A stretch of DNA of 63,629 bases, filler included, from Collodictyon triciliatum (lineage: Eukaryota): assembly GCA_043381765.1 (NCBI GenBank). It is 12 parts of 12 records of this genome, joined end to end, with 100 filler letters (N's around TTAATTAATTAA, not from the genome) between each part and the next. Parts side by side here need not be neighbours in the genome. Positions count along the whole stretch, not along the records: positions 60,762 to 63,629 come from JBHJMP010005443.1; 11 more parts are not named here. One strand, given 5' to 3'. The notes under the pieces were generated by a model, which worked only from the letters and a program-made list of their open reading frames with translations, was not told the DNA's origin and did no database searches. This document shows, piece after piece, positions 1 through 63,629 of this stretch; positions within the stretch are counted from its first letter, which is position 1, and every line of letters starts with the position of its first letter. The translations under genes and the position numbers were made by a program.

Positions 1-3000
1 TCACCGGGCGTCACCAAAGACCTGGGAATGGCCATATGGTTGGGAATACTGGGGGTGGCCACATGAGTCGCGTTGGTGCGGACGAGTTGCTGCATGTTCG
101 TGGGTTTCCTGAATCACCTGCGCGGATGCGTCTCTTTGTGCTAAGTCCGGCGTCGCTGCGGTTGGAGAGTGGCCGAAATTCTGCAATCAGAAACTGGAGA
201 ATGCGCATTGGAAAATGGATTGTCGAGACTTTATTATGGTTTCTTTCGTTATTGAAAAGCTAAAAAAATGCTCAAGTGTTTCAAATTGTTGTAATGGTAA
301 ATGGAGAAAATAAGAGATTCTCTTAATGACAATAATTGTGTAAATGGGGTACTCACCTGAAGTCCTTCGCGTCTGCACATGGACAGCAATAAGTTGAGTC
401 TCGTGTCCGCGATTCGACTTTGTTGCTCAATAAACAAGCAATTGGGCTTCGAATGTTCCCCATAATTGACACATAATGCTATTTTCACAAGGGAAATTCA
501 TTTTTTGTGCTCTATGCATGAATAAGCTTTCTGTATGTATTATAACAAAAAAACATTGACTAAGTGTATAGAGGAAAATGCAAGGTGCTCGAATTAAAGA
601 GCAATATAGAATATCTGATTGCTTAAGACTTACGGCTTTCGTATTCCGACATAGTGGAGAGCCTTTGCTGACTTTGCGTGTGTGAAGCAGACTTCGTCGT
701 ATTCGATAAGCAGGATATTGAGCTCCGAATGTTCCACATAGCTGACACAGAATCACTATTTTCACAAGGGAAATTTCAATTTTTATGCTCTATGCATGAA
801 TAAACCTTCAATATGAATTATATATATATATAAAACATCGACTAAGTGTGTGGAGTACAATGCAAAGTGCTTGAAGTGAAAGGCAAAATAGAATATCTGA
901 TTGCACAAGACTTACGGTTGTCGTATTCCGGCATACTGGAGAGCCTTCGAGGGTTGTGTGTGAAGCAGACGTCGTCGAAGTCCGGCATAGTGGAGAGCCT
1001 TTGCGGGTCTTGTGAAGCAGACTGCATCGTATTCCGGCATAGTGGAGATCCTTTGCGGGTCTTGTGAAGCAGACTGCATCGTATTCCGGCATAGTGGAGA
1101 GCTATTGCAGTGTGTGAAGCAGACTTCGTCGACGTTCGGCATAGCGCAGAGCCTTCGCGTGTCTTGTGTGAAGCAGACTGCGTCGTATTCCGGCATAGTG
1201 GAGAGCCTTAACGGGTTGTGTGTGAAGCAGACTGCGTCTCATCCCAACATAGTGGAGAGCCTTCAAGGGTTGTGTGTGAGAAGCAGACTGCGTCGTAATC
1301 ACGGCATAGTGGAGAGCCTTCGAGGGTTGTGTGTGCGAAGCAGACTGCGTTGTATTCCGGCATAGTGGAGAGCCTCTGTGTGTCTTGTGTGTGTGGAGCA
1401 GACTGCGTCGTATCCCGGCATAGTGCACAGCCTCTGTGTGTCTTGTGTGTGTGAAGCAGACTGCGTCGTCTTCCGGCATAACGCAGAGCCTTTGTGGGTC
1501 TTGTGTGAAGCAGACTGCGTCGTAATCACGGCATAGTGGAGATCCTTTGCGGGTCTTGTGTGAAGCAGACTTCGTCGTATTCCGGCATAGTGGAGAGCCT
1601 TAGCAGTATTTGTGTGTGTGAAGCAGACTACGTCGTATTCCGGCATAGTGGAGATCCTTTGCGCGTTTTGTGTGTAAGCAGATTTCGTCGTATTCCGGCG
1701 TAGTGGAGCCTTTGTGGGTCTTGAATGTGAAGCAGACTGCGTCGTATTCCGGCATAGTGGAGAGCCTTTGCGGGTTGTGTGTCTTGTGAAGCAGACTGCG
1801 TCGTATTCCAGCATAATGCACAGCCTTTGCGGGTCTTGTGTGAAGCAGACTGCATCGTATTCCGGCATAGTGAAGAGCCTTTGCGGGTTGTGTGTCTTGT
1901 GAAGCAGACTTCGTCGACGTTCGGCATAACGGAGAGCCTTCGAGGGTTGTGTGTCTTGTGTAAGCAGATTTCGTCGTATTCCGGCGTAGTGGAGATCTTT
2001 TGCGGGTTGTGTGTCTTGTGAAGCAGACTGCGTCGTATTCGGGCATAACGGAGCCTTTGTGGGTCTTGAATGTGAAGCAGACTGCGTCGTATCCCGGCAT
2101 AGTGGAGAGCCTTCGCGGGTTGTGTGTGAAGCAGACTTCGTCGTATTCCGGCATAGTGGAGAGCCTTTGCGGGTTGTGTGTGGAGCAGACTGCGTCGTAT
2201 TCCGGCATAGCGGAGAGCCTTCGAGGGTTGTGTGTCTTGTGTAAGCAGATTTCGTCGTATTCCGGCGTAGTGGAGATCTTTTGCAGGTCTTGTGTGAAGC
2301 AGAATTCGTCGGTTCTGGCATAGTGGAGATCTTTTGCAGGTCTTGTGTGAAGCAGACTGCGTCGTATTCCGGCATAACGCACAGCCTTTGCGGGTCTTGT
2401 GTGTGAAGCAGATTTCGTTGTATTCCGGCATAGTGGAGAGCCTTTGCGGGTCTTGTGTAAAGCAGACTGCGTCGTATTCCAGCATAATGCACAGCCTTTG
2501 CGGGTCTTGTGTGAAGCAGACTGCATCGTATTCGGGCATAGTGCAGATCCTTTGCGGGTCTTGTGTGGAGCAGACTGCGTCGTATTCCGGCATAGCGGAG
2601 AGCCTTCGCGGGTTGCGTGTGTGAAGCAGACTGTGTCGTATTCCCGGCATGGTGAAGAGTCTTCGAGGGTTGTGTGTGTGAAGCAGACTGCGTCGTATAC
2701 GGGCATAGTGGAGAGCCTTTGAGGGTTGTGTGTGAAGCAGACTGCGTCGTATTCCGGCATAGTGGAGAGCCTTCGAAGGTCTTGTGTGTAAAGCAGACTT
2801 CGTTGTATTTCGGCGCAATGGAGAGCCTCTGTGTGTCTTGTGAAGCAGACTGCGTCGTATTCCGGCATAGTGGAGATCCTTTGAGGGTCTGTGTGAAGCA
2901 GACTTCGTCGTATTCCGGCATAGTGGAGAGCCTTTGAGGGTCTGTGTGTGTGAAGCAGACTGCGTCGTATTCCGGCATAGTGGAGAGCCTTTGTGTGTGT

Positions 3001-4985
3001 CTTGTGTGTGTGTGAAGCAGACTTCTTCGACGTTCGGCATAGTGGAGATCCTTTGTGTGTCTTGTGTGAAGCAGGCTGCGTCGTCTTCCGGCATAGTGGA
3101 GGGCCTTTCAGGGTTGCGTGTGTGAAGCAGACTGCGTCATATTCCGGCATAGTGGAGAGCCTTCGAGGGTTGTGTGTCTCGTGAAGCAGACTTCGTCGTA
3201 TTCCGGCATAGTGGAGAGTCTTTGCGGGTTGTGTGTCTTGTGAAGCAGACTTCGTCGACGTTCGGCATAACGCAGAGCCTTCGCGGGTCTTGTGTGAGGC
3301 AGAATTCGTCCTATTCCGGCATAGTGCAGAGCCTTTGTGTGTGTGAAGCAGACTGCGTCGTCTTCCGGCATAGTGGAGAGCCTTCGAGGGTTGTGTGTGT
3401 GAAGCAGACTGCATCGTATTCGGGCATAACGCACAGCCTTTGCGGGTCTTGTGTGTGAAGCAGATTTCGTTGTATTCCGGCATAGTGCAGATCCTTTGCG
3501 GGTCTTGTGTGAAGCAGACTTCGTCGTATTTCGGCATAATGGAGAGCCTTTGCGGGTCTTGTGTGAAGCAGACTTCTTCGACGTTCGGCATAGTGGAGAG
3601 TCTTTGCGGGTTGTGTGTCTTGTGAAGCAGACTTCGTCGACGTTCCAGCATAGTGGAGAGTCTTTGCGGGTTGTGTGTGTGAAGCAGACTGCGTCGTCTT
3701 CCGGCATAGTGGAGAGCCTTCGAGGGTCTTGTGTGAAGCAGACTGCGTCGTATTCCGGCATAGTGGAGAGCCTTCGAGGGTTGTGTGTGTGAATCAGACT
3801 TCGTCGTATTCCAGCATAGTGGAGAGTCTTTGCGGGTTGTGTGTCTTGTGAAGCAGACTTCGTCGACGTTCGGGCATAACGCACAGCCTTTGTGGGTCTT
3901 GCGTGGAGCAGACTTCGTCGTATTCCGGCATAGTGGAGAGCCTTTGTGTGTGTGAAGCAGACTGCGTCGTAATCTGGCATAGTGGAGAGCCTTGCGGGTC
4001 TTGTGTGTCTTGTGAAGCAGACTGCGTCGTATCCCGGCATAGTGGAGAGCCTTCGCGGGTCTTGTGTGTGTGAAGCAGACTGCGTCATATTCCGGCATAC
4101 TGGAGAGCCTTTGCGGTCTTCGTGTGTGAAACAGACTCCATTGCTCAATAATCAGGGAATTGGGCTTCGAATGTTCCCATAACCCATCACAGATTGCTCT
4201 ATTATGGCAGAAGATATTCAATTATGCTCCTTTATTCTTCCTTTCAACCATTCCGTATGAATTATAACAAAAAACATCGTCTAAGTATGTGCTTGCACAT
4301 AACAAAATACGAAGAGATGTAAAATAGAATATCTGATTGCTTAAGACTTACGGCTTTCGTATCCGGGCATAATGCAGAGCCATTGCAATTCTTAGTGTGC
4401 GAAGCAGACTTCGTCGTTTGATAAGCAGGATATTGAGCTCCGAATGTTCACATGGCCGGACACATATCACACTATTTACACAAGGGAAATTCAATTTTTA
4501 TGCTCTATGCATGAATATACCTTTCTTCCGTATTAATTATAACAAAAACATCGACTAAGTGTATGCAAGTACAATGCAAGGTGCTCGAAGCGAAGAGCAA
4601 AATAAAATAAAGTATCTAATTGCACAAGACTTACGGTTGTCGTATTCGGCATAGTGGAGAGCCTTAGCAGTATTTGAGTGTGTGAAGCAGACTGCGTCGT
4701 ATTCCGGCATAGAGGAGAGCCTTCGAGGATTGTGTGTGAAACAGATTTCGTCGTATTCCGGCATAATGGAGAGTCTTTGCGGGTTGTGTGTCTTGTGAAG
4801 CAGACTGCGTCGTATTCCGGCGTAATGGAGAGCCTTCGAGGATTGTGTGAAGCAGACTTCGTCACATCCGGCATAGTGGAGAGCCTTCGAGGGTTGCGTG
4901 TGTGAAGCAGACTTCGCCGTATTCGGGCATAGTGGAGAGCCTTCGGGGGTTGTGTGTGAAGCAGATTTCGTTTTATCCCAGCTTT
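1..4985 (-). ncRNA. Putative spliced Pol II transcript made mostly of the repeat array (lncRNA-like or frameshifted repetitive gene)
   Basis: Minus-strand TATA at 5008-5017. GTAAGT donors at 4634, 4351, 915 and 633, each paired with an AATAG acceptor at an equivalent position (4472, 4199, 756, 479). CAG|GTGAGT donor at 356 with a TTGCAG acceptor at 181. No reading frame runs through all exons. Confidence 0.45.
634..4972. repeat. Tandem array of ~60-70 variant units of ~50-63 bp (consensus + strand GTGAAGCAGACTGCGTCGTATTCCGGCATAGTGGAGAGCCTTTGCGGGTCTTGT), interrupted by AT-rich blocks
   Basis: Units are directly visible: main block ~916-4137, single units at ~634-703 and ~4352-4417, and about 6 units at ~4635-4972. 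Length varies mainly in a (GT)n linker. Unit count is estimated from length. Confidence 0.97.
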
Positions 4986-5007
4986 GTTGGACTTGTTTAA
5001 TTTTTCT

Positions 5008-5017
5008 TTATATAGGG
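5008..5017 (-). promoter_or_regulatory. TATA box (CCCTATATAA) ~35 nt upstream of the first array unit
   Basis: The same 10-mer lies upstream of the M12 protease genes (31128-31137 and 28659-28668). Confidence 0.55.
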
Positions 5018-5064
5018 CCGATGAGTGATTTATCCATCTTCGCACCGATATGTTTTTTCTTTTA

Positions 5065-5212
<148 letters not shown>

Positions 5213-5246
5213 TTTTTTTTTTTTTTTACTTTTTTTAATTTTTTTT

Positions 5247-5346
5247 NNNNNNNNNNNNNNNNNNNNNNNNNNNNNNNNNNNNNNNNNNNNTTAATTAATT
5301 AANNNNNNNNNNNNNNNNNNNNNNNNNNNNNNNNNNNNNNNNNNNN
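5247..5346. other. Artificial scaffold linker (N44-TTAATTAATTAA-N44); also at 10591, 15935, 23174, 28514, 33853, 39190, 44655, 49991, 55327 and 60662
   Basis: An identical 100-nt cassette with stops in all six frames occurs 11 times. Most intervening pieces are 5235-5246 bp, in descending order. Confidence 0.98.
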
Positions 5347-5347
5347 A

Positions 5348-8300
5348 TATGGAAACAAGTCATGCATAGAATGTCCACAAGGCACCTGGAATGATAAAGA
5401 CGGTCAAGCATCATGCACATCATGTCCACCTGGCACATTCAACGATAAAACTGGGTCATTCAATCAATCATCATGCATTTCATGTCAAAACGGAAGCTAC
5501 AGCTTAAGTGGGAGTACATCATGCAGCTTATGCTTATCAGGATTCTATCAAAAAGAAGGAATAATGAAAGACCCAAAATCATGCTATGCTTGTTCAAAAG
5601 GCACATTCAACTCAAACTCCGGCTCATATGGAAATACATCATGTATTGAATGTCCAAAAGGCACTTGGAATGATAAGGATGGTCGGGCATCATGCACGTC
5701 ATGTCCAGCTGGGACATTCAACGATAAAACTGGCTCATATAATCTATTATCATGCATTACGTGTCCTAATGGAAGCTACAGCTCAGATAGAAGCTCATCA
5801 TGCAGCTTGTGTTCATCAGGATTCTATCAAAAAGAAGGAGTAATGAAAGACTCGAAATCATGTCATACATGCCCAAAAGGCACATTCAACTCAAACTCCG
5901 GCTCATATGGAAATAAATCGTGTATTGAATGTCCACAAGGCACTTGGAATGATAGAGATGGTCGGGCATCATGCACATCATGTCCAGCTGGTACATTCAA
6001 CGATAAAACTAAGTCATTCAATCAATCATCATGCGTATCATGTTCAAATGGAAGCTACAGCTTAAGTGGGAGTACATCATGTATCTCATGCTTATCAGGA
6101 TTTTATCAAAAAGAAGGAGTAATGAAAGACCCAAAATCATGTCATACATGCCCAAAAGGCACATTCAACTCAAACTCCGGCTCATATGGAAACAAGTCAT
6201 GCATCGAATGTCCACAAGGTACTTGGAATGATAAGGATGGTCAAGCATCATGCACATCATGTCCACCTGGCACATTCAACGACAAAACTGGCTCATATAA
6301 TCTATTATCATGCATCACATGTTCAAATGGAAGCTACAGCTTAAGTGGAAGTGCGTCATGCAGCTCATGCTTATCAGGATTCTATCAAAAAGAAGGAATA
6401 ATGAAAGACCCAAAATCATGCTACACTTGTCCAAAAGGCACATTCAACTCAAACTCCGGCTCATATGGAAAAAAGTCATGTACTGAATGTCCACAAGGCA
6501 CTTGGAATGATAAAGATGGTCAAGCATCATGCACATCATGTCCAGCTGGTACGTTCAACGATAAAACTGGCTCATATAATCTATTATCATGCATTACGTG
6601 TCCTAATGGAAGCTACAGCTCAGAAAGAAGCTCATCATGCAGCTTGTGTTCATCAGGATTTTATCAAAAAGTAGGAATCAAAAAGGACTCCCAATCATGC
6701 TATGCATGTCCAAAAGGCACATTCAACTCGATGTTCGGCTCATATGGAAATAAATCATGTATTGATTGTCCACAAGGTACTTGGAATGATATAAATGGTC
6801 AAGCATCATGCACATCATGTCCAGCTGGTACGTTCAACGATAAGGCTGGCTCATTTGATGAATCATCATGCATTTCATGTCCAAATGGAAGCTACAGCTC
6901 CGAGAGAAGCGCATCATGCAGTTCGTGTTCACCAGGATTCTATCAAAAAGAAGGAATCACAAAAGACTCACAATCATGCTATGCTTGTCCAAAAGGCACA
7001 TTCAACTCAATCTCCGGCTCATATGGCAAAAAATCGTGCATTGAATGTCCACAAGGTACTTGGAATGATAGGGAGGGTCAAGCATCATGCACATCGTGTC
7101 CAGCTGGTACATTCAATAACAAAACAGGCTCATTCAATCAATCATCATGTATTTCATGTCCAAACGGAAGTTACAGCTCTGAAAGAAGCGCATCATGCAG
7201 TTCGTGTTTATCTGGATTTTATCAAAAAGAAGAAATTATAAAAGACTCAAGCTCATGCTATGCTTGTTCAAAAGGCACATTCAACTCAAACTCCGGCTCA
7301 TATGGAAACAAATCATGTATTGAATGTCCACAAGGTACTTGGAATGATAGAGATGGTCAAGTGTCATGCACATCATGTCCAGCTGGTACATTCAACGATA
7401 AGGCTGGCTCATTCAATCAATCATCATGCATTTCATGTCAAAATGGAAGCTACAGCTCCGAAAGAAGTGCTTCGTGTATCCTATGCTCACCAGGATTCTA
7501 TCAAAAAGATGTAATCATGAAAGACTCGAAATCATGCTACGCTTGTCCAAAAGGCACATTCAACTCAAACTCCGGCTCATATGGAAACAAATCATGTATT
7601 GAATGTCCACAAGGTACTTGGAATGATAGGGAGGGTCAAGCATCATGCACATCATGTCCAGCTGGTACATTCAACGATAAGGCTGGCTCATTCAATCAAT
7701 CATCATGCATTTCATGTCAAAATGGAAGCTACAGCTTAACTGGAAGCGCATCATGCAGTCTGTGCTTATCAGGATTATACCAAAAAGAAGATATCACAAA
7801 AGATTCACAATCATGCTACGCTTGTCCAAAAGGCACATTCAACTCAAACTCCGGCTCATATGTAAACCAATCATGCATTGAATGTCCACAAGGTACTTGG
7901 AACGATAGAGATGGTCAAGCATCGTGCACATTATGTCCAGCTGGTACATTCAATAACAGAACTGGCTCATTTAATGAATCATCGTGCATTTCATGTCCTA
8001 ATGGAAGCTACAGCTCAGAGAGAAGCGCATCATGCAGCTTATGCTTATCGGGATTTTATCAAAAAGAAGAAATCACAAAAGATTCACAATCATGCTACGC
8101 TTGTCCAAAAGGCAAATTCAACTCAAAATCCGGCTCATATGGAAATACATCATGCATTGAATGTCCACAAGGTACTTGGAACGATAGAGATGGTCAAGCG
8201 TCATGCACATCATGTTCAGCTGGCACATTCAATAACAGCACTGGCTCATTTGATGAATCACCGTGCATTTCATGTCCAAACGGAAGCTTCAGCTCAGAAA

Positions 8301-10590
8301 GAAGCTCATCATGCAGTTTATGCTCATCAGGATTATATCAAAAAGAAGGAATTACAAAAGATTCACAATCATGCTACGCTTGTCCAAAAGGCACATTCAA
8401 CTCAAACTCCGGCTCATATGGAAACCAATCATGCATTGAATGTCCACAAGGTACTTGGAACGATAGAGATGGTCAAGCGTCATGCACATCATGTTCAGCT
8501 GGCACATTCAATAACAGAACTGGCTCATTTGATGAATCATCGTGCATTTCATGTCCAAACGGAAGCTACAGCTTAAGTGGAAGTTCATCTTGTAGCTTAT
8601 GCTTATCAGGATTATACCAAAAAGAAGATATCATAAAAGATTCAAATTCATGCTACACTTGTCCAAAAGGCACATTCAACTCAAACTCCGGCTCATATGG
8701 AAACAAATCATGTATTGAATGTCCACAAGGTACTTGGAATGATAGAGATGGTCAGGCATCGTGCACATCATGTCCAGCTGGTACATTCAACAATAAAACT
8801 GGCTCGTTTGATGAATCATCATGCATTTTATGTCCAAACGGAAGCTACAGCTCAGAGAGAAGCTCATCATGTAGCTTATGCTTATCAGGATTATACCAAA
8901 AAGAAGATATCACAAAAGATTCAAATTCATGCTATTCTTGTCCAAAAGGCACATTCAACTCAAAATCCGGCTCATATGGAAACAAATCATGCATTGAATG
9001 TCCACAAGGTACTTGGAATGATAGAGATGGTCAAGCATCGTGCACATCATGCCCAGCTGGGACATTCAGTAACAAATCTGGCTCATTCAATCAATCATCA
9101 TGCATTTCATGTCAAAATGGAAGTTACAGCTCAGAGAGAAGCTCATCATGCACATCATGTTCACCAGGATTCTACCAAAAAGAGGAAATCACAAAAGACT
9201 CAAAATCATGCCATGCTTGTCCAAAAGGCACATTCAACTCAAAATCCGGCTCATATGGAAACAAATCATGTATTGTATGTCCACAAGGTACTTGGAATAA
9301 TGATGATGGTCAAACATCATGCACATCATGTCCAGCTGGTACATTCAACAACAAATCTGGCTCATTCAATCAATCATCTTGCATGTCATGTCCAAATGGA
9401 AGCTACAGCTCAGAAAGAAGCTCATCATGCAGTTTATGCTTATCAGGATTCTATCAAAAAGAAGATATCATAAAAGACTCAAATTCATGCTATTCTTGTC
9501 CAAAAGGCACATTCAACTCAAAATCCGGCTCATATGGAAACAAATCATGTATTGAATGTCCACAAGGCACTTGGAATGATAAGGATGGCCAAGCATCGTG
9601 CACATCATGTCCAGCTGGTACATATAACAACAAAACTGGCTCATTCAACCAATCATTGTGCATCCAATGTCCAAACGGAAGCTTCAGCTCATCTGGAAGT
9701 GCATCATGCATCTTATGCTTATCAGGATTCTATCAAAAAGAAGGAATCACAAAAGATTCGGAATCATGCTATTCTTGTCCAAAAGGCACATTCAACTCAA
9801 AATCCGGCTCATATAGAAACAAGTCATGCATTGAATGTCCACAGGGCACTTGGAATGATAAGGATGGCCAAGCATCGTGCACATCATGCCCAGCTGGTAC
9901 ATTCAACAACAAAACTGGCTCATTCAACCAATCATTGTGCATTTCATGTCCAAATGGAAGCTACAGCTCAGAAAGAAGCTCATCATGCAGCTTATGTTTA
10001 TCAGGATTCTATCAAAAAGAAGGAATCACAAAAGACTCAAAATCATGTTATGCTTGTCCAAAAGGCACATTCAACCCAAACTCCGGATCATATGGAAATA
10101 AATCATGCATGGAATGTCCACAAGGCACATGGAATGATAGAGATGGTCAAGCATCGTGCACATCATGTCCAGTTGGTACGTTCAACAACAAAACTGGCTC
10201 GTTCAATCAATACTCATGCATTTCATGTCAAAATGGAAGCTACAGCTCAGAAAGAAGCGCATCATGCACATTATGTTCATCAGGATTCTATCAAAAAGAG
10301 GAAATCACAAAAGACTCAAAATCATGCTATGCTTGTCCAAAAGGCACATTCAACTCAAACTCCGGCTCATATAGAAACAAATCATGTATTGAATGTCCAC
10401 AAGGTACTTGGAATGTTAAGGACGGTCAAGCATCGTGCACATCATGTTCAGCTGGAACATTTAACAATAAAACTGGCTCGTTCGATATATTTTCGTGCAT
10501 TTCATGCCCAAATGGAAGCTACAGCTCAGAAAGAAGCGCATCATGCAGCTTATGTCCGACACGCTCAACCACAATTAAAGAAGGCTCCAA
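5348..10590 (+). CDS. Cys-rich repeat surface/secreted protein fragment (CxxC-xxG-(Y/F/W) ephrin-receptor-like/GCC2_GCC3 repeats); both ends missing
   Basis: One open frame across the whole scaffold, with about 18-19 units of 279 bp (93 aa). Each unit has five CxxC motifs and several N-x-S/T sequons. Confidence 0.92.
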
Positions 10591-11051
10591 NNNNNNNNNN
10601 NNNNNNNNNNNNNNNNNNNNNNNNNNNNNNNNNNTTAATTAATTAANNNNNNNNNNNNNNNNNNNNNNNNNNNNNNNNNNNNNNNNNNNNAAAAAAAGAA
10701 AAAGAAAAAGAAAAAGAAAAAGAAAAAGAAAAAAAAGAAAAAAAAGAAAAAAAAAGAAAAAAAAAAGAAAAAGAAAAAGAAAAAGAAAAGAAAAGAAAAG
10801 AAAAGAAAAAGAAAAAGAAAAAGAAAAAAAAGAAGAGGGAAATCTAATCAATGTATAATCCATATAATTTTTTTTTTTTTTTTGCACAATCAGTTTATGT
10901 CTGTTTTCAAATCGAGAATATAGAAACGAGAAACATCCTATCACGATAAAGGATGATTGGGCCGTCTGTTCTCTAAGCCTATCGAGCTCAACCCATCTTA
11001 ATTGATATCCATGGTATTTGTTCCGTTCTCAATTTCAGCATGGATGATAAC

Positions 11052-14000
11052 CTAGTCAAACAATGTATTCATCCACCGCCTTTGGTTATGAAGGACGATG
11101 CTATTGGTTCCATAGGCTTCTTCCAGAATGGGCAAAGCATCTTTTATGAGATTCTGAGCGTCCATCTTTTCTCCTACTTCATGTTTCATCCTTGCGAGCT
11201 GAATCAATAACCTACCCGAATGAGGGTGAACGTATCCAAGCAGTTTGGAGCGTCTGGAGAGCAGAGCAACCATTCTGTCGCAGCATTTATGATCTTTGCT
11301 CGAATTAAAGTCCAAAAGGCAGTTTTCCACTTCTAACGAAATCAAGAGAGGATGGTCATCTACCCACCACTGTTTTGCCGACTGCAGCGTCTCCAAAACA
11401 AAGCTTTTCGCTTCCCGACCCTCACCCCGAGTACGAAGAATGGAAGAAAGAATCAAAGCACAAGTTACTCTTTCCAACCGATAGCAACTCCAATCAGCAG
11501 ATTTAAATATGCCACACAAACTATTTGGGTTCTCCTCACCGCCAGAGTGATAGCGACATCCTATGAGAAGTATTTGCACCAAGATAACCAATGGATGTTG
11601 TGCCGAGTAGAGTTCACTTCGGATCGATAGTGCCCTTTCCAAATGCCCTGCACACAAAATTGTTTCTTCTAATTCCATATTTATTTGCGCAAGACCCTGG
11701 AAAGAATCAGCTAAATCACAATGTAAAGATGGGAGGGCGGATTCACGATTCACGAGTGACTGTCTGTATGAGTCAGATGCTCTAGAATACTGTCCCAAAT
11801 CTGTTTGCAACGACCCGATGAGGGATAAAGTTTGTGCTAGTCGTGGGTCCCGGGGATCTGATGATTTTTCTTGCAAGTTGAGAGCTTCCATCATTAAACT
11901 CAAGGCTGGGCGATATTTTCCCATCAAACGGTACACAGAAGCAGTTATGTGACATGCATATACTACTTTGATGTCGTCATCTGAGTGTCTTTCTCTTGTT
12001 TTCAATAAATGCGTTTCGGCACAAGACGATGCATACTTCCATTGCCCTATGGTCAGAAACACTTCAATAAAAACTACGCTGATGTCAAAATTCCAGTGAG
12101 GTTCAAACATCTCATGTATTTTTTTCACTAGTGATACGTCTTTTTGATATGCGAGACGCAAGATGATAGAATACTTCTTGGTATCGCTCACAAAACATTC
12201 GAATAAGTCACGTCTGAATAAGCGAAGAAGTGGCGAAGAATCCTTTAGACTGACCAAGTACTGAGCCAATTGAAAATACACATTTGCTTTTGTTTGTCCT
12301 TGAGGGATGTCACCCAGGCGATGAATAAGAAGATTCACATAATTCAAGCGAGGGTCACTCGGAAATTTGCGTTTTAGAATATCAAATGCCACTCTTCTGA
12401 TAAACCCATGCGAGAACTGAATGGTTCGGTCTCTAACCCGAAATAAAACCCCAAATTTCTTCAAGAAGGCAGAGTATATGCATGACGGTATTTCAAGCTG
12501 CCTGATGAGTTCAGACTCGTCTAATCCAGATGTTGCAGCAGAGAGATAACGGAAAAATCCCACGGCCACTGACTCATATTGGGCAAGAATCAGCTGTAAT
12601 ACACAATCGGTCAAATCATACATATTCCTGGCCTTTGACAACACCAAGGCGCGGTCTGTCATTTTTCCTTGCAGTAAATGCAACCCAACAGAAAACAACT
12701 GAGCAAAAAGTGGATTACCCTTGCAAACTGGATACATGATATCCACCACTTGTGGAATCCATGGATTGTCTGGCTCTATATTCATCATGAGAGTCTGTAT
12801 TTCACTCAAAGACCAAGAAGGTATTTCAAACACTTTCCAGCCTCTTGACTGAGCTATGGCAATATGATTGCTGTCAGAAGAAACCAAAACTATTTTTACT
12901 CCCTTTGAGAGCTTGTTTGGTACCCATGAGAATATCTGCTCATTTATGTTACTGCTTGCAAAATCGCCTAAATCATCTACAAAGAAGGTAGAAAATGACA
13001 ATTGGCTCTGAAGCAATAGGATATAACGGAAAAAGTTTGTATCCGGTTGTTCGTAAGTCCATACCCCTGGCACTTTGAGGATTTCCCTCTGCATCATGCT
13101 CGAAGTCAACTGTTTTTTAAATTTGTCTAGCATCGTTTCGAAATATGCGTTCTCGGGGTGTTTTGTAGTGGAGAAGTAGTATATCCCGCTGTCACCTTGG
13201 TCGTGTAGTTGGTGATAGTAATTTGTTAGCATGAAAGATTTCCCAGAACCAGGAGGACCATAAATCAAGACGGGTTGATTGGACGTGTCAATGCACTGCG
13301 TAAGTTGAAAAAGAGCCCCTTCCCTGTCAACCTGTTGCTCAGACGTATTGCATCCGAAAAAATCTTCCATGGATCTATGGCCTCCAGATAAACGATGCTC
13401 CAATATTTTAGTGTCACTCTTGAGTTTCTAGTAATAGTGGCATTTATTAGTGTTATAATTTATATATATATATATTTGTGGATCACATGTATTATGTAAG
13501 AGTGAGGCTACTGAACTGATATTATATCTTCACATATTCTCTCAACCAGCTGCTCTATTGAGCTATATTCAACAGTTGGGAACTTTGTGGAGACAAGGTT
13601 TCTCAAGGCGGGTTGTTTCTTTCGAGAATCAGCTGATGACCAATAATCCGGCTGTTCTTGGTCCTGATAATTATTGATAAAAGTTTTTTTTTTAGATGAA
13701 TGAGTGAGTCAAAGCAATGATAAAGGTTGAAGTTTAAATGGTACAATAGAAATGAAATAGGCGATGAAGTCGCTATGAAGTTACTTCAGATTTCATGTAG
13801 AAGAATCCACGGTTACAAGAAGGAATAGGTGCCATAGATGCCAGTCTTATCTAAAAATTAACAAAAAAAAAAATAATACATAAACGTAATCTACATATTA
13901 TTTCTCGATTCATATGATTCTAATCATAAGGAAAATACGATTATCAAACTATACTAATTATAAAGGGGCAAGTCCATTAAATCGTTCACTTAATGAACTG

Positions 14001-15427
14001 CAGTGTCTAAAAGAAGAGACAGAAACAGAAACAGAAACAGAAACAGAAACAGAAACAGAAACAGAAACAGAAACAGAAACAGAAACAGAAACAGAAACAG
14101 AAACAGAAACAGAAACNACAGAAACAGAAACAGAAACAGAAACAGAAACAGAAACAGAAACAGAAACAGAAACAGAAACAGAAACAGAAACAGAAACAGA
14201 AACAGAAACAGAAACAGAAACAGAAACAGAAACAGAAAAGGAAAAAGCGAGAAAATAATAGAAAAAGAAAAAAAGATGATGAAAAGGGAAAAAAAATAGA
14301 GAAGCACATGAAAACACATAACATCATGTAAAAGACACATCTCGGTCCTGCACAAAAGTTGAAAGGAAGAATAAAAAAAAAATGTAAAAGACACATACTT
14401 CCACTTCAGATGTGCTCAAATCTTCCATTTCGGCTAGCTCTGGAAAGTCTATGATAAGTTCGGGTGTAGTGACTTCCGAGTCGTGTTCATTAGGCACTGC
14501 ACCGTAACGAGAGCCAACCAAAGCGACAAAGTAATGGGATTCGCGCAAGAGCCTCAGATTTCTAAGCCTTTTGCAGCCAAAGACCCTTGTGTAGAACGGG
14601 TTTGTGGGCCACGTGAGAGAATCCATCAGCGTAGGCCCGGCCAGCGGGACAGAAGGAATGAGCGGGTCGATGGAGGCCACAGACACGAGCGACTGAGGTG
14701 ATTGGCCCGAGGCAAAAGACGGTGTTCGGGACATGAGAAGGCCTTCCACAGCAACGGCGTCAATTGTATGCGTGACCGGGCGGATTGGATCCGAGGCCCT
14801 GAGACTCCACTCTGTGTCCTCATCGGCCACAACAATGAGTCCGATGCGATGGTGATCAGCCCAGCGGAGCAGCCTGGGGATTATCTCCCGCTGCATGGCA
14901 GCCATCTCCCTGACCAAAGACGAGTCACCCACAGAAAAGTAGATGCGAATCATTGCCCCGGCCACGTCGCCGCCAAAGGGCTTCAGCAGAGTCCCTGTCT
15001 CTGCCGCTTTTGCAGGCTCGTCCTCTTGCGGCTGGACCAGAGAGTCCGGAATCGATGGCGAAAGCATCGGCAGCCGCGGCGGCGCAGAGTCTGCGGCGTT
15101 GTCCAGGATGGAGCTTTGGATGCAGTTGATGGCCGGGGACGGTGATTGCACAAAAAGATACCGTGTGTTGGGGGATTCCATCGCGCCCGAAAGAAGGACG
15201 CGCCCGGCAACGCCGCTGTCTGATTCGGTTGTGAATGAAGCCTCAGCATCTGCGTTTGTGTTTGTGTTTGCGTTTGTGTTTGCGGCTGGTGCGTTCATTG
15301 GCTGCTTATCTGGGCCGTGTGCTTTTGCTGCTTCGGCAGAGGGCTTTGCGCTTGATTTGCGGCGCGGAGCAGACTTTGCGGCTGCCTCTGGAGACGCTGA
15401 TCGGCCCAGTGAGGCGCAGCTGCCCAT
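11052..15427 (-). CDS. NPHP3/TTC41-like DUF4062-NACHT/AAA-TPR protein, ~4 exons (15427-14399, ~13850-13785, ~13660-13517, ~13428-11052)
   Basis: Starts MGSCAS. DUF4062-like segments IRIYFS...REIIPRL and YFVALVGSRYG...STSEVE. Walker A GPPGSGKS, Walker B FFVDDL, C-terminal kinesin-light-chain-type TPRs. GT-AG boundaries; internal exon edges are approximate. Confidence 0.8.
14018..14237. repeat. (GAAACA)n microsatellite in intron 1 of the NPHP3-like gene
   Basis: Direct hexamer repeat. Confidence 0.97.
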
Positions 15428-16035
15428 TGCGACCTTGGCGAGGAACGTGGTGTGAAAAGATTTCTTCATTTCTTACTTTCCTTCTCCTCTGACTTTTATA
15501 TTTTTTCTGGTTTCTTTACTTTTTCTCTCTCTCTCTCTTTTTTTTTTTAAAAAAAAATAACGGGTTGTTTTGATGGGTGATGAATGAAAGCGTTTTGCTT
15601 TGTTTCCTTCTGTGTGTTTATGGCTATGTGTAATTATCGACGGAGAGTTTGTGAGTCGATCTCCTTGGACTTTGTTTGAGTTCGGACTTTGATTCCCTTT
15701 TGGATGCGCGATTGGGAGAGAAAGAGAGAAAAAGGCAGCATCAAAAGAAATAAGAAAGAAAGAAAAAAAAAGTAACTATGTCCTGGCGCTGCGTCTCTAC
15801 AGTTACGTACATTGTCATTCAAACCAAAAGAAACAAAACAAAACAAAACAAAACAAAACAAAACAAAACAAAACAAAACAAAACAAAACAAAACAAAACA
15901 AAACAAAACAAAACAAAACAAAACAAAACAAAACNNNNNNNNNNNNNNNNNNNNNNNNNNNNNNNNNNNNNNNNNNNNTTAATTAATTAANNNNNNNNNN
16001 NNNNNNNNNNNNNNNNNNNNNNNNNNNNNNNNNNT

Positions 16036-16115
<80 letters not shown>

Positions 16116-16639
16116 TGTGTGTGTGTGTGAAAATACTAGTCTTAAATGGGATTATCTCCGTCTTTGGCTTTCTTCATTTCCAAGGTTTATTTAAAATAAA
16201 AAATTAATCAATATTATCAAACATGTATTTCAGTATTTTAGAGTCATAATGGTACTTTTTTTTTCTCACAACTAACCACCAATTTACATTTTGGTAGATG
16301 ACACAGAGCCCAATATCTTACTGAACTATTCGTCCAAGAATAATCCGTTCATTTGTAAGTATATACTTTTTAAAATTCATCACGTATTTATTCTAACCCA
16401 AATCAAAGTCGATCTCAAAGGTACTTATAAAAGTAGTATATTTATTTATTTGTTCATTTATTTATTTATTATTTTCCTTTATTCGATTCAAAGTTTACTT
16501 ATTTACTTGTTACCCTTATCAAAATATTGTTTAGTGGCTGTGCGATTGTCGTTCATAATACTATTGACCGTTTTGTCTCCGCTCGCATACCAGCCTTTAC
16601 AAAGAACTATCGAAAATTTATACTTATTACATCGTTCAG

Positions 16640-17740
16640 CATACCCAATAGACAATCTAACGGTTTGATATAACGTTTTATCCCCAAAATATTAATTTAA
16701 TGAGATTTTGTTCGACCAAAATTTATAGTAAGAATTTTTAATAACCTCACTTAATCATGAATCTTCCTGACAGCTATCCATCAACGAGAGCCAATTTCCT
16801 ATTGACGGCTCACTTTCGACAAAATTTAAAGTTTCAGAAACGATTATCGTTTTTTCTTCTGCAGCTGCGATATCTACATTTACCCCGAGTCTTCAAGAGG
16901 TTTTCTTCCATTACTTTCCTTTTTTTTCTTAAAAAAAAAATGCATCTGGGCTTTTTTATGGGAAATTATCATGATTTTGAAGTTTTTCATAAACTGGGAT
17001 AACTAATCACATTTGGGCGTTATTTTACATCAATCCTTTCTATGTAAAAGCCAATATCAATAACTGGGGCTTGTTTTTCTGCCCTGCTGAACTTCACCTT
17101 TCCATCACTTCTCTATCTGAAAACTATCCCAGAGGTACGCATTTCGTAATCATGACATCATTTTTCGTTAGAGGTAGCAAAATTGTATGTAAGAACTTGA
17201 TTTTTTTTTCCTTGTTAAATTCAAAGTTATATAAAAAATTGGTATATATAGGCAACCTTTTTGCAGAAGCTTGGACCAAGGCTAGTTTCCCTGTTTGGTA
17301 TATTCGTTTGTTTTTCATGTTTATCAGCCGTGGCCATTATACATTCTCCGGTATAATTTATGGATTTAACTTCATCTCAAATGTTACGTTCGTGGAAAAT
17401 AAACTGACAAATAAAATTAAGAAAAAAAAGTGTCCTTGATTTGTGCTAATTTAGCTTTACCTTTCCCGATTTTCAATAATACCTACATTGAACTACCACT
17501 ATTTGTTCTTCTGCTTCAAAAAAAAAAACGTCTGGAAATAGTCTCCCTTAATTTTTCTTGCTTTAATTCTGATTCATCATGCCTTCTTGTAGGACAACTT
17601 TGCTATTTAATTCACGAGATAGTCTCATTAATGAATATCTTAAGCTTATCATATGTGGTTGAATTCTGAAGCTAAAGATTTTCAGATATCCCCCTTGTTA
17701 ATATATTTTCATCACCACCCAACTAATTGCAACACGTCTG
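16640..17740 (-). mobile_element. Heavily decayed Penelope-like element (PLE) reverse transcriptase relic
   Basis: One minus frame from 17400 reads IMATADK...FCKKVAY...TY...YPSL*KTSKS**FPIKKPRCI, resembling PLE VPADK...CKxxY...PxLYxxPKxHKxPxKxRFI. Later FGDKTLYQTVRLSIG resembles FGxxxYxQxxGxxMG. Many stops. Confidence 0.5.
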
Positions 17741-18932
17741 TAGATTATTTGTTTATTGATTGATTCATCTTAAAACAAAATGATGGTTCGGCATATTTTG
17801 GCAAAGTTAAAAAAAGGGGTTGGGTATAAAAAATATCGAAAAATGTATTAATTACTCTGCTGTTGTTTTTATTGACCCCATTTATTATTCTTTTTTTAAA
17901 AAAAATAAACGAGGATTGCATAGAGGTCTATATGAGTAGGCCTGTGTGAGTTAAAAAATTGAATCTGCCAGAGATGGACGAAAACTAAAGTTTGAGAGGA
18001 GATTAATATCCTCCGTATATTCATCGCAAACAGACCACCAGTAGAAATTTTGAAGGAGCTCAAACTCTGGAATATTTACGGGCTATCTCATCCTATACCA
18101 TGATCAATAGTCGATGAACGGAGTCAAGGATGCACCTGCAAAGAATGTCACCACTGAGAGTCAAACTGTTTCCGTATTTTCTGGTTTTTGCCGTGATGGA
18201 ATCAAAAAAGACACAAGATTTATGCCTTTCAAAACAGCAACCTCCCCTAACGACTACATCTATTTTCATCGTAACGGAATCCTCTACTTTTGTCAATTTT
18301 CCTCAATAATTCAATAAAAAAAATAGCAGATTAGTCAAGTCTTCTGATAACAATCCGTTTTATTTCATTGAATTACACTCGGTATGGAAGAGATGTTTTT
18401 CCATGTCGTTCCTTGCGGTTGGCCGGGTATTTGCGTGACGCGCTGCGTGATGCCGGAAATCAGACAAGGCCGAATGAAACAGTGAACGAGGGGCTGCCGC
18501 AAAGAAGGTCACCCGATAACAAGTCCGCGTATCCCAGCCGAAGAAGGCCAGGCTGTCTGGCCAGCCTTTCATCAAAGCCATCGTCGCAATATCGCTTCGG
18601 ATGTGAGAGCAAAGCCACGCAAAACTGGCTGGTTATTCTTGCCTCCAAGGTTGTGCTTGTAAAAGCACCACCCAAAAGGCAAAGTGAGAGAGGGAGAAAG
18701 TATGTATGAGAGATAGTGAGAGAGAAAAGCGGTGGAATCCCACAACGTCTGCAAGTAGTAGCAAACAAGAGTTGTCGGTATTCTATAGCACGTTGTTTAT
18801 TCTCCAGCTGCATGCGCTCTACCCAACCTGTGTATATAAGCTGACAAAGAAAAGATTGAGTGTCGACTCCATAAAGTAACCTGCTTGACCAGGCAGAAAA
18901 CAATCAGCAGCAACGGATACGCCTGGTGTGGA

Positions 18933-20194
18933 ATGGGAGCCAACTCGTCAGCACTTTCGCCCGAAGAGCTTGCAGAAATGCAGGCCATCTCAAGCTGTAA
19001 GAACCACCATAAGAAAATACCTTCTCTCTTTTNNNNNNNNNNNNNNNNNNNNNNNNNNNNNNNNNNNNNNNNNNNNNNNNNNNNNNNNNNNNNNNNNNNN
19101 NNNNNNNNNNNNNNNNNNNNNNNNNNNNNNNNNNNNNNNNNNNNNNNNNNNNNNNNNNNNNNNNNNNNNNNNNNNNNNNNNNNNNNNNNNNNNNNNNNNN
19201 NNNNNNNNNNNNNNNNNNNNNNNNNNNNNNNNNNNNNNNNNNNNNNNNNNNNNNNNNNNNNNNNNNNNNNNNNNNNNNNNNNNNNNNNNNNNNNNNNNNN
19301 NNNNNNNNNNNNNNNNNNNNNNNNNNNNNNNNNNNNNNNNNNNNNNNNNNNNNNNNNNNNNNNNNNNNNNNNNNNNNNNNNNNNNNNNNNNNNNNNNNNN
19401 NNNNNNNNNNNNNNNNNNNNNNNNNNNNNNNNNNNNNNNNNNNNNNNNNNNNNNNNNNNNNNNNNNNNNNNNNNNNNNNNNNNNNNNNNNNNNNNNNNNN
19501 NNNNNNNNNNNNNNNNNNNNNNNNNNNNNNNNNNNNNNNNNNNNNNNNNNNNNAAAAAAAAAAACTCAAACTACAATATACTACCTCTGGCCACAAGTCG
19601 CTTTCCAGGTGAGCTGGTTGTGTAATATATATATATACAATTGCATGCTATTAACCCTATATAAATTTTTCAATTAAGATATTCCTCTTTAACAAAGTAT
19701 TAATCAGCTCATCAACCAAATAATATTCAGGTTTACGACATCGACTGTGATGGATTCATATCTAATGGAGAGCTCTTTCAGGTTCTCAAAATGATGGTTG
19801 GCAATAATCTCACTGATGTACAGCTTCAACAAATCGTAGACAAGACCATTATCGAAGGAGATAAGGACAAGGATGGAAAAATTTCCTTCGATGAGTTCAC
19901 TCGGGTGAGAAATTCCTTTGTCAAATACAAACTGGAATCTACCTTGTCAGTCTAGATCACGTTGGTCATATGATAGTAAGCTCAATTCTTCTCACTTGTT
20001 GTAATTCATTCGATTTTGCTTGTCAACCAGATGGTGGCCAACACTGACGTAGAGAGCAAAATGACGGTAACATTGATTTATGAGAAACACTTAAATTTGT
20101 CCCGCATCACTCCAGTATCTCATGGAACCTTCGCCTAGGCTTCGAATATCTTTAAGTATGACTACCTACTTATTCACAATAGATCAAGTTTTGA
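18933..20194 (+). CDS. CNB1: Calcineurin B regulatory subunit (multi-exon; middle lost in the N gap)
   Basis: MGANSS start; micro-exon (F)AFQ at 19598-19608; exon [56 protein letters not shown]; then [12 protein letters not shown] and a final IKF* at 20183-20194. Confidence 0.95.
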
Positions 20195-20281
20195 TGTGCT
20201 CTTCTGTAACCACACTGTTTCTCGAATCTTTGGGGACTGCAGATGCGTGACCATGTTTATTAAATAAAAACAAACCCTGAA

Positions 20282-20649
20282 TTGGCTATGCTGTTATCCT
20301 CTGCCGTGAATGTGCCCAGGCTTGACAGCCTCGTGCAATACAGTTTCCTGAACAGTCTGCTGAAACACGCGCGCATTCTTCGCTACTCTGACCGCAAACG
20401 GAGAGAGATGTGGGAATGTGTCGTAAGATATCTCCCACAGCATATCCAACCCCTGCTACCCACGCAACCAATCAACCAGTTGGGACGCCCACCTGACCAA
20501 CTCGCTATCACCGATTTCCTTCCAGTGCTACCCTCTCCACGGTAGTGTCTTCACCTACTCGCGTTTGCTCTCTATCATAAACACTTATCTCACCCCTTTG
20601 TATGACATAAGCTTCGTGCACTTTGAATCGAATAAAGGGGAAAAAAAAA
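20282..20649 (+). mobile_element. Probable 5'-truncated non-LTR retrotransposon 3' end
   Basis: Short ORF (FLNSLLKHARILRYSDRKRREMW) homologous to 31782-32200, then a stop, AATAAA and an A-tract. Confidence 0.55.
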
Positions 20650-21483
20650 TCTTACACAACATACAACCTAACCTAAGCTCATCACCAACCAACCTAGTTC
20701 TCGGGTGGGGGATATATTTAATTTTCCAGAATTAGATCCGGCAACTGGATCGTGGACAATCACAGGCAGACGGAAGTCAAGGACTTTCTTTGTGATTGAG
20801 GAATGATCGCGCGCCTCTGCCTTTCTCTGGCACCCGGCTGCCTTGCGGGCGAGTCTCAGTGTTGCTCACGGAAACAATATGAGCAGCAGGGCAGTGATGA
20901 AAAGTGCGTTGTGGATACGGGCGGGCTTCGTAATCAGCCGCTTCGGCCGCTGTCTTGTCTCTGTCGAAAATCAGGACGGGGCGGGCTCGGATGGGCAGGA
21001 AAAGCGCGGCAGTCTGTGTTGGAGTAAACTTGTCCAGCTTCTCTGCTCCCTGCAAAAGTTTTCCTCAAAGTATGAGACCACCCAGCAACACTTTTCCTTT
21101 CACACACGACTGAACTTAATCTGAACTTTTGACAAGTTGGTGTATAATTCCTCCTTTTTTTCTTTTTTCTTTTTTCTTTTTCTTTTTTCTTTTTTCTTTT
21201 TCTTTTTTCTTTTTTCTTTTTTCTTTTTTCTTTTTTCTTTTTTCTTTTTNNNNNNNNNNNNNNNNNNNNNNNNNNNNNNNNNNNNNNNNNNNNNNNNNNN
21301 NNNNNNNNNNNNNNNNNNNNNNNNNNNNNNNNNNNNNNNNNNNNNNNNNNNNNNNNNNNNNNNNNNNNNNNNNNNNNNNNNNNNNNNNNNNGTGTGTGTG
21401 TGTGTGTGTGTGTCACAGTTTAATAACTCGCTCAATACCTTTTTGCCTCACCCATCCGCTCTTCCATGCGTCCTTCCGACCAG

Positions 21484-21920
21484 TGCTTCCCGCAGCATCA
21501 TTCAGTTTCGAGAATTCGACGTTGTACTTGAAAGCAACGGGAAAATCTTTGCAGCTTTGGTGTGCCAGCGTGGTGTGGCCTTAGAAAGCGTTCAGATGGT
21601 GAGTTGGCCAAGCATAGTCAGTTGTACTAAATTCTATCGCTTTCAAAGTATGCTTCTTGTAGTTTCTTTCCTTTGTCTCCTCTTATATTTTCTCTGGTAA
21701 TTATCACTTGCAGAAAGCTGTGCAGGCTCTTTACACATTCACCAGATTGTACTCTACCCAAATCCAAATCATATTGAAAGAGGATAAGGAAAATACAGAG
21801 AAAATGCTGAATGATTATACCATCCAATCGGAGCTGCAAGCTAAGAAAGAAGATAAAATGGAAACTATGCCGGAATTTGATGAGTTCTCTGCGCAATACT
21901 TTCGGTTAGTCCGGAAATAA
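21484..21920 (+). CDS. Last two exons of a hypothetical protein (possibly longin-like)
   Basis: Exon ending ATG|GTGAGT joins a TTGCAG acceptor in frame and runs to the stop at 21920. The 5' part is in the gap. Confidence 0.5.
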
Positions 21921-23790
21921 TGCGGATTTCGATCGATGTATAGGTCATTGTACACACCTTAATTATGTACAAATAGATCTCTGTTAGCTACCCCTCCTTA
22001 TGACTGGTTTTGGCTGTGGTATATTACATCAAATGAGAGTGTATCGAGAGCCATGATTGTCGATTCTTCTTGCAGAGTTTTAATTTCATCTATGGTCTCT
22101 GAGGTGATATTTGAAATCTGATTGCTTTCGATCTCCAGCATTAGACTTCCTTTATTGCTTATACGATTCCAATAAACTATCTTCGTGCAACATGCAAATA
22201 TCAAAAGGTCATTTCTCATAGGACTCACCATTTAAGCAAGGATTAATGGCGAACAGCAGGTCATCCATCTGGAGCATAATATCTCAAAATGCGAAAAATT
22301 TGATGGACTCGTACCCTCTGAATCCATCAGCCTCTTCTGATTTAAAGGAAAAGGTTAGTTATTAGAAAAAAAAAATTTTTTTTTGAAAGTTTGACTTTAT
22401 ATATCACTGATTATCGTAATCCCACTCTTACATACGGTAAATTGTGACTCTGCAGATTACCAGGACATTAGAATTCTCGCCAATTGATTCAACATTTACT
22501 CTCGTTGTATGTATTCGTTTGATTCGCATCCCTGGGGGAGGTTGCTTGATCACCTATTTCAACATCGTGCGTAATCGTTACTTTCATATTTTACCACTGA
22601 TGGTATTATCTGATTATATCAATATGTTTTCTTATCTTCGCCCTTTTCAGGCGATGCATACATCAGTAATATTTAAAGTTTTGCATAAACGAATAATACA
22701 ATTCTAATTCTAATTTATTCGAATCGTATGGCTCTCGATCATCACAATAACTATATATATATAAAAAAAACAGAAGAAAGGTTAGCTCTTCAGCACCATA
22801 ATTTATATAATCTATCAGAGTCAATTCCATTTTTCTTTTCTTCTATTTGATTTTATTATATAAAAAAGTAGCTTCTAGTGCTCATATGTACCTCACTGAT
22901 TCGGCATTAACATTCTATGAAAGATTCTGCACCACATATTAATCCAGGTTCTTTGGGATATCGAGCTGTTAATTCAGAATCTATCCCTTCGAAGCTACTG
23001 GAATCCATTCATGGGACAGGTTAGTAATTCGCCAGCTAAGGCCTACCTTGTATCCCCCACCCCCCACCCTCATCTTTCTTCTTTTTTCTTCTTTTTTCTT
23101 CTTTTTTCTTCTTTTTTCTTCTTTTTTCTTCTTTTTTCTTCTTTTTTCTTCTTTTTTCTTCTTTTTTCTTCTTNNNNNNNNNNNNNNNNNNNNNNNNNNN
23201 NNNNNNNNNNNNNNNNNTTAATTAATTAANNNNNNNNNNNNNNNNNNNNNNNNNNNNNNNNNNNNNNNNNNNNAAAGGAAAAGAAAAGGAAAAGAAAAGA
23301 AAAAAAAAGGAAAAGAAAAGGAAAGGAAAGGAAAGAAAAGAAAAAAGGAAAGGAAAAAGAAAAGAAAAGAAAGGAAAGGAAAGGAAAGGAAAAGAAAAGG
23401 AAAAAAAAGGAAAAGAAAAGGAAAGGAAAGGAAAGAAAAGAAAAAAGGAAAGGAAAAAGAAAAGAAAAGAAAGGAAAGGAAAGGAAAGGAAAGGAAAGGA
23501 AAGGAAAGGAAAGGAAAGGAAAAGAAAAGGAAAAGAAAAGAAAAGGAAAAGAAAAGGAAAAGGAAAAGGGAAAAGAAAAGGAAAAGGATTCAACAAAATC
23601 AAATAGATATGTTTTCATTTTTGTGTTTTTATTCTGTTTTCATGGAGCGTCCTTCTGGGAAAAAGCGGAGGTCTGCTTGAAAAAACCCAGAGAATCCCCT
23701 CCATCTAAAATAAATGAAATTAAGGAACATGTATTCATATGCATTTACTAATATTACTTACCTTGTTAAGCTCAGGCTTTCTTTCTCCAC

Positions 23791-23808
23791 TCAGCTGCTT
23801 TCATCGTT

Positions 23809-23846
<38 letters not shown>

Positions 23847-26800
23847 TATTATTATTATCATCATCTCGTAACACAAAGTTTTCTGCTTTTGCAAACCACT
23901 CAGCAGCTCTCTCGGTGTCCTTCTCAACACTCCATCCATTCTCATAGCATTCAGCAATAATAGAAACAGCCTGTGGATATTTGTGTTCACCATAATCCTC
24001 GTCTACAATTTCAGCCATTTCTTTCAAGACATTGAATGCCTCTTTTGAACCTTGTTGTGCGTGTTGCTTCATTTTGTCAAAGTTTCCAGTCTTTTTTAGC
24101 CATTCAGCTACTTTCTCGATGTCCTTCTCAACACCCCATCCATTCTCATAGCATTCAGCAACAATAGAAACAGCCTGTGGATATTTGTATTTTTCACCAA
24201 TTTTGTCTCCATACTCCAGAATATCCTTCTTCATTTCAGCCATTTCTTTCAAAACATTGAATGCCTCCTTTGAGCCTTGTTGTGCGTGTTGCTTCAGTTT
24301 GTCAAATTTTTCAGCTTTTCCAAGCCACTCGATAGCTCTCTCGGTGTCCTTCTCAACATCCCATCCATTCTCATAGCATTCAGCCATCATTTGAGCCTGG
24401 AACGTGGTGAACTCACCCTGCTCACAATAGGCAGCAAAGTCCGCATCAAAGGAAGCAGCACCCTCTTGCAGGAATAGTTTCTTGTTCATTGCATCCAGTT
24501 CAGCTCTGTTGATATGAGTGTTCGCAGCTTCAAGCTTTCTTGGGCCGATAATTCGAACAGTTCTCACGTTCATTATTCTGCTTGTATCAATCATATTCAT
24601 CGCATCACTTGTACTATTGAATACTGTGATGACTTCTGGTTTATCTTTCATGACCAATTGGCTCTTCTCATTGTAGGTCGCTTCTGATATTTTCAGGCTG
24701 TGTATTTGGTTTCCTGTGGCTACATCCCAAATGCGTATCGTGCTATCTCCACTTCCAGAAGCCAGCCAATTTTCACCATTCGGTCCTTGAATACTGCAAA
24801 CACTCATGACAATATTTGTATGACCTTCTAATGTTTTGATTTGGTTTCCTGTGGCTACATCCCAAATACGTATTGTATTATCTCGACTTCCAGAAGCTAA
24901 CCAATTTTCACGATTCGGTCCTTGAATACTGCAAACACTCTTGACATCATCTGTATGACCCTCTAATGTTTTGATTCGGTTTCCTGTGGATACATCCCAA
25001 ATACGTATTGTTTTATCATAACTTCCAGAAGCCAGCCAATTTTCACCATTCGCTCCTTGAATACTGCAAACACTATTGACTGGCTCTGTATGACCTTCTA
25101 ATGTTTTGATTTGGTTCCCTGTGGCTACATCCCAAATACGTATTGTATTATCAACACCTCCAGAAGCCAACCACTTTTCACCATTCGGACCTTGAATACT
25201 GCAAACACTCATGACCCAGCTTGTATGACCTTCTAATGTTTTGATTTGATTTCCTGTGGATACATTCCAAATACGTATTGTTGTATCATAACTTCCAGAA
25301 GCCAGCCAATTTTCACCATTCGGACCTTGAATACTGCAAACACTACTGACATAATGTGTATGTCCTTCTAATGTTTTGATATGGTTTCCTGTAGCTACAT
25401 CCCAAATACGTATTGTATTATCTTCACCTCCAGAAGCCAACCACTTTTCACCATTCGGCCCTTGAATACTGCAAACACTCATGACCCAGCTTGTATGACC
25501 TTCTAATGTTTTGATTTGATTTCCTGTGGATACATCCCAAATACGTATTGTTTCATCACGACTTCCAGAACCTAGCCACTTTTCACCATTCGGTCCTTGA
25601 ATACTGCAAACGCTGACGACAGCTTCTGTATGTCCTTCTAATGTTTTGATTTGGCTTCCTGTGGATACATCCCAAATACGTATTGTCTTGTCTTCACCTC
25701 CAGAAGCCAGCCATTTTTCACCATTCGGTCCGTGAATGCTGCAAACACTCATGACAGCACTTGTATGTCCTTCTAATGTTTTGATTCGGCTTCCTGTGGA
25801 TACATCCCAAATACGTATCGTCTTATCATGACTTCCAGAAGCCAACCAATTTTCACCATTCGCTCCTTGAATACTGCAAACACTATTGACTGGCTCTGAA
25901 TGGCCTTCTAATGTTTTTATTTGGCTTCCTGTGGCTACATCCCAAATACGTAATGTTTTATCATAACTTCCAGAAGCCAACCAGTTTTCACCATTCGGTC
26001 CTTGAATACTGCAAACACGATAGACAGCGCTTGTATGTCCTTCTAATATTTTGATATGGTTTCCTGTGGCTACGTCCCAAATACGTATTGATTCATCACC
26101 ACTTCCAGAAGCCAACCACTTTTCACCATTCGGTCCTTGAATACTGCAAATACTCTTGACATCATCTGTATGACCCTCTAATGTTTTGATTCGGTTTCCT
26201 GTGGATACATCCCAAATACGTATTGTTTTATCACCACTTCCAGAAGCTAACCAATTTTCACCATTCGGTCCTTGAATACTGCAAACACTCATGACTGGCT
26301 CTGTATGACCTTCTAATGTTTTGATATGGCTTCCTGTGGATACATCCCAAATACGTATTGATTCATCATCACTTCCAGAAGCCAGCCAATTTTCACCATT
26401 CGTAACTTGAATACTGCAAACACTATTGACTGGCTCTGAATGGCCTTCTAATGTTTTTATTTGGCTTCCTGTGGCTACATCCCAAATACGTAATGTTTCA
26501 TCACGGCTTCCAGAAGCCAGCCAATTTTCACCATTCGGTCCTTGAATACTGCAAACACTATTGACAGAACTTGTATGTCCCAAAAACAAAGGCAAGCGAC
26601 CAAAATTAACGCCTTTCATATTTGCATGATCAAAAACACAGTTGGAAATGCACGCATTATAGAACAAAACACCCTCCAAGTTGGCACCAGTGAAGTCAGC
26701 ACCATCAGCAACAGACTGTGACATATCGGCATCTGGAATTTGAATCCCTCTGAAATCCATTCCACTGAATGAAACATCAGCATAGTTCAGAATTGTGATG

Positions 26801-28513
26801 GCATTTGATGCAGCTTGCGCTTTGCTTGCATCTACCTTGGACTGCTCAATAATTGAAAACAGATTGTCTTTGTAGGCATTGTCTTTGTTCACTTTTTCAC
26901 TCAGGTTGAGCAGAATGGCAGGCTCAAGCTTTTTATCCAGAACATTTGTCTTCACTTTTGATTTCATCACAGAATGAACAGCATTGAAAAGCTTGAAGCT
27001 TGGTGATTTCGCATCAGATTTTTCAGGCATAGAATTCGCGGCTTCAGAGGACTTTGGAACATTTTGAGCTTCAGTTGATGGTTGGGTAGTATCTTGATTT
27101 TCGCCACCGGAACCATTGATTTCATCTTTGATGTATTCAGCAGCAAAGAATTCGTAGAGCGATTTGTGGAAGAACTCATACGTTGTGGCACTAGATTTCT
27201 TAATGGGTGCACATCGCAATACAAAGACAGAGTAAGTTGGCTCACCATCAATCATATGGTTTGGATTAGGATGGAAAAATTCGTCATATTCGTGCTTCTT
27301 TGCTTTCCCCTCAACTTTGTCGTACTCCAAAGCAAGATGGCCTTTCTGGAACATGACTTCCGCAATATCTTTGCACTTCACCCATAGCAATGCTGGCAAA
27401 TCCTGAGGCATTTTCTGTTTCAATGACAAATTTTCTTCAAGCTTTTCTTTTTCGCGCTCAAACCAACTCTCAGAGAACTTCTTTAGAAAGTCTGTTCGCA
27501 GCATCTTTGCGTTATCTTTTGACTTCGACTCAGCTCTTTCCTTCAGTATGGACGGCAGGGTGGTGGCTGCCATGAAAATCATAAACGGAGTGACGGCCAA
27601 TTCGTCTAGCTCCTTGATTTTCTTCAACTCTTCCTCATACTTTTCTCCTTTTTCCCATCCTTCAATGGGATTTCTCTCAGCATACTTGTTGAAGTAATCA
27701 AGCCTTTGCTTAGTTTCAAAAGGTCTTAGATATATTTCATCCAGAGAGTATCCATGACTGGCTTTGGGTGCAAATAGCGATTGGTACTGAGATTTTTTGT
27801 CCAAAAACTGCTTTCGGCATCCAATCACAAACTTGCAGTTGGGCCATTCTTCAAGCTTATTTGAAATATAGAAAGATGTACCATTATCTTCAATCTCATC
27901 ATAACCATCCAGAAAAATGATGAATTTCATCTTTTTCAATTCTTTTATTTGGTCGATTCGAAAATCAGAGTCTGGGATGTAGAAGCTGTTTTTACTCTCA
28001 GAATGAAGCAGTTCCTCGATGGCGTTTTCTCTGGGCTTTTCCAATGAAGTGAGCGCAGCATACAAAGGAATATGCGTTCCGTATTTATGTTTATACTTTT
28101 CCCAAAGCAATCGCACAATAAACTGCTGTAACCATGATTTTCCAGAGCCAGAATCGCCAAGTATGAGCAGCACTTTTTCATTTCCAGATGTGATGAAATT
28201 CAGGATGTATTCTTGGGCATCAAACACTTTTCCTTTCTCAGCAACTCTTTCGGCTTGACCGGGAATATATGTGTTAAAACGACTTTTGAATTCTTCATTT
28301 CGAATGGTCTCCTCCTTGATATTCTCGACGATTTCTTGAATTGTTCTTTCGTCTTTACCAGCTTTTTCAAAAAGTGCAGTAGGTAATTTTGACTCTTTTG
28401 GCTTATATTTTGCCATTTCTTGCTTTTTTGATTCCACAAATCGATTAATAACCTCACTTTTCAACCATTTTTCATGACGTGTGATATGCTCCATTAATTC
28501 ACGGACTTTTTGT
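23791..28513 (-). CDS. NLR-like STAND protein: NACHT, pentapeptide repeats, 14 WD40 repeats, 3 SEL1-like repeats; 5'-truncated at the scaffold edge
   Basis: Walker A GDSGSGKS, Walker B IIFLDGYDE, FFHKSLYEFFAA, AASNAITILN followed by pentapeptides, 14 GH...WD units, and three AECYENGWxVEKD repeats. The frame stays open to the scaffold end; no introns. Confidence 0.93.
24700..26580 (-). repeat. 14 highly similar 135-bp (45-aa) WD40 coding repeats
   Basis: 135-bp periodicity (e.g. ATCCCAAAT at ~24724 and ~24859). Confidence 0.95.
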
Positions 28514-28613
28514 NNNNNNNNNNNNNNNNNNNNNNNNNNNNNNNNNNNNNNNNNNNNTTAATTAATTAANNNNNNNNNNNNNNNNNNNNNNNNNNNNNNN
28601 NNNNNNNNNNNNN

Positions 28614-28730
28614 GTTGGGGTTGGATGTTATACGTTGTGTCTGGAGAGTGGCTGGGGGTTATATAGGGTGGGGTGGGGAGGGAGTTGTCTGCGGCGACTT
28701 TTCGGCTTTTCGAATGCGGGCTAGGTATTG
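28614..28730 (-). promoter_or_regulatory. Promoter/5'UTR of a third M12 protease copy whose CDS lies beyond the scaffold edge
   Basis: Near-identical to 31083-31190, including the TATA box. It ends just before the expected ATG. Confidence 0.8.
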
Positions 28731-29696
28731 TCCGACCAATGTTCCAGAGGGGTGGTCGGGTGCAATCCTCGATAGGAAGACACATATGAGTGGTCGTTGA
28801 ACTCGTGTTGATTCCGCCGAGGGTGTCGTTTGTGACACGCGGTCGTGTGCACCGTGAGGGGCTGCAGGTTCGACTCTTATGGTTGAATACAACCGAAGGG
28901 GATGGGACAGCCTCGCTCGTGGTGCGCCTGGTACTGCAAGGAACCCCGCGCGAGGAAAGGAAATTCCCACGTATATATTCGCAGCGACCTAGCACCTCTC
29001 AACTTATAGGATTCATTTCTTCTTTTATCGTGGTGCGGCTAGTGGGTTCTATTTGTTGCTAAATTTTATAATTTATTGCTAAAATATGATATAATTGACT
29101 ATTGTTCGTGAGAATCTACTATTAATTACTATTAACCACTCACATAACAGCGGATTTCAGATGGTAATAAGTGTATGATATAAATTGTTCAGTTACAATA
29201 TAATCCAATTTTGAAATGTAAAAATAATTAATTAAAATCATATATACGATTAAAAAATTTAAATTAATTATACTCCAATATTGCACATACAAATCTGGAA
29301 AATAAATGATGCTCTTCTGCTTTGACAGGATCGATTTTCATGCCTGCCAAGCAAAATTGCTGGTGGCACTGAGTATGGCGCTCAAGATGGGGTTGTTTCT
29401 CGCGCCTTGGTGATTCTGCTGAAATTGAAGACCGCTCACAAGGGCACGAGATCCTAGCGCCCCACAACATCAGAGGAATAAAGATGAGGTCCCGAGTGAA
29501 AGAGAGCGACAGTGAGGGCACAATACCATATCCACTAGTCATCGGCCCCATTTTGACATGGAACCACAGAGGATGGGATGAGTCACAACCTAGCCAGACA
29601 GAGGTTTAGTCTCGCTCATGAGAAATCTTTGGTCTGGTTTGGTTTATTTTGACATCACAGACCAGGCGATTACGCAAAGTCTAGCAGAAAGTTCAC

Positions 29697-31079
29697 TTAG
29701 CAGGTAAGGTTCTTGATGAAGCCGGTGACCTCGCTGATTGTGCGCGAGTGGAAGGCCATCTGGATGTTTGTCAGTCCACCAGAGCACTGATGGCAATACG
29801 ACATGATTGTTCCGCGGGTGGCGCTGCAGCCGGGGGTGGAGCCGCAGTAGTCAGCAGGAGGGTTAAGCTCGTGGGTGTGCGAACCTCCGAAGACGTGGCC
29901 GACCTCGTGGGCGAACACGTAGATGTCCCAGTTCTGTCCGTTGTAGTTCTGGACTGGGGTGGGGAAGTAGCCGACCATGTTGCCGTTGATGGCGTAGGCA
30001 TAGTTGGTGTTGCAGAGGACGCGAACATAGGCGATGCCTCCACCAAGATTCTTGGCAGAGACAAGGGCGGCCAGCGAGCGGCTGGGTGTGCTGGGGCTCC
30101 AGGTGCGACGCATGTAGTCCAGAGCCTGCGAGGCAGAGCAGCAAGGGTAGCCGTCGGGGCTGGTGAAGATCTTCATGTAGACAGAGGAGAGGCCTGATGC
30201 GAAGTCGCGGGCGTAGATCGAGTGGGTGGCACCAATCAGTGTCGAGTAGAAGCTGGCAGTGGCGTCGTAGCTGGAACTCTTCTTGCGGTACATGTCGTAG
30301 TCGACATCAGAGGCGACGCGGAAGACACGGCGAGTGCGACCATCAGCGGTGGTTCCAACAACCTCGGAGTACTGCATCATGGCCTCGCTGGGAACCGAGA
30401 GCGAGTCCGTTCCGTGGGTGGGGAAGTTGGGCATCTGGATGTTCATGCCAGTGGCCTCAAAGACAACAGAGGCGCGGACATTGGCGTTGGTGGACGACAG
30501 AGCGACAGCTTGCTTGCCAAGAAGGCTCACATACTCATCCATGCGCAGCTGGTCGGCGCTGATGTTCTCCTGCTCGTGTGGCTGCGACTCCCAGGGAGTG
30601 GACAGGATGAACGTGCGGTTGCCAATCTGAGCATACCCGTTCGAGCCGTGCACACTCAGGGACAGGAACACGTACGAGCCCTCGGCCTCGGCAGTAGCCA
30701 GGGTGCGGCCCTCCAGAGCAGAGAGCTTTCCGTGGAGCAGCATGACGCTGGCGGCCTTCTCGGCATCGCCTCCATCAGCCTCGGCAACGACGGAGAAGCG
30801 CTCCAGCGACAGGTCAGCCTCAACACCGACACCCAGAGGGAAGGCGGCCACGCGGAGTGGCTGGTTGAGGGGGACGCTGGCAAGGCCGGCTCCGGTGCGA
30901 AGAGTCTCGGAGAGGACCAGGCACAGACCACGGCCGCTGGGGTCGCGGCCGCAGCGGCTGAAGGGCGAGGCAACAGTCAGAACCTGGCTGCTGCTGGCGG
31001 GGCGGAAGGGGACGCTCAGGACGGCGCTGAGGGCGGCCAGGAGGACGAGGCCGACGGCGAGGGAGGAGCGGCGGACCAT
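29697..31079 (-). CDS. Secreted M12 (reprolysin-like) zinc metalloprotease, copy 1, intronless
   Basis: Signal peptide, HEVGHVFGGSH (HExxHxxGxxH), Met-turn GTIMSYC, and an upstream TATA box. Confidence 0.93.
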   Translation of the reverse strand: MVRRSSLAVGLVLLAALSAVLSVPFRPASSSQVLTVASPFSRCGRDPSGRGLCLVLSETLRTGAGLASVPLNQPLRVAAFPLGVGVEADLSLERFSVVAEADGGDAEKAASVMLLHGKLSALEGRTLATAEAEGSYVFLSLSVHGSNGYAQIGNRTFILSTPWESQPHEQENISADQLRMDEYVSLLGKQAVALSSTNANVRASVVFEATGMNIQMPNFPTHGTDSLSVPSEAMMQYSEVVGTTADGRTRRVFRVASDVDYDMYRKKSSSYDATASFYSTLIGATHSIYARDFASGLSSVYMKIFTSPDGYPCCSASQALDYMRRTWSPSTPSRSLAALVSAKNLGGGIAYVRVLCNTNYAYAINGNMVGYFPTPVQNYNGQNWDIYVFAHEVGHVFGGSHTHELNPPADYCGSTPGCSATRGTIMSYCHQCSGGLTNIQMAFHSRTISEVTGFIKNLTC

Positions 31080-31127
31080 TCTGTTGGGGTTGGATGTTTT
31101 ACATTGTGTTTGGAGAGTGGCTGGGGG

Positions 31128-31137
31128 TTATATAGGG
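31128..31137 (-). promoter_or_regulatory. TATA box of M12 protease copy 1
   Basis: CCCTATATAA ~50 nt upstream of the ATG, conserved in the paralogous promoter. Confidence 0.75.
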
Positions 31138-31781
31138 TGGGGTGGGGAGGGAGTTGTCTGCAGCGACTTTTCGGCTTTTTGAATGCGGTTCGCTGATTGT
31201 CCGACCATAGTGTCTGGTTGGCGAAGTCGGTGGGAATAGTCCTGTGACACACGTACGGGTTTGTCCATTTTGGCAACTGGGGCCTGCGGTCTGCTCTCCA
31301 TCGTTTTTCATTGTGAACAGAATACATGCAATGGAACTGGCTGCGTGGTGGGACGAGGCATTAAGTACCCGACTGTCTTTTTTGTTGCTATTTATACCGA
31401 CTAACCATATTTTGTTTCTTTTTTATAGCGCAGTCGCCCCAGTCCCTTTTTCTTGCAATGTTTTTGATTGGCCCTTCGTGTGGTGCGGCTCAAGTGCGCT
31501 ATTCGGTGCTAAAATTGACTAAAATAGCTATTATTATCTATTTCACGATATAAACAGCTATATATTGCTATATGTCAATTTTTAGGAACTTACACCTTCC
31601 CATCAATCTATGTGCTTATATCATAAAAATGTGGTATCACACACATATTTTGTATATTTCTTACAATATATTTGATATATCAATTCACTGTGTCCGATAT
31701 AATATTCAAATTGTACATAATCAACAAATATCCGCATATATCTACCTAATGTGGAAAATAGTATTTTTTTTGCATACCGGG

Positions 31782-32282
31782 CAGTTTTCTGTCGTGCATC
31801 CCAACCACGCCAAGAGTATTCTACCCACAGACCAGGGTCAGCGCGCCTGGGTGATAGATTCCAAGCGCAGAGTAAGATACAAAGTAATATATTTCAAAAA
31901 AAATCAGGACAAATGGTTCAATATTTTAGTTTTACACCAGAATACGCAAAGAGTAAGATCAGGGCACCTCACTCGGTGCCATGCAAACTTTCTTAACGGC
32001 TTTCTTCGCCACTTGCACGTTCTCTACTACTCAGACCCTGTGAGAAGAGAGATGTGGAAGGAGGCCGAGAAAGAGATTAAACCTCGCCTTGTCTCTCTCC
32101 TGCAGGCGCAAGACCCATGCTACAAGTCAAAAAGCTGGATGCAATTCCTGATTATCGAGTACTTCTCCGCCACCCTGCCACCAAGTAGTGTCCATGCAAC
32201 CGATGGCTACCGAACCAAAGTGAAAACCATCATCTTACACAGACCAATAGGAGGAACAGATAATGTAAAAAAAAAAAAAAAA
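31782..32282 (+). mobile_element. Probable truncated non-LTR retrotransposon 3' end, related to 20282-20649
   Basis: FLNGFLRHLHVLYYSDPVRREMW, GTAGTGTC shared with the other copy at its stop position, and poly(A) at 32267-32282. Confidence 0.5.
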
Positions 32283-32877
32283 TTACGCTGCCAGTTGTGA
32301 ATAAATGTCATCCACCGCCATGACCTTCCTCTTTGAACGAACGGGACCATAAAAAAACCAAAGAAATTGAAAGGAGAATACAAAAGCATCCAACAGAATA
32401 CAAAAGAAAAGTAAACAAACTGAAAGAAAAACAAAACTCAACAAAAAAAAAAAAAAAGAGATCATATAATCAGAGTTCTTCACCTGCTACCCCTCTTTTG
32501 GGAAGAATTATAAAACTCATGCGTTCAAGAATACAAGTTTTGTGTGTAAGGATAATACCGCTGGAGTCAAGGCCCATGGCCAAGACTGTGGCGAGCTATA
32601 AAAATTGAAAGAAAAAAGAGAAGGTAAAGAGGACGCATGCTGAGTTATTTTAGTCGAATAAATATAAAATAACAAAATAGATGGATAAAAAGAGGAAAAT
32701 TTATAACGAGGAGACGGAGCACTGGGGCGCCCATCCCAACCAGCTCTACGGCATAACATAGATCAAAACCCAGGTCAGACAGAGGTTTAATCTCGCTCAT
32801 GAGAAATCTTGGGTCTGGTTTGGTTTATTTTGACATCACAGACCAGGCGATTACGCAAAGTCTAGCAGAAAGTTCAC

Positions 32878-33852
32878 TTAGCAGGTAAGGTTCTTGATGA
32901 AGCTGGTGACCTCGCTGATTGTGCGCGAGTGGAAGGCCATCTGGATGTTCGTCATTCCACCAGAGCACTGATGGCAGTACGACATGATTGTTCCGCGGGT
33001 GGCGCCGCAGCCGGGGGTGGAGCCGCAGTAGTCGGCAGGAGGGTTGAGCTCGTGGGTGTGCGAGGCTCCGAAGACGTGGCCGACCTCGTGGGTGAAGACG
33101 ATGATGTCCCAGTTCTGGCTGTTGTAGTTCTGGACTGGGGTGGGGAAGTAGCCGACCATGTTGCCGTTGATGGCATAGGCATAGTTGGTGTTGCAGAGGA
33201 CGCGGTAGTAGGCGATGCCTCCACCAAGATTCTTGGCAGAGACCAGAGCGGCCAGCGAGCGGCTGGGTGTGCTGGGGCTCCAGGTGCGGCGCATGTAGTC
33301 CAGAGCCTGCGAGGACGAGCAGCAAGGGTAGCCGTCGGGGCTGGTAAAGATCTTCATGTAGACAGAGGTGAGGCCAGACGAGAAGTCGCGGGCGTAGATC
33401 GAGTGGGTGGCACCAATCAGTGTCGAGTAGAAGCTGGCAGTGGCGTCGTAGTTGGAGCCCTTCTTGCGGTACATGTCGTAGTCGACGTCAGAGGCGACAC
33501 GGAAGACACGACGGAGGCGACCATCAGCGGTGGTTCCAACAACCTCGGAGTACTGGGACAGAACCTCGCTGGGGGCAGAGAGCGAGTCCAGGCCGTGATT
33601 GGGGAAGATGGGCATCTGAATGTTCATGCCAGTGGCCTCGTAGACAACAGAGGCGCGGACATTGGCGTTGGTGGACGACAGAGCGACAGCCTGCTCACCA
33701 AGGGCGGTAACGTACTCGTCAATCTTCACTTGTTCGTAGCTCATCTTCTCCTGCTCGTGTGGCTGCGACTCCCAGGGAGTGGACAGGATGAACGTGCGGT
33801 TGCCAATCTGAGCATACCCGTTCGAGCCGTGCACACTCAGGGACAGGAACAC
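32878..33852 (-). CDS. M12 zinc metalloprotease, copy 2 (5'-truncated at the scaffold edge)
   Basis: Close paralogue of copy 1 with HEVGHVFGASH and a near-identical ~100-nt 3'UTR. Confidence 0.92.
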   Translation of the reverse strand: MFLSLSVHGSNGYAQIGNRTFILSTPWESQPHEQEKMSYEQVKIDEYVTALGEQAVALSSTNANVRASVVYEATGMNIQMPIFPNHGLDSLSAPSEVLSQYSEVVGTTADGRLRRVFRVASDVDYDMYRKKGSNYDATASFYSTLIGATHSIYARDFSSGLTSVYMKIFTSPDGYPCCSSSQALDYMRRTWSPSTPSRSLAALVSAKNLGGGIAYYRVLCNTNYAYAINGNMVGYFPTPVQNYNSQNWDIIVFTHEVGHVFGASHTHELNPPADYCGSTPGCGATRGTIMSYCHQCSGGMTNIQMAFHSRTISEVTSFIKNLTC

Positions 33853-33952
33853 NNNNNNNNNNNNNNNNNNNNNNNNNNNNNNNNNNNNNNNNNNNNTTAA
33901 TTAATTAANNNNNNNNNNNNNNNNNNNNNNNNNNNNNNNNNNNNNNNNNNNN

Positions 33953-36900
33953 AACCACAAATGAGGTGCCATAGTTCTTGACAAGCTCCATTTTATTGAG
34001 GCGACAAAGATAGGATATCTGATGCGCTATTTCTGTGAGATAAAAAATATTCAATAAAAAAGGGTAGTGTTTTTAGAACATAGTTCGGGGAGACAACCAA
34101 CCTTCGATATGATTTTTTCTCTCCGTTATGGTTAATCCCATGAGAAACTTGTCGATGAATCCAACACATACAACAACCACAATCAAATCTGAATAATTTA
34201 CATCCCCTCCATACTGATTATTCTTGATACTTTCATATATCTCCAACGGCATAACTGACAAAAGGGTCTGCTTCGTGTGCTCTATTTCTTGTAAAACAAG
34301 ATTCATTTGCTAAAAAAGAAAAAAGAGTTCATTAGTAAATGCTGGTTTAGTAATTTCATGTAGAGAAAAATTATTACATCATTCTTTTTGAGTTTAGACT
34401 CTGCTTCCTTCGTTCGAGAGAAAAGGGAGCACCACACTCCGTACATCGATACCGCCATGGGAAATATTTGATAGGAAATGTATACAATGGCCATGTTCAG
34501 CTTACCCAATCTGTAATTAAATGGGTATTTTAAAGGGTCATATGTTTATAATCCAATTTTCCTCCAAATATTTTTCTCGATTTTTAGAAAAACGTATAGA
34601 ATCGGTTAGATAATATTTTGTATGAGTGGAATGTGCTCACTTGTAATAAGGGGAACTCAATCCTAATATCAACGAAATTGCGCAGCTGAATGTCACAAGG
34701 GATAGAGTGGATCGAAACTGTACAAATGGTGCACTGGCGGCGTACGCAACCACCAAATACATTTCTGTCCAATTATCCCGATAGAAATTATGTTCTTGTT
34801 TTCCATACACCAAATTTTGGAGCATAGACCATCGTTTGTAGGATGCATATAAAAGCGTGACGTATCCCATGATAATTGGCATTTTCCTTTGCAACTCTAA
34901 GACACTCTTATCCTCGTAAAACTTAGGTCTATACGATATCCAAACAAAAAAAAATATGGAAAGCGGCAAAAATAAACACATCCGTAAAAAAATCAAATGC
35001 CCCCCACTCTCCCAGCGAGTGAGATTGCACCATGATAGGGTTGCCATATCTATTACCCCATATGTTAGGAATGATATAACAGATACTCCAACCTGAATCC
35101 TGTAAATTATTATTATTTAAAAAATATATATGTTGTTTAAAATAATAGAAATCACTTATTGGATATGTTATCATGAATGCCTTGATTACGATGTTATCAG
35201 ATGGTTGTCCTTTCGCTGATTTAAGACCCGAAGGATATAATCATCGACCCTCTGCTCCCATACAAATTTTGTTTCTTTTGGACCAACTTCTGCCGAAAGG
35301 TGCGTTTTCAAAGTAACATGTCTTTCAGCAACCAAGCACTATTTTAATAATAAATACGTTAGTCTCAAAAAACAGTAATCATCGGTCATTATTAATGAGA
35401 TTAAAGCGAGGCATACTCTAGAGTCGATGATTTCTGGTCTCTCAAGGTCTAATTTAATTTCTTCGTACTGCCTCCACGAGTTTGAGATAACTGATTCCAA
35501 ACATTCATTTTCAAACGTTGTTATAAAGTATTCATTTTCATTCTCAAAATATTCCTTTGTTATCTCCCACCCGAAGTTTTTGTCTTGGATTCTCCTGACT
35601 TTGTACTTTTCCAGCTATTCATAAATTAGTAAAAACGAAATAATTATTTTTATTAGAAATGGAAAAAAGCTATATTTACTAACAGGTATTACATTTGCCT
35701 GCGAATGATATTCGTCTCCGATGATTACTTTATTGCATTTCTCGTGATTATAAGAAAGAAACTTGCTCTTATCCACACCTATGTTTTTATTCGTTTAAGT
35801 GTAAAATAAAAATAAACCAAAAAAAAAACATGAAAATATCAAAGACACTAAAATTGAATTTACTTTCCCCAAAAATATCAAATGACGCTCTCTCTCCTTC
35901 CACTATGAATCCGTATACAGTACCCTTCTCGATTCCAATAGCGGCATGTGTCTACGTTTCATCATCGATTAGTTGGTGTATGGCATTAACACACTAAACA
36001 CTTACACCAGCTATGATGAGGAATCTTTGTATGCTGAGAGCTGTTTCTATGGCTACATTATCGTTCTCCTTCGACAGTTCAAACAAGTTGAACGCCACCT
36101 GTATAAATGTTTTAAAATGCTGAACCCCCTCAATTTCAACAAGTTTATTGTTCTTCTTACCGTAATTTGGTTTCCTTCGATACCAAACAGTCGATTTGGA
36201 GCAAATAAATTGTTTGGGATTAATTGTTGCCTCTTATCGTCAACCATGATAACATTAATATCAGTTACTTACCGCAGCCTTTTATTTTCTCAACTGGATA
36301 GCTAAGAGATTTACAATAAATAAAAATACTTTGATGAAACGCACGTAGATTAATATTTGCGTAGAACAAAGGGTATGACAATATGTTTATAGCAATACGT
36401 TTCAACCTTGATATGATGCTATCTATAATCCTGATAGTAAAAATACATTTAGAAGGAATATAGTTATTTTGACAGTGAATTTTATGGGGGAAATAAACAT
36501 ATTAACCTGTGAGTTTGCTTGACAAATTGATGTGTGAATGTCGATTCTTTGTTTTCGCGGGGATAGAAGACAATATGCATAACTACAGCATGCTTTGATA
36601 TTATGCTAAATAGATCGCATATGGCGTTCTTTTCGAGAGATTTTGCTATGTATCTGTCCAAAAAAAATGTGTGATATTATTTTCCGAATTTTAAGAAACA
36701 TTAGTTTAAATAAAGGTTGAGATAGCTTCAGAATAATCTCATCGTCACCTTGGATACAAATTTCTTATGATTGAGGTAGTTCGATCTTTCTCAGATACCA
36801 TTTTTTTCTCGGTACCCATCCATTACGAATTCATTTATATATTTTCTGGAAATAATAGTAAACAATTATAACTGATTTTTTTTTGTTTCTCATCGTGACA

Positions 36901-38035
36901 TTTTTTTTCCATACCTCCTTTCTGATTTTTCATTTTGGTAAGACATCAAGCAGCCGTTAAGCATTACAATAATGAATGGCATCACGTATCTCAGAAAAAA
37001 CAAGGACGGCTCAGATATGGAAGCGATTACCACAAACGAGAGAAAGAATATTGAAGATATTATCATGTAATATGTGAAGCGAATCCTGAGTATACAAGAG
37101 AATACCTTTTGATGATTCCTGTTAACAATGTACATAGAGCGCCATATCATTGCTTGATTGAATTTTTTGAATAAAAATAACTTTTGAAAAAAAATTGTTA
37201 CCCGAAGTACAAGTTCGTGAAGTGGATTCATGTTCGGTATATTCAATCGTATTTGGTAAGAGCTGATCGAATAGAAATAAAATATGTAGAGAAGACATAG
37301 AACAGTCTCAATCCTATATATATTTAACAGTATTTTTGGGTTAAAATTTTACGTCGGTTTACGCAATTGTTTTGAAAGGGAAGTCACAAACCTTTGCTCT
37401 CTTTTTGAAAGTTTCGTAACCAGAAGAAATAGTAAGTTACATGAGGCCATAGCTGAGGCTGTTATCATGTAACTCCTAGCACATGGAAATAATTCGCTAA
37501 TTTATTATTTTTGTACTATGGGATGGCAGATATCATTAAATAAATAAAGCTACAAGCCGATTTTGTGTTCGTTAGAATTTAATTAGACCTGTCATCCAGA
37601 GACAAAGAGGCTACTATTAACATAAGAAGAATATTGACCATTAAAACAACTTGCAATTTAGCTCTCATAGAATTATGTTTTTCCGTGATGAAATTCTTTT
37701 CGTGGCTGGGGTCACGGAACCTGGATTATTTAACGAGCATATAGCCGTGTGAGGATATGGATTGCATTTAATTCAGTGCCCGATTTTAGTGAACTGACAT
37801 AAGTAGGAATCCCTTGCGTTCTGAGCGCTTACCTGAGACTAAGAGGATCGAACTTTGGGATGTCATTTTCTAACTCATAATTTTTGGAGTTGAAGAGTGT
37901 TTCTAACTTCATATTCACATCCGAAGCTGCATACAAGTCTGCCCCAAATTCGTTCTCCAGCCTGAAAACTGGTTTCTCTTGTGGATGGATAGAGGGAGGG
38001 CTCTTTGCGGAATAGGCTACTTGGCTATCTTCTTC
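33953..38035 (-). CDS. Multi-exon transmembrane class III nucleotide cyclase-like protein (TM-cyclase-TM-cyclase), divergent and incomplete
   Basis: Exons read LRFRDPSHEKNF, TM helices, AIGIEKGTVYGFIVEGERASFDIFGE (like RIGIHTGxVxxGVIGxxRxxYDIWG), a second TM block, LLSVMPLEIYESIK and LVKNYGTSFVV. Confidence 0.7.
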
Positions 38036-41000
38036 NNNNNNNNNNNNNNNNNNNNNNNNNNNNNNNNNNNNNNNNNNNNNNNNNNNNNNNNNNNNNNNNN
38101 NNNNNNNNNNNNNNNNNNNNNNNNNNNNNNNNNNNNNNNNNNNNNNNNNNNNNNNNNNNNNNNNNNNNNNNNNNNNNNNNNNNNNNNNNNNNNNNNNNNN
38201 NNNNNNNNNNNNNNNNNNNNNNNNNNNNNNNNNNNNNNNNNNNNNNNNNNNNNNNNNNNNNNNNNNNNNNNNNNNNNNNNNNNNNNNNNNNNNNNNNNNN
38301 NNNNNNNNNNNNNNNNNNNNNNNNNNNNNNNNNNNNNNNNNNNNNNNNNNNNNNNNNNNNNNNNNNNNNNNNNNNNNNNNNNNNNNNNNNNNNNNNNNNN
38401 NNNNNNNNNNNNNNNNNNNNNNNNNNNNNNNNNNNNNNNNNNNNNNNNNNNNNNNNNNNNNNNNNNNNNNNNNNNNNNNNNNNNNNNNNNNNNNNNNNNN
38501 NNNNNNNNNNNNNNNNNNNNNNNNNNNNNNNNNNNNNNNNNNNNNNNNNNNNNNNNNNNNNNNNNNNNNNNNNNNNNNNNNNNNNNNNNNNNNNNNNNNN
38601 NNNNNNNNNNNNNNNNNNNNNNNNNNNNNNNNNNNNGGCAGGGTACAAATGAGCGTTATTGCGGCTGTGAAGAATATTTGTTCTGTTTGAGTAACTCAGT
38701 GTTCCTGAACGAGAAACAATATTTCGAGTAACCTACTTAATTAGGATATGATTATATGATAATTATAAGCATTATTTTATTGACTATTGGACAAAAATAG
38801 GAGATGAAAGATATCTATATGATATAAAATGCTAAAATATTATAAATTCCACATTTGATATCATTCTTGGAATTTATAATTATGTTGCTAATAGTCACTT
38901 ATTTTATTTTCTAATCTGACTAATATGCTTGAAATACATATGCAATAACAAATATAAAATTGTATGCATATAGGGATTCATATGATTTATCAGTATTTTT
39001 GGTTACACGGCTTATTGCAGCACCCAATCCGGCACATGGAGGTTAGCAAGCAAGATCGGCCCCGCGCCCTTTGCCCGCTTCCAGAGTGTTCCAGGGGCAA
39101 TAAAAACAACAAAACAACAAAACAACAAAACAACAAAACAACAAAACAACAAAACAACAAAACAACAAAACAACAAAACAACAAAACAANNNNNNNNNNN
39201 NNNNNNNNNNNNNNNNNNNNNNNNNNNNNNNNNTTAATTAATTAANNNNNNNNNNNNNNNNNNNNNNNNNNNNNNNNNNNNNNNNNNNNCAAAGCACATA
39301 GGTCGATTTATATCACGATTCAGGACTTCGTTTGTAATAAATTTGCGACAAGAGAACCAGACATGATTTGATTAAACACTCCATGCTGGTATTCTTATCA
39401 TGCGAACTTTTTTTTTCAATTTAGAGATGATTTCTCAACTTTTTTTACATTTTCAATTTTGTTTTGTACAGTATTAGGTATGTTGGCTTTGATTCGCTAG
39501 TATTTGTTCGCATGGATGCTTCCGTCGGAACCTGAGTGACAGAGAAGTAGTCGGTAATTAGGATTTGCAAATCGCGCTTTGGCCTGTAGCCTAAGTCTTA
39601 TGGTGCACGGGAGGTAAGAAGAGGTTAAATCACTTTCTTGGTTTCTTTACACACATTACTTCTCACAGGGCCCGATTAATGAAGAATGTGAAGATGGTAA
39701 AATAATCAGTTGTGTAAATGGGGAGTCATATCACATTAGTAGCAAAGATTCTGCACTTTTATAGTCTCTAATCCTTATAATCATGTACAGAACTATTGTA
39801 TGAAGAGACATCCTGCCATGTGAGAAAAATAAACTCATCCGTTCTGGTATGTCGAAATTTTATTAGTTTATTTTTGTGACTTTTCATCCGAAAAATACCA
39901 GTTTTATATCCCCTTATTTTTATGCAGCACACATTTTTTTGGAGAGATTAGTAGAAATCGGTGCCTTATGTTACCAATCACTTCTTTATCTATAATTGTT
40001 TTTATAAAATTACAGACATTAATCCGATCATAGGATTTGGTTTTCTACTCTGGGAATTTTTTTGTTGAAAAAGAACACGATTGAATTGTTTTGGAGAGCC
40101 TTACACAAGTTAGTAAATTCAAGTGTTTCTAATTGAAAATCGATAATTTCAGACGTGATACATTTTAGAATATCATTTATTCACTTTTTGAGCGTTTGTA
40201 ATTTTTATATGGAAACGAATAGGCACTACGATTATGTCGTCATATGTAATTCGATATTGTCAACACAAAGTCTGATAAATACTATTTAGAGGCAGCATCA
40301 TTCTTCATTTATTATTCCGATGTCTTTTTTTGTATTCTTATTCATATAGGAATGACTACATTCATGCTCCTTGGGGCTGAAGTAAACGAAAGTGAAGGAG
40401 GGGTTTTATAATGAATCTGTATTTTTTTCAACTTTACACATGGAAATCGATTGATTGATACAGGGACTATATGAATTCTGTCGACTTTGATTGTCCCTTC
40501 AGTCTATTCTTATCCATTTCTAATAACAGTAAACATCTGTAGCCACAGCGCAACCGAATTGCTTTAATTCAGAATAATATAATATTGATATATATAATGA
40601 TTGTATTCATGACTATGCCCACATAGATGAGAAAGATAATCATTCGTTTATACCATGAAGGAACCAGTTGGAGGCCTTTAAATATCCAATACGGCCGAAA
40701 GTAGACGAAGTTGCTTGCTTATTATGTTTCGCGGCTCACGGTTTATTACGTTGCCTGAAATGAAAGATTATATTAAAGAAATGCTTTTATTTTACCTCAT
40801 TTATTTTTACGTGATTAAAATAAAAGATTTATAAATTTATGTCTGTTTCATGCTCCATCGTTAATGTGGCTAGTATCAGAATAGCTCAATACATTACATT
40901 TTTTAATAGCTTATTTTTTATGAATCTGATTTTATCGAAAAATATTTAAGCAAAAAGAGGTGTTTATATATCAGTATCATAATAATCTCGAAATATATGT

Positions 41001-42479
41001 TTCATATACCTAGATTTTCAATAAGCTTGTTTAATGACGAATCAGAAGTAACGTATGAATGAATAATGAATGCCATACTTGGGTTTATAGGAACATACCA
41101 GCTAATGAGAGAAAACCGACGATTTAATATCAAAATATTAGTTACTAAGCAACGATGGTATATGATTATTTTTTTGAGTTTTGATTCTTATAGCCTTTGT
41201 TTAGTCATGTTTTGAATCATTCCATGTGAAACAAAAATATATAGAAATTATCTTTTGTACCCGATTTTCACTAAATTTATCTCACGCTCTGAATCCTGCG
41301 AAGGTTATGGCAAAGGACACGAGACAAAACAACCAAGGGAAAGGGAGCTGTTTGATCTGCTGCTACTACCGAGGGGGGGGGGGGTTTGTTAGGATGGACG
41401 GCTCCTTGTTTTTCCGATGATATAAAGAGATGGTCTAAGGAACGATTTGTGGGGCGTGGGGAAGAGTTGTTGTGTGAGAAACAGTAAGTCTCTTTGTTGT
41501 CCAAAATTTCATAAAAATAATAATAAAAAATCATTTCAATATATTCAATGTGTTAAATTGAACGCGAAGGAACAGGTATGTTATCACAAAACTGTTTCTA
41601 TATTTGTATGAATTGCAATTTTTTCATGTAGTATTATACGATTAATATTTTATTCAAAGAAATCATTATGCCAATAAAGCAAAAAAATACACTAGTGTTT
41701 GTTCAGTGCAATTATATTTTCCTTTTTATAACCAATCAAAGCCTGATAAAATACCAGCGATGTCCATGCCTGCAGACTTCATAACTTATCTTTTCTATTC
41801 TATTAAAAAAAACGTGTGTGAAAGATTAATTTTAATTTTGCAATTACTCTAATTTGCCGGCTGTGTCTATTTATTATGAAACGGATAGGAGTCCTTGCCG
41901 AGCTGATAGCCACGTTTCCCACGAAAGGAGTATCTTATTCTATGCATATTCCGTAATTATAATATCCTTATTACTCAAGAACAACTATCCGCTCGAAACA
42001 TCCTTGCCTCAGTTCGCTGCCTGTGATACCACCACCCCTCCCCCCGACTCGGCTGGAAATGCACACCCGACAACAGCTCATCCTCGCCCACATAAATCGT
42101 TGCCTCGCTCCGGTTGCCTTTTTGTTGATGTGTGGTAAGGAGCATGAAGTGTTTTATCCAAATGAATATAAATGCATGTGGGAGGTGCCTACTGAAGCTC
42201 ATGTAACTGATTACTTTTTTTTTCATTTTTTTCCTTCTTGGAATAACGGCACGGAGATCGAAAGTGCAAGCTTGAGACAAACACAACCGAACACAAGAAT
42301 GGAGCCCTCCACTCGACCAAAGGTTCCAGCCACACCTAATCGCACACAAAGAGCGCCCGGAAGCAGAACCTGTACGGAATCGGCTGCCACGTCCGCCTTC
42401 GATGTAAGCACAAATGCCCCAGAACTACCACGCCCACATACATGTAAAGAAAGAATAAGCCCAGTCCTGAAAGATCTTG

Positions 42480-43068
42480 AGTGCCATAATGAGAAGACTA
42501 TGAACCAGCTATTCGATCAACTTCAGGAATACACAGCATCCTTTCCCAAAAAAAAAAATAATAATCGCAGAGACGAGAGTAAAATAATACTGAACTGCTT
42601 TTTTTTCCGTGCCCATGACGAGAGAGGCCAGCTCCTTGCTACCCATTATCTGCCGCATTCCTGCGAGCTTCATCAAGGACGACATCGAAGGTACGTGAAA
42701 AACAACAAACAAACAACTCATCTTCACAGTATTCTCCAAGGGTTAAAACGTGTTTTTGATGAACGAAGCGCTGGATAACAATCCAACATCAGAACTACCC
42801 AAAGTATAAAAAAAATTATATGTTACGTATCCCTCGCTATCTCGTACTCTGTCGAAGAACACAAGGGAAAAGCCAAAAGAAAATATCATGGTTAACACCA
42901 CCACAAATACTAACAGAACGAGCTGTCAAGTATAGAAAGACAATGTCGACCCTTTTAAACCCAACCACCCGGAGCTATGGAAGAATAAGCATCGCTCAAG
43001 CAAGAGCAACTCATACAAGAGCTGTCCAAAAAGAGCGGACGGGTTCTTGGAGACGCACCTCACACTAA
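42480..43068 (+). mobile_element. Decayed LINE (I/Jockey-like) ORF2 fragment: end of the APE domain plus the APE-RT linker
   Basis: DERGQLL...LHQG resembles the APE C-terminus. WLT...KYRK...PT...ARATHTRAVQKERTGSW resembles PWW...RR..PT...ARA..RRxIxxxKRxSW. Frameshifted. Confidence 0.45.
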
Positions 43069-43939
43069 AACAATCTGGACAATCAATTCAAGTTGCAATA
43101 ATATGAATTCTGAATTATTTTTTATTTTCATGCAAAATGCAAGTTAACTTTTTCACTCGAATAGTATTAATATACAAGGATAATTCCTAACGAAGCTTAT
43201 TTTTCGTGATTTGTCTGTTAATGCAAGGCACATTTGGAAAACCATGCAAAAGTTGAATGTAAGGCAAGCACCTAAAACCTGCAAAACTTAACTGGTGGTG
43301 TTCTGGTATTTTTTTTATCCCACGTAAAGCCTTCACGATGAAAATCTCATGCTACAATTAACGGAGAGTAGTCCACGAGTATCGGTATTACAATTTTATT
43401 TTGTTTGTGAATTTGACATCATGTGGGAACATACTAACCATCACATATAGTTTGGGACATTTGCACAGTTTCGAATAGATTCAAAGGAATTATATAAGTC
43501 GACCTGGAAGAATATCAATCTATCACGCAGACTTGCATACATCACATTTGTTATATTATACGAAGTATTTAGCATTAAGAGAATGTTTAGTGGCTGTATG
43601 ATGCATAAGCAAATCATACTATATTATTACAAAAAAGCAATTAAAATATAGAATTCATCTCATATTGAGATATATTTGTATTGACGAATAGTTTATTTCA
43701 TAACAAGAAAAATAAAAAATATTAAGAGTTGTAATTTTGAGCTATGAGCATTAATACAATATAACCTTGTCAGCCTATTGAAACTATCTAAAACGCATTC
43801 AAAATATGAATCGATAAATCAAACAATATCCATACATGAAAAAGTAGAATAACTTCATTGATAATTGGCATATATTATAACCCATGAATACGATGTTTTT
43901 TTTTTGCAACACACACGAAGGAATAGGAAGATTCAAAAC

Positions 43940-44615
43940 ATGTCTGCAACCGAAACAAGCACCGAGCCCAACGTCAGCCTTGTCACCATTGACGAAGTCT
44001 GTACAAATGCATACATTATCTTCAAGAAATATTATATTTATCGGTCAGGATTGATAACTTAATCTGGCAACTGAGCACAGGCTGTCCTCGAATGGGTGAA
44101 CCACCACCTGGGAAAAATCGAGCTCAAGGCGAAGAACATCCGCGATGACTTAATGGACGGGTTCTTTTTGGCCATGCTGATTGAGGCGGTTACCGGAAAG
44201 TCCTTGGGAAGCTACCATTCCCGCTTGTTTGCGTATGATTTATTTATGATATTCACAATTTTTATAGTTTATTTCTTTCATGGATTGGTATTTAATCCCT
44301 TTATTTATATCAGTGACAAAGCTATTGAGGAGGAGGTTCTTGTTGACGTGAATCAAAAAATTATTGTTGATTGGTTTCTGAAATCGAATGTGCGTTATGA
44401 GGCTGTTGCTTCTCAGTCCCATTACGCTGGTTTGCTTTATTTGTTTTAAAGGGAACCGATTTTGGAATTTTTCATATATCATCCATTTATTTTGTATAAG
44501 TAACTGATATATAAATATTCCTACAGATTTGCTCAATGCAATGCTCCAGTATCTTATTGGGCAAAGTGTTGGCCATTTGGGAAGTCTTGGGGTAGCAAAA
44601 CACACCTCCATTTAA
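43940..44615 (+). CDS. Calponin-homology (CH) domain protein (parvin/filamin-type CH), multi-exon
   Basis: Exon 1 (43940-43996) splices in frame to 44081: AVLEWVNHHLGKIELKAKNIRDDLMDGFFLAMLIEAVTG. The 3' exons are uncertain. Confidence 0.7.
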
Positions 44616-44854
44616 TCTTTCATATTTAAGGTTTTTTTTTAATTTTTTTTGAACNNNNNNNNNNNNNNNNNNNNNNNNNNNNNNNNNNNNNNNNNNNNTT
44701 AATTAATTAANNNNNNNNNNNNNNNNNNNNNNNNNNNNNNNNNNNNNNNNNNNNAGAAATAAAGAGAAAAAAAAGAAAAAAAAAGAAAAAAAAAGAAAAA
44801 AAAAGAAAAAAAAGAAAAAAAAGAAAAAAAGAAAAAAAAAGAAAAGGAGCTTAC

Positions 44855-47800
44855 CGCTCTGGTCTTGGTCGAAATGGGCGAAGGCATCCTTGGCTGAAAG
44901 CTATGAAACAAAATTTTTGTACAAACTTATGAGCATTTTTTCACAGGCGAATGAATTTATTACGAATGATTAGATAAAATAATCTAAAAATGACTGAATA
45001 ATACGGATCTTTCGAGGAGCATGTTGCCCAGTTTGTTGATAAGGTCTTCAACTTCAGCAGCCTCAGATTCAGAGAGCAAGCGAAGGGTCTGTATGTTACC
45101 CAAAAGAAATGACGATTGTATCACTGATTGAGAAGCAAGATATTTTTTTTTTGGCTCCGACAAAAATCATTACAATAAAAGAAAAAAAGAAAAAAAAAAA
45201 AGAAAAACCTTTTTAAATTTCATCTTGAAACGCGACATAAATTCGTTGTAGCTAACATTGCCATCCATGTCGTCATCAACCGATATTACAAAGTGGGTGA
45301 GCTGGAATGAAATACAAGATAAAAAAAAAGATAATGAGTATGTTGTTCAACTAGGTATTCCTGCCAGAAAAATAAATTAACAAGCAACTCCTTCAAACAT
45401 ACAAACCTGCTCCTTGCTTAGTCCAAGATTCATTTGTTCCAGTGCAGATTGGAATTCCGCATATGACAGAACGCCTACCCGAAGTAAAAAAAAAACAAAA
45501 AACAAAAAACAAAACAAACAAATATAGAATATTATTCGGTAAAATCAAATTAAAATTACAGATAAATTGTTCAATGGTTAGTGGCAACATCGCACTGACT
45601 TTAAAAAGAAAGAAAATGCACAAACCATCGCCATTTGCATCCATTTTCGAAAACTCGGCAGCGAGAGAGTTCCTTGATAAATAAATCTTCTTTGCAACTT
45701 TTTGCGCAATTTCTTCCTCCCAGGCTTTGAGCTTTTTTTAATTTACAAAAAGAACATACATAAACAATAGACCCTGCAATAATGACAAAATGCAGTAGTT
45801 TGATGGAGATCAGATGCACTTACCTTTGGTGAGTCCAAGTCGTATTGATTGAGAAAGATATTGTAATCGATAAATCCAGGTCGAGCACCAGGTGCGATTG
45901 TTGTCTATTATCAAGGATTGTAAATGAATTTTTTTTTCGTAGATTAATAGCATTTTAAAATTACAAAAAGGAATGACAATTGAATAGGAAAATACTCTGA
46001 ATTGCTCCCAGGATAAATTAGGGAAGAGCTCGGTCATTACAGAAACCCAACACTCGTTTGTAATTAAGCCTTGTATATATTAAAAAAAAAGAAGAGAGAG
46101 AGAGATAAGATTCGTCTGATGTTATATGGAATAATGATAATAATGATAATAATGATAATAATGATAATAATGATAATAATGATAATAATGATAATAATGA
46201 TAATAATGATAATAACCCTTTCGTGAATTCACTCTCTTCTTCTCTTCCTATAAATACCATAGGAGAACATGAGTAATAAAATTTAATCGCATTCATACTA
46301 ACAATTCAACGACATAATAGACTTTTTTTCTTATACAGCACCTGTTCGGCTAATTTGAACTTTTCAATCAATGAGTTCTTATTCTCGAAGATAAGCTCAG
46401 CCAGATATATCAGATTTGATTCCTCCAGCTGCTTTTCGTTGCTGTGATTGTAATGTCAAGTTTATACATGTGAAAGTTTCTTATCTATTTTTTTAAAATA
46501 TATTGCAACTTTCGGATATTATCTTACAATACGACTGCAGTTTTCTTCGTAACGTCTAATGAGCGCGATGGTTAGGTCTAAGAATTTCCTTCGAAAATAA
46601 CAAGCATAATTCATAAACATTACACGCCGTTACTACAAATTCAAAGGTTACCTGCAGATGTGTACGTGAACATGTGCAGTCGACTAGCATGGTCAAGAAT
46701 TGCAACAGCACCCTTAGTCACAGTCATAGATAGCAATCAGAATAAACAACACCACACGCAAAAAATCGTTTGCTGGCCAATATGTCACTTGTAATCTTCA
46801 TGTTGGAGCAAATGCTTACTTTGTTTCCGTATGTACCGGTGTAATTCGATGCAGAAAATAAAGTAATGCACCTTCCATTATGTGCCACCTATTACAAGAT
46901 AAAAGATTTTTGGTATCTTCATTATAGGCACATTCTCCCACTTCTTTAAGAATGAACGCGTTGCATGATAAATAAACTTATAGAAAGCAAAACACACTTC
47001 ATATCCGTTGTCTTTCACTTCATGTGATCGAATCAAAGTTGTGAATCCAAGCAACTCAAGGAAGCGTTCTGTAGCTTCGGCTCCGAACTTTAATCCTGCT
47101 CCTCGGGCACTGTCAAATGAAATTTATAAATCAATTTATTATTTTCTTTTATTAAAAAAAACCACACAACTAAGTATGAGTACAAATCAGCCTCTAACTT
47201 GTGTTGGATGCCACTGATTGGTTGAGGGTCGCTCCACAACAGTTCATCAATGATTGGAGATACTCGGGTTGTGTCTACCCTTCGGTCGACTCGTTGGATA
47301 TCCTCCACTTATTCATGATTCACAGTCATAATCCAACATTGTTAAATAAATCAGCTTTAATTGAACATCACGATTCTATAAATTGAGAGTCCCTTTTCGT
47401 TTTGTAAATATTTTATTATTATTATTTTTAAATATAGTGTCCTTCTCTGATGTTGACGGATTATTAATTTATTGGTATATATTACGTGATGTCACATTGA
47501 TCGAAATTCCTCCGTGGATGACAATGACTTTCTTCCCGATTGTTGTAGCGAGAGGAATATGATTGAAAATATCCTGGAAACGATCGAAAACTTCAACGTC
47601 ATACTTTTTTCGAGCCAGTTCCTCTTGGAATCCGTACTGTGCGTTTATCGAACTATAAGAAGAATATATTTCTTGATTAAAATTCATAGACAATATATAT
47701 ATATGTTTAGAGTAAGATGCATGAGACACATAATAGAATAAGATAGATAGTCCCAATAAAAAAAATCGTCGATAAAATTACCGCAGTTCGTGATTTCCAC

Positions 47801-49395
47801 GGTTCAGATAGACACAGTTTGGATAGCAAAGAGTCAAACACAGCAAAGTGAGCACAACTTCGACTGACTTCCTCCCACGGTCAACAAAATCCCCATTGAA
47901 AACATATGCGTTGAGGTCGCTTGGTGTGCCATAAGCACCCAGGATGTAGCAAAGGTCCTCAAACTGTCCGTGCAGGTCACCGACAATCACAGTGCGTCGT
48001 TTGATAAATACTTGCTCGTGGGTAATTTTGTTGATGTTTTCCTTTTTGCTGAAGAGTTCAAAAGCCATGTCCAGAATAAACATGACAACGTCCTGAGTTA
48101 AAAAAAAAAAAAAGAAATGGAGGTTATAAGAAAAGAAGGATTAGCATCATGAAAAGAGACGAATCATATGATTAACATAGTGTTTTTTTTTCTCCCATCG
48201 AGTAGGTTATGTTGAGTTAAAGCCGCCAGCATATAAAGTGCAAACCCGTGACAACAGTTCATCATTCTGGAACATTTCGACCAATGTATTCAAGTGCTCA
48301 GATGTTATCCCATCAGCCAAGGAGTCAGCAGTGATAGTTCTTCTTTGAGGCTGAATCGGAGAGTTTGGCTTCATGGCAGAAGGAGCAGGTTGAGGTGATG
48401 GCGATGGAGATGGCGACGGAGACAAAGTTGTTGGAATTGACCTCTGAAATAACGTGTAATACAATAGTGACATACATGTTGCAATATGACATATGTTGAC
48501 AGTTCATATCTGAATCAATTAAGAGAAACAGAAACAGAAAACAACTATGACCAGTACAAGAAAAATCAAATAAAAAAGCAACAATACACTGATTATTATT
48601 TTTTTACATTTTTCCTTTATTCGATTCAAAGTCGCCGTTTTTTATATTAAAATAATGGATAACGTATGAATTATAGAAATAGAAAAAAATCGTCAATATA
48701 TATGATTAAATTGATAATATACCGCAGATTCGCACTTTGTCTTTTTTGCCTTGAACAAAGTTGTAAAACTCTTTTGCACCCTTAAGATAGAAAAACAAAG
48801 TCATTAATTTATCTAGGAATTCCTATTTCTTTCTTTTTGGCGAGTAGAAGAGGACAAATGCATCATGTAAATAGGACACCATAGGAAAGACTTGAGTCGC
48901 TGAAGTAGACAACAATCGATCAAAACAAAAAGACAAATATTTGTACCGATTGGTGAGCGTCTCCTTTTGCAGCATGTTCTTTTCCTGGTGAGACTCTATC
49001 TCGTCAAACAAAACGCGCTGCGAAACTCTGGGGGCATCGGCTCCACTATTTCCCGGGGCGGTCGAAGTTTCACTGCTGGTGCGATTCGCTTTGTACTTGT
49101 TGGAACCAGGGATGGGAACGTATTCGATGGACTCCTTCGATTGCGGCAGAGCGGGCGGTGCAGTTTGCATTTGCGAGTGCGGCGTAAAGACAACCGTGTG
49201 ATTCAAAGGGCGAACTGTGGATTTGATTTGTTGTTCTTTCAAAGAAAAGAACAGAAAAGAAAAGAAAAGAAGAGAAGAGAAGAGAACAGAAAAGAAAAGA
49301 AAAGAAAAGAAGAAAAAGAAAAGAAGAAAAAGAAAAGAAGAAAAGAACAGGAAGAGTTAGGCAGGTAGCAACAAACGCTTCGGCTGGGCGCTCAT
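44855..49395 (-). CDS. PPEF: PPEF/rdgC-like Ser/Thr phosphatase with EF hands, many exons, 3' end missing
   Basis: PPP motifs GDLHG, GDFVDRG, RGNHE, HGG, LLWSDP, IRSHE and FSASNY; EF-hand-like DDDMDGNVSYNEF. The start ATG is tentative. Confidence 0.85.
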
Positions 49396-49894
49396 GGGGA
49401 CGAAGGAGGGGGTCTTCTACGGCTGGGAGATGATCTGTGCAATATATTGAAGTGGTTAGTTCAAAGTTCACTAGGGGTTCTTTCTGTTGCTTTCTGTAGA
49501 AAAAAAGAAAAAAAAGAAAAAAAAAGAAAAAAAAGAAAAAGAAAAAGAGAAAGAAAAAAGAAAAAGAAAAAAGAAAAGAGAAAGAGAAAGAGAAAAAGAA
49601 AAGAAAAAAGAAAAGAAAAAAGGAAATGACATGAAAGAGAACAATCACGATGAAGGTTTCCAGCAAATGTATTGCGCAGGCATTGCGCTCTCTCGCGGCA
49701 ACACCACACCCGCCGCTCCTGGCCTTCTGTCTGTCCGCGATGGAAGTTTGTTTTCGGTTTGCGTTTGTGCGGCTTTGATCGTGTTTGAAATGTATAAACA
49801 CACGCTAAAAATAGCCGGATGGAGTGACATGTTGTCTGGTCGAATATAGAATTGGTGAAGCAAACGAAAAGGGCGCAAGGAGAGCACCACCGAT

Positions 49895-49990
<96 letters not shown>

Positions 49991-50361
49991 NNNNNNNNNN
50001 NNNNNNNNNNNNNNNNNNNNNNNNNNNNNNNNNNTTAATTAATTAANNNNNNNNNNNNNNNNNNNNNNNNNNNNNNNNNNNNNNNNNNNNAGAAAAAAAG
50101 AAAAAAAGAAAAAAAGAAAAAAAGAAAAAAGAAAAAAAGAAAAAAAGAAAAAAAGAAAAAAAGAAAAAAAGAAAAAAAGAAAAAAAGAAGAAAAAAGAAA
50201 AGAGAAAAAAGAAAAGAGAAAAAAGAAAAGAGAAAAAAGAAAAGAGAAAAAAGAAAATATAAAAGAAAAAGAAAAAAGAAAAAAAAAGAAAAAGAACAGA
50301 AGTATATCAGCACATGTAAACCCTTGATTTCAAAGCTGATGAATTATTTTCCTCTGTGCAG

Positions 50362-51552
50362 GCATCAGGCCCGATGGAGCTCTTTATTACTAAAGATGCA
50401 CTCGTGGCCTACTCTGCAATATTCTCCTTCTTACTGAGGATTAAATTTGCAAAATATTCAGTCGAAAGCATGCGGTGCTTGCGAGGTTCCAGGAAGCCTC
50501 AGACCGATACATACTCCATCAAGACACAAATCCTTCGGATGAAAATCTTGAATTTTATCTCAAATCTCCACAATCACATCATGATACGGGTATTTCCAAT
50601 CAAAATATTTTTATCTAACCATGGAATACAATATCAGTCTGAAGAAAAAAAAAAGACATTGAATTCTCTTTTGTTAAAAAAAATCGATTACTTCATTATC
50701 AGCTAACTGAATAAAGAGGGAAACAAAATTAATTCATTATCAGCTATAATGCGTCTATGTAGGACGGATTTTCTGCCTGTCTCACTTTTCTTGAAACACA
50801 CTTTGCTCAAATAAGGTTATCCAATCTTCATGGGAGGAGTTTCTTCGAGCTCTGCGTGATGCAAGAAACATCGACGACATCGGGCAACTTCATAGCGATT
50901 ACTTGACGAAAATCCAGGAAAGATGCTTAATCACTCAATCGCAGGTAAATGCTAGTAAAAAAAAAAAGTAATAATAAAATTTTCGATCCAGATTACAGGT
51001 TCAGCGAGTATCTTGAGGTTCGATATAGATTCTGAAAAAAATTTCCTTCAATCTCCAATATCAGGCAGAAATACCAAAGATGATCAATCGGATATTGACA
51101 TTGGCCGTTAGATTGAAGAGATGCATTCTGATTGCGTCTGAAAAACAGCACCCAGCCAGAGGAGATATCATATTGTCTGAACGCAAGGTCGAGTCAGAAA
51201 TCAACCGGATTGATGTTGAGTACAACAAATGTGCCAAGATTTTGTTGATAATCCTATCCACAATTAGACCCGGGACTAACCCACATTGTAATGGAAAAAA
51301 ACCACATCATAATAATAATGTTCTTAAATTTACAACCGACATTATTTTACACCATTTATGTCCTTTTTTATATTCATTTTGAATCTACAACAGAAGTGTA
51401 TCCTCATATGACCATTTTTATTTTTAGATGATTTTTGTGTTGAATCATGTTTGTATTTTCTTTTAACTCGATTAGTGGAAGATTTGTACACGCGACTGGA
51501 CTTTAATGGTTTCTACTTGAATTCAGCACACCATGAGGAGCCAACCGTCTAA
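50362..51552 (+). CDS. TUBGCP5: Gamma-tubulin complex component, GCP5-like, last four exons
   Basis: YSAIFSFLLRIKFAKYS, LRMKILNFISNLHNHIMIR, HSDYLTKIQERCL and terminal LYTRLDFNGFY (GRIP2 domain). The IKxAKYS and LHNxIMxR motifs favour GCP5. Confidence 0.8.
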
Positions 51553-51935
51553 TCATGTTAATATTGAATAGATTTGTTTTTTAAATAAAAATAATCCGAA
51601 TAATAAATAAATAATTACCTTAAATGTTCAATTCAAGACTATCCAACCCAATTTTGCTCAATACTTTGTCTTTGGTTGGCCCTTATTATTCCACAAGACA
51701 TTACTCATTCCTGTATTCTTTATGTACAACAAGATTAAGCGCCATGGATAAGAGAAAAAAAATGCACATATTCCCGACATAAGAAAAGGAGAAATTATCA
51801 ATAAAGGCCTCGGACTTGCTGGTGTTTACAACGCACCGATCATTTTTTTCCTTCTTCACCATAAATTTTTTTTATAACGCTGATATGATAAAAAAAAAAA
51901 AATATAACAATACAACTTGGCTTAATTAGGCCGGT

Positions 51936-52915
51936 ATGTTGGCCAGGTCATTTGAATCTTCTCTCACATCGTCCACATCCTCATCTTTTTCGGGTGGCTT
52001 TACTACACTTTCAAGTTCTGTTTATGCGTCCTCCTCGCCGCCCTTGCAGTCACTTGCAAACAAAAAAAGCGAACAACAAGCGCAGACCCAGAATGAAGCG
52101 ACACAATGCAAACCCCATGTGGAAGTTGAAGAAAACACTCAAAACCAGACCCAACCACCACACCCCTCATTTAAACAGAACTACCGGCGTTTACGAACGA
52201 CAAACACACCAACGACATTTCCCGTCATCCATGCAAGACAACTGTCCCAAAGTTACCTGGTAGACAAGCCCAAAAGGATCTCGATACTGCGTGTAGATGG
52301 GACTGGACTCCACACTCCTCGAAGCCTTGCCTGCGACTGGTTGCAACGCACAAACAATGGGTGCTTCGGGTTGGACTTCTGGAGGCGTCCCGTGTCGAAA
52401 TCGTATTTTCTAGCAATCGTGTCAGCCTTGGCTCTGGGAAGCGCACTGACAGACGCTTCAAGGGCTTGGGTTATTGGCTACGCTGCGGGTGTTGGGATTG
52501 CAGGGCAAACCCTGAGCGACATCAGGCGTTACCAACCACCTAGCGCATCGACGCGGGTCATTGCCGAGGCTCTCCTGGCTCAGTTCTCTGCTTCAAAGAG
52601 CCCACCTTACGCCAGTCTCGTGCGCTCGTTGCTGTATGATACCTTGAAAGCCATTTCTTGCGATTGCGGAGGGACGACATTCAGAAACCAAGTAAGTGTG
52701 AGGCGCTTTGTTGCATGCTCCCAGTAGCAAGAACATGAATCTGCATAGGATTTTGCATTGAGCTTAACTGCCTCGATTTCCAGGAGCTATGTTGCCTGTG
52801 GGTCGTGCTGGGCATCAGCGAACATGAGTATGAGGAGTTGGAACTCTTGGTGGCCCAGGAAAACATGCTGCGTCGTAAACGAACATCGCTACTCCGACAT
52901 AATGGACTCACTTAA
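51936..52915 (+). CDS. Hypothetical protein with a TerB-like C-terminal domain (2 exons)
   Basis: CAA|GTAAGT...TTCCAG|GAG splices in frame. RAWVIGYAAGVG, RSLLYDTLKAISCD and LGISEHEYEELELLVAQE resemble bacterial TerB-like proteins, judged from memory. Confidence 0.55.
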
Positions 52916-53173
52916 GATAAAGGCAAATAAACAGATAAACAGATAAACATAAACACAAAACAAAAAAAATCAAAGAACCATGAAATAAAATGAAAACAAA
53001 GAAAAAAATGCATACAAAAAACAACAGAATGCAAGCCTGGACGCGTCGGTTGTTGGCTATTACGAGGGAGTGTAAGGAGCAGGGAGCCAAAACATGTGAA
53101 CGTGGCAGACGATAAACGCCTGCGCACACATTTTTGTCTGAGCAGTCAAAGCTTCTTCTGCAGAAGGTTCGGG

Positions 53174-53763
53174 ATGGACACCCGCCGACTGAGCCGACCA
53201 GTTCTGTCACCAGACCACAGTGATTCCTGCGACACAACAGCCGCGGACGCAACAGAGTCAGAAACACAGCGCTGGTTCGGAGCCATTGACAGCGGCGATC
53301 CGGAGGCCATCGAGCAGCTGCTGCGGTCGAACCCGGCCCTTCTTTCTGCCACGGACGAGTCGCAGATGACTGCGTTGCACTGTGCCGTCCTTTGCCAGAA
53401 CGAAGAGGCAAGCCTCTGTCCTTCTTCTTTTCCCTGCCCCAAACCAGCCTTTCAACAGCAAGAAAGCAAGCCAGCCGAACGAAACCAAAGGAGGATGCAC
53501 GCCTCCGCCCAACTATCTGCACCGCCATCAGACTGACCCATGTCTGCATGCAGGTATGCGCCTTTCTTCTCGCACATGGGGCTGACCCGAACGCGCAGGA
53601 CGAAGACGGACGCACGCCGCTTCACTGGGCCATCACAGAGAAGGCAGCGCCCGTCGCCCAGTTGCTCATGGCCCACCATGCCAATCCGGACGCCGCAGAT
53701 GCAGAAGGAGCAACGCCCCGCGCGCTGGCCACGGCCGAGCAAGTCCCGCTCTTCCAGGCATAA
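53174..53763 (+). CDS. Small ankyrin-repeat protein (2 exons, GC-AG intron 53408-53553)
   Basis: TALHCAVLCQNEE|VCAFLLAHGADPNAQDEDGRTPLHWA gives a continuous ankyrin consensus after splicing. Confidence 0.88.
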
Positions 53764-53969
53764 AGCACTGCTTTGCTCTTCATCCCGAATCACAATAAAG
53801 CAGTCATAATCAGTCAACAAAGAAGCTGGAGAAGCCAGAGAGGCTCAGACGAACACCAGCTCGCGGAGCACGGTACAAATCAAAACACACGCCCGAGCCG
53901 CGTTTGTGTGCGCGCGACTGACAAACAACCCGCCGCAGCCGAACAAGCAAACACTCCCGCACAGACACA

Positions 53970-55120
53970 ATGCTGCGCCTGCTGCGCCCAGCCATCACGC
54001 TCAGCCACGCGGCGTTCCGACGGACTTTGGCAAGCGCAAGTGGCCCGGCTGCACAGAGCCCGAAAAGCCTGCAGATCGAGCAGCTGACGGACGCAAGCGT
54101 GCGTGCGTTTGTGCAGCATCCGTACCCGGTGGTTCTCGACTGCTTTGCGGACTGGTGCGATCCCTGCAAAGTGCTGAAGCCGCGTCTCGTCACCCGCCTC
54201 GAGTCTCGTCCGTGGACGCCGCTCATCCGCTTCGGCGCCTTGGACGTTGATCGCTATCCTCAGCTGGCTGCTGCTCTGCGTGTCGAGACGCTGCCCTCCG
54301 TCTTTGCCCTGCACCAGGCACGCGTCTTTGCAAACTTCACCGGAAACGTCCCTGATGCCGAGCTTGATGCCTTCATCCACGCTGTGGCATCGCATCCGTC
54401 TCTACAATCGGCCCAGGCCGAAAACACGCAGCCGCTCGACGGTAGCACGGATGCCCAGGGTGCCGAAAAGAAGGAGACAGTCCAGGATGTGCTCCACAAT
54501 GGCGAGAAGGCCCTGGCCACCGCCTTGTTTCATGAAGCTCTGCAGCATTACCAAGCTGTTCTGCAGAGTGGCGAATCTGCGCTTGAAGTCCGCGCCTTGT
54601 GTGGCACGCGTTAGTCTTGTCTGATTGATAGCTCATTATCTTACTCATGTACATTTGAAGTTTCATTTTTTTTTTTATTCTACCGCTTTGCCTATTTGCA
54701 GTCCGCTCGCTGCTTGGATTGCGCGACCAAGAAAACGCTGTGAAGACAGCCGAGACCCTTAAAAGCAGACACGGTAAGGAGCTGACATCGGCGTCTGTGG
54801 CGTCGTCACTTCGCCTGCTTGATCTTGTTCGCATGGATATTCTGCCTCTGGAGCGTGTTCGAGTGCGTCGGGTAATCGATGACGAGCTGCAGGCAACGCC
54901 AAATGACCCAGGACTTCTTTACGAAAGCATTGTCGACCACATGTTGAGCTCAAAGTATGAGGCTGCTGTGGATGACGTTGTTCGCCTCATCCGCTTCAAT
55001 CGCGGCTGGAAGGACAACACCCCCCGGAAAGTCGCCCAAACCATCCTCGAGGCCGTTCCGCCGCAGACAAAGTCAATCGTCTCACTTCGCAAGAAGGTAG
55101 CTGGTGTGTTGTTTGCCTAG
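53970..55120 (+). CDS. Thioredoxin-TPR protein (CnoX/YbbN-like) with a putative mitochondrial presequence; intron ~54610-54701
   Basis: PVVLDCFADWCDPCKVLKP thioredoxin domain, TPR helices, a YbbN-like C-terminus (LIRFNRGW...LRKKVAGVLF) and an Arg/Leu/Ala/Ser-rich N-terminus. Confidence 0.85.
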
Positions 55121-55689
55121 CTTGGTGATGCTGATTCGTTGAAAAAAAAAAGCTGATTAAAGTCAATGGGATTCAAAAATACTCTCTTTGGAATTCTCGA
55201 TCACCATAGCATTATTTCCGGTGCTGTGTTTTATTTTCCGGATTTAGACTTCTATAAGCGTATTAAATATTCGAAAGAGTAAAATTCGTTCTGATCTAAA
55301 TTAAAATAATCAAAAAAACAAAAAAANNNNNNNNNNNNNNNNNNNNNNNNNNNNNNNNNNNNNNNNNNNNTTAATTAATTAANNNNNNNNNNNNNNNNNN
55401 NNNNNNNNNNNNNNNNNNNNNNNNNNAACAAAAAACAAAAAACAAAAAACAAAAAACAAAAAACAAAAAACAAAAAACAAAAAACAAAAAACAACAAAAA
55501 CAACAAAAACAACAAAAACAACAAAAACAACAAAAACAACAAAAACAACAAAAATAACAAAAACAACAAAAATAACAATAACAACAAAAATAACAAAAAT
55601 AACAAAAAAACAAAAAACAAAAAAAACAACGAAAACAGCAGGATGAAAAAAATAGTGATGTTTTGCCCAGAAACATAGCGGAGACAAAC

Positions 55690-58600
55690 ATGCACGGCAG
55701 CAGCCAGCAAGGCCCACCAAGCTCGATCTTCCAAGCAGCCCGCCTAATGCAAGCTCAGCGAGAGACACACGCACACGCACCAATACACGCACACGCACCA
55801 ATACACGCACATGCCCGTGGGCCTCCGACCGCATTGCCCGAACAACCTCTGCCGCTTCATTCACCGCGCAGCATTCCCGATCCCCTTCTCCTGCGCCCAG
55901 ACATGTCTCCCCGCCAACCGCACTTCCGGTCGCCTGCATTTCCAGAGTCACACGCGCCACTCGGCCATCACCCGAAACCCAGTGTCAAAACACCGTCTGC
56001 TTTGTCAAAACACCCCGACGAATCACACGCCCCTGTGGCTTCGGCCTCGATTCTGGCATCCTTCAAGTATGGCCCGGCCGCAGTTCCCAGCCCGGGTTTG
56101 TATCACACAAGGAAGCCAATAGACGGTATCAACCAGCAAAAGTCCACTCAATCCCCGCCAGAAACTGCGTTGCATGATAATTACCCGCGCAACACTGGCC
56201 TGGCAAATTATCCTCAGATCAACTCGCCCAGAACTCAGTCGTATCAGATGGCGGCAGGATTTGATAGCAAAGGATATGTCCAGGATATACAAAGTCCTTT
56301 GTTTAGGCTTCGCACGCATGAAGGATATCCAGATGTAAAAGACAGGTCTCCAGAAACACACCAAAACTATACAACAGATAGTCCGTATTTTGGTCAAAAC
56401 AAAAGCGGTATGTTATACGGAGAAAAAGTAGACACAAACAGGCCATTTGTTAGTACATATCAGAATAGCCATAATATTTCAAGCATCGATTATAAAGGAG
56501 AGTATCTCGCTAGGCCTTCGTATACTTCTTTACTATCCCGGCCACTGCCCACTATTGCATCATCGGACACTTCTGCCGAGGAGCCCATGAATTCTGACAC
56601 TCCACCGATAACCAATATCCACAACACGCCGTACCCATTTCCTCGGGAATCGAGTGAGAGAAGTGAAATAAATACAAATAAAAGAGAAGTGTTTTATAGG
56701 ATTTCTATGGACACGAATCGTGCTCGTTCAGAGGACACTCGTCTTACCAGTCAAATGGATGCCCTTTTATCACCACGCATGACATTGCCTAGCAAATCTC
56801 CATATTCATCGATGACCATCCCGACAAAGACGAGCCAAAATCAAGAACCTCTTGTGCCAAGGCAAAGGAATTATTCTGAAGAGTCAAAATTCCTTGTTCA
56901 ACTTCAGCCTATAATTGAAGATACTCAAGAAATCATGTGAGTTGACAAATTATACTCAGCTGCAGAGCACTTACGTTATTGATTTTCGAGTATTACTCTC
57001 AATGTTTTACCTTAAAGAAAATACAAGACTATTTTTCTCTCTCCATTTTTCTCTCCCTCTTGTTTTCTCCTCTTTTTTTTCCCCCGGGTCATGTTTAACC
57101 TTTTCACTTTGGTCTTTTGACGTTTCGAATATTTATTGTTTATTACTCGCATGCTTTCTTACTTTATTACTCTCATAGAGAGGCACAAAATCAAGGGCAA
57201 TCGAACAGCAGTTCTTATACTAATCAACCACGGCGATACTCGGCTGGAACCTCTTCGATGGGGTCTGGATCCAATTCTGAATCAACTCCGACAAGCACAA
57301 AGATAAATTTTGGTGAACACGCAGTAGACTGTAAGCCTACTTATGTGCGCGAGCAATCGCTTCAGCCCGGTGTTAGGCTTTCTCTGGATTTAAATCGCCC
57401 AAAAGCATATAAGGAAGGTTTACCCGCTGCTCCTAAGTTTACAGGAAGTGAGCAAATCCCTGCGTCAGGTTCATTCGAAAAGAAAATATCACACGGTCAG
57501 CCACTAAATCCACATGAAACAACACCTTATTCACCCAGATCGCCATCCCACATAAGCCAACAAGCACCAGATTACAGAATTATTTCAAGTGAATCGACCA
57601 GCAATGCCGTCCGTGAGTCTGAGAAGGGAGAAGCAAATCAAAAATCAAAACCACGAATTCGCTCGTATCCAGTGGAGATGCTTCGGTCTGAAGTTAAAAG
57701 TCAGTCATCTCAAAGCATATATGAACATTCTATTCGTTTCATTATTTCTTGTAAAAAAAAATATACAAAAGCGGTTGCCTTAATTATTACTATTATTATT
57801 ACCAATAGCACAAGAGCTAGAATTACCTACAGTGACGGATAAATCATTGATTGTCATCGGAGTTGAAATAGGGAGAGGCTCATTTGGTGTTGTTCGCAAA
57901 TGTACGGTGGATGGAAAGCTAGTGGCGGTTAAAATTGTGCGGAATGACTTCTCTTTAGAAGCTGGCGAGGCTTTAAACTTTCTGAAAAGTGAGATTGAGA
58001 TATTGTCGACAATTACGGACCATCCGAATATTGTGAAATATGTTGGCCATCAGGTATATTTGCGTACTAATATCAATATATTTCTATTCATATTTAAGGA
58101 TAGGAGAAAAGAAAAGATAAGAAAAGAAGTAATTCACAAAAGGCAATATTTTATGGGCTTGGTTCCAAAAGGATTCAGCTATATGTAAATGATTTGTACA
58201 TTTTTTTCCTAAAAAAATTAATGACCTAATGTTAACATTTCGTACTTTCAAGTATCTCGAAAGAGAATACCGGTTGTTCATAGAGTACATACCGTCTTCG
58301 TTGAGGGACATGATTAAAAAACAACGCAGGGATAAGAGAGAATTCACATCTATACAACTCAAAGTGATATTTGGATGCATAGCAGATGCGATTCGCTACT
58401 TGCATAACCTACCAATTCCAATCGCACACAGAGACATTAAGGTACCCAAAAAATAAGAGAAAGGAGGAAGAAAAAAAAAGAAGCAACTCAATCTTTGAAC
58501 TTCTCATCTATGCTATAGAAATTGTTTTCCTTTGCATGTTTCCCCCCTTAGAATAGAGACGTTGAGACCAATCGTGCCATAAAGCCTGACTAACGCATGA

Positions 58601-59015
58601 CTTTATACCATAGTCAAGTAATGTTCTAGTGGATATATCAAACTCTGGTGTGGTCCAGAAAGTGAAGTTGTGCGATTTCGGGGTAGCAAAAGAATGTCAT
58701 CCGACCAGAGTAAATCGAATCACCAGTATTGTCGGCACACCAGGATTCATTGCACCCGAAATCAAAGGTGGCCGCGCTCGAAACAAAGTCAACCAGCAGG
58801 CCGATGCATATTCCTTCGGCGCGTGGATGATTGAAGTGATGACCCTTGACCTTGGAATCACAGACAAAGACCAAGGAGGTCTAGAGCTTGCTCTCAGAAA
58901 GATACCTGCGCCTTTGGAAATTCTCCGCTCGTTGGCAGAGCGTTGCATACAATCCAACCCAGAAAACCGACCCAACTTTACTCAGATATGCAAGGTGTTG
59001 TCACAATTTCAGTGA
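55690..59015 (+). CDS. Ser/Thr (TKL-like) protein kinase with a long low-complexity N-terminus, ~5 exons
   Basis: GRGSFGVV, VAVK, HPNIV, HRDIK, DFG and GTPGFIAPE across GT-AG-bounded exons. Confidence 0.9.
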
Positions 59016-59335
59016 TGCTCTTGTATTTCCATGACAATTTTCGACTATATATAAGTAAACTTCCATAACTCAATTGATGAACCTCATCCATCAGTCTTGA
59101 TAAGTCAGTATTTTTTTTCTTTTGAAGCCAAACTTAGAGTGCAAGCGACCATTCAGTTTAGAGTTCACAAATATGTACATATGTATTAAAGAAAAAGGAA
59201 AGAAATCATAATACTGTTCATATGATAGATCCCAACAATCGTTCTCTCACACCCATGGACAGATATATAAACCTTTATTAGTCGAGTTACAAGGGTATTC
59301 TTTGATTATAAAACGGATTAGGTACCACCGAAACA

Positions 59336-60661
59336 TTAAAAAAGGGACGTCTTTGAGCGAAAGCTGTCTTTTCCTTTGGGTTCCGTTAGAAGTAAGGGGC
59401 TCAGGGTTTTTCTTGGCGGGGAGGCATGAGCCATGAAATTGGGTGACTTATCGGAGCTCATCTGGCAAATTTTCAATTAGTCACAAAGTCTTTGCGAAGC
59501 TATGCGATGCATCGTATTGAACGGCTTGGGGAGTAGTTACCCTTTGTTGCGCCCGACCGAACGAAGGGGAAACAGAATGCGACCTTGTCAAGGATGGAAG
59601 TTGGTGTCCCTGTGGAGAAAGTTGGTCTGGTGAAATCATTCCAGATGTTTGAAGAGCTATCAAAGAGCGTTTATCCGGAGACTTTGTGTAAACAAATGGC
59701 TTTTTCATGAGATAAAAGGGCTCTGCTTTTTGGTGTTCCTAAAAGTTACAATTTAATTTGTTCATTTTGTGCAAGTCGTCCCTTTGATAGGGTCAGTATA
59801 GGAATAAATTTTAAAGCCGAAAGACACGCAAACTTGACTTTCGCTAATGACAACCACCATGACTTACCTCAAGTACGGTTTTCAAGTTTGTGTAAAAAGG
59901 AGATAGTCTGGATATTTCTTCCATCCTTTGCTGTTCAGATTTGCGTGAATGTTGCTTCCTGATGCGTTATGAGTATGGTTACATTCATTTTTCGCTACAA
60001 ATAGCTGATAGTCAAGACAGCTGTATAGCAAAGTGCAGAGGAATGATTGGTATTTGCAGCATATGTGTAAATTAATTAATCTACTAACCCTGTCATAGCC
60101 TTTGCATGTGATGACATTTTCGTTCCATTCTCTTCCTGAAATAACCGTTAAATTAAATACAGAAAATTTAATATCACTCCAAAGATGAGTAACGAGCAGA
60201 TACACTTATGCTTAACAATGAAAAAGAAATAGCACATCTTCTCCTTTTGCATTCTTCCTTTCGAATTTCTCTGGATTGTATGACCAGCTCGAGTTTCCGT
60301 TCTTAGCTAGGCGCCCTAAAGTTATGATACATCATAGTGTGTTATCGATCAATTTAATATGCAAGGACGAGTGTATGATGATTTTTTTTTTTTAAAAAAA
60401 ATCAATAATTTGAACCGAAAAGTGATTTCCAATGGTTTTCTTTGCATTTATTACGATGAAATAAAAAAAATACGGGTAGAGACAAACCAATTACTGCTCC
60501 ATTTAGAGACCAAACTTGAACACGCCCTTCAGAACAGCCAGTAAGGATAGCAAAAGGCTCCTCAACAATCCCCACCGCAGTCAGTTTTGCCTCAACCTAC
60601 ATTTTACACATAAATCAAATAAGTAATGCAGTCGAGGCCAGAGATTCAGTATGGTTGAGAC
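59336..60661 (-). CDS. 3' exons of a WD40-containing protein, convergent with the kinase
   Basis: Exon AILTGCSEGRVQVWSLNG is WD-like. Further short exons lead to a stop at 59336. Confidence 0.55.
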
Positions 60662-60761
60662 NNNNNNNNNNNNNNNNNNNNNNNNNNNNNNNNNNNNNNN
60701 NNNNNTTAATTAATTAANNNNNNNNNNNNNNNNNNNNNNNNNNNNNNNNNNNNNNNNNNNN

Positions 60762-60845
<84 letters not shown>

Positions 60846-60983
60846 AAAAAAAAAACAAAAGAAAACAAAAAATTAAGTCTAGGGCGCATAAAACTCATCG
60901 TCATGAAAACATATTAACATAAACCACAAGAAAACAAAGAGCAGGGAACCCAGTGTTAGCAGCCAGGAGTCCAGAACCCAGTA

Positions 60984-62450
60984 ATGAAGTTGACGTTCTT
61001 GGGGACCAGCGCGGGCATCGGCCAAGAGCATCGACGTGGAAACTCATACGCCTATACGGATGAATCCAACGGAAAATCATTGCTAATAGACTGTGGAGTC
61101 GGGCTCTACAGAAGCCTTCTTTCTCAGAGACTTCCCTTCAAGCAAGGTAAGATAGCCGGGATAGTTATTCTCACTCGCCACCGTGGCCACATGCTCGGGC
61201 TGATCGAGCTCCTCTGCTCTTGGTCGATGGGTCAACGTGCGGATGTTCTAGTCATTGCAGGCCCAGCTGGCCTAGAAAGGTGGATTGTTGATACATGTCT
61301 AGAGCTGGACACCACTTTCCCCTTCCCCGTGGAATACATAGAGTTCCCATCGGGTATGCCCGCTGAGGATCCATACTTTCGCTTCCATGTTGCATCGTGG
61401 CTCATATGTGTATTTCCAGTGCCGCACGGACCCACGCCATCTTTTGGCCTCTGGGTAGCTGAGCATGATAAAAGGACATCCCAGATGCCGGAAAAGTCAG
61501 ACGGGCCGCCGAGTTCCCCAGAAATCTCAATTCCTTCGTCCGTATCGATGGGCACACGCGCAATATTCATAGGAGATACGAGTGGAGCAGTGGACATAGT
61601 GCTTGACTTTGTGAAGTGGTTGGTCAAATCTGCCACCATAATGCACACAGACGAAGGAAATACAAGATTAGTGGATGATACAGTTGACTGCCTTGTTCAT
61701 GAAGCAACATTCTCGGACGAGGATAAGGAAATGGCTGTGAAGAAATCTCATTCGACTTTCAAAGACGCCGTCGATTTAGCAAAGGTATCGAATGTTGCTG
61801 AATATATCTAGCGGAATTAATATATGTGTATAAGTTCTTTATTCTCAGGTTTACCAGGATTTGATTTGCAGATTTTTTTTTCTGACTTAACATGCTATTT
61901 TTAAGTACCTTATTTCACACTTCACATTTTAACCTCTTTTTTTTTTTCGTCATGTAATTTCAGGTCATTCGAGCCAAAAAGCTTGTTCTAACTCACTTCC
62001 ATCCTATGTATCAATCAAAGGATCCAGAGGTTCGACAAGCTCTCCTTTTTATTTGTATTTGCACCTTTTTAATCAACTTACATTTATGATTGCTACTTTT
62101 TTTTTTTTTTTTTTTTTTTTTTATTTTTTTTTTTTTTTTTTTTTTTTTAATATTTTTATTTTTTTTTTTTTTTTTTTTTTTGCGTATTTTTATATTTTCT
62201 GTTGTGGTGCGATAATGAAACAGCTCGAATATTTCTAGACAATCTTTCATTCACCCAAAACCTATCGCTTAAGCTTGGCAAAAGACAAATGTATAACCAG
62301 TCTTGTATACTCAAGGTGATTGGGGATCCGCTAATCAGCAGTATGGTGTCTAAAGCACAGGCTCTTGCTGGTGAAGATATCCAAGTAATTGAGGCTGTGG
62401 ACTTTCAAACAGTCAACATTGGGAGTAGCAAAAAACAGACGCCGATTTGA
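60984..62450 (+). CDS. Short-form RNase Z (ELAC1/ElaC-like) homologue with degenerate motif II; exons 60984-61784, 61964-62029, ~62316-62450
   Basis: LTFLGTSAG, LLIDCG, PVPH, GDT, HEATF, HST and LVLTHF motifs are present. HxHxDH reads TRHRGH. Confidence 0.88.
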
Positions 62451-62737
62451 ACATTCAGAAAGCCTCTATTTTAGCCACTTTGCAGTCCAGACGAACCTCC
62501 TAATAAATAAATGAATAAAATCAACACACAATGATATTTATATATTCTAGGTATATAGAATATATAAAATTCACACAATACATAAATCAGTATCTCGAAT
62601 CAACCCTCAGTTTTTCGATTGGGCGCATCGTTCTTGGCGTGTGTTGGTCGGTTTCCACAAACATACTCACCAAATTTACTTTATGCGATAGGAGTATACC
62701 ATCTTTCGATTGGTTGAACTGGTGCGCTAGTATTCGA

Positions 62738-62794
62738 GGTCTCACCACTTTTTTCACAAAGATTTTGTAGTGATGAAGGCTGCCAGGAAAGACC
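62738..62794 (-). ncRNA. Candidate Fanzor omegaRNA scaffold remnant
   Basis: Nested stems just 3' of RuvC-III: GGUC/GACC, UCAUCACU/AGUGGUGA and ACAAA/UUUGU. Confidence 0.45.
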
Positions 62795-63577
62795 CAACAG
62801 CCTGTTTTTTAGGGAAGGCGTAAGCAAATTTTGAAGGATTAAAAGAACTTTCTTGAGTATACTATTAGCGCTGTTAAAGTCCCTTGTCAAGAATACACTT
62901 TGTTTGCTTTCTGGGCGATTGCATTATTTAAATACGAGACATTTATACAAATTTTTTTGAATTTCCTTTCGGTTTCACGTATTCCAGTTCTTTTTCGCAG
63001 TTACAACACATCTTGGAGGTTCTAAATTCATCTACACTAACTGCTTCAAAACGTTTGGATAGTATTTTTCGTAATCCTCTTCCGATTGTTGGCATAAAAT
63101 GTTTCATCAGAGATTTTCTGCTCCAGTTTCCATACGCCAGTACAACATCCTTGCCAAATGTCTTTTCGATTTGATCCATATACAACTGTTCACTTCCTTT
63201 TGTATTAACATACTGTCTCCATCTCATCTTTCGAAAAGTTACTTGTTTATAAAATCTGGAAAGTACTATCTGGTATCTTAATTTCATCGATACATATTTT
63301 CGAAACTTTTCATAATCGACGTGCATGAATTTTGTTTACTCAGTTCTGTCTCTAAATCGATTAAAGATACTCTTGATGTCTCAAACAGCTGATTCTCTTC
63401 AAAAGTCCTGAGACCATAAGAAACAGCACTTTGAAAATCTGTTGCCATGCATATCCCTGAAGCATTGTATTTTTAATTTTTTCTCTCGCAAGAGTATTTT
63501 GTGATTATTAAGAGATTTGTTATCATGTCTTGTTTGATGTGCCGCGTGACATAATTTCTTACCTGTCTCATCCACCA

Positions 63578-63580
<3 letters not shown>
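62790..63580 (-). pseudogene. Fanzor1 (eukaryotic TnpB-like RNA-guided endonuclease) pseudogene, C-terminal half
   Basis: YMVDETGKKL...ILLREK, ETELSKQNS/VDYEKF, FRKMRWRQY, VVLAYGNWS...MPTIGRGLRK, VDEFRTSKMCCNC, decayed second zinc-finger half CLVFK*C, and RuvC-III TRDFNSANSI. At least two frameshifts, a stop and an insertion. Confidence 0.88.
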
Positions 63581-63610
<30 letters not shown>

Positions 63611-63629
63611 AAAATTTCTCTGCTTTTTT

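Follow-up and report, generated by a model that had tools for sequence, protein, structure and literature searches.

The closest described parallel to the locus analysed here is Drosophila hsr-omega (omega speckles). According to the published account, hsr-omega is a Pol II gene that joins a spliced unique part to kilobases of short tandem repeats, its first open reading frame (ORF) is tiny (23-27 aa), its organization rather than its sequence is conserved, and its RNA is a platform for hnRNP-type proteins (PMC1636489). Among RNAs enriched in short tandem repeats, human satellite III transcripts and PNCTR are reported to repeat a short protein-binding motif many times along one RNA and so to sequester or concentrate RNA-binding proteins (PMC6224606, PMC7151548).

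The array of ~54-nt units that we describe from Collodictyon triciliatum resembles hsr-omega, as portrayed in that account, in placing a unique spliced part and tandem repeats in one transcript with a very short first ORF (22 aa here); sequence similarity between the two is not expected. Unlike those of hsr-omega, the repeats of the array fill exons, are located 5' to the unique sequence and are split by four homologous introns. NORAD, Xist repeat A and Firre are likewise multivalent or architectural long non-coding RNAs (lncRNAs). For these, as for satellite III and PNCTR, protein partners have been identified, whereas the array is described here from its sequence and RNA contigs. We tentatively propose that the locus produces a lineage-specific, abundant, spliced and probably non-coding repeat lncRNA that serves as a multivalent binding platform.

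Organization of the array locus

The window (the whole 63,629-nt stretch of DNA that was analysed) consists of 13 contigs of ~5.2 kb glued by N44-TTAATTAATTAA-N44 linkers; therefore, genes that seem to neighbour the array are not linked to it, and the M12 genes belong to the same assembly as the array contig but are not physically adjacent to the array. The array contig is 5,246 nt long (positions 1-5246) and holds most of one minus-strand gene. On that strand, the order is a CCCTATATAA box, six ~54-nt units, two intron/exon modules, ~58 units, another two modules and a unique tail (Table 1). The poly(A) tract just upstream of the candidate promoter is probably an assembly break point outside the gene.

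We found four matches to CCCTATATAA in the window, against 0.07 expected, and two of them bear out the claim of the first-pass annotation that the 10-mer before the array recurs at both M12 promoters. Pol II would initiate ~25-30 nt downstream of this candidate TATA box. At the other end, the transcript continues past the contig end, as one contig of run X4 reaches 101 nt beyond exon 6, and AATAAA and ATTAAA are absent from every exon of the model. A coding sequence could lie in the 3' part of the transcript that is off the contig. The spliced RNA product is at least 4.2 kb, and its exons consist almost wholly of an unstructured, CA-rich ~54-nt module repeated ~66 times.

Table 1. Features of the array locus and positions of CCCTATATAA, counted along the window
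Feature	Positions	Strand	Remarks
Poly(A) tract, ~194 nt (minus-strand reading)	5053-5246	-	period 1, 194 copies; contig end at glue linker
Candidate TATA box CCCTATATAA	5008-5017	-	~25-30 nt upstream of presumed start near 4985; ~36 nt before Tandem Repeats Finder array edge at 4971
Exon 1, 5' end presumed	4635-4985	-	short leader, one partial unit, six ~54-nt units
Intron 1, 163 nt	4472-4634	-	GTAAGT...AATAG, GC 0.32; predicted by homology to intron 3
Exon 2, 120 nt	4352-4471	-	post-intron segment S1 and one unit
Intron 2, 153 nt	4199-4351	-	GTAAGT...AATAG; predicted by homology to intron 4
Exon 3, 3283 nt	916-4198	-	segment S2, then ~58 units
Intron 3, 160 nt	756-915	-	GTAAGT...AATAG; sequence, one X6 contig
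Exon 4, 122 nt	634-755	-	segment S3 and one unit; RNA contigs over ~630-703
Intron 4, 155 nt	479-633	-	GTAAGT...AATAG; sequence, weak X4 and X6 joints
Exon 5, 122 nt	357-478	-	segment S4 and unique sequence, ends CAG/GTGAGT
Intron 5, 163 nt	194-356	-	GTGAGT...CCAG; only junction firm from RNA contigs
Exon 6, unique, GC 0.57	1-193	-	RNA contigs
CCCTATATAA	31128-31137	-	directly upstream of M12B ORF
CCCTATATAA	28659-28668	-	near-identical paralogous promoter, contig edge
CCCTATATAA	19655	+	within calcineurin-B-like gene intron (our reading)

Tandem Repeats Finder reported 58 copies of period 54 with 80% matches at 920-4137 and 6 copies at 4639-4971. With the 41-nt core as query, nhmmer detected 69 complete or partial units, none of which lies on the plus strand, and a 23-mer core (≤3 mismatches) matched 45 times, all within 637-4937, against 0.00 expected. 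The exon model holds ~66 units, in line with the ~60-70 variant modules counted earlier. Each unit has a constant 41-nt core and a variable tail of 8-23 nt; the boxes CTATGCC and AGTCTGCTTCAC are nearly invariant, and the length of the CA-rich spacer varies. Units are 49-62 nt long, and 20 of 57 are exactly 54 nt.

The four AT-rich interruptions (introns 1-4) all begin with GTAAGTCTT, end in AATAG and have a GC content of 0.30-0.32; their ends and lengths (163, 153, 160 and 155 nt) agree with the GTAAGT...AATAG interruptions of 153-163 nt first reported. Introns 1, 3 and 4 are ~82% identical, and intron 2 is 73-75% identical to those three. Hence, the four are homologous duplicates rather than four independent coincidences, the result of internal duplication of an intron-plus-exon module. 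Introner-like elements, which form genome-wide families of nearly identical introns, are similar in that several introns are nearly equal in length and sequence; however, the four homologous introns of the array are confined to their own locus within the window. BLASTN with introns 1-5 against the other 12 contigs (58 kb) gave only matches of ≤45 nt, mostly at E ~0.01-0.3 (best match 18 nt, E 6e-4). With no intron copies in that 58 kb, an introner-like identity was rejected. The array would expand and contract through unequal exchange and CA slippage, and each intron with its post-intron segment may be a diverged unit; the donor GTAAGTCTT aligns with the GAAGTCTGCTT of the unit.

Transcription and splicing

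The RNA evidence consists of assembled contigs on 1-1100 from 4 of the 22 listed runs, and such contigs carry no information on strand, RNA ends or level. Run X4 is recorded as metatranscriptomic cDNA, run X1 is a DNA run and the RNA status of run X6 is a guess. We found 64 contigs of X4 and 224 of X6 aligned to 1-1100, of which 45 and 152, respectively, are only 90-95% alike; therefore, most come from sister copies or relatives. Contigs from the RNA runs lie over exons (1-193, 357-477, ~630-703 and 889-1100) and are deepest at 889-1100, and the intron bins are empty in X4 and X20. In X4, exon bins have depth above 0, and bins 223-333, 482-629 and 741-888 have none. Summed contig depth in array bins reaches 285 (X4) and 4587 (X6), whereas the unique last exon has 5.2 and 121, respectively.

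The firmest joint, 193→357, skips 163 nt and reads CT..AC on the plus strand, which is a canonical GT..AG on the minus strand; two X4 contigs (shorter side 90 nt) and one X6 contig carry it. The RNA contigs run from 357 directly into 193, which places the fifth intron at 356-194, with its acceptor AG at 195-194; the first-pass annotation had drawn it as 356-181, and its start stands while its end moves to 194. One X6 contig, at depth 63, retains intron 5. The predicted junction of intron 3 has weak support from one X6 contig (shorter side 43 nt) that joins a unit end to an S1/S3-type segment at ...CC/TG.... For intron 4, we found the X4 joints 477→637 and 458→637 and X6 contigs that join ...GCC/CATT...; these are weak because their sides are 22-31 nt, and joints with sides below 30 nt at 90% likeness may be artefacts. 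In three X6 contigs (minus-strand reading), a unit end runs straight into an S segment where two exons are predicted to meet, and weaker contigs from sister copies or relatives have a unit end fused to a post-intron segment at the predicted ...CC/GTAAGT...AATAG/... boundaries. In DNA, a 235-nt X1 contig matches 508-742 with 0 differences and retains intron 4.

Repeat-type exons are linked to unique exons in spliced RNA contigs, which counters the possibility of non-genic satellite DNA outside any processed transcript. The locus is very probably a minus-strand spliced transcription unit; exon contigs, empty intron bins and the GT..AG joint 357/193 uphold the original reading of such a unit over a passive satellite.

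Coding potential and rival explanations

The main rival to our reading is a passively transcribed exonic minisatellite, that is, a ~54-nt repeat expanded in exons of some expressed gene, whether protein-coding or non-coding, in which the units are functionless passengers and any function resides in the unique 3' part, mostly off the contig. The variation has the look of drift and CA slippage, as 56 of 57 units are distinct and their 38 different tails are slippage-type variants of one CA-rich theme; higher-order duplications of 2-5 units also fit, as do the lack of structure and covariation (below) and an X4 contig in which the last exon (2 differences in 193) is better kept than the S4 exon (8 differences and 2 gaps in 90). 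Against this explanation, 0-7% of units vary per column in the two boxes compared to as many as 20-50% elsewhere in the unit; in addition, the array makes up ~85% of the spliced model, and a downstream coding sequence would be ill served by a 4-kb 5' untranslated region that holds 83 ATGs. We consider this explanation unlikely.

The array RNA is probably non-coding. The spliced model has no through ORF and 8-12 stops in each frame. Its first AUGs open ORFs of 22 aa, reproducing the earlier figure for the first AUG, and 44 aa, and the longest AUG ORF (876 aa) sits behind several upstream AUGs. The earlier remark that unit lengths are not multiples of 3 holds for 29 of 57 units (remainder 0 in 28, 2 in 18 and 1 in 11). 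A 1-nt indel separates S1 from S3, and the last exon of the X6 orthologue has indels of +1, +1 and -1; hence, coding is unlikely, as both the duplicated segments and the orthologue carry frame-breaking indels. The array ORF had 0 matches among near-length and shorter proteins, the last-exon frame had 0 matches in 1.84 billion representatives and Pfam gave nothing above cut-off. Atlas recognition was 851, compared to the 2300 that is reached by 91 in 100 proteins of known families.

Given the 22-aa first ORF, the stops in each frame and the distribution of unit lengths, we rejected a tandem-repeat protein gene read in one frame from an initiator AUG. Balbiani-ring-type and mucin secretory genes hold to a single reading frame and have units whose length is divisible by 3. 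The array is like them as a highly expressed, putatively TATA-type gene with dozens of short Cys-containing tandem units but differs in its missing through ORF and frame-breaking units. A repeat protein of ~18-aa Cys-containing repeats would have to drift through all three frames, since all three are open; this we hold to be improbable. In its favour, none of the three minus-strand frames of the consensus unit contains a stop, open ORFs reach 873, 602 and 502 aa, each unit has an ATG with A at -3 and a 249-codon open frame crosses three junctions and ends 10 nt short of the contig end; substitutions at 83 and 122, common to all four aligned runs, are synonymous in that frame by our reading. 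The main array has 13 stops on the minus strand compared to 118 on the plus strand and to 31.8 ± 5.2 expected under random substitution, but a fairer column shuffle gives 15.9 ± 2.0, from which 13 does not differ significantly. By our sum, variation in the ATG frame is lowest at third codon positions, which also argues against translation, as do the frame difference between S1 and S3 and in the X6 orthologue, the short first ORFs and the missing homologues. In favour of our own reading, the last exon shows constraint: X6 has 8 differences over its 196 positions, compared to 17 over the 163 of intron 5 (Fisher p=0.022).

The suggestions of a guide-like array or small-RNA precursor fared poorly. 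A Pol II transcript cut into ~54-nt or smaller guide-, piRNA- or siRNA-like RNAs would suit the layout of constant core and variable tail and the high RNA abundance in assembled contigs; however, folding gave no hairpin or other structure (z-score 0.41), covariation was confined to adjacent columns with no complementary pairs, Rfam had 0 matches at the gathering threshold and at E≤1, and no C/D or H/ACA boxes were found. A cluster of snoRNAs, miRNAs or another Rfam family was rejected on the fold, covariation and Rfam results. Furthermore, the tails are low-complexity variants of the CA theme and not diverse guides, and contigs of 390, 250 and 207 nt in RNA runs span units and junctions; therefore, long forms are present. 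Hence, a polycistronic precursor is very improbable, and it is highly improbable that the transcript is cut into ~66 unit-sized RNAs that each combine a constant 41-nt handle (the two boxes) with a short, variable, CA-rich segment; if true, such an array of "handle plus variable segment" RNAs in a eukaryote would be of a kind not described.

A high-copy genomic repeat (satellite or rDNA-spacer-type sub-repeat) with an RNA signal from read-through or contamination, whose occurrence in many environmental runs would reflect DNA copy number, is barely credible: parts of 1-1100 in 20 listed runs of 16 studies favour it weakly, as does the chance that X6, which comprises only 51 million letters and shows depths of 121-4587, is DNA, but the GT..AG junction comes from a recorded cDNA library with empty intron bins, the unit is present in only 1 of the 13 window contigs, the window has no rRNA and exact-pattern scans of metagenome and viral contig collections gave 0 matches.

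A possible platform for RNA-binding proteins

The "protein scaffold" offered among the first readings of the locus is the one that we prefer. Each module would display the boxes CYAUGCC and AGUCUGCUUCAC, ~13 nt apart, beside a CA-rich spacer. Since the same two boxes occur in every module, one transcript would thus offer ~66 equivalent single-stranded sites, which would serve one or a few sequence-specific RNA-binding proteins, and the RNA would sequester or concentrate the bound proteins as a multivalent platform. Many tandem copies in a long RNA, as expected of a scaffold lncRNA, are found here (~66 units, with RNA contigs over 889-1100). Proteins of the hnRNP L type bind CA-rich RNA; the two boxes had no match to any motif that could be compared. 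This multivalent-platform mechanism is possible, though we hold it with some doubt.

Annotation of the locus calls for caution: because each of the three frames stays open over hundreds of codons, gene callers may report spurious array "proteins" of 500-900 aa. If the platform reading is true, this freshwater eukaryote has a lineage-specific, very abundant repeat lncRNA that can be seen in metatranscriptomes from the environment. With ~66 near-identical sites and homologous introns embedded in the array, the design is unusually clean; hence, if true, it would be a natural model both for protein recruitment by multivalent RNAs and for the persistence and duplication of introns inside tandem arrays.

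Layout of the repeat array and its introns

The minus strand of the first contig carries an array of ~54-nt repeat units, and we found that all elements attributed to it by the first-pass annotation are present in the sequence, with one splice acceptor corrected. TRF gave a period of 54 with 58 copies at 920-4137 and 6 copies at 4639-4971, and nhmmer with a 41-nt core found 69 units, full or partial, every one on the minus strand. Read 5' to 3', the gene comprises a leader and 6 units, predicted intron 1 (I1), a segment S1 and a unit, predicted I2, S2 and ~58 units, I3, S3 and a unit, I4, S4 and unique sequence, I5, and a unique exon. I1-I4 each run from GTAAGTCTT to AATAG, with a GC content of 0.30-0.32 vs ~0.53 in the array, and are mutually homologous (73-82%). 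The ~55-nt S segment after each contains GGAACATTCGRAGCYCAAT, whose four occurrences are found only here; the module of intron, S segment and unit is duplicated. Since the GTAAGTCTT donor aligns with GAAGTCTGCTT of the unit, the introns and S segments resemble diverged units. Introner-like elements were considered for I1-I4 and rejected within the window.

The TATA-like 10-mer CCCTATATAA, the candidate TATA box of the array gene, occurs four times in the window vs 0.07 expected. Since one copy (19655) sits in an intron of the calcineurin-B-like gene, the 10-mer is not promoter-specific.

Positions of the features discussed, counted along the joined stretch
Feature	Position	Strand	Remarks
CCCTATATAA	5008-5017	-	array gene
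CCCTATATAA, two sites		-	near-identical promoters of putative tandem M12 paralogues
CCCTATATAA	19655	+	within intron of calcineurin-B-like gene (our own reading)
AT-rich interruption I1	4634-4472	-	163 nt
AT-rich interruption I2	4351-4199	-	153 nt
AT-rich interruption I3	915-756	-	160 nt
AT-rich interruption I4	633-479	-	155 nt
Linker sites	5247-5346, 10591-10690, 15935-16034 and 10 more
Ephrin_rec_like ORF	5347-10590	+	38 cysteine-rich repeats; frame spans contig, open at both ends
P-loop NTPase (ATPase_2, AAA_16, NPHP3_N) fused to TPR_12 repeats	11052-13427	-	791 aa, intronless
Calcineurin-B-like EF-hand exons	19560-20070	+	introns between exons ~122-125 nt
WD40 protein	23791-28513	-	~1,570 aa, intronless; repeats at 24704-26567
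M12B reprolysin-like protease gene	29697-31137	-	TATA 10-mer at 5' edge

Joined contigs and the other genes of the window

Inspection of N runs and linkers revealed 13 contigs or scaffolds of ~5.2 kb glued by N44-TTAATTAATTAA-N44. Hence, the adjacency of genes on different contigs is artefactual, and the remaining genes come from the same assembly as the array but are unlinked to it. GT-AG introns in these remaining genes, together with gene families of eukaryotic type, mark the source as a eukaryote. The array gene lies on the first contig (1-5246), bounded at its end by a homopolymer of ~194 nt; contig ends are mostly A-rich and of low complexity, including poly(A), (AAAAG)n, (AGAAAC)n and (CAAAA)n.

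The Ephrin_rec_like repeats form a higher-order 279-nt repeat with copies 86-89% alike, and the P-loop NTPase/TPR_12 protein has an NLR-like architecture. The WD40 repeat comprises 13.8 copies of 135 nt each, 86% alike, and its blades may undergo concerted evolution, as occurs among the WD40 blades of NLR-like proteins. A near-identical ~70-nt copy of the M12B promoter at a contig edge, 28614-28700 (minus strand), suggests a tandem M12 paralogue. Searching with the M12 protease, we found environmental relatives at 93%, the next at 44-49% and, below these, bacterial MAG proteins at ~32%; with these last the nearest named relatives, the protease may be of bacterial origin.

Splicing of the array RNA

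For RNA and DNA evidence, we compared the assembled contigs of four runs with positions 1-1100 at 90% likeness: X1 (DNA), X4 (recorded metatranscriptomic cDNA), X6 (RNA status a guess) and X20. Among the 22 runs listed for this region, 20 have a part of it and none has half of its words or the whole; four are recorded as RNA. We left 18 of the 22, including a size-fractionated wetland RNA run, out of the habitat and expression evidence, counted uncovered introns only where an RNA contig joins across them, and gave no weight to the lack of array cover in X1.

We found that X4 covers the exon bins of 1-1100 (64 contigs; depth above zero), with zero depth in bins 223-333, 482-629 and 741-888. Positions 193 and 357 are joined in X4 by two contigs with a shorter side of 90 nt, and in X6 by a single contig, skipping 163 nt, and the junction reads CT..AC on the plus strand, that is, GT..AG on the minus strand. 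Hence, the strand of the transcript is fixed, and the I5 acceptor lies at 195-194. The fifth intron proposed earlier (356-181) keeps its start, with its acceptor moved from 181 to where the RNA contigs place it. The minus strand offers a pair of AG acceptors with a spacing of 13 nt, CTCCAG (199-194) and TTGCAG (186-181). The RNA contigs splice to the upstream AG; the downstream AG, chosen earlier, may be an alternative acceptor.

Across intron 4, X4 has the joints 477->637 and 458->637. In three X6 contigs, read on the minus strand, a unit end passes directly into an S segment, with breaks at the predicted ...CC|TG... boundary (I1/I3 type) or ...GCC|CATT... boundary (I2/I4 type). These last joints have sides of 21-43 nt in contigs 90-95% alike and are weaker evidence, coming from sister copies or relatives. 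Intron-containing sequence is also present: a 235-nt contig of the DNA run X1 matches 508-742 with 0 differences and retains intron 4, and X6 also has a contig containing intron 5. Joints that appear to go back (967->416, 1066->626, 667->633) were considered as back-splicing or circular RNA and rejected, the minus-strand order being the normal one in which units follow an S segment, as they do at S2.

From these joins, the array locus is supported as a spliced transcription unit for the 3' third of the gene, the extent to which that earlier proposal is borne out. Since one X4 contig extends 101 nt past window position 1 and no exon of the array gene contains AATAAA or ATTAAA, the transcript continues beyond the contig.

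Coding potential and nature of the repeat RNA

The main rival reading treats the repeats as a passenger minisatellite carried by an expressed gene. We found 56 of 57 units to be distinct, and CTATGCC and AGTCTGCTTCAC vary by 0-7% per column vs up to 20-50% in other columns. Differences in X6 affect 8 of 196 positions in the last exon vs 17 of 163 in intron 5 (p=0.022), a weak sign that the last exon may be under constraint.

Translation of the array into protein is less likely. In its favor, a single frame is free of stops for 249 codons across three junctions, and the two substitutions common to all four runs are synonymous in it. Against it, the spliced model (4,191 nt) has 8-12 stops per frame and no through ORF; its first AUG gives 22 aa, and an 876-aa AUG ORF is preceded by several short ORFs. 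Unit lengths break the frame in 29 of 57 cases (not multiples of 3). A 1-nt indel separates S1 from S3, and the long ORFs therefore pass through the two segments in different frames. Last-exon indels of +1, +1 and -1 occur in the X6 orthologue but not in X1, X4 or X20. ORFs of 873, 602 and 502 aa do arise, since all three minus-strand frames of the consensus unit are stop-free. Stop-codon avoidance was rejected as a signal: the main array has 13 stops on the minus strand vs 118 on the other, and this count is significant only against a crude, unrealistic random-substitution model (31.8 ± 5.2), not against column shuffling (15.9 ± 2.0). Homology likewise argues against translation, with 0 matches for the array ORF among proteins of near or shorter length, 0 for the last-exon frame (60 aa, ending GLW*) in 1.84 billion representatives and no Pfam family above cut-off; the Atlas protein resource returned a recognition of 851, a best score of 0.80 and no relatives.

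A small-RNA precursor is also less likely. Each of the 38 variable tails is a version of (CA)n-AAGA-(CA)n-ACCC-[GT]C-[GA]AA, and they differ through slippage and drift rather than showing guide-like diversity. Likewise less likely is a high-copy repeat; exact-pattern scans found 0 occurrences of the unit core in a metagenome contig collection and 0 in a viral one, and 0 of a last-exon 20-mer in the former.

As to structure, a 331-nt array stretch folds no better than its shuffles (z 0.41), covariation links neighboring unit columns only, and Rfam gave no match at the gathering threshold or at E<=1. The best-supported reading makes the product a spliced repeat RNA that is abundant, CA-rich and unstructured.

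Among known systems, Drosophila hsr-omega comes closest: it combines two exons and a single intron with 5-15 kb of 280-bp repeats and a 23-27-aa ORF, its organization being conserved without sequence conservation (PMC1636489). Repeat-enriched architectural RNAs are further analogues. The array gene differs in that its repeats are exonic, lie 5' of the unique part and are interrupted by homologous introns. The locus is probably a new, lineage-specific tandem-repeat lncRNA gene. Its RNA presents ~66 copies of a bipartite motif, copies that would make it a multivalent protein-binding platform, a function that we infer with modest confidence.

Follow-up and report, generated by a model that had tools for sequence, protein, structure and literature searches.

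A candidate NLR-type receptor gene with fourteen near-identical WD40 units and focused hypervariability, most likely from a protist related to Diphylleia

Introduction

Dikarya fungi, as well as multicellular or endosymbiotic bacteria, are known to possess receptors built from near-identical repeats that differ at a few hypervariable surface residues, and Ascomycota and Basidiomycota account for 84% of eukaryotic highly repetitive propellers according to the available text of Pereira & Lupas 2022 (PMC9218822). The 63,629-nucleotide stretch of DNA analyzed here (hereafter the window) comes from an assembly of Collodictyon triciliatum (GCA_043381765.1) and holds an open reading frame (ORF) with an array of WD40 repeats of this kind. 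Does the design also occur in a eukaryote that is not a fungus, and what might such a receptor recognize? The initial annotation described the locus as an NLR with hypervariable WD40 repeats in the style of HET-E, in a genome of non-fungal appearance. That description is upheld with respect to the NLR type, the equivalence of the variable sites to those of the Podospora HNWD proteins, the apparently non-fungal source and a missing N-terminus, while its division of the array into two seven-bladed propellers and the implied rarity of the design are not borne out. We consider it probable (roughly 0.6) that this region encodes the ligand-sensing end of an NLR-type STAND ATPase, and that the gene most likely comes from a freshwater protist with affinity to Diphylleia (CRuMs lineage).

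The gene is a new, non-fungal eukaryotic case of a design known from fungal and bacterial receptors. Literature searches yielded no account of a receptor of this type from a protist, nor of NLRs in diphylleids; a query on CRuMs and Collodictyon was too broad to inform, and supplementary tables may list further NLRs or repetitive propellers from outside Dikarya. Together with colinear relatives in a Diphylleia transcriptome, this protist gene widens the known range of hypervariable-repeat receptors.

Organization of the Gene

The window strings together about 13 contigs, each roughly 5.2 kb long and unlinked to the rest, with 100-nt spacers (44 N, TTAATTAATTAA, 44 N) in between, and the gene lies on one of them. 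Because the contigs are unlinked, adjoining sequence has no positional meaning, and flanking genes are left out as context. The encoded domains follow the order NACHT, pentapeptide repeats, 14 WD40 units and three Sel1 repeats, as listed below.

23274..28513, no strand: contig with the gene, 5240 bp, GC 0.393
23791..28512, minus: ORF of 1567 aa, ATG at 28494, stop at 23791-23793
28183..28494, minus: pre-NACHT segment, aa 1-104, helical in the model, homologous to residues 559-660 of the Diphylleia protein P0072
27676..28173, minus: NACHT domain, aa 108-273 (Pfam PF05729, E 6.3e-8)
27100..27675, minus: helical and winged-helix part of the NACHT module, aa 274-465, including the invariant F441-x-H443-x-S445
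26950..27099, minus: linker of low complexity and confidence, aa 466-515 (pLDDT <50 at model residues 463-515)
26596..26784, minus: pentapeptide repeats (PPR), aa 571-633 (PF00805, E 1.4e-7, 31.3 bits against a cut-off of 20.2)
24697..26586, minus: WD40 array of 14 units, aa 637-1266 (PF00400, 14 stretches, E 3.2e-137)
24400..24696, minus: WD40-Sel1 linker, aa 1267-1365, with the motif IIGPRKLE..., common to the Diphylleia proteins P0072 and P0076
23875..24399, minus: three Sel1 repeats, aa ~1366-1540 (PF08238, E 6.6e-19, 3 stretches), motif AECYENGWxVEKD...
23794..23874, minus: acidic poly-Asp/Asn C-terminal tail, aa 1541-1567, with a period-3 repeat at 23801-23865
23274..23588, no strand: (AAAAG)n microsatellite, 313 nt, occupying the 3' flank to the contig end

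The PPR segment directly precedes the first WD40 unit and is kept in all close relatives. Sel1 tails are also found in P0072, P0076 and the Gigaspora protein P0053; with the C-terminal 301 aa as the lone query, the 46 matches were generic Sel1 proteins and one EukProt WD40/pentapeptide transcript (P0248).

Upstream of the ATG at 28494 lie six further open codons that reach to 1 nt short of the contig end. Since the contig stops before the frame does, the gene probably lacks its 5' part here, as initially annotated, and the alignment to P0072 starts at residue 559 of that protein, opposite query residue 3. Consequently, about 560 N-terminal residues are probably missing from the ORF. Homologues carry 370-650 more N-terminal residues, which form a helical region; for P0072 and P0076 the extension beyond the start of the window protein is 370-560 residues. 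In the fungal and endobacterial NLRs of this type the N-terminal domain is a long alpha-solenoid described as 'NLR_Helical' (PF23948, ARM_5; Wojciechowski 2022, PMC9815663). The N-termini of the Diphylleia homologues match this family weakly and below the cut-off (E 0.33 and 0.011), with otherwise sub-threshold HEAT matches. The effector domain whose recovery had been proposed did not emerge from JGI metagenome contigs, in which 105 pattern matches included 0 relatives.

The NACHT Module

The assignment of the protein to the NLRs is supported by its motifs, its modeled fold and its C-terminal repeats. The NACHT domain scores 33.1 bits against the PF05729 cut-off of 26.7, and the sequence contains a Walker A motif (GDSGSGKS, aa 113-120), a Walker B motif (LDGYDE, aa 195-200) and Arg227. 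The columns that hold the Walker A, Walker B and sensor residues (G113, G116, G118, K119, D196, D199, E200 and R227) are invariant in all 23 aligned sequences, and the same 23-row alignment yielded an AF2 model of aa 1-636 with a pLDDT of 78.3 and a pTM of 0.76. Foldseek searches with this model return NOD2 (5irm, E 9.5e-13), NLRC4 (4kxf) and the NLRP3 NACHT domain (TM 0.56-0.60 on the target) as the best matches, and animal NLRs make up 50 of the 50 matches listed. Thus, the protein combines NACHT motifs, a modeled NBD-helical-winged-helix fold and a C-terminal repeat sensor of 14 WD40 units, the features of an NLR or NACHT-clade STAND ATPase.

The WD40 Array

The 14 near-identical repeats initially placed at 24700-26580 are found at 24697-26586 on the minus strand, as head-to-tail units of exactly 45 aa (135 nt) in which unit k starts at 26586-135(k-1). 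Tandem Repeats Finder (TRF) reports a period of 135, 13.8 copies and 86% matches with no indels. Pairwise nucleotide identity between units averages 0.860 (range 0.79-0.96). At the amino acid level the mean is 0.79, which falls below the Dyrka 2014 threshold for high internal conservation (>85% over at least 100 aa), and seven of the 91 pairs reach 0.85.

The fold of the array was modeled with AF2 from a single sequence (pLDDT 73, pTM 0.53). In this model residues ~285-642, corresponding to eight units, form one propeller whose best matches are eight-bladed proteins (Tako8: Z 28.9, rmsd 2.5, 318 aligned). With eight units in one modeled propeller, six remain for the other, so this single-sequence model divides the array 6+8 and not into the two seven-bladed propellers of the initial annotation. 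A 6+8 division is not a known arrangement in the family.

Hypervariable Codons and Their Selection

Variation between the units is concentrated in columns 6, 7, 9, 28 and 30, each with an entropy of more than 2 bits. Columns 6-7 read SS, EP, DD, SA, EA, SW, HY or NI, column 9 holds N, M, K, Y, V or S, column 28 holds R, D, G, Y, H, E or V, and column 30 holds E, K, N, T or S, and these residue sets match the initial annotation exactly. Amino acid identity between units is 0.17 at the five columns versus 0.865 at the other 40, and the five-site combination differs in every one of the 14 units. DSSP applied to the WD40 model assigns columns 6 and 7 to the loop before strand A (the D-A loop) and columns 28 and 30 to the B-C turn, with column 9 as the second residue of strand A.

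These positions invite comparison with the HNWD/NWD proteins of Podospora anserina (HET-E, HET-D, HET-R). In the portion of Paoletti 2007 (PMC1805685) that was available, HNWD codons 7, 9, 25 and 27 flank the conserved codons 8 and 26, and the D-A loop and B-C turn in which they fall are on top of the propeller. The correspondence initially drawn to these sites stands: codons 7, 9, 28 and 30 of the window protein are the counterparts of HNWD codons 7, 9, 25 and 27 once the 3 aa inserted into its A-B loop are allowed for, and they occupy the same loops. Both systems place tandem, mutually similar WD40 units (here 0.86 identical in DNA and 0.79 in protein) after a NACHT domain, pair hypervariable codons around a conserved residue in each of these two loops (here with the addition of codon 6), and display a non-synonymous excess together with many differing site combinations. 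The window protein differs from HNWD in its unit length (45 aa versus 42 aa, owing to the three extra A-B loop residues), its lower mean unit identity (0.79), its pentapeptide connector and its C-terminal Sel1 tail. No HET domain is seen, the N-terminus being absent from the contig. The NACHT domain also belongs to another clade, with its best relatives in Diphylleia and Mortierellomycota, and no Podospora proteins were among the matches listed in the relative searches. Based on loop identity and the HNWD literature, the five positions may line the 'top' face of the propeller and form a binding surface.

Selection at these codons was probed with a counting method applied to this one gene, as distinct from a likelihood site model. 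Five of the 45 codons hold 52% of the minimum non-synonymous steps. Pairwise Nei-Gojobori estimates put dN at 1.04 for the five codons, whereas the other 40 have a dS of 0.20 and an omega of 0.32; dS between units overall is 0.20 to 0.24. Counted as minimum steps per column, there are 2.25 non-synonymous changes per site at the five codons versus 0.93 synonymous changes per site across all codons (ratio 2.4, binomial p = 0.0016). The non-synonymous excess that the initial annotation expected at these sites is therefore present, as an excess visible only against synonymous change in neighboring codons, since dN/dS inside the five codons alone is 1.03.

A within-codon ratio of 1.03 is what neutrality predicts, and the array could be viewed as the product of a recent amplification from one blade, in which the variable positions are the least constrained loop residues and have drifted without diversifying selection. 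Highly repetitive propellers are described as arising continuously by amplification (Pereira & Lupas 2022, PMC9218822), and the structure that Foldseek ranks first for the modeled array (E 5.2e-32, 33% identity) is WRAP, the highly repetitive propeller of the Nostoc punctiforme STAND protein Npun_R6612 (PDB 2ymu). Its 14 WD40 blades are likewise near-identical and form the C-terminal part of a STAND ATPase with a proposed immune role. WRAP is bacterial, however, and the available text of PMC9218822 describes it as having a 7+7 fold and no synonymous differences between its blades, in contrast to the dS of 0.20-0.24 and the modeled 6+8 division here. Moreover, neutral sites cannot change faster than synonymous ones, whereas the five codons are 2.4-fold faster when minimum steps are counted (p = 0.0016) and 5-fold faster in the pairwise estimate, and the other loop columns (17, 21, 38, 41, 42) are only dimorphic or trimorphic. 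The Diphylleia homologue has 14 diverged blades, indicating that the blade number is old. For these reasons, drift after a recent amplification is judged unlikely, and diversifying selection on a receptor surface is preferred.

Relatives and Source of the Contig

A search of 1.84 billion representatives revealed no near paralogue or orthologue, with best identities of 33-38%. The closest relatives come from a Diphylleia rotans transcriptome; they are colinear, 33-35% identical, and share the 45-aa blade and the Sel1 tail. P0072 (EukProt EP00002) aligns colinearly, at 33% identity, with query aa 3-1394, a span that begins in the pre-NACHT segment and reaches the first Sel1 repeat, and it has 14 blades of ~45 aa as well as the same GPxGExW insert and linker motif as the window protein. 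P0076 has its parts in the same order, with ~6 blades and many Sel1 repeats. Unlike the window units, the blades of these two proteins are mutually diverged, with HMM scores per unit of 5-52 compared to 96-106 in the window. Because the Diphylleia blades are diverged, near-identity with focused hypervariability is a feature of the window's gene.

The next-closest relatives are the NACHT-PPR-WD40 NLRs of Mortierellomycota, Gigaspora and their endobacteria, at 26-31% identity. Such proteins of Mortierellomycota and of Mycoavidus and Glomeribacter endobacteria are described in the available part of Ciach 2024 (PMC11291939). They share the domain order with the window protein, are homologous to it over ~90% of the NACHT-PPR region and are colinear with it in the case of P0003 and P0013, and several combine conserved repeats with variation at the same columns. 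Among the fetched relatives, 21 other proteins, bacterial ones included, have similarly conserved repeats, and columns 6, 7, 9, 25 and 27 are among the most variable in the eight that were examined, including Mycoavidus and Glomeribacter proteins. The design is consequently less unusual than had been implied. The window protein differs from this group in its Sel1 tail, in its blade length (45 aa, where 70 of the 82 proteins scored have 42 aa) and in its position outside their clade.

Could the contig be a contaminant from a Mucoromycota fungus or a Burkholderia-related endobacterium? The named relatives are mostly from Mortierellomycota, Gigaspora, Mycoavidus and Glomeribacter, and the GC content of the window's contigs spans 0.32 to 0.51, a spread wide enough that the assembly may be mixed. 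Against a fungal or endobacterial origin, identity to the proteins of those organisms is only 26-31%, and the 45-aa blade, linker and Sel1 tail are, as a set, held in common with the Diphylleia proteins only. A quick IQ-TREE search (61 rows x 530 columns, long branches flagged) groups the window protein and two Diphylleia rows in a clade (SH-aLRT 97) that lies outside a 44-row fungal/endobacterial clade (SH-aLRT 100). A (AAAAG)n microsatellite of 313 nt adjoins the gene, and matching sequence occurs in freshwater runs: metatranscriptome and metagenome runs from different studies contain short contigs that are 97-100% identical to the unique NACHT part. The best of these runs contained 0.05-0.16 of the sampled words, so none represents data from the source organism itself; all matches are contigs, and contigs from RNA libraries are not proof of transcription. 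Contamination of this kind is thus regarded as highly improbable. The non-fungal source first proposed is favored by the best full-length relatives, by the tree, and by a second contig of the window, whose STAND-TPR ORF has its sole strong match in the Diphylleia rotans transcriptome (41% identity, 99% coverage); the label 'Diphylleia rotans' denotes the transcriptome of a culture, and the identities to it range from 33 to 41%.

One of the environmental runs (X3) also contained a candidate intron in the 3' flank, a skipped stretch of 63 nt bounded by GT..AG on the strand of the gene, which was not counted because it was seen in one contig with five replaced letters.

Possible Recombination among Half-Repeats

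The initial annotation reported that half-repeat alleles recur in new combinations, and this is observed in the one assembled sequence. The first half EPN occurs three times, paired with SDE, SHK and SYK, while DDK occurs twice (with SGE and SRN) and SWM twice (with GEN and GVN). In nine of the 14 units, the best partner unit differs between the first and the second half.

Part of this pattern, which comes from a single assembled sequence, could be an assembly effect. Exact stretches shared between units reach 93, 82 and 76 nt, so a short-read assembler could have reordered the units. On this view the gene is real, and the number and order of its units and the mosaic pattern are partly artefacts, produced by the threading of short reads through near-identical repeats or by the collapse of paralogues. 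The assembly is fragmented into pieces of ~5.2 kb with N gaps, and 171 of the 341 short contigs placed from run X3 fit two places. Environmental contigs join units in register: the net skips span 1080 nt (8 units) or 1620 nt (12 units), and a single contig steps back by 945 nt (7 units). As such in-register joints (multiples of 135 nt) may be artefacts of the de Bruijn graph, they are not counted as evidence of shuffling. An artefact of this kind nonetheless appears improbable: the frame is intact over all 14 units, no two of which are identical (maximum 96% at the nucleotide level), the independently assembled Diphylleia homologue likewise has 14 units, and the pattern of hypervariable columns is independent of unit order.

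If the mosaic is genuine, the surface would have been diversified by point mutation together with the exchange of units and half-units, that is, by concerted evolution with diversifying selection, as in Podospora HET-E and HET-D.

Proposed Function

Binding of a ligand at the variable WD40 surface would release the NACHT module for nucleotide exchange and oligomerization. Oligomerization would then activate the N-terminal domain that lies outside the contig and that corresponds to the 370-650-aa helical region of the relatives. The likely role would be non-self recognition, whether of a pathogen, virus, symbiont, prey or conspecific, and family resemblance suggests that the protein may function in innate immunity or allorecognition.

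Alternatively, the protein may be an NLR-like switch with a non-immune role (as a scaffold, or in symbiont, developmental or mating control), the surface of which tracks a fast-evolving endogenous partner. A role in symbiosis is left open for the Mortierella and Mycoavidus proteins in the available part of Ciach 2024 (PMC11291939), the C-terminal Sel1 repeats are generic adaptor modules, and no PADLOC defence model matched aa 1-636. Conversely, the cited characterized receptors of this design act in non-self recognition or immunity (HET-E and HET-D, PMC1805685; WRAP, as proposed, PMC9218822, each in its available text), and 14 different site combinations in one protein fit a broad repertoire better than a single partner. 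A non-immune role is consequently considered rather unlikely, and non-self recognition is preferred. With 14 distinct putative binding-site variants in a unicellular predator, this one gene is a candidate for work on immunity and on prey or symbiont recognition in a little-studied supergroup.

Evolutionary Implications

In the available part of Ciach 2024 (PMC11291939), Mortierellomycota are proposed to have gained their NACHT-PPR-WD40 receptors from endobacteria. A bolder reading, which we offer tentatively and hold to be doubtful, is that the NACHT-PPR-WD40(-Sel1) architecture is an old eukaryotic NLR lineage that persists in CRuMs-type protists, as opposed to a bacterial invention passed from Mycoavidus to Mortierella, and that a unicellular predator uses the same repertoire trick as filamentous fungi. 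If so, a free-living unicellular predator would keep its blades alike by unit exchange while its top-face residues are selected apart, and what it recognizes would be viruses, other cells or bacteria living inside it. Hypervariable NLR sensors built by repeat shuffling would in that case be general and possibly ancestral in eukaryotes, and would not be tied to multicellular or syncytial life. The NACHT-PPR-WD40 family now includes a separate eukaryotic branch that any scenario for its origin must accommodate.

Domain Architecture of the NLR-like Protein

The window is a chain of about 13 unlinked contigs, each ~5.2 kb and ordered by falling length, separated by 100-nt spacers composed of 44 N, TTAATTAATTAA and 44 N. 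Because the contigs are unlinked, sequence beyond 23274-28513 is unusable as genomic context for the NLR-like open reading frame (ORF) located there. The GC content of the contigs ranges from 0.32 to 0.51, and due to this variation the assembly may contain more than one organism.

Spacers and features of the NLR-like gene
5247-5346, 10591-10690, 15935-16034, 23174-23273, 28514-28613 and eight others: spacers
28512 to stop codon at 23791-23793, minus strand: NLR-like ORF, a single frame on contig 23274-28513
Residues 108-273: NACHT domain (Pfam, above cut-off)
Residues 571-633: pentapeptide repeats, PPR (Pfam, above cut-off)
26586-24697, minus strand (residues 637-1266): 14 WD40 units, tandem and head-to-tail, each exactly 45 aa
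Residues ~1366-1540: three Sel1 repeats (Pfam)
C-terminal of the Sel1 repeats: poly-Asp/Asn tail

The gene is truncated and encodes an NLR-type receptor with the NACHT-PPR-WD40 architecture, in which the blades are 45 aa long and a Sel1 tail is present. The NLR identity proposed in the initial annotation is upheld by the NACHT match and by the Walker A, Walker B, R227 and F441-x-H443-x-S445 positions, which occupy alignment columns without variation in all 23 relatives. In addition, a model of residues 1-636 built on this 23-row alignment (pLDDT 78.3, pTM 0.76) is structurally closest to NOD2, NLRC4 and NLRP3, and all 50 of the 50 matches listed are animal NLRs. No PADLOC model matched residues 1-636. 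Sel1 proteins from environmental records that resemble the C-terminal tail (P0235-P0280, matches to residues 1267-1567) frequently carry TIR_2 (PF13676), caspase (PF00656) or kinase domains in the same polypeptide, which hints that this type of Sel1 repeat travels with cell-death or conflict modules.

The protein contains 1567 residues counted from the ATG at 28494, and the frame continues open for six codons upstream, reaching 1 nt from the contig end. As the frame is open at this end and two homologues from the Diphylleia rotans transcriptome, P0072 and P0076, run 370-560 residues further N-terminally, the gene appears to be cut on its N-terminal side, as had been anticipated. Pfam searches of the extra N-termini of P0072 and P0076 returned sub-threshold ARM_5 matches only. 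A helical N-terminal domain of >500 aa is described for NLRs of Mortierellomycetes and Mycoavidus in Wojciechowski 2022.

Variation and Probable Selection in the WD40 Array

The 14 near-identical repeats described previously are all found, with a unit-to-unit identity of 86% for DNA (range 79-96%) and 79% for protein. Variation is focused at the motif positions that had been named, and the residue sets reported for them are exact: entropy exceeds 2 bits at each of columns 6, 7, 9, 28 and 30 of the unit, where identity among units is 0.17 vs 0.865 at the remaining forty columns. The five-site combination is distinct in each of the 14 units.

An excess of non-synonymous change had been predicted at these sites, and it is observed relative to neighboring codons. 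Pairwise Nei-Gojobori estimates give a dN of 1.04 at the five hypervariable codons, vs a dS of 0.20 at the other forty (dN 0.065, omega 0.32). In a tree-free count of minimum spanning steps per column, the five codons accumulate 2.25 non-synonymous steps per site, compared with 0.93 per site for synonymous steps across all codons (ratio 2.4, binomial p = 0.0016, from a counting test on one gene rather than a likelihood site model), and 5 of the 45 columns hold 52% of all non-synonymous steps. Inside the five codons alone the excess disappears (dN/dS = 1.03), since multi-hit codons raise their own synonymous count; consequently, the case for selection depends on the comparison with neighboring codons.

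The proposal that half-repeat alleles recur in new combinations is borne out in the one assembled sequence. The first-half motif EPN is present in three units, each with another second half; DDK and SWM are present in two units apiece, again paired with two different second halves; and in 9 of 14 units the closest partner of the first half is not that of the second. Exact stretches of 93, 82 and 76 nt, spanning unit borders, are common to non-adjacent units. Such a mosaic would be the trace expected from exchange between repeats; an assembly effect could also produce it, and as the shared stretches are long enough to misdirect a short-read assembler, the unit order is not secure. Short contigs in public sequencing runs of freshwater and of 'organism A' (X1 and X3) connect WD40 units in register within window 24811-26572. 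Net of intervening letters, 8 units (1080 nt) are passed over at one of these joints and 12 units (1620 nt) at another, and a third runs back by 7 units (945 nt). The joints may reflect variants with another unit number or order, or artefacts of graph assembly.

Modelled Propeller and Comparison with HNWD

The WD40 region (residues 619-1290) was modelled with AF2 from the single sequence (pLDDT 73, pTM 0.53).

Strands of the 45-aa unit (DSSP on the AF2 model)
Columns 8-15: strand A
Columns 21-27: strand B
Columns 32-36: strand C
Columns 41-45 (+1): strand D

By these strand limits the D-A loop would contain columns 6-7 and the B-C turn columns 28 and 30, with column 9 in second position on strand A. 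The mildly variable columns 17, 21, 38, 41 and 42 fall in the A-B and C-D regions of the model. Paoletti et al. 2007 (PMC1805685) report positive selection at codons 7, 9, 25 and 27 of the Podospora HNWD proteins, which flank the conserved codons 8 and 26 and map to the D-A loop and B-C turn on the propeller top. Allowing for a 3-aa insert in the A-B loop of the window protein, the hypervariable codons occupy the same positions as those given in that paper. The suggested resemblance to HET-E holds codon by codon.

Foldseek ranks 2ymu first for the model; this structure is WRAP (Nostoc punctiforme Npun_R6612), a highly repetitive propeller with 14 blades. Double-propeller proteins, including Apaf-1 and Gemin5, rank next. 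According to Pereira & Lupas 2022, the 14 blades of WRAP fold as 7+7 and lack synonymous differences, and Ascomycota and Basidiomycota account for 84% of eukaryotic highly repetitive propellers. Two seven-bladed propellers had likewise been proposed for the window protein, a division that the model does not reproduce. Instead, VIA-align assigns eight units to one propeller (model residues ~285-642), whose closest matches are eight-bladed proteins, among them Tako8 (Z 28.9, rmsd 2.5, 318 aligned), ODA16 and Fbw7/Cdc4. The array would divide 6+8 in this low-confidence model.

Relatives and Origin

A word-indexed search with the NACHT-PPR region identified 70 proteins at 24-39% identity, most from Mortierellomycota, Gigaspora and the endobacteria Mycoavidus and Glomeribacter, and nearly all combining NACHT, pentapeptide and WD40 domains. 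An exhaustive search returned 4187 representatives at E ≤0.001 (433 at E ≤1e-30), none above 38% identity; the top match, P0072, and the fifth-ranked, P0076, carry the Diphylleia rotans label of EukProt. Residues 559-1925 of P0072 are colinear with residues 3-1394 of the window protein at 33% identity, and P0072 shares the 14 units of about 45 aa, the GPxGExW insert, the linker and the start of the Sel1 region. The parts of P0076 follow the same order, with about six blades and numerous Sel1 repeats.

In a quick IQ-TREE analysis (61 rows x 530 columns), the window protein clusters with both Diphylleia rows (SH-aLRT 97), apart from the clade that unites 44 fungal and endobacterial rows (SH-aLRT 100), which agrees with the non-fungal source suggested earlier; long branches and odd composition were flagged for the window protein and P0076. 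Freshwater metatranscriptome and metagenome runs from different studies contain pieces that match the unique NACHT part at 97-100% identity, as well as others at about 90% (best share of sampled words, 0.16). The most probable source of the gene is a freshwater protist that is related to Diphylleia but distinct from the labelled Diphylleia culture.

The repeat design was surveyed with a crude GH-anchored unit finder, which detected at least four units in 82 of 223 proteins. Mean unit identity is at least 0.7 in 22 of the 82 and at least 0.8 in 7, both counts including the window protein. A period of 42 aa is the mode in 70 proteins; only the window protein and P0072 have a modal period of 45 aa. 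The most variable columns of eight conserved-repeat relatives examined, among them Mycoavidus, Glomeribacter and Mortierella proteins, are again drawn from 6, 7, 9, 25 and 27. At least eight NACHT-PPR-WD40 paralogues (L001-L008, 61-100% identity) are present on one 2.28-Mb Gammaproteobacteria MAG chromosome, OZ257148.1; the blades of a paralogue there (eleven of 42 aa, 85% identical) vary at columns 5, 6, 7, 9, 25 and 27. Because the blades of the Diphylleia proteins have diverged from one another, the homogenised array is a trait of the lineage of the window protein, superimposed on a 14-blade scaffold that is older. For Mortierellomycota, Ciach 2024 names a NACHT-PPR-WD40 architecture and suggests that it was transferred from Mycoavidus.

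Proposed Function

The top-face residues of the WD40 array are predicted to form a binding surface, which would be diversified through mutation, unit exchange and selection and would drive the NACHT switch. Anatomy and family resemblance favor this mechanism as a whole with a probability of roughly 0.6. A literature search found no description of such a receptor in protists, or of NLRs in diphylleids; this is a known design in a new place in the eukaryotic tree, with value chiefly for tracing this NLR family's history and for the study of immunity in unicellular eukaryotes.

Other Contigs

Additional ORFs and repeats in the window
1-5246, minus strand: long ORFs overlapping in several frames, with recurring motifs (e.g., MPEYDAVCFTH, HYAGIRRSLLH)
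5348-10588, plus strand: 1747-aa frame open at both contig ends, with 38 Ephrin_rec_like cysteine-rich repeats (PF07699, E 3.6e-285)
11055-13427, minus strand: second STAND-type ORF, P-loop NTPase with NPHP3-like TPR
14327-15472, minus strand: 382-aa ORF upstream of the STAND-TPR ORF
29700-31127 and 32881-33852, both minus strand: reprolysin-like (M12B) metalloprotease ORFs

Only one strong match to the STAND-TPR ORF was obtained, from the same Diphylleia rotans transcriptome as P0072 and P0076, with 41% identity and 99% coverage; the 382-aa ORF has no Pfam match. The first contig resembles a tandem satellite more than a set of genes, and the Ephrin_rec_like frame is a giant repetitive gene of surface-protein-like character. 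The metalloprotease ORFs are on a contig with a GC content of 0.51, and that at 29700-31127 has a signal-peptide-like start.

Follow-up and report, generated by a model that had tools for sequence, protein, structure and literature searches.

The window (the whole 63,629-nucleotide stretch of Collodictyon triciliatum DNA that was analyzed) very likely contains a decayed, nonfunctional copy of a Fanzor1 gene that lies beside an RNase Z gene and is one member of a multicopy, transcribed family. In a frameshift-aware alignment made with our own script, the visible remnant begins just behind RuvC-I and reaches the C-terminal tail (Table 1). Residues 1 to 209 of P0001, the closest relative in a protein library, were placed on 63584-62946 with a score of 574, and residues 350 to 616 of the longer relative P0003 extended the alignment down to 62774 with a score of 486; in its upstream third, this second alignment was wrong-framed, and that part was disregarded. 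The initial annotation had called a Fanzor1 relic on the strength of AYGNW, a Glu ahead of the zinc finger, and RDFNSA, and every quoted detail was found, all on the minus strand and ordered as they would be in a TnpB-type nuclease. It had also extended the match through other frames from YMVDETG to FLTRD, and the alignment continued in the same order across that interval. The lower end of the remnant is uncertain, as two candidate stops, 62754-62756 and 62681-62683, lie in different frames. When nine relatives were searched against the whole window by tblastn, the remnant was the sole locus and no second copy was found, the next best E value elsewhere being 0.47.

Table 1. Features of the remnant, its flanks, and the related element on contig L003 (positions are those of the window unless L003 is named; X1 and X2 are contig assemblies)
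Feature	Position	Strand	Remarks
Fanzor1 pseudogene remnant	62754-63581	-	Approximately residues 380-620 of the 634-aa relative P0003
Homopolymer, A28 on the plus strand and T28 on the minus strand	63581-63608		At the RuvC-I place of relatives
Piece 1, YMVDETGKKL...REKKLK	63471-63581	-	First frame; by alignment to P0001
YMVDETG	63561-63581	-	First frame
+1 frameshift in A5 run	63467-63470	-	Ends piece 1
Piece 2, ~34-codon insertion and then SLIDLETELSKQNSC	63320-63469	-	Second frame; ends at the -1 frameshift
-1 frameshift in TCG repeat	63318-63319	-	Ends piece 2; at 63319, extra base removing the shift in related contigs: 5 (X1), 3 (X2)
130-codon open frame	62943-63335	-	Holds RuvC-II Gly, alternative Glu, and first zinc-finger pair
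AYGNW, Gly at the canonical RuvC-II position	63123-63137 (Gly, 63129-63131)	-	In the 130-codon frame
VDEFRTSKMCCNC	62997-63035	-	In the 130-codon frame; alternative Glu and first Cys pair
Alternative Glu, within VDEFRTSK	63027-63029	-	In the 130-codon frame
First zinc-finger pair, CCNC	62997-63008	-	In the 130-codon frame; intact
+1 frameshift in T7 run	62952-62958 (plus-strand run)	-	Ends the 130-codon frame; at 62952, run one base shorter in related contigs: 2 (X1), none (X2)
Degenerate second zinc-finger pair, C-L-V-F-K-stop-C	62921-62941	-	By frameshift-aware alignment
Phe (TTT) for the last zinc-finger Cys of relatives	62930-62932	-	Second zinc-finger pair; at 62931, Cys in related contigs: 10 (X1), 10 (X2)
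In-frame TAA	62924-62926	-	Second zinc-finger pair; at 62926, sense codon in related contigs: 7 (X1), 11 (X2)
RuvC-III motif RDFNSA, within FLTRDFNSA	62867-62884	-	Frame next to the 130-codon frame
3' flank still common to some related contigs	62690-62753		Minus strand; by contig comparison
RNase Z gene	60960-62575		Adjacent, tail-to-tail with the remnant; E of 1.1e-14 to 2cbn; Pfam Lactamase_B_2
L003 terminal inverted repeats, perfect, 35 nt	7201-7235 and 10613-10647		Enclose the transposase and the Fanzor1 gene
L003 DDE_3+HTH transposase	7255-8274		E of 1.5e-17
L003 intact Fanzor1 gene, 595 codons	8768-10555		After the transposase

Assignment of the remnant to Fanzor1 is well supported by sequence similarity. 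When the 130-codon frame was searched against all PDB chains, four matches were found at E values of up to 10, of which only the top three were credible; these were Fanzor1 proteins, namely, PpFz1 of Parasitella (5.6e-14, over query residues 30-122), GtFz1 of Guillardia theta (6e-08), and SpuFz1 of Spizellomyces punctatus (3e-06). The Gly of YGNW and the Glu of DEFRTS aligned to the same residues in all three. The best solved match, PpFz1 of Parasitella parasitica, is represented by PDB 9CF0-9CF3 according to part of its description (Cell 2024, PMC11423790); its LGNWS was aligned with the YGNWS of the window, and IDEFRTSSFCPKCE was aligned with VDEFRTSKMCCNCE. Identity between PpFz1 and the window is modest, however, and the closest relatives of the window are proteins of ~600-650 aa. 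Among 1.84 billion representative proteins, the same frame found 1827 relatives at an E value of 1e-3 or less and 584 at 1e-10 or less, with identities to the window frame of at most 63%. The best of these was P0001 (209 aa, 62% identity, E of 1.1e-42), and the best that looked full length was P0003 (634 aa, 52% identity), in which query residues 5-127 matched residues 432-554.

A profile makes the same assignment. An alignment was made of 40 of 72 full-length relatives plus the 130-codon window frame, and the resulting 41-sequence profile matched the three solved Fanzor1 proteins at 5.7e-94 (PpFz1), 1.5e-90 (SpuFz1), and 2.2e-74, in each case along almost the entire protein. The SpuFz1 match covered profile positions 8-607 of 621, and SpuFz1 (PDB 8GKH) has the same domain order as the relatives and the same conserved Gly and Glu, while matching the window frame itself more weakly than PpFz1 does. 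The next matches were LaTranC (4e-4) and a Cas12m (0.09), and these took in only the zinc-finger/RuvC-III part. Across the 41 aligned sequences, Gly496 and Glu530 were invariant, and D372-P373-G374, C537, C540, C564, and R580-D581-N583 were at least 90% conserved; RDFNSA of the window aligned with the last of these. Thus, the name given to the relic at the outset is supported.

The reason originally given for that name fared less well. The rearranged catalytic site had been taken to characterize Fanzor1, and it is instead common to all Fanzors and a subset of TnpBs, as far as passages of two surveys describe it (PMC10530073, PMC10711439). One of these reports that the canonical RuvC-II position is Gly or Pro, and that the alternative Glu is present, in all Fanzors and in that TnpB subset (Jiang et al. 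2023, PMC10530073), and the other defines Fanzors by a RuvC-I DPG and by a Glu that precedes the first CxxC by six residues (Yoon et al. 2023, PMC10711439). In VDEFRTSKMCCNC of the window, Glu and Cys are separated by six residues, a spacing that matches that definition exactly. The alternative Glu is also reported, in parts of the same two papers, from Fanzor2 and from "TnpB2" or pro-Fanzor TnpBs (PMC10530073, PMC10711439), and a passage on Fanzor1 calls G500 and E536 "extremely conserved" (Bao & Jurka 2013, PMC3627910). Fanzor2 and TnpB proteins, ISDra2 TnpB for example, likewise have a split RuvC D-E-D site with the zinc finger between RuvC-II and RuvC-III. Unlike Fanzor1, however, no chain named Fanzor2 or TnpB appeared among the 15 PDB matches of the relatives' profile at E values of up to 10. 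Since the Gly/alternative-Glu site marks all Fanzors, the Fanzor1 call rests on similarity and not on the motif: the motif marks the protein as Fanzor-type, and the similarity searches mark it as Fanzor1.

Domain models contribute little here. Pfam searches of four pieces of the remnant returned PF07282 only, below threshold (E of 0.034; 14.7 bits against a cutoff of 26.3), and the three short flanking pieces found no Fanzor in the PDB, with 6, 0, and 1 matches, all at E values of at least 0.69. We note that the full-length relative P0003 also fails the Pfam cutoff while P0015 passes it, and Pfam is nearly blind to the clade of the remnant and its relatives. The subthreshold zinc-ribbon match, in an assembly that is a chain of short contigs, might suggest that the likeness is due to chance or that a prokaryotic TnpB gene contaminates the data. 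We find this scarcely credible, as the open frame alone reached the PDB and library E values given above, the best solved matches were all eukaryotic Fanzor1 proteins, and the contig that bears the remnant also bears a gene with two spliceosomal introns that were confirmed by RNA contigs. A eukaryotic Fanzor1 gene copy is the far better account.

The lesions of the copy were mapped by the frameshift-aware alignment. Over the ~830 visible bases, the frame shifts three times, one stop lies within it, and a zinc-finger Cys is replaced by Phe. All three frameshifts are at or adjoin short homopolymer runs, two being within them (A5 and T7) and the third being in a TCG repeat. The zinc finger departs from the CxxC...CxxC arrangement in that its first pair is intact and its second is degenerate. 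The Asp codon of RuvC-III (62879-62881) is intact, yet it stands in a frame other than that of RuvC-II, and the tail below ~62860 is too decayed for frame assignment. No single continuous frame for WED, REC, and RuvC was found in the window, and the N-terminal ~370 codons fall outside it. The window copy therefore cannot make a functional nuclease, as it has no readable RuvC-I, a zinc finger that is broken, and a RuvC-II that differs in frame from RuvC-III, and the verdict of the initial annotation that the copy is dead agrees with this. By comparison, PpFz1 is intact and active, whereas the window copy has frameshifts and a stop, lacks one zinc-finger Cys, and displays no RuvC-I.

Could the gene nonetheless work, if the frame changes were due to small introns or to programmed frameshifting and translation read through the stop? 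Eukaryotic Fanzor genes can carry introns, as part of one survey notes (PMC10530073), and the longest piece of the remnant is a clean open frame of 130 codons. The alignment runs residue by residue across each frame change, however, such that there is nothing to splice out and introns do not explain the changes, and RNA contigs of related copies are colinear over the same places. Moreover, homopolymers and a simple repeat are where the frame changes sit, the window has Phe and TAA where related contigs have Cys and a sense codon, and no DPG is found upstream within the window. A functional gene therefore seems very improbable, and we return to the broken copy as the reading that we prefer.

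The RuvC-I region lies at the window edge. In relatives, VGxDPGK of RuvC-I stands 9 residues (GK plus the 7 that follow) before the equivalent of YMVDE, and the last base of the window, 63629, lies 48 bases upstream of YMVDETG and 21 bases beyond the homopolymer. RuvC-I had been described as absent and replaced by a homopolymer. That no DPG occurs in any frame of 63582-63629 bears this out for the interval shown; outright loss does not follow, as the window stops after those 48 bases. Given that D372-P373-G374 is so strongly conserved in relatives, the missing RuvC-I appears to be a lesion of the window copy. One candidate continuation of the gene past the homopolymer was rejected: KKQRNF resembles the KQRNVV that precedes the DPG of P0008, but the resemblance was not above chance (P of 0.257 in 2000 shuffles and 0.068 among 2872 random 21-mers of the window). 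A truncated fragment and a full-length, broken copy that continues past the window both fit the visible part.

Relatives of the remnant are transcribed. Contigs of the X1 and X2 assemblies, both of which are RNA-derived as the neighboring RNase Z gene is spliced in them, were placed on the window at a likeness of at least 80% (141 from X1 and 174 from X2), most of them on 62740-63540 and most 80-95% alike to the window. Among those listed, the longest diverge from the window by ~9-14%; one, for instance, has 53 other letters and 10 gaps over 451 bases. As many as 15 contigs of X1 and 19 of X2 cross the single place 62979. Four of the five mapped lesions of the window copy were missing from related contigs (Table 1), and these lesions are therefore private to the window copy. 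The change in the second zinc-finger pair is likewise decay of this copy and not a difference of the family; we note that a loose contig end at 62953 translates as V-Y-R-C-L-I-C-K-E-C. With many RNA contigs that are 80-95% alike, most of them without the stop and the Phe, the family is therefore multicopy and transcribed. Part of the related contigs could stem from a virus or a different organism present in those samples.

Transcription of the family need not mean that its copies are sound. The most deeply covered contig in both X1 and X2 (depth of ~55) carries one inserted base behind 63100 and another behind 63169, where the window frame is open and conserved, and this related copy appears to be broken as well; none of the contigs was seen to be an intact or full-length copy. 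The ~34-codon insertion within 63320-63469 is common to the window and P0001, is absent from P0003, and is a subfamily insertion. We considered whether it is a spliced intron and ruled this out, as RNA contigs of related copies (records 7 and 23) run through it without a skip. Loose contig ends at 62953, 63320, and 63477 were also considered as junctions and were rejected; they resemble the window sequence itself, either diverged or displaced by an indel, and are breaks in the alignment.

Next to the remnant lies a cellular gene, spliced and expressed, of a freshwater eukaryote. The window consists of pieces of ~5.24 kb each, joined by eleven linkers of the form N44-TTAATTAATTAA-N44, which we take to be the spacer, with stops in all six frames, that is commonly used to chain contigs. 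The piece with the remnant starts at 60762, and the RNase Z gene is thus its only true neighbor, at a distance of ~120-180 bases; with a length like that of the other pieces, its contig would continue for ~2.4 kb past the window end. Two GT..AG introns, 61783-61961 and 62028-62313, were removed in contigs of X1 and X2, which differed from the exons at 2 of 632 bases and at 0 of 262 bases and ended near 62568-62575; contig cover was missing at 62028-62294 and over most of 61850-61938, which are introns and repeats. Two further studies, one with a freshwater metatranscriptome (X3) and one with a freshwater metagenome (X4), yielded sequences identical to pieces of the locus. Next to the remnant, on the same contig, no viral gene is visible.

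That the remnant is a scrap of an endogenized giant virus, or of an element delivered by a virus, and not part of a resident transposon family is nevertheless a reading with evidence to weigh. The nearest full-length relatives are 46-52% identical and include intact genes on giant-virus contigs, and those that could be placed (46-48% identity) are on gene-dense, low-GC contigs. In the viral collection IMG/VR, 262 of 268 candidate stretches encode relatives. When JGI metagenome contigs were scanned with the open frame, 11 loci were found at 40-48% identity. In 9 of them the frame is open over 595-646 codons and includes DPG and RDxN; of the other two, one runs off the end of its contig, and one is a fragment. 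The locus on L003, a 63,382-base contig, is the same as L012 of IMG/VR, which bears a GVMAG name, presumably that of a giant-virus MAG, and its Fanzor1 protein is 47% identical to the window frame. Virus-borne Fanzor1 proteins intermingle with eukaryotic ones, and viruses have been proposed as vectors in passages of an earlier survey (Bao & Jurka 2013, PMC3627910). The visible neighbor of the remnant is, however, the cellular RNase Z gene, and the many transcribed relatives that are 80-95% alike fit a dispersed repeat family.

A tree also places the window apart from most of the virus-borne and metagenome-borne rows. The tree has 69 rows over the C-terminal 132 columns and gives no root, donor, or direction. 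Its rows are the first 60 P rows by identifier (of 134 at 80% clustering), the window, and 8 locus rows, themselves 4 cluster representatives and 4 members added back; L002 and L011 were left out for a match of fewer than 100 residues or an X in the frame. The window pairs with P0001 (SH-aLRT of 98), and the pair falls outside a clade (support of 87) that holds all eight virus-borne and metagenome-borne locus rows except L033, a separation that comes from 132 columns in a tree in which 33 of 66 inner forks are open, the deeper ones being unresolved. We consider a viral origin of the remnant unlikely, an old transfer from a virus being conceivable, and favor a broken copy from a resident, dispersed Fanzor1 family.

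What the ancestral element looked like is suggested by its relatives. On L003, the transposase and Fanzor1 genes are enclosed by inverted repeats, with TA inside the outer five bases of each arm, and the element is of a Tc1/mariner-like, terminal inverted repeat-bounded type. A similar transposase occurs in 3 of the 11 metagenome loci, namely, L003, L004, and L002 (a fragment in the last), and is absent from the other 8 and from the window. Fanzor1 is described in part of one study as residing in Tc/mariner elements with TA duplications (PMC3627910), and the L003/L012 layout corresponds to the mariner-plus-Fanzor1 arrangement of PGv-1 and PUl-1, as excerpted from the same source (Bao & Jurka 2013, PMC3627910). 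Unlike elements of that type, the window has no transposase and no terminal inverted repeats, and the relevant side lies beyond the window end; four weak inverted pairs were found in the window, none of which flanks the remnant sensibly, and no target duplication of the remnant is visible there. SPu-1 of Spizellomyces punctatus, the element for which the same survey gives a length of ~2.1 kb, terminal inverted repeats, and a TA duplication, is present in many copies that are ~92% alike, some of them broken, according to the portion that treats it (Bao & Jurka 2013, PMC3627910). That picture resembles the multicopy, 80-95% alike family of the window, although the element ends are undefinable for the window copy.

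The right end of the element may be partly preserved. Summed contig depth, which is not a copy number, declines at positions below 62740, and likeness within the family stops near 62690-62740, which is 20-65 bases beyond the likelier stop. Other letters stand at 62734 and 62736 in six X1 contigs, and record 9 of X2 starts at 62690. The drop in likeness fits a right element end at 62690-62740, and we infer that 62690-62753 may be the remains of that end, where Fanzor elements encode the omega RNA. By analogy with its relative on L003, the ancestral element would have been a cut-and-paste DNA transposon of the Tc1/mariner type, with terminal inverted repeats and a TA target, encoding a Fanzor1 protein of ~600-650 residues. 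The omega RNA would have overlapped both the 3' end of the gene and the element's right end, and the complex of Fanzor1 and omega RNA would have cut TAM-flanked double-stranded DNA, as SpuFz1 does. The transposon type, the omega RNA, and the cutting next to a TAM are all features that we infer from the family.

Fanzor1 proteins, which are nucleases guided by RNA, cut DNA under direction of an omega RNA and are found in fungi, protists, arthropods, plants, and giant viruses, as parts of one study report (Saito et al. 2023, PMC10432273), and SpuFz1 and others cut double-stranded DNA next to a TAM in the same account (PMC10432273). Bacterial TnpB, of which Fanzor1 is the eukaryotic relative carried by transposons, is described, in a portion of another paper, as cutting the sites that an element has vacated and thereby aiding its persistence (PMC10690162). 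Fanzors of eukaryotes and giant viruses are also numerous, with 3655 unique sequences in 22,497 assemblies according to passages of one survey (PMC10530073). Descriptions of Fanzor1 elements, and of dead copies of them, go back to 2013; the remnant is real but ordinary. It serves as a marker of a multicopy, transcribed Fanzor1 family in a freshwater eukaryote, which has its own small branch beside a very abundant branch borne by giant viruses. Perhaps some members of the family are intact and active, each being a transcribed Fanzor1 of ~600-650 aa in the clade of the window and P0001, with its own omega RNA and TAM, but we hold this to be doubtful. In that case the same clade would possibly have been exchanged with giant viruses in the past. 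Ultimately, if an intact copy exists, it would be one more candidate for a small RNA-guided nuclease and would offer a further data point on how transposons move between giant viruses and the hosts of these.

The window is made up of separate contigs chained together. Eleven identical 100-base linkers divide it into pieces of about 5.24 kb each, many of which have microsatellites or homopolymers at their ends. Thus, adjacency of genes that lie on different pieces is not proven. Long, intronless frames encoding a WD40-repeat protein, a P-loop NTPase, and an M12 metalloprotease lie on pieces other than that of the Fanzor1 relic, and several further frames of 230 to 870 codons in the window had no Pfam match. 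Moreover, one frame of Ephrin_rec_like repeats closes at neither end and is therefore part of a still larger gene for a cysteine-rich surface protein.

Features of the window and of a related contig
Feature	Coordinates	Strand	Details
Linkers	window 5247-5346, 10591-10690, 15935-16034, 23174-23273, 28514-28613, 33853-33952, 39190-39289, 44655-44754, 49991-50090, 55327-55426, 60662-60761		n = 11; N44-TTAATTAATTAA-N44
Ephrin_rec_like repeat frame	window 5347-10590	+	1747 codons, fills whole contig; 38 repeats, E 3.6e-285
P-loop NTPase with TPR repeats	window 11052-13427	-	ATPase_2/NPHP3_N/AAA_16
WD40-repeat protein	window 23791-28512	-	1573 codons
M12 metalloprotease	window 29697-31127	-	reprolysin-like
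RNase Z gene	window 60960-62575	+	short ELAC-type
Long A or T homopolymers	window 60762-60850, 62100-62180, 63581-63608
Tc1/mariner-like element	L003 7201-10647		3.4 kb

The relic shares its contig with an RNase Z gene. RNA contigs confirmed two GT..AG introns in that gene (61783-61961 and 62028-62313) and placed its 3' end near 62568-62575, and identical pieces of the gene were found in one freshwater metatranscriptome and one freshwater metagenome. Very long runs of A or T, each spanning tens of bases, recur in introns and intergenic stretches of the same contig. The homopolymer that stands in place of RuvC-I in the relic (63581-63608) is one of several such runs, and it may reflect a general tendency of the genome or of its assembly.

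Relatives of the relic were found elsewhere. One relative, P0002, is a 378-amino-acid Fanzor1 fragment named "6-pyruvoyl-tetrahydropterin synthase" in its source, which looks like a misannotation. An apparently intact Tc1/mariner-like element is carried by L003, a contig that bears a giant-virus name and is the same contig as L012. The element has perfect 35-nucleotide terminal inverted repeats (TIRs). Alongside a DDE_3+HTH transposase, it encodes a Fanzor1 of 595 codons, the stop codon of which lies 57 bases from the right TIR. The same element, at >99% identity, is present on another contig (L004/L013).

The viral collection, IMG/VR, holds one Fanzor1 clade in great abundance: of 268 candidate stretches there, 262 encode relatives. 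The loci concerned are four from metagenomes (L007-L010) and 80 from IMG/VR (L012-L091). One and the same 623-codon frame recurs on four different metagenome contigs, and by the C-terminal region, 80 of 90 locus rows fall into a single cluster at 80% identity.
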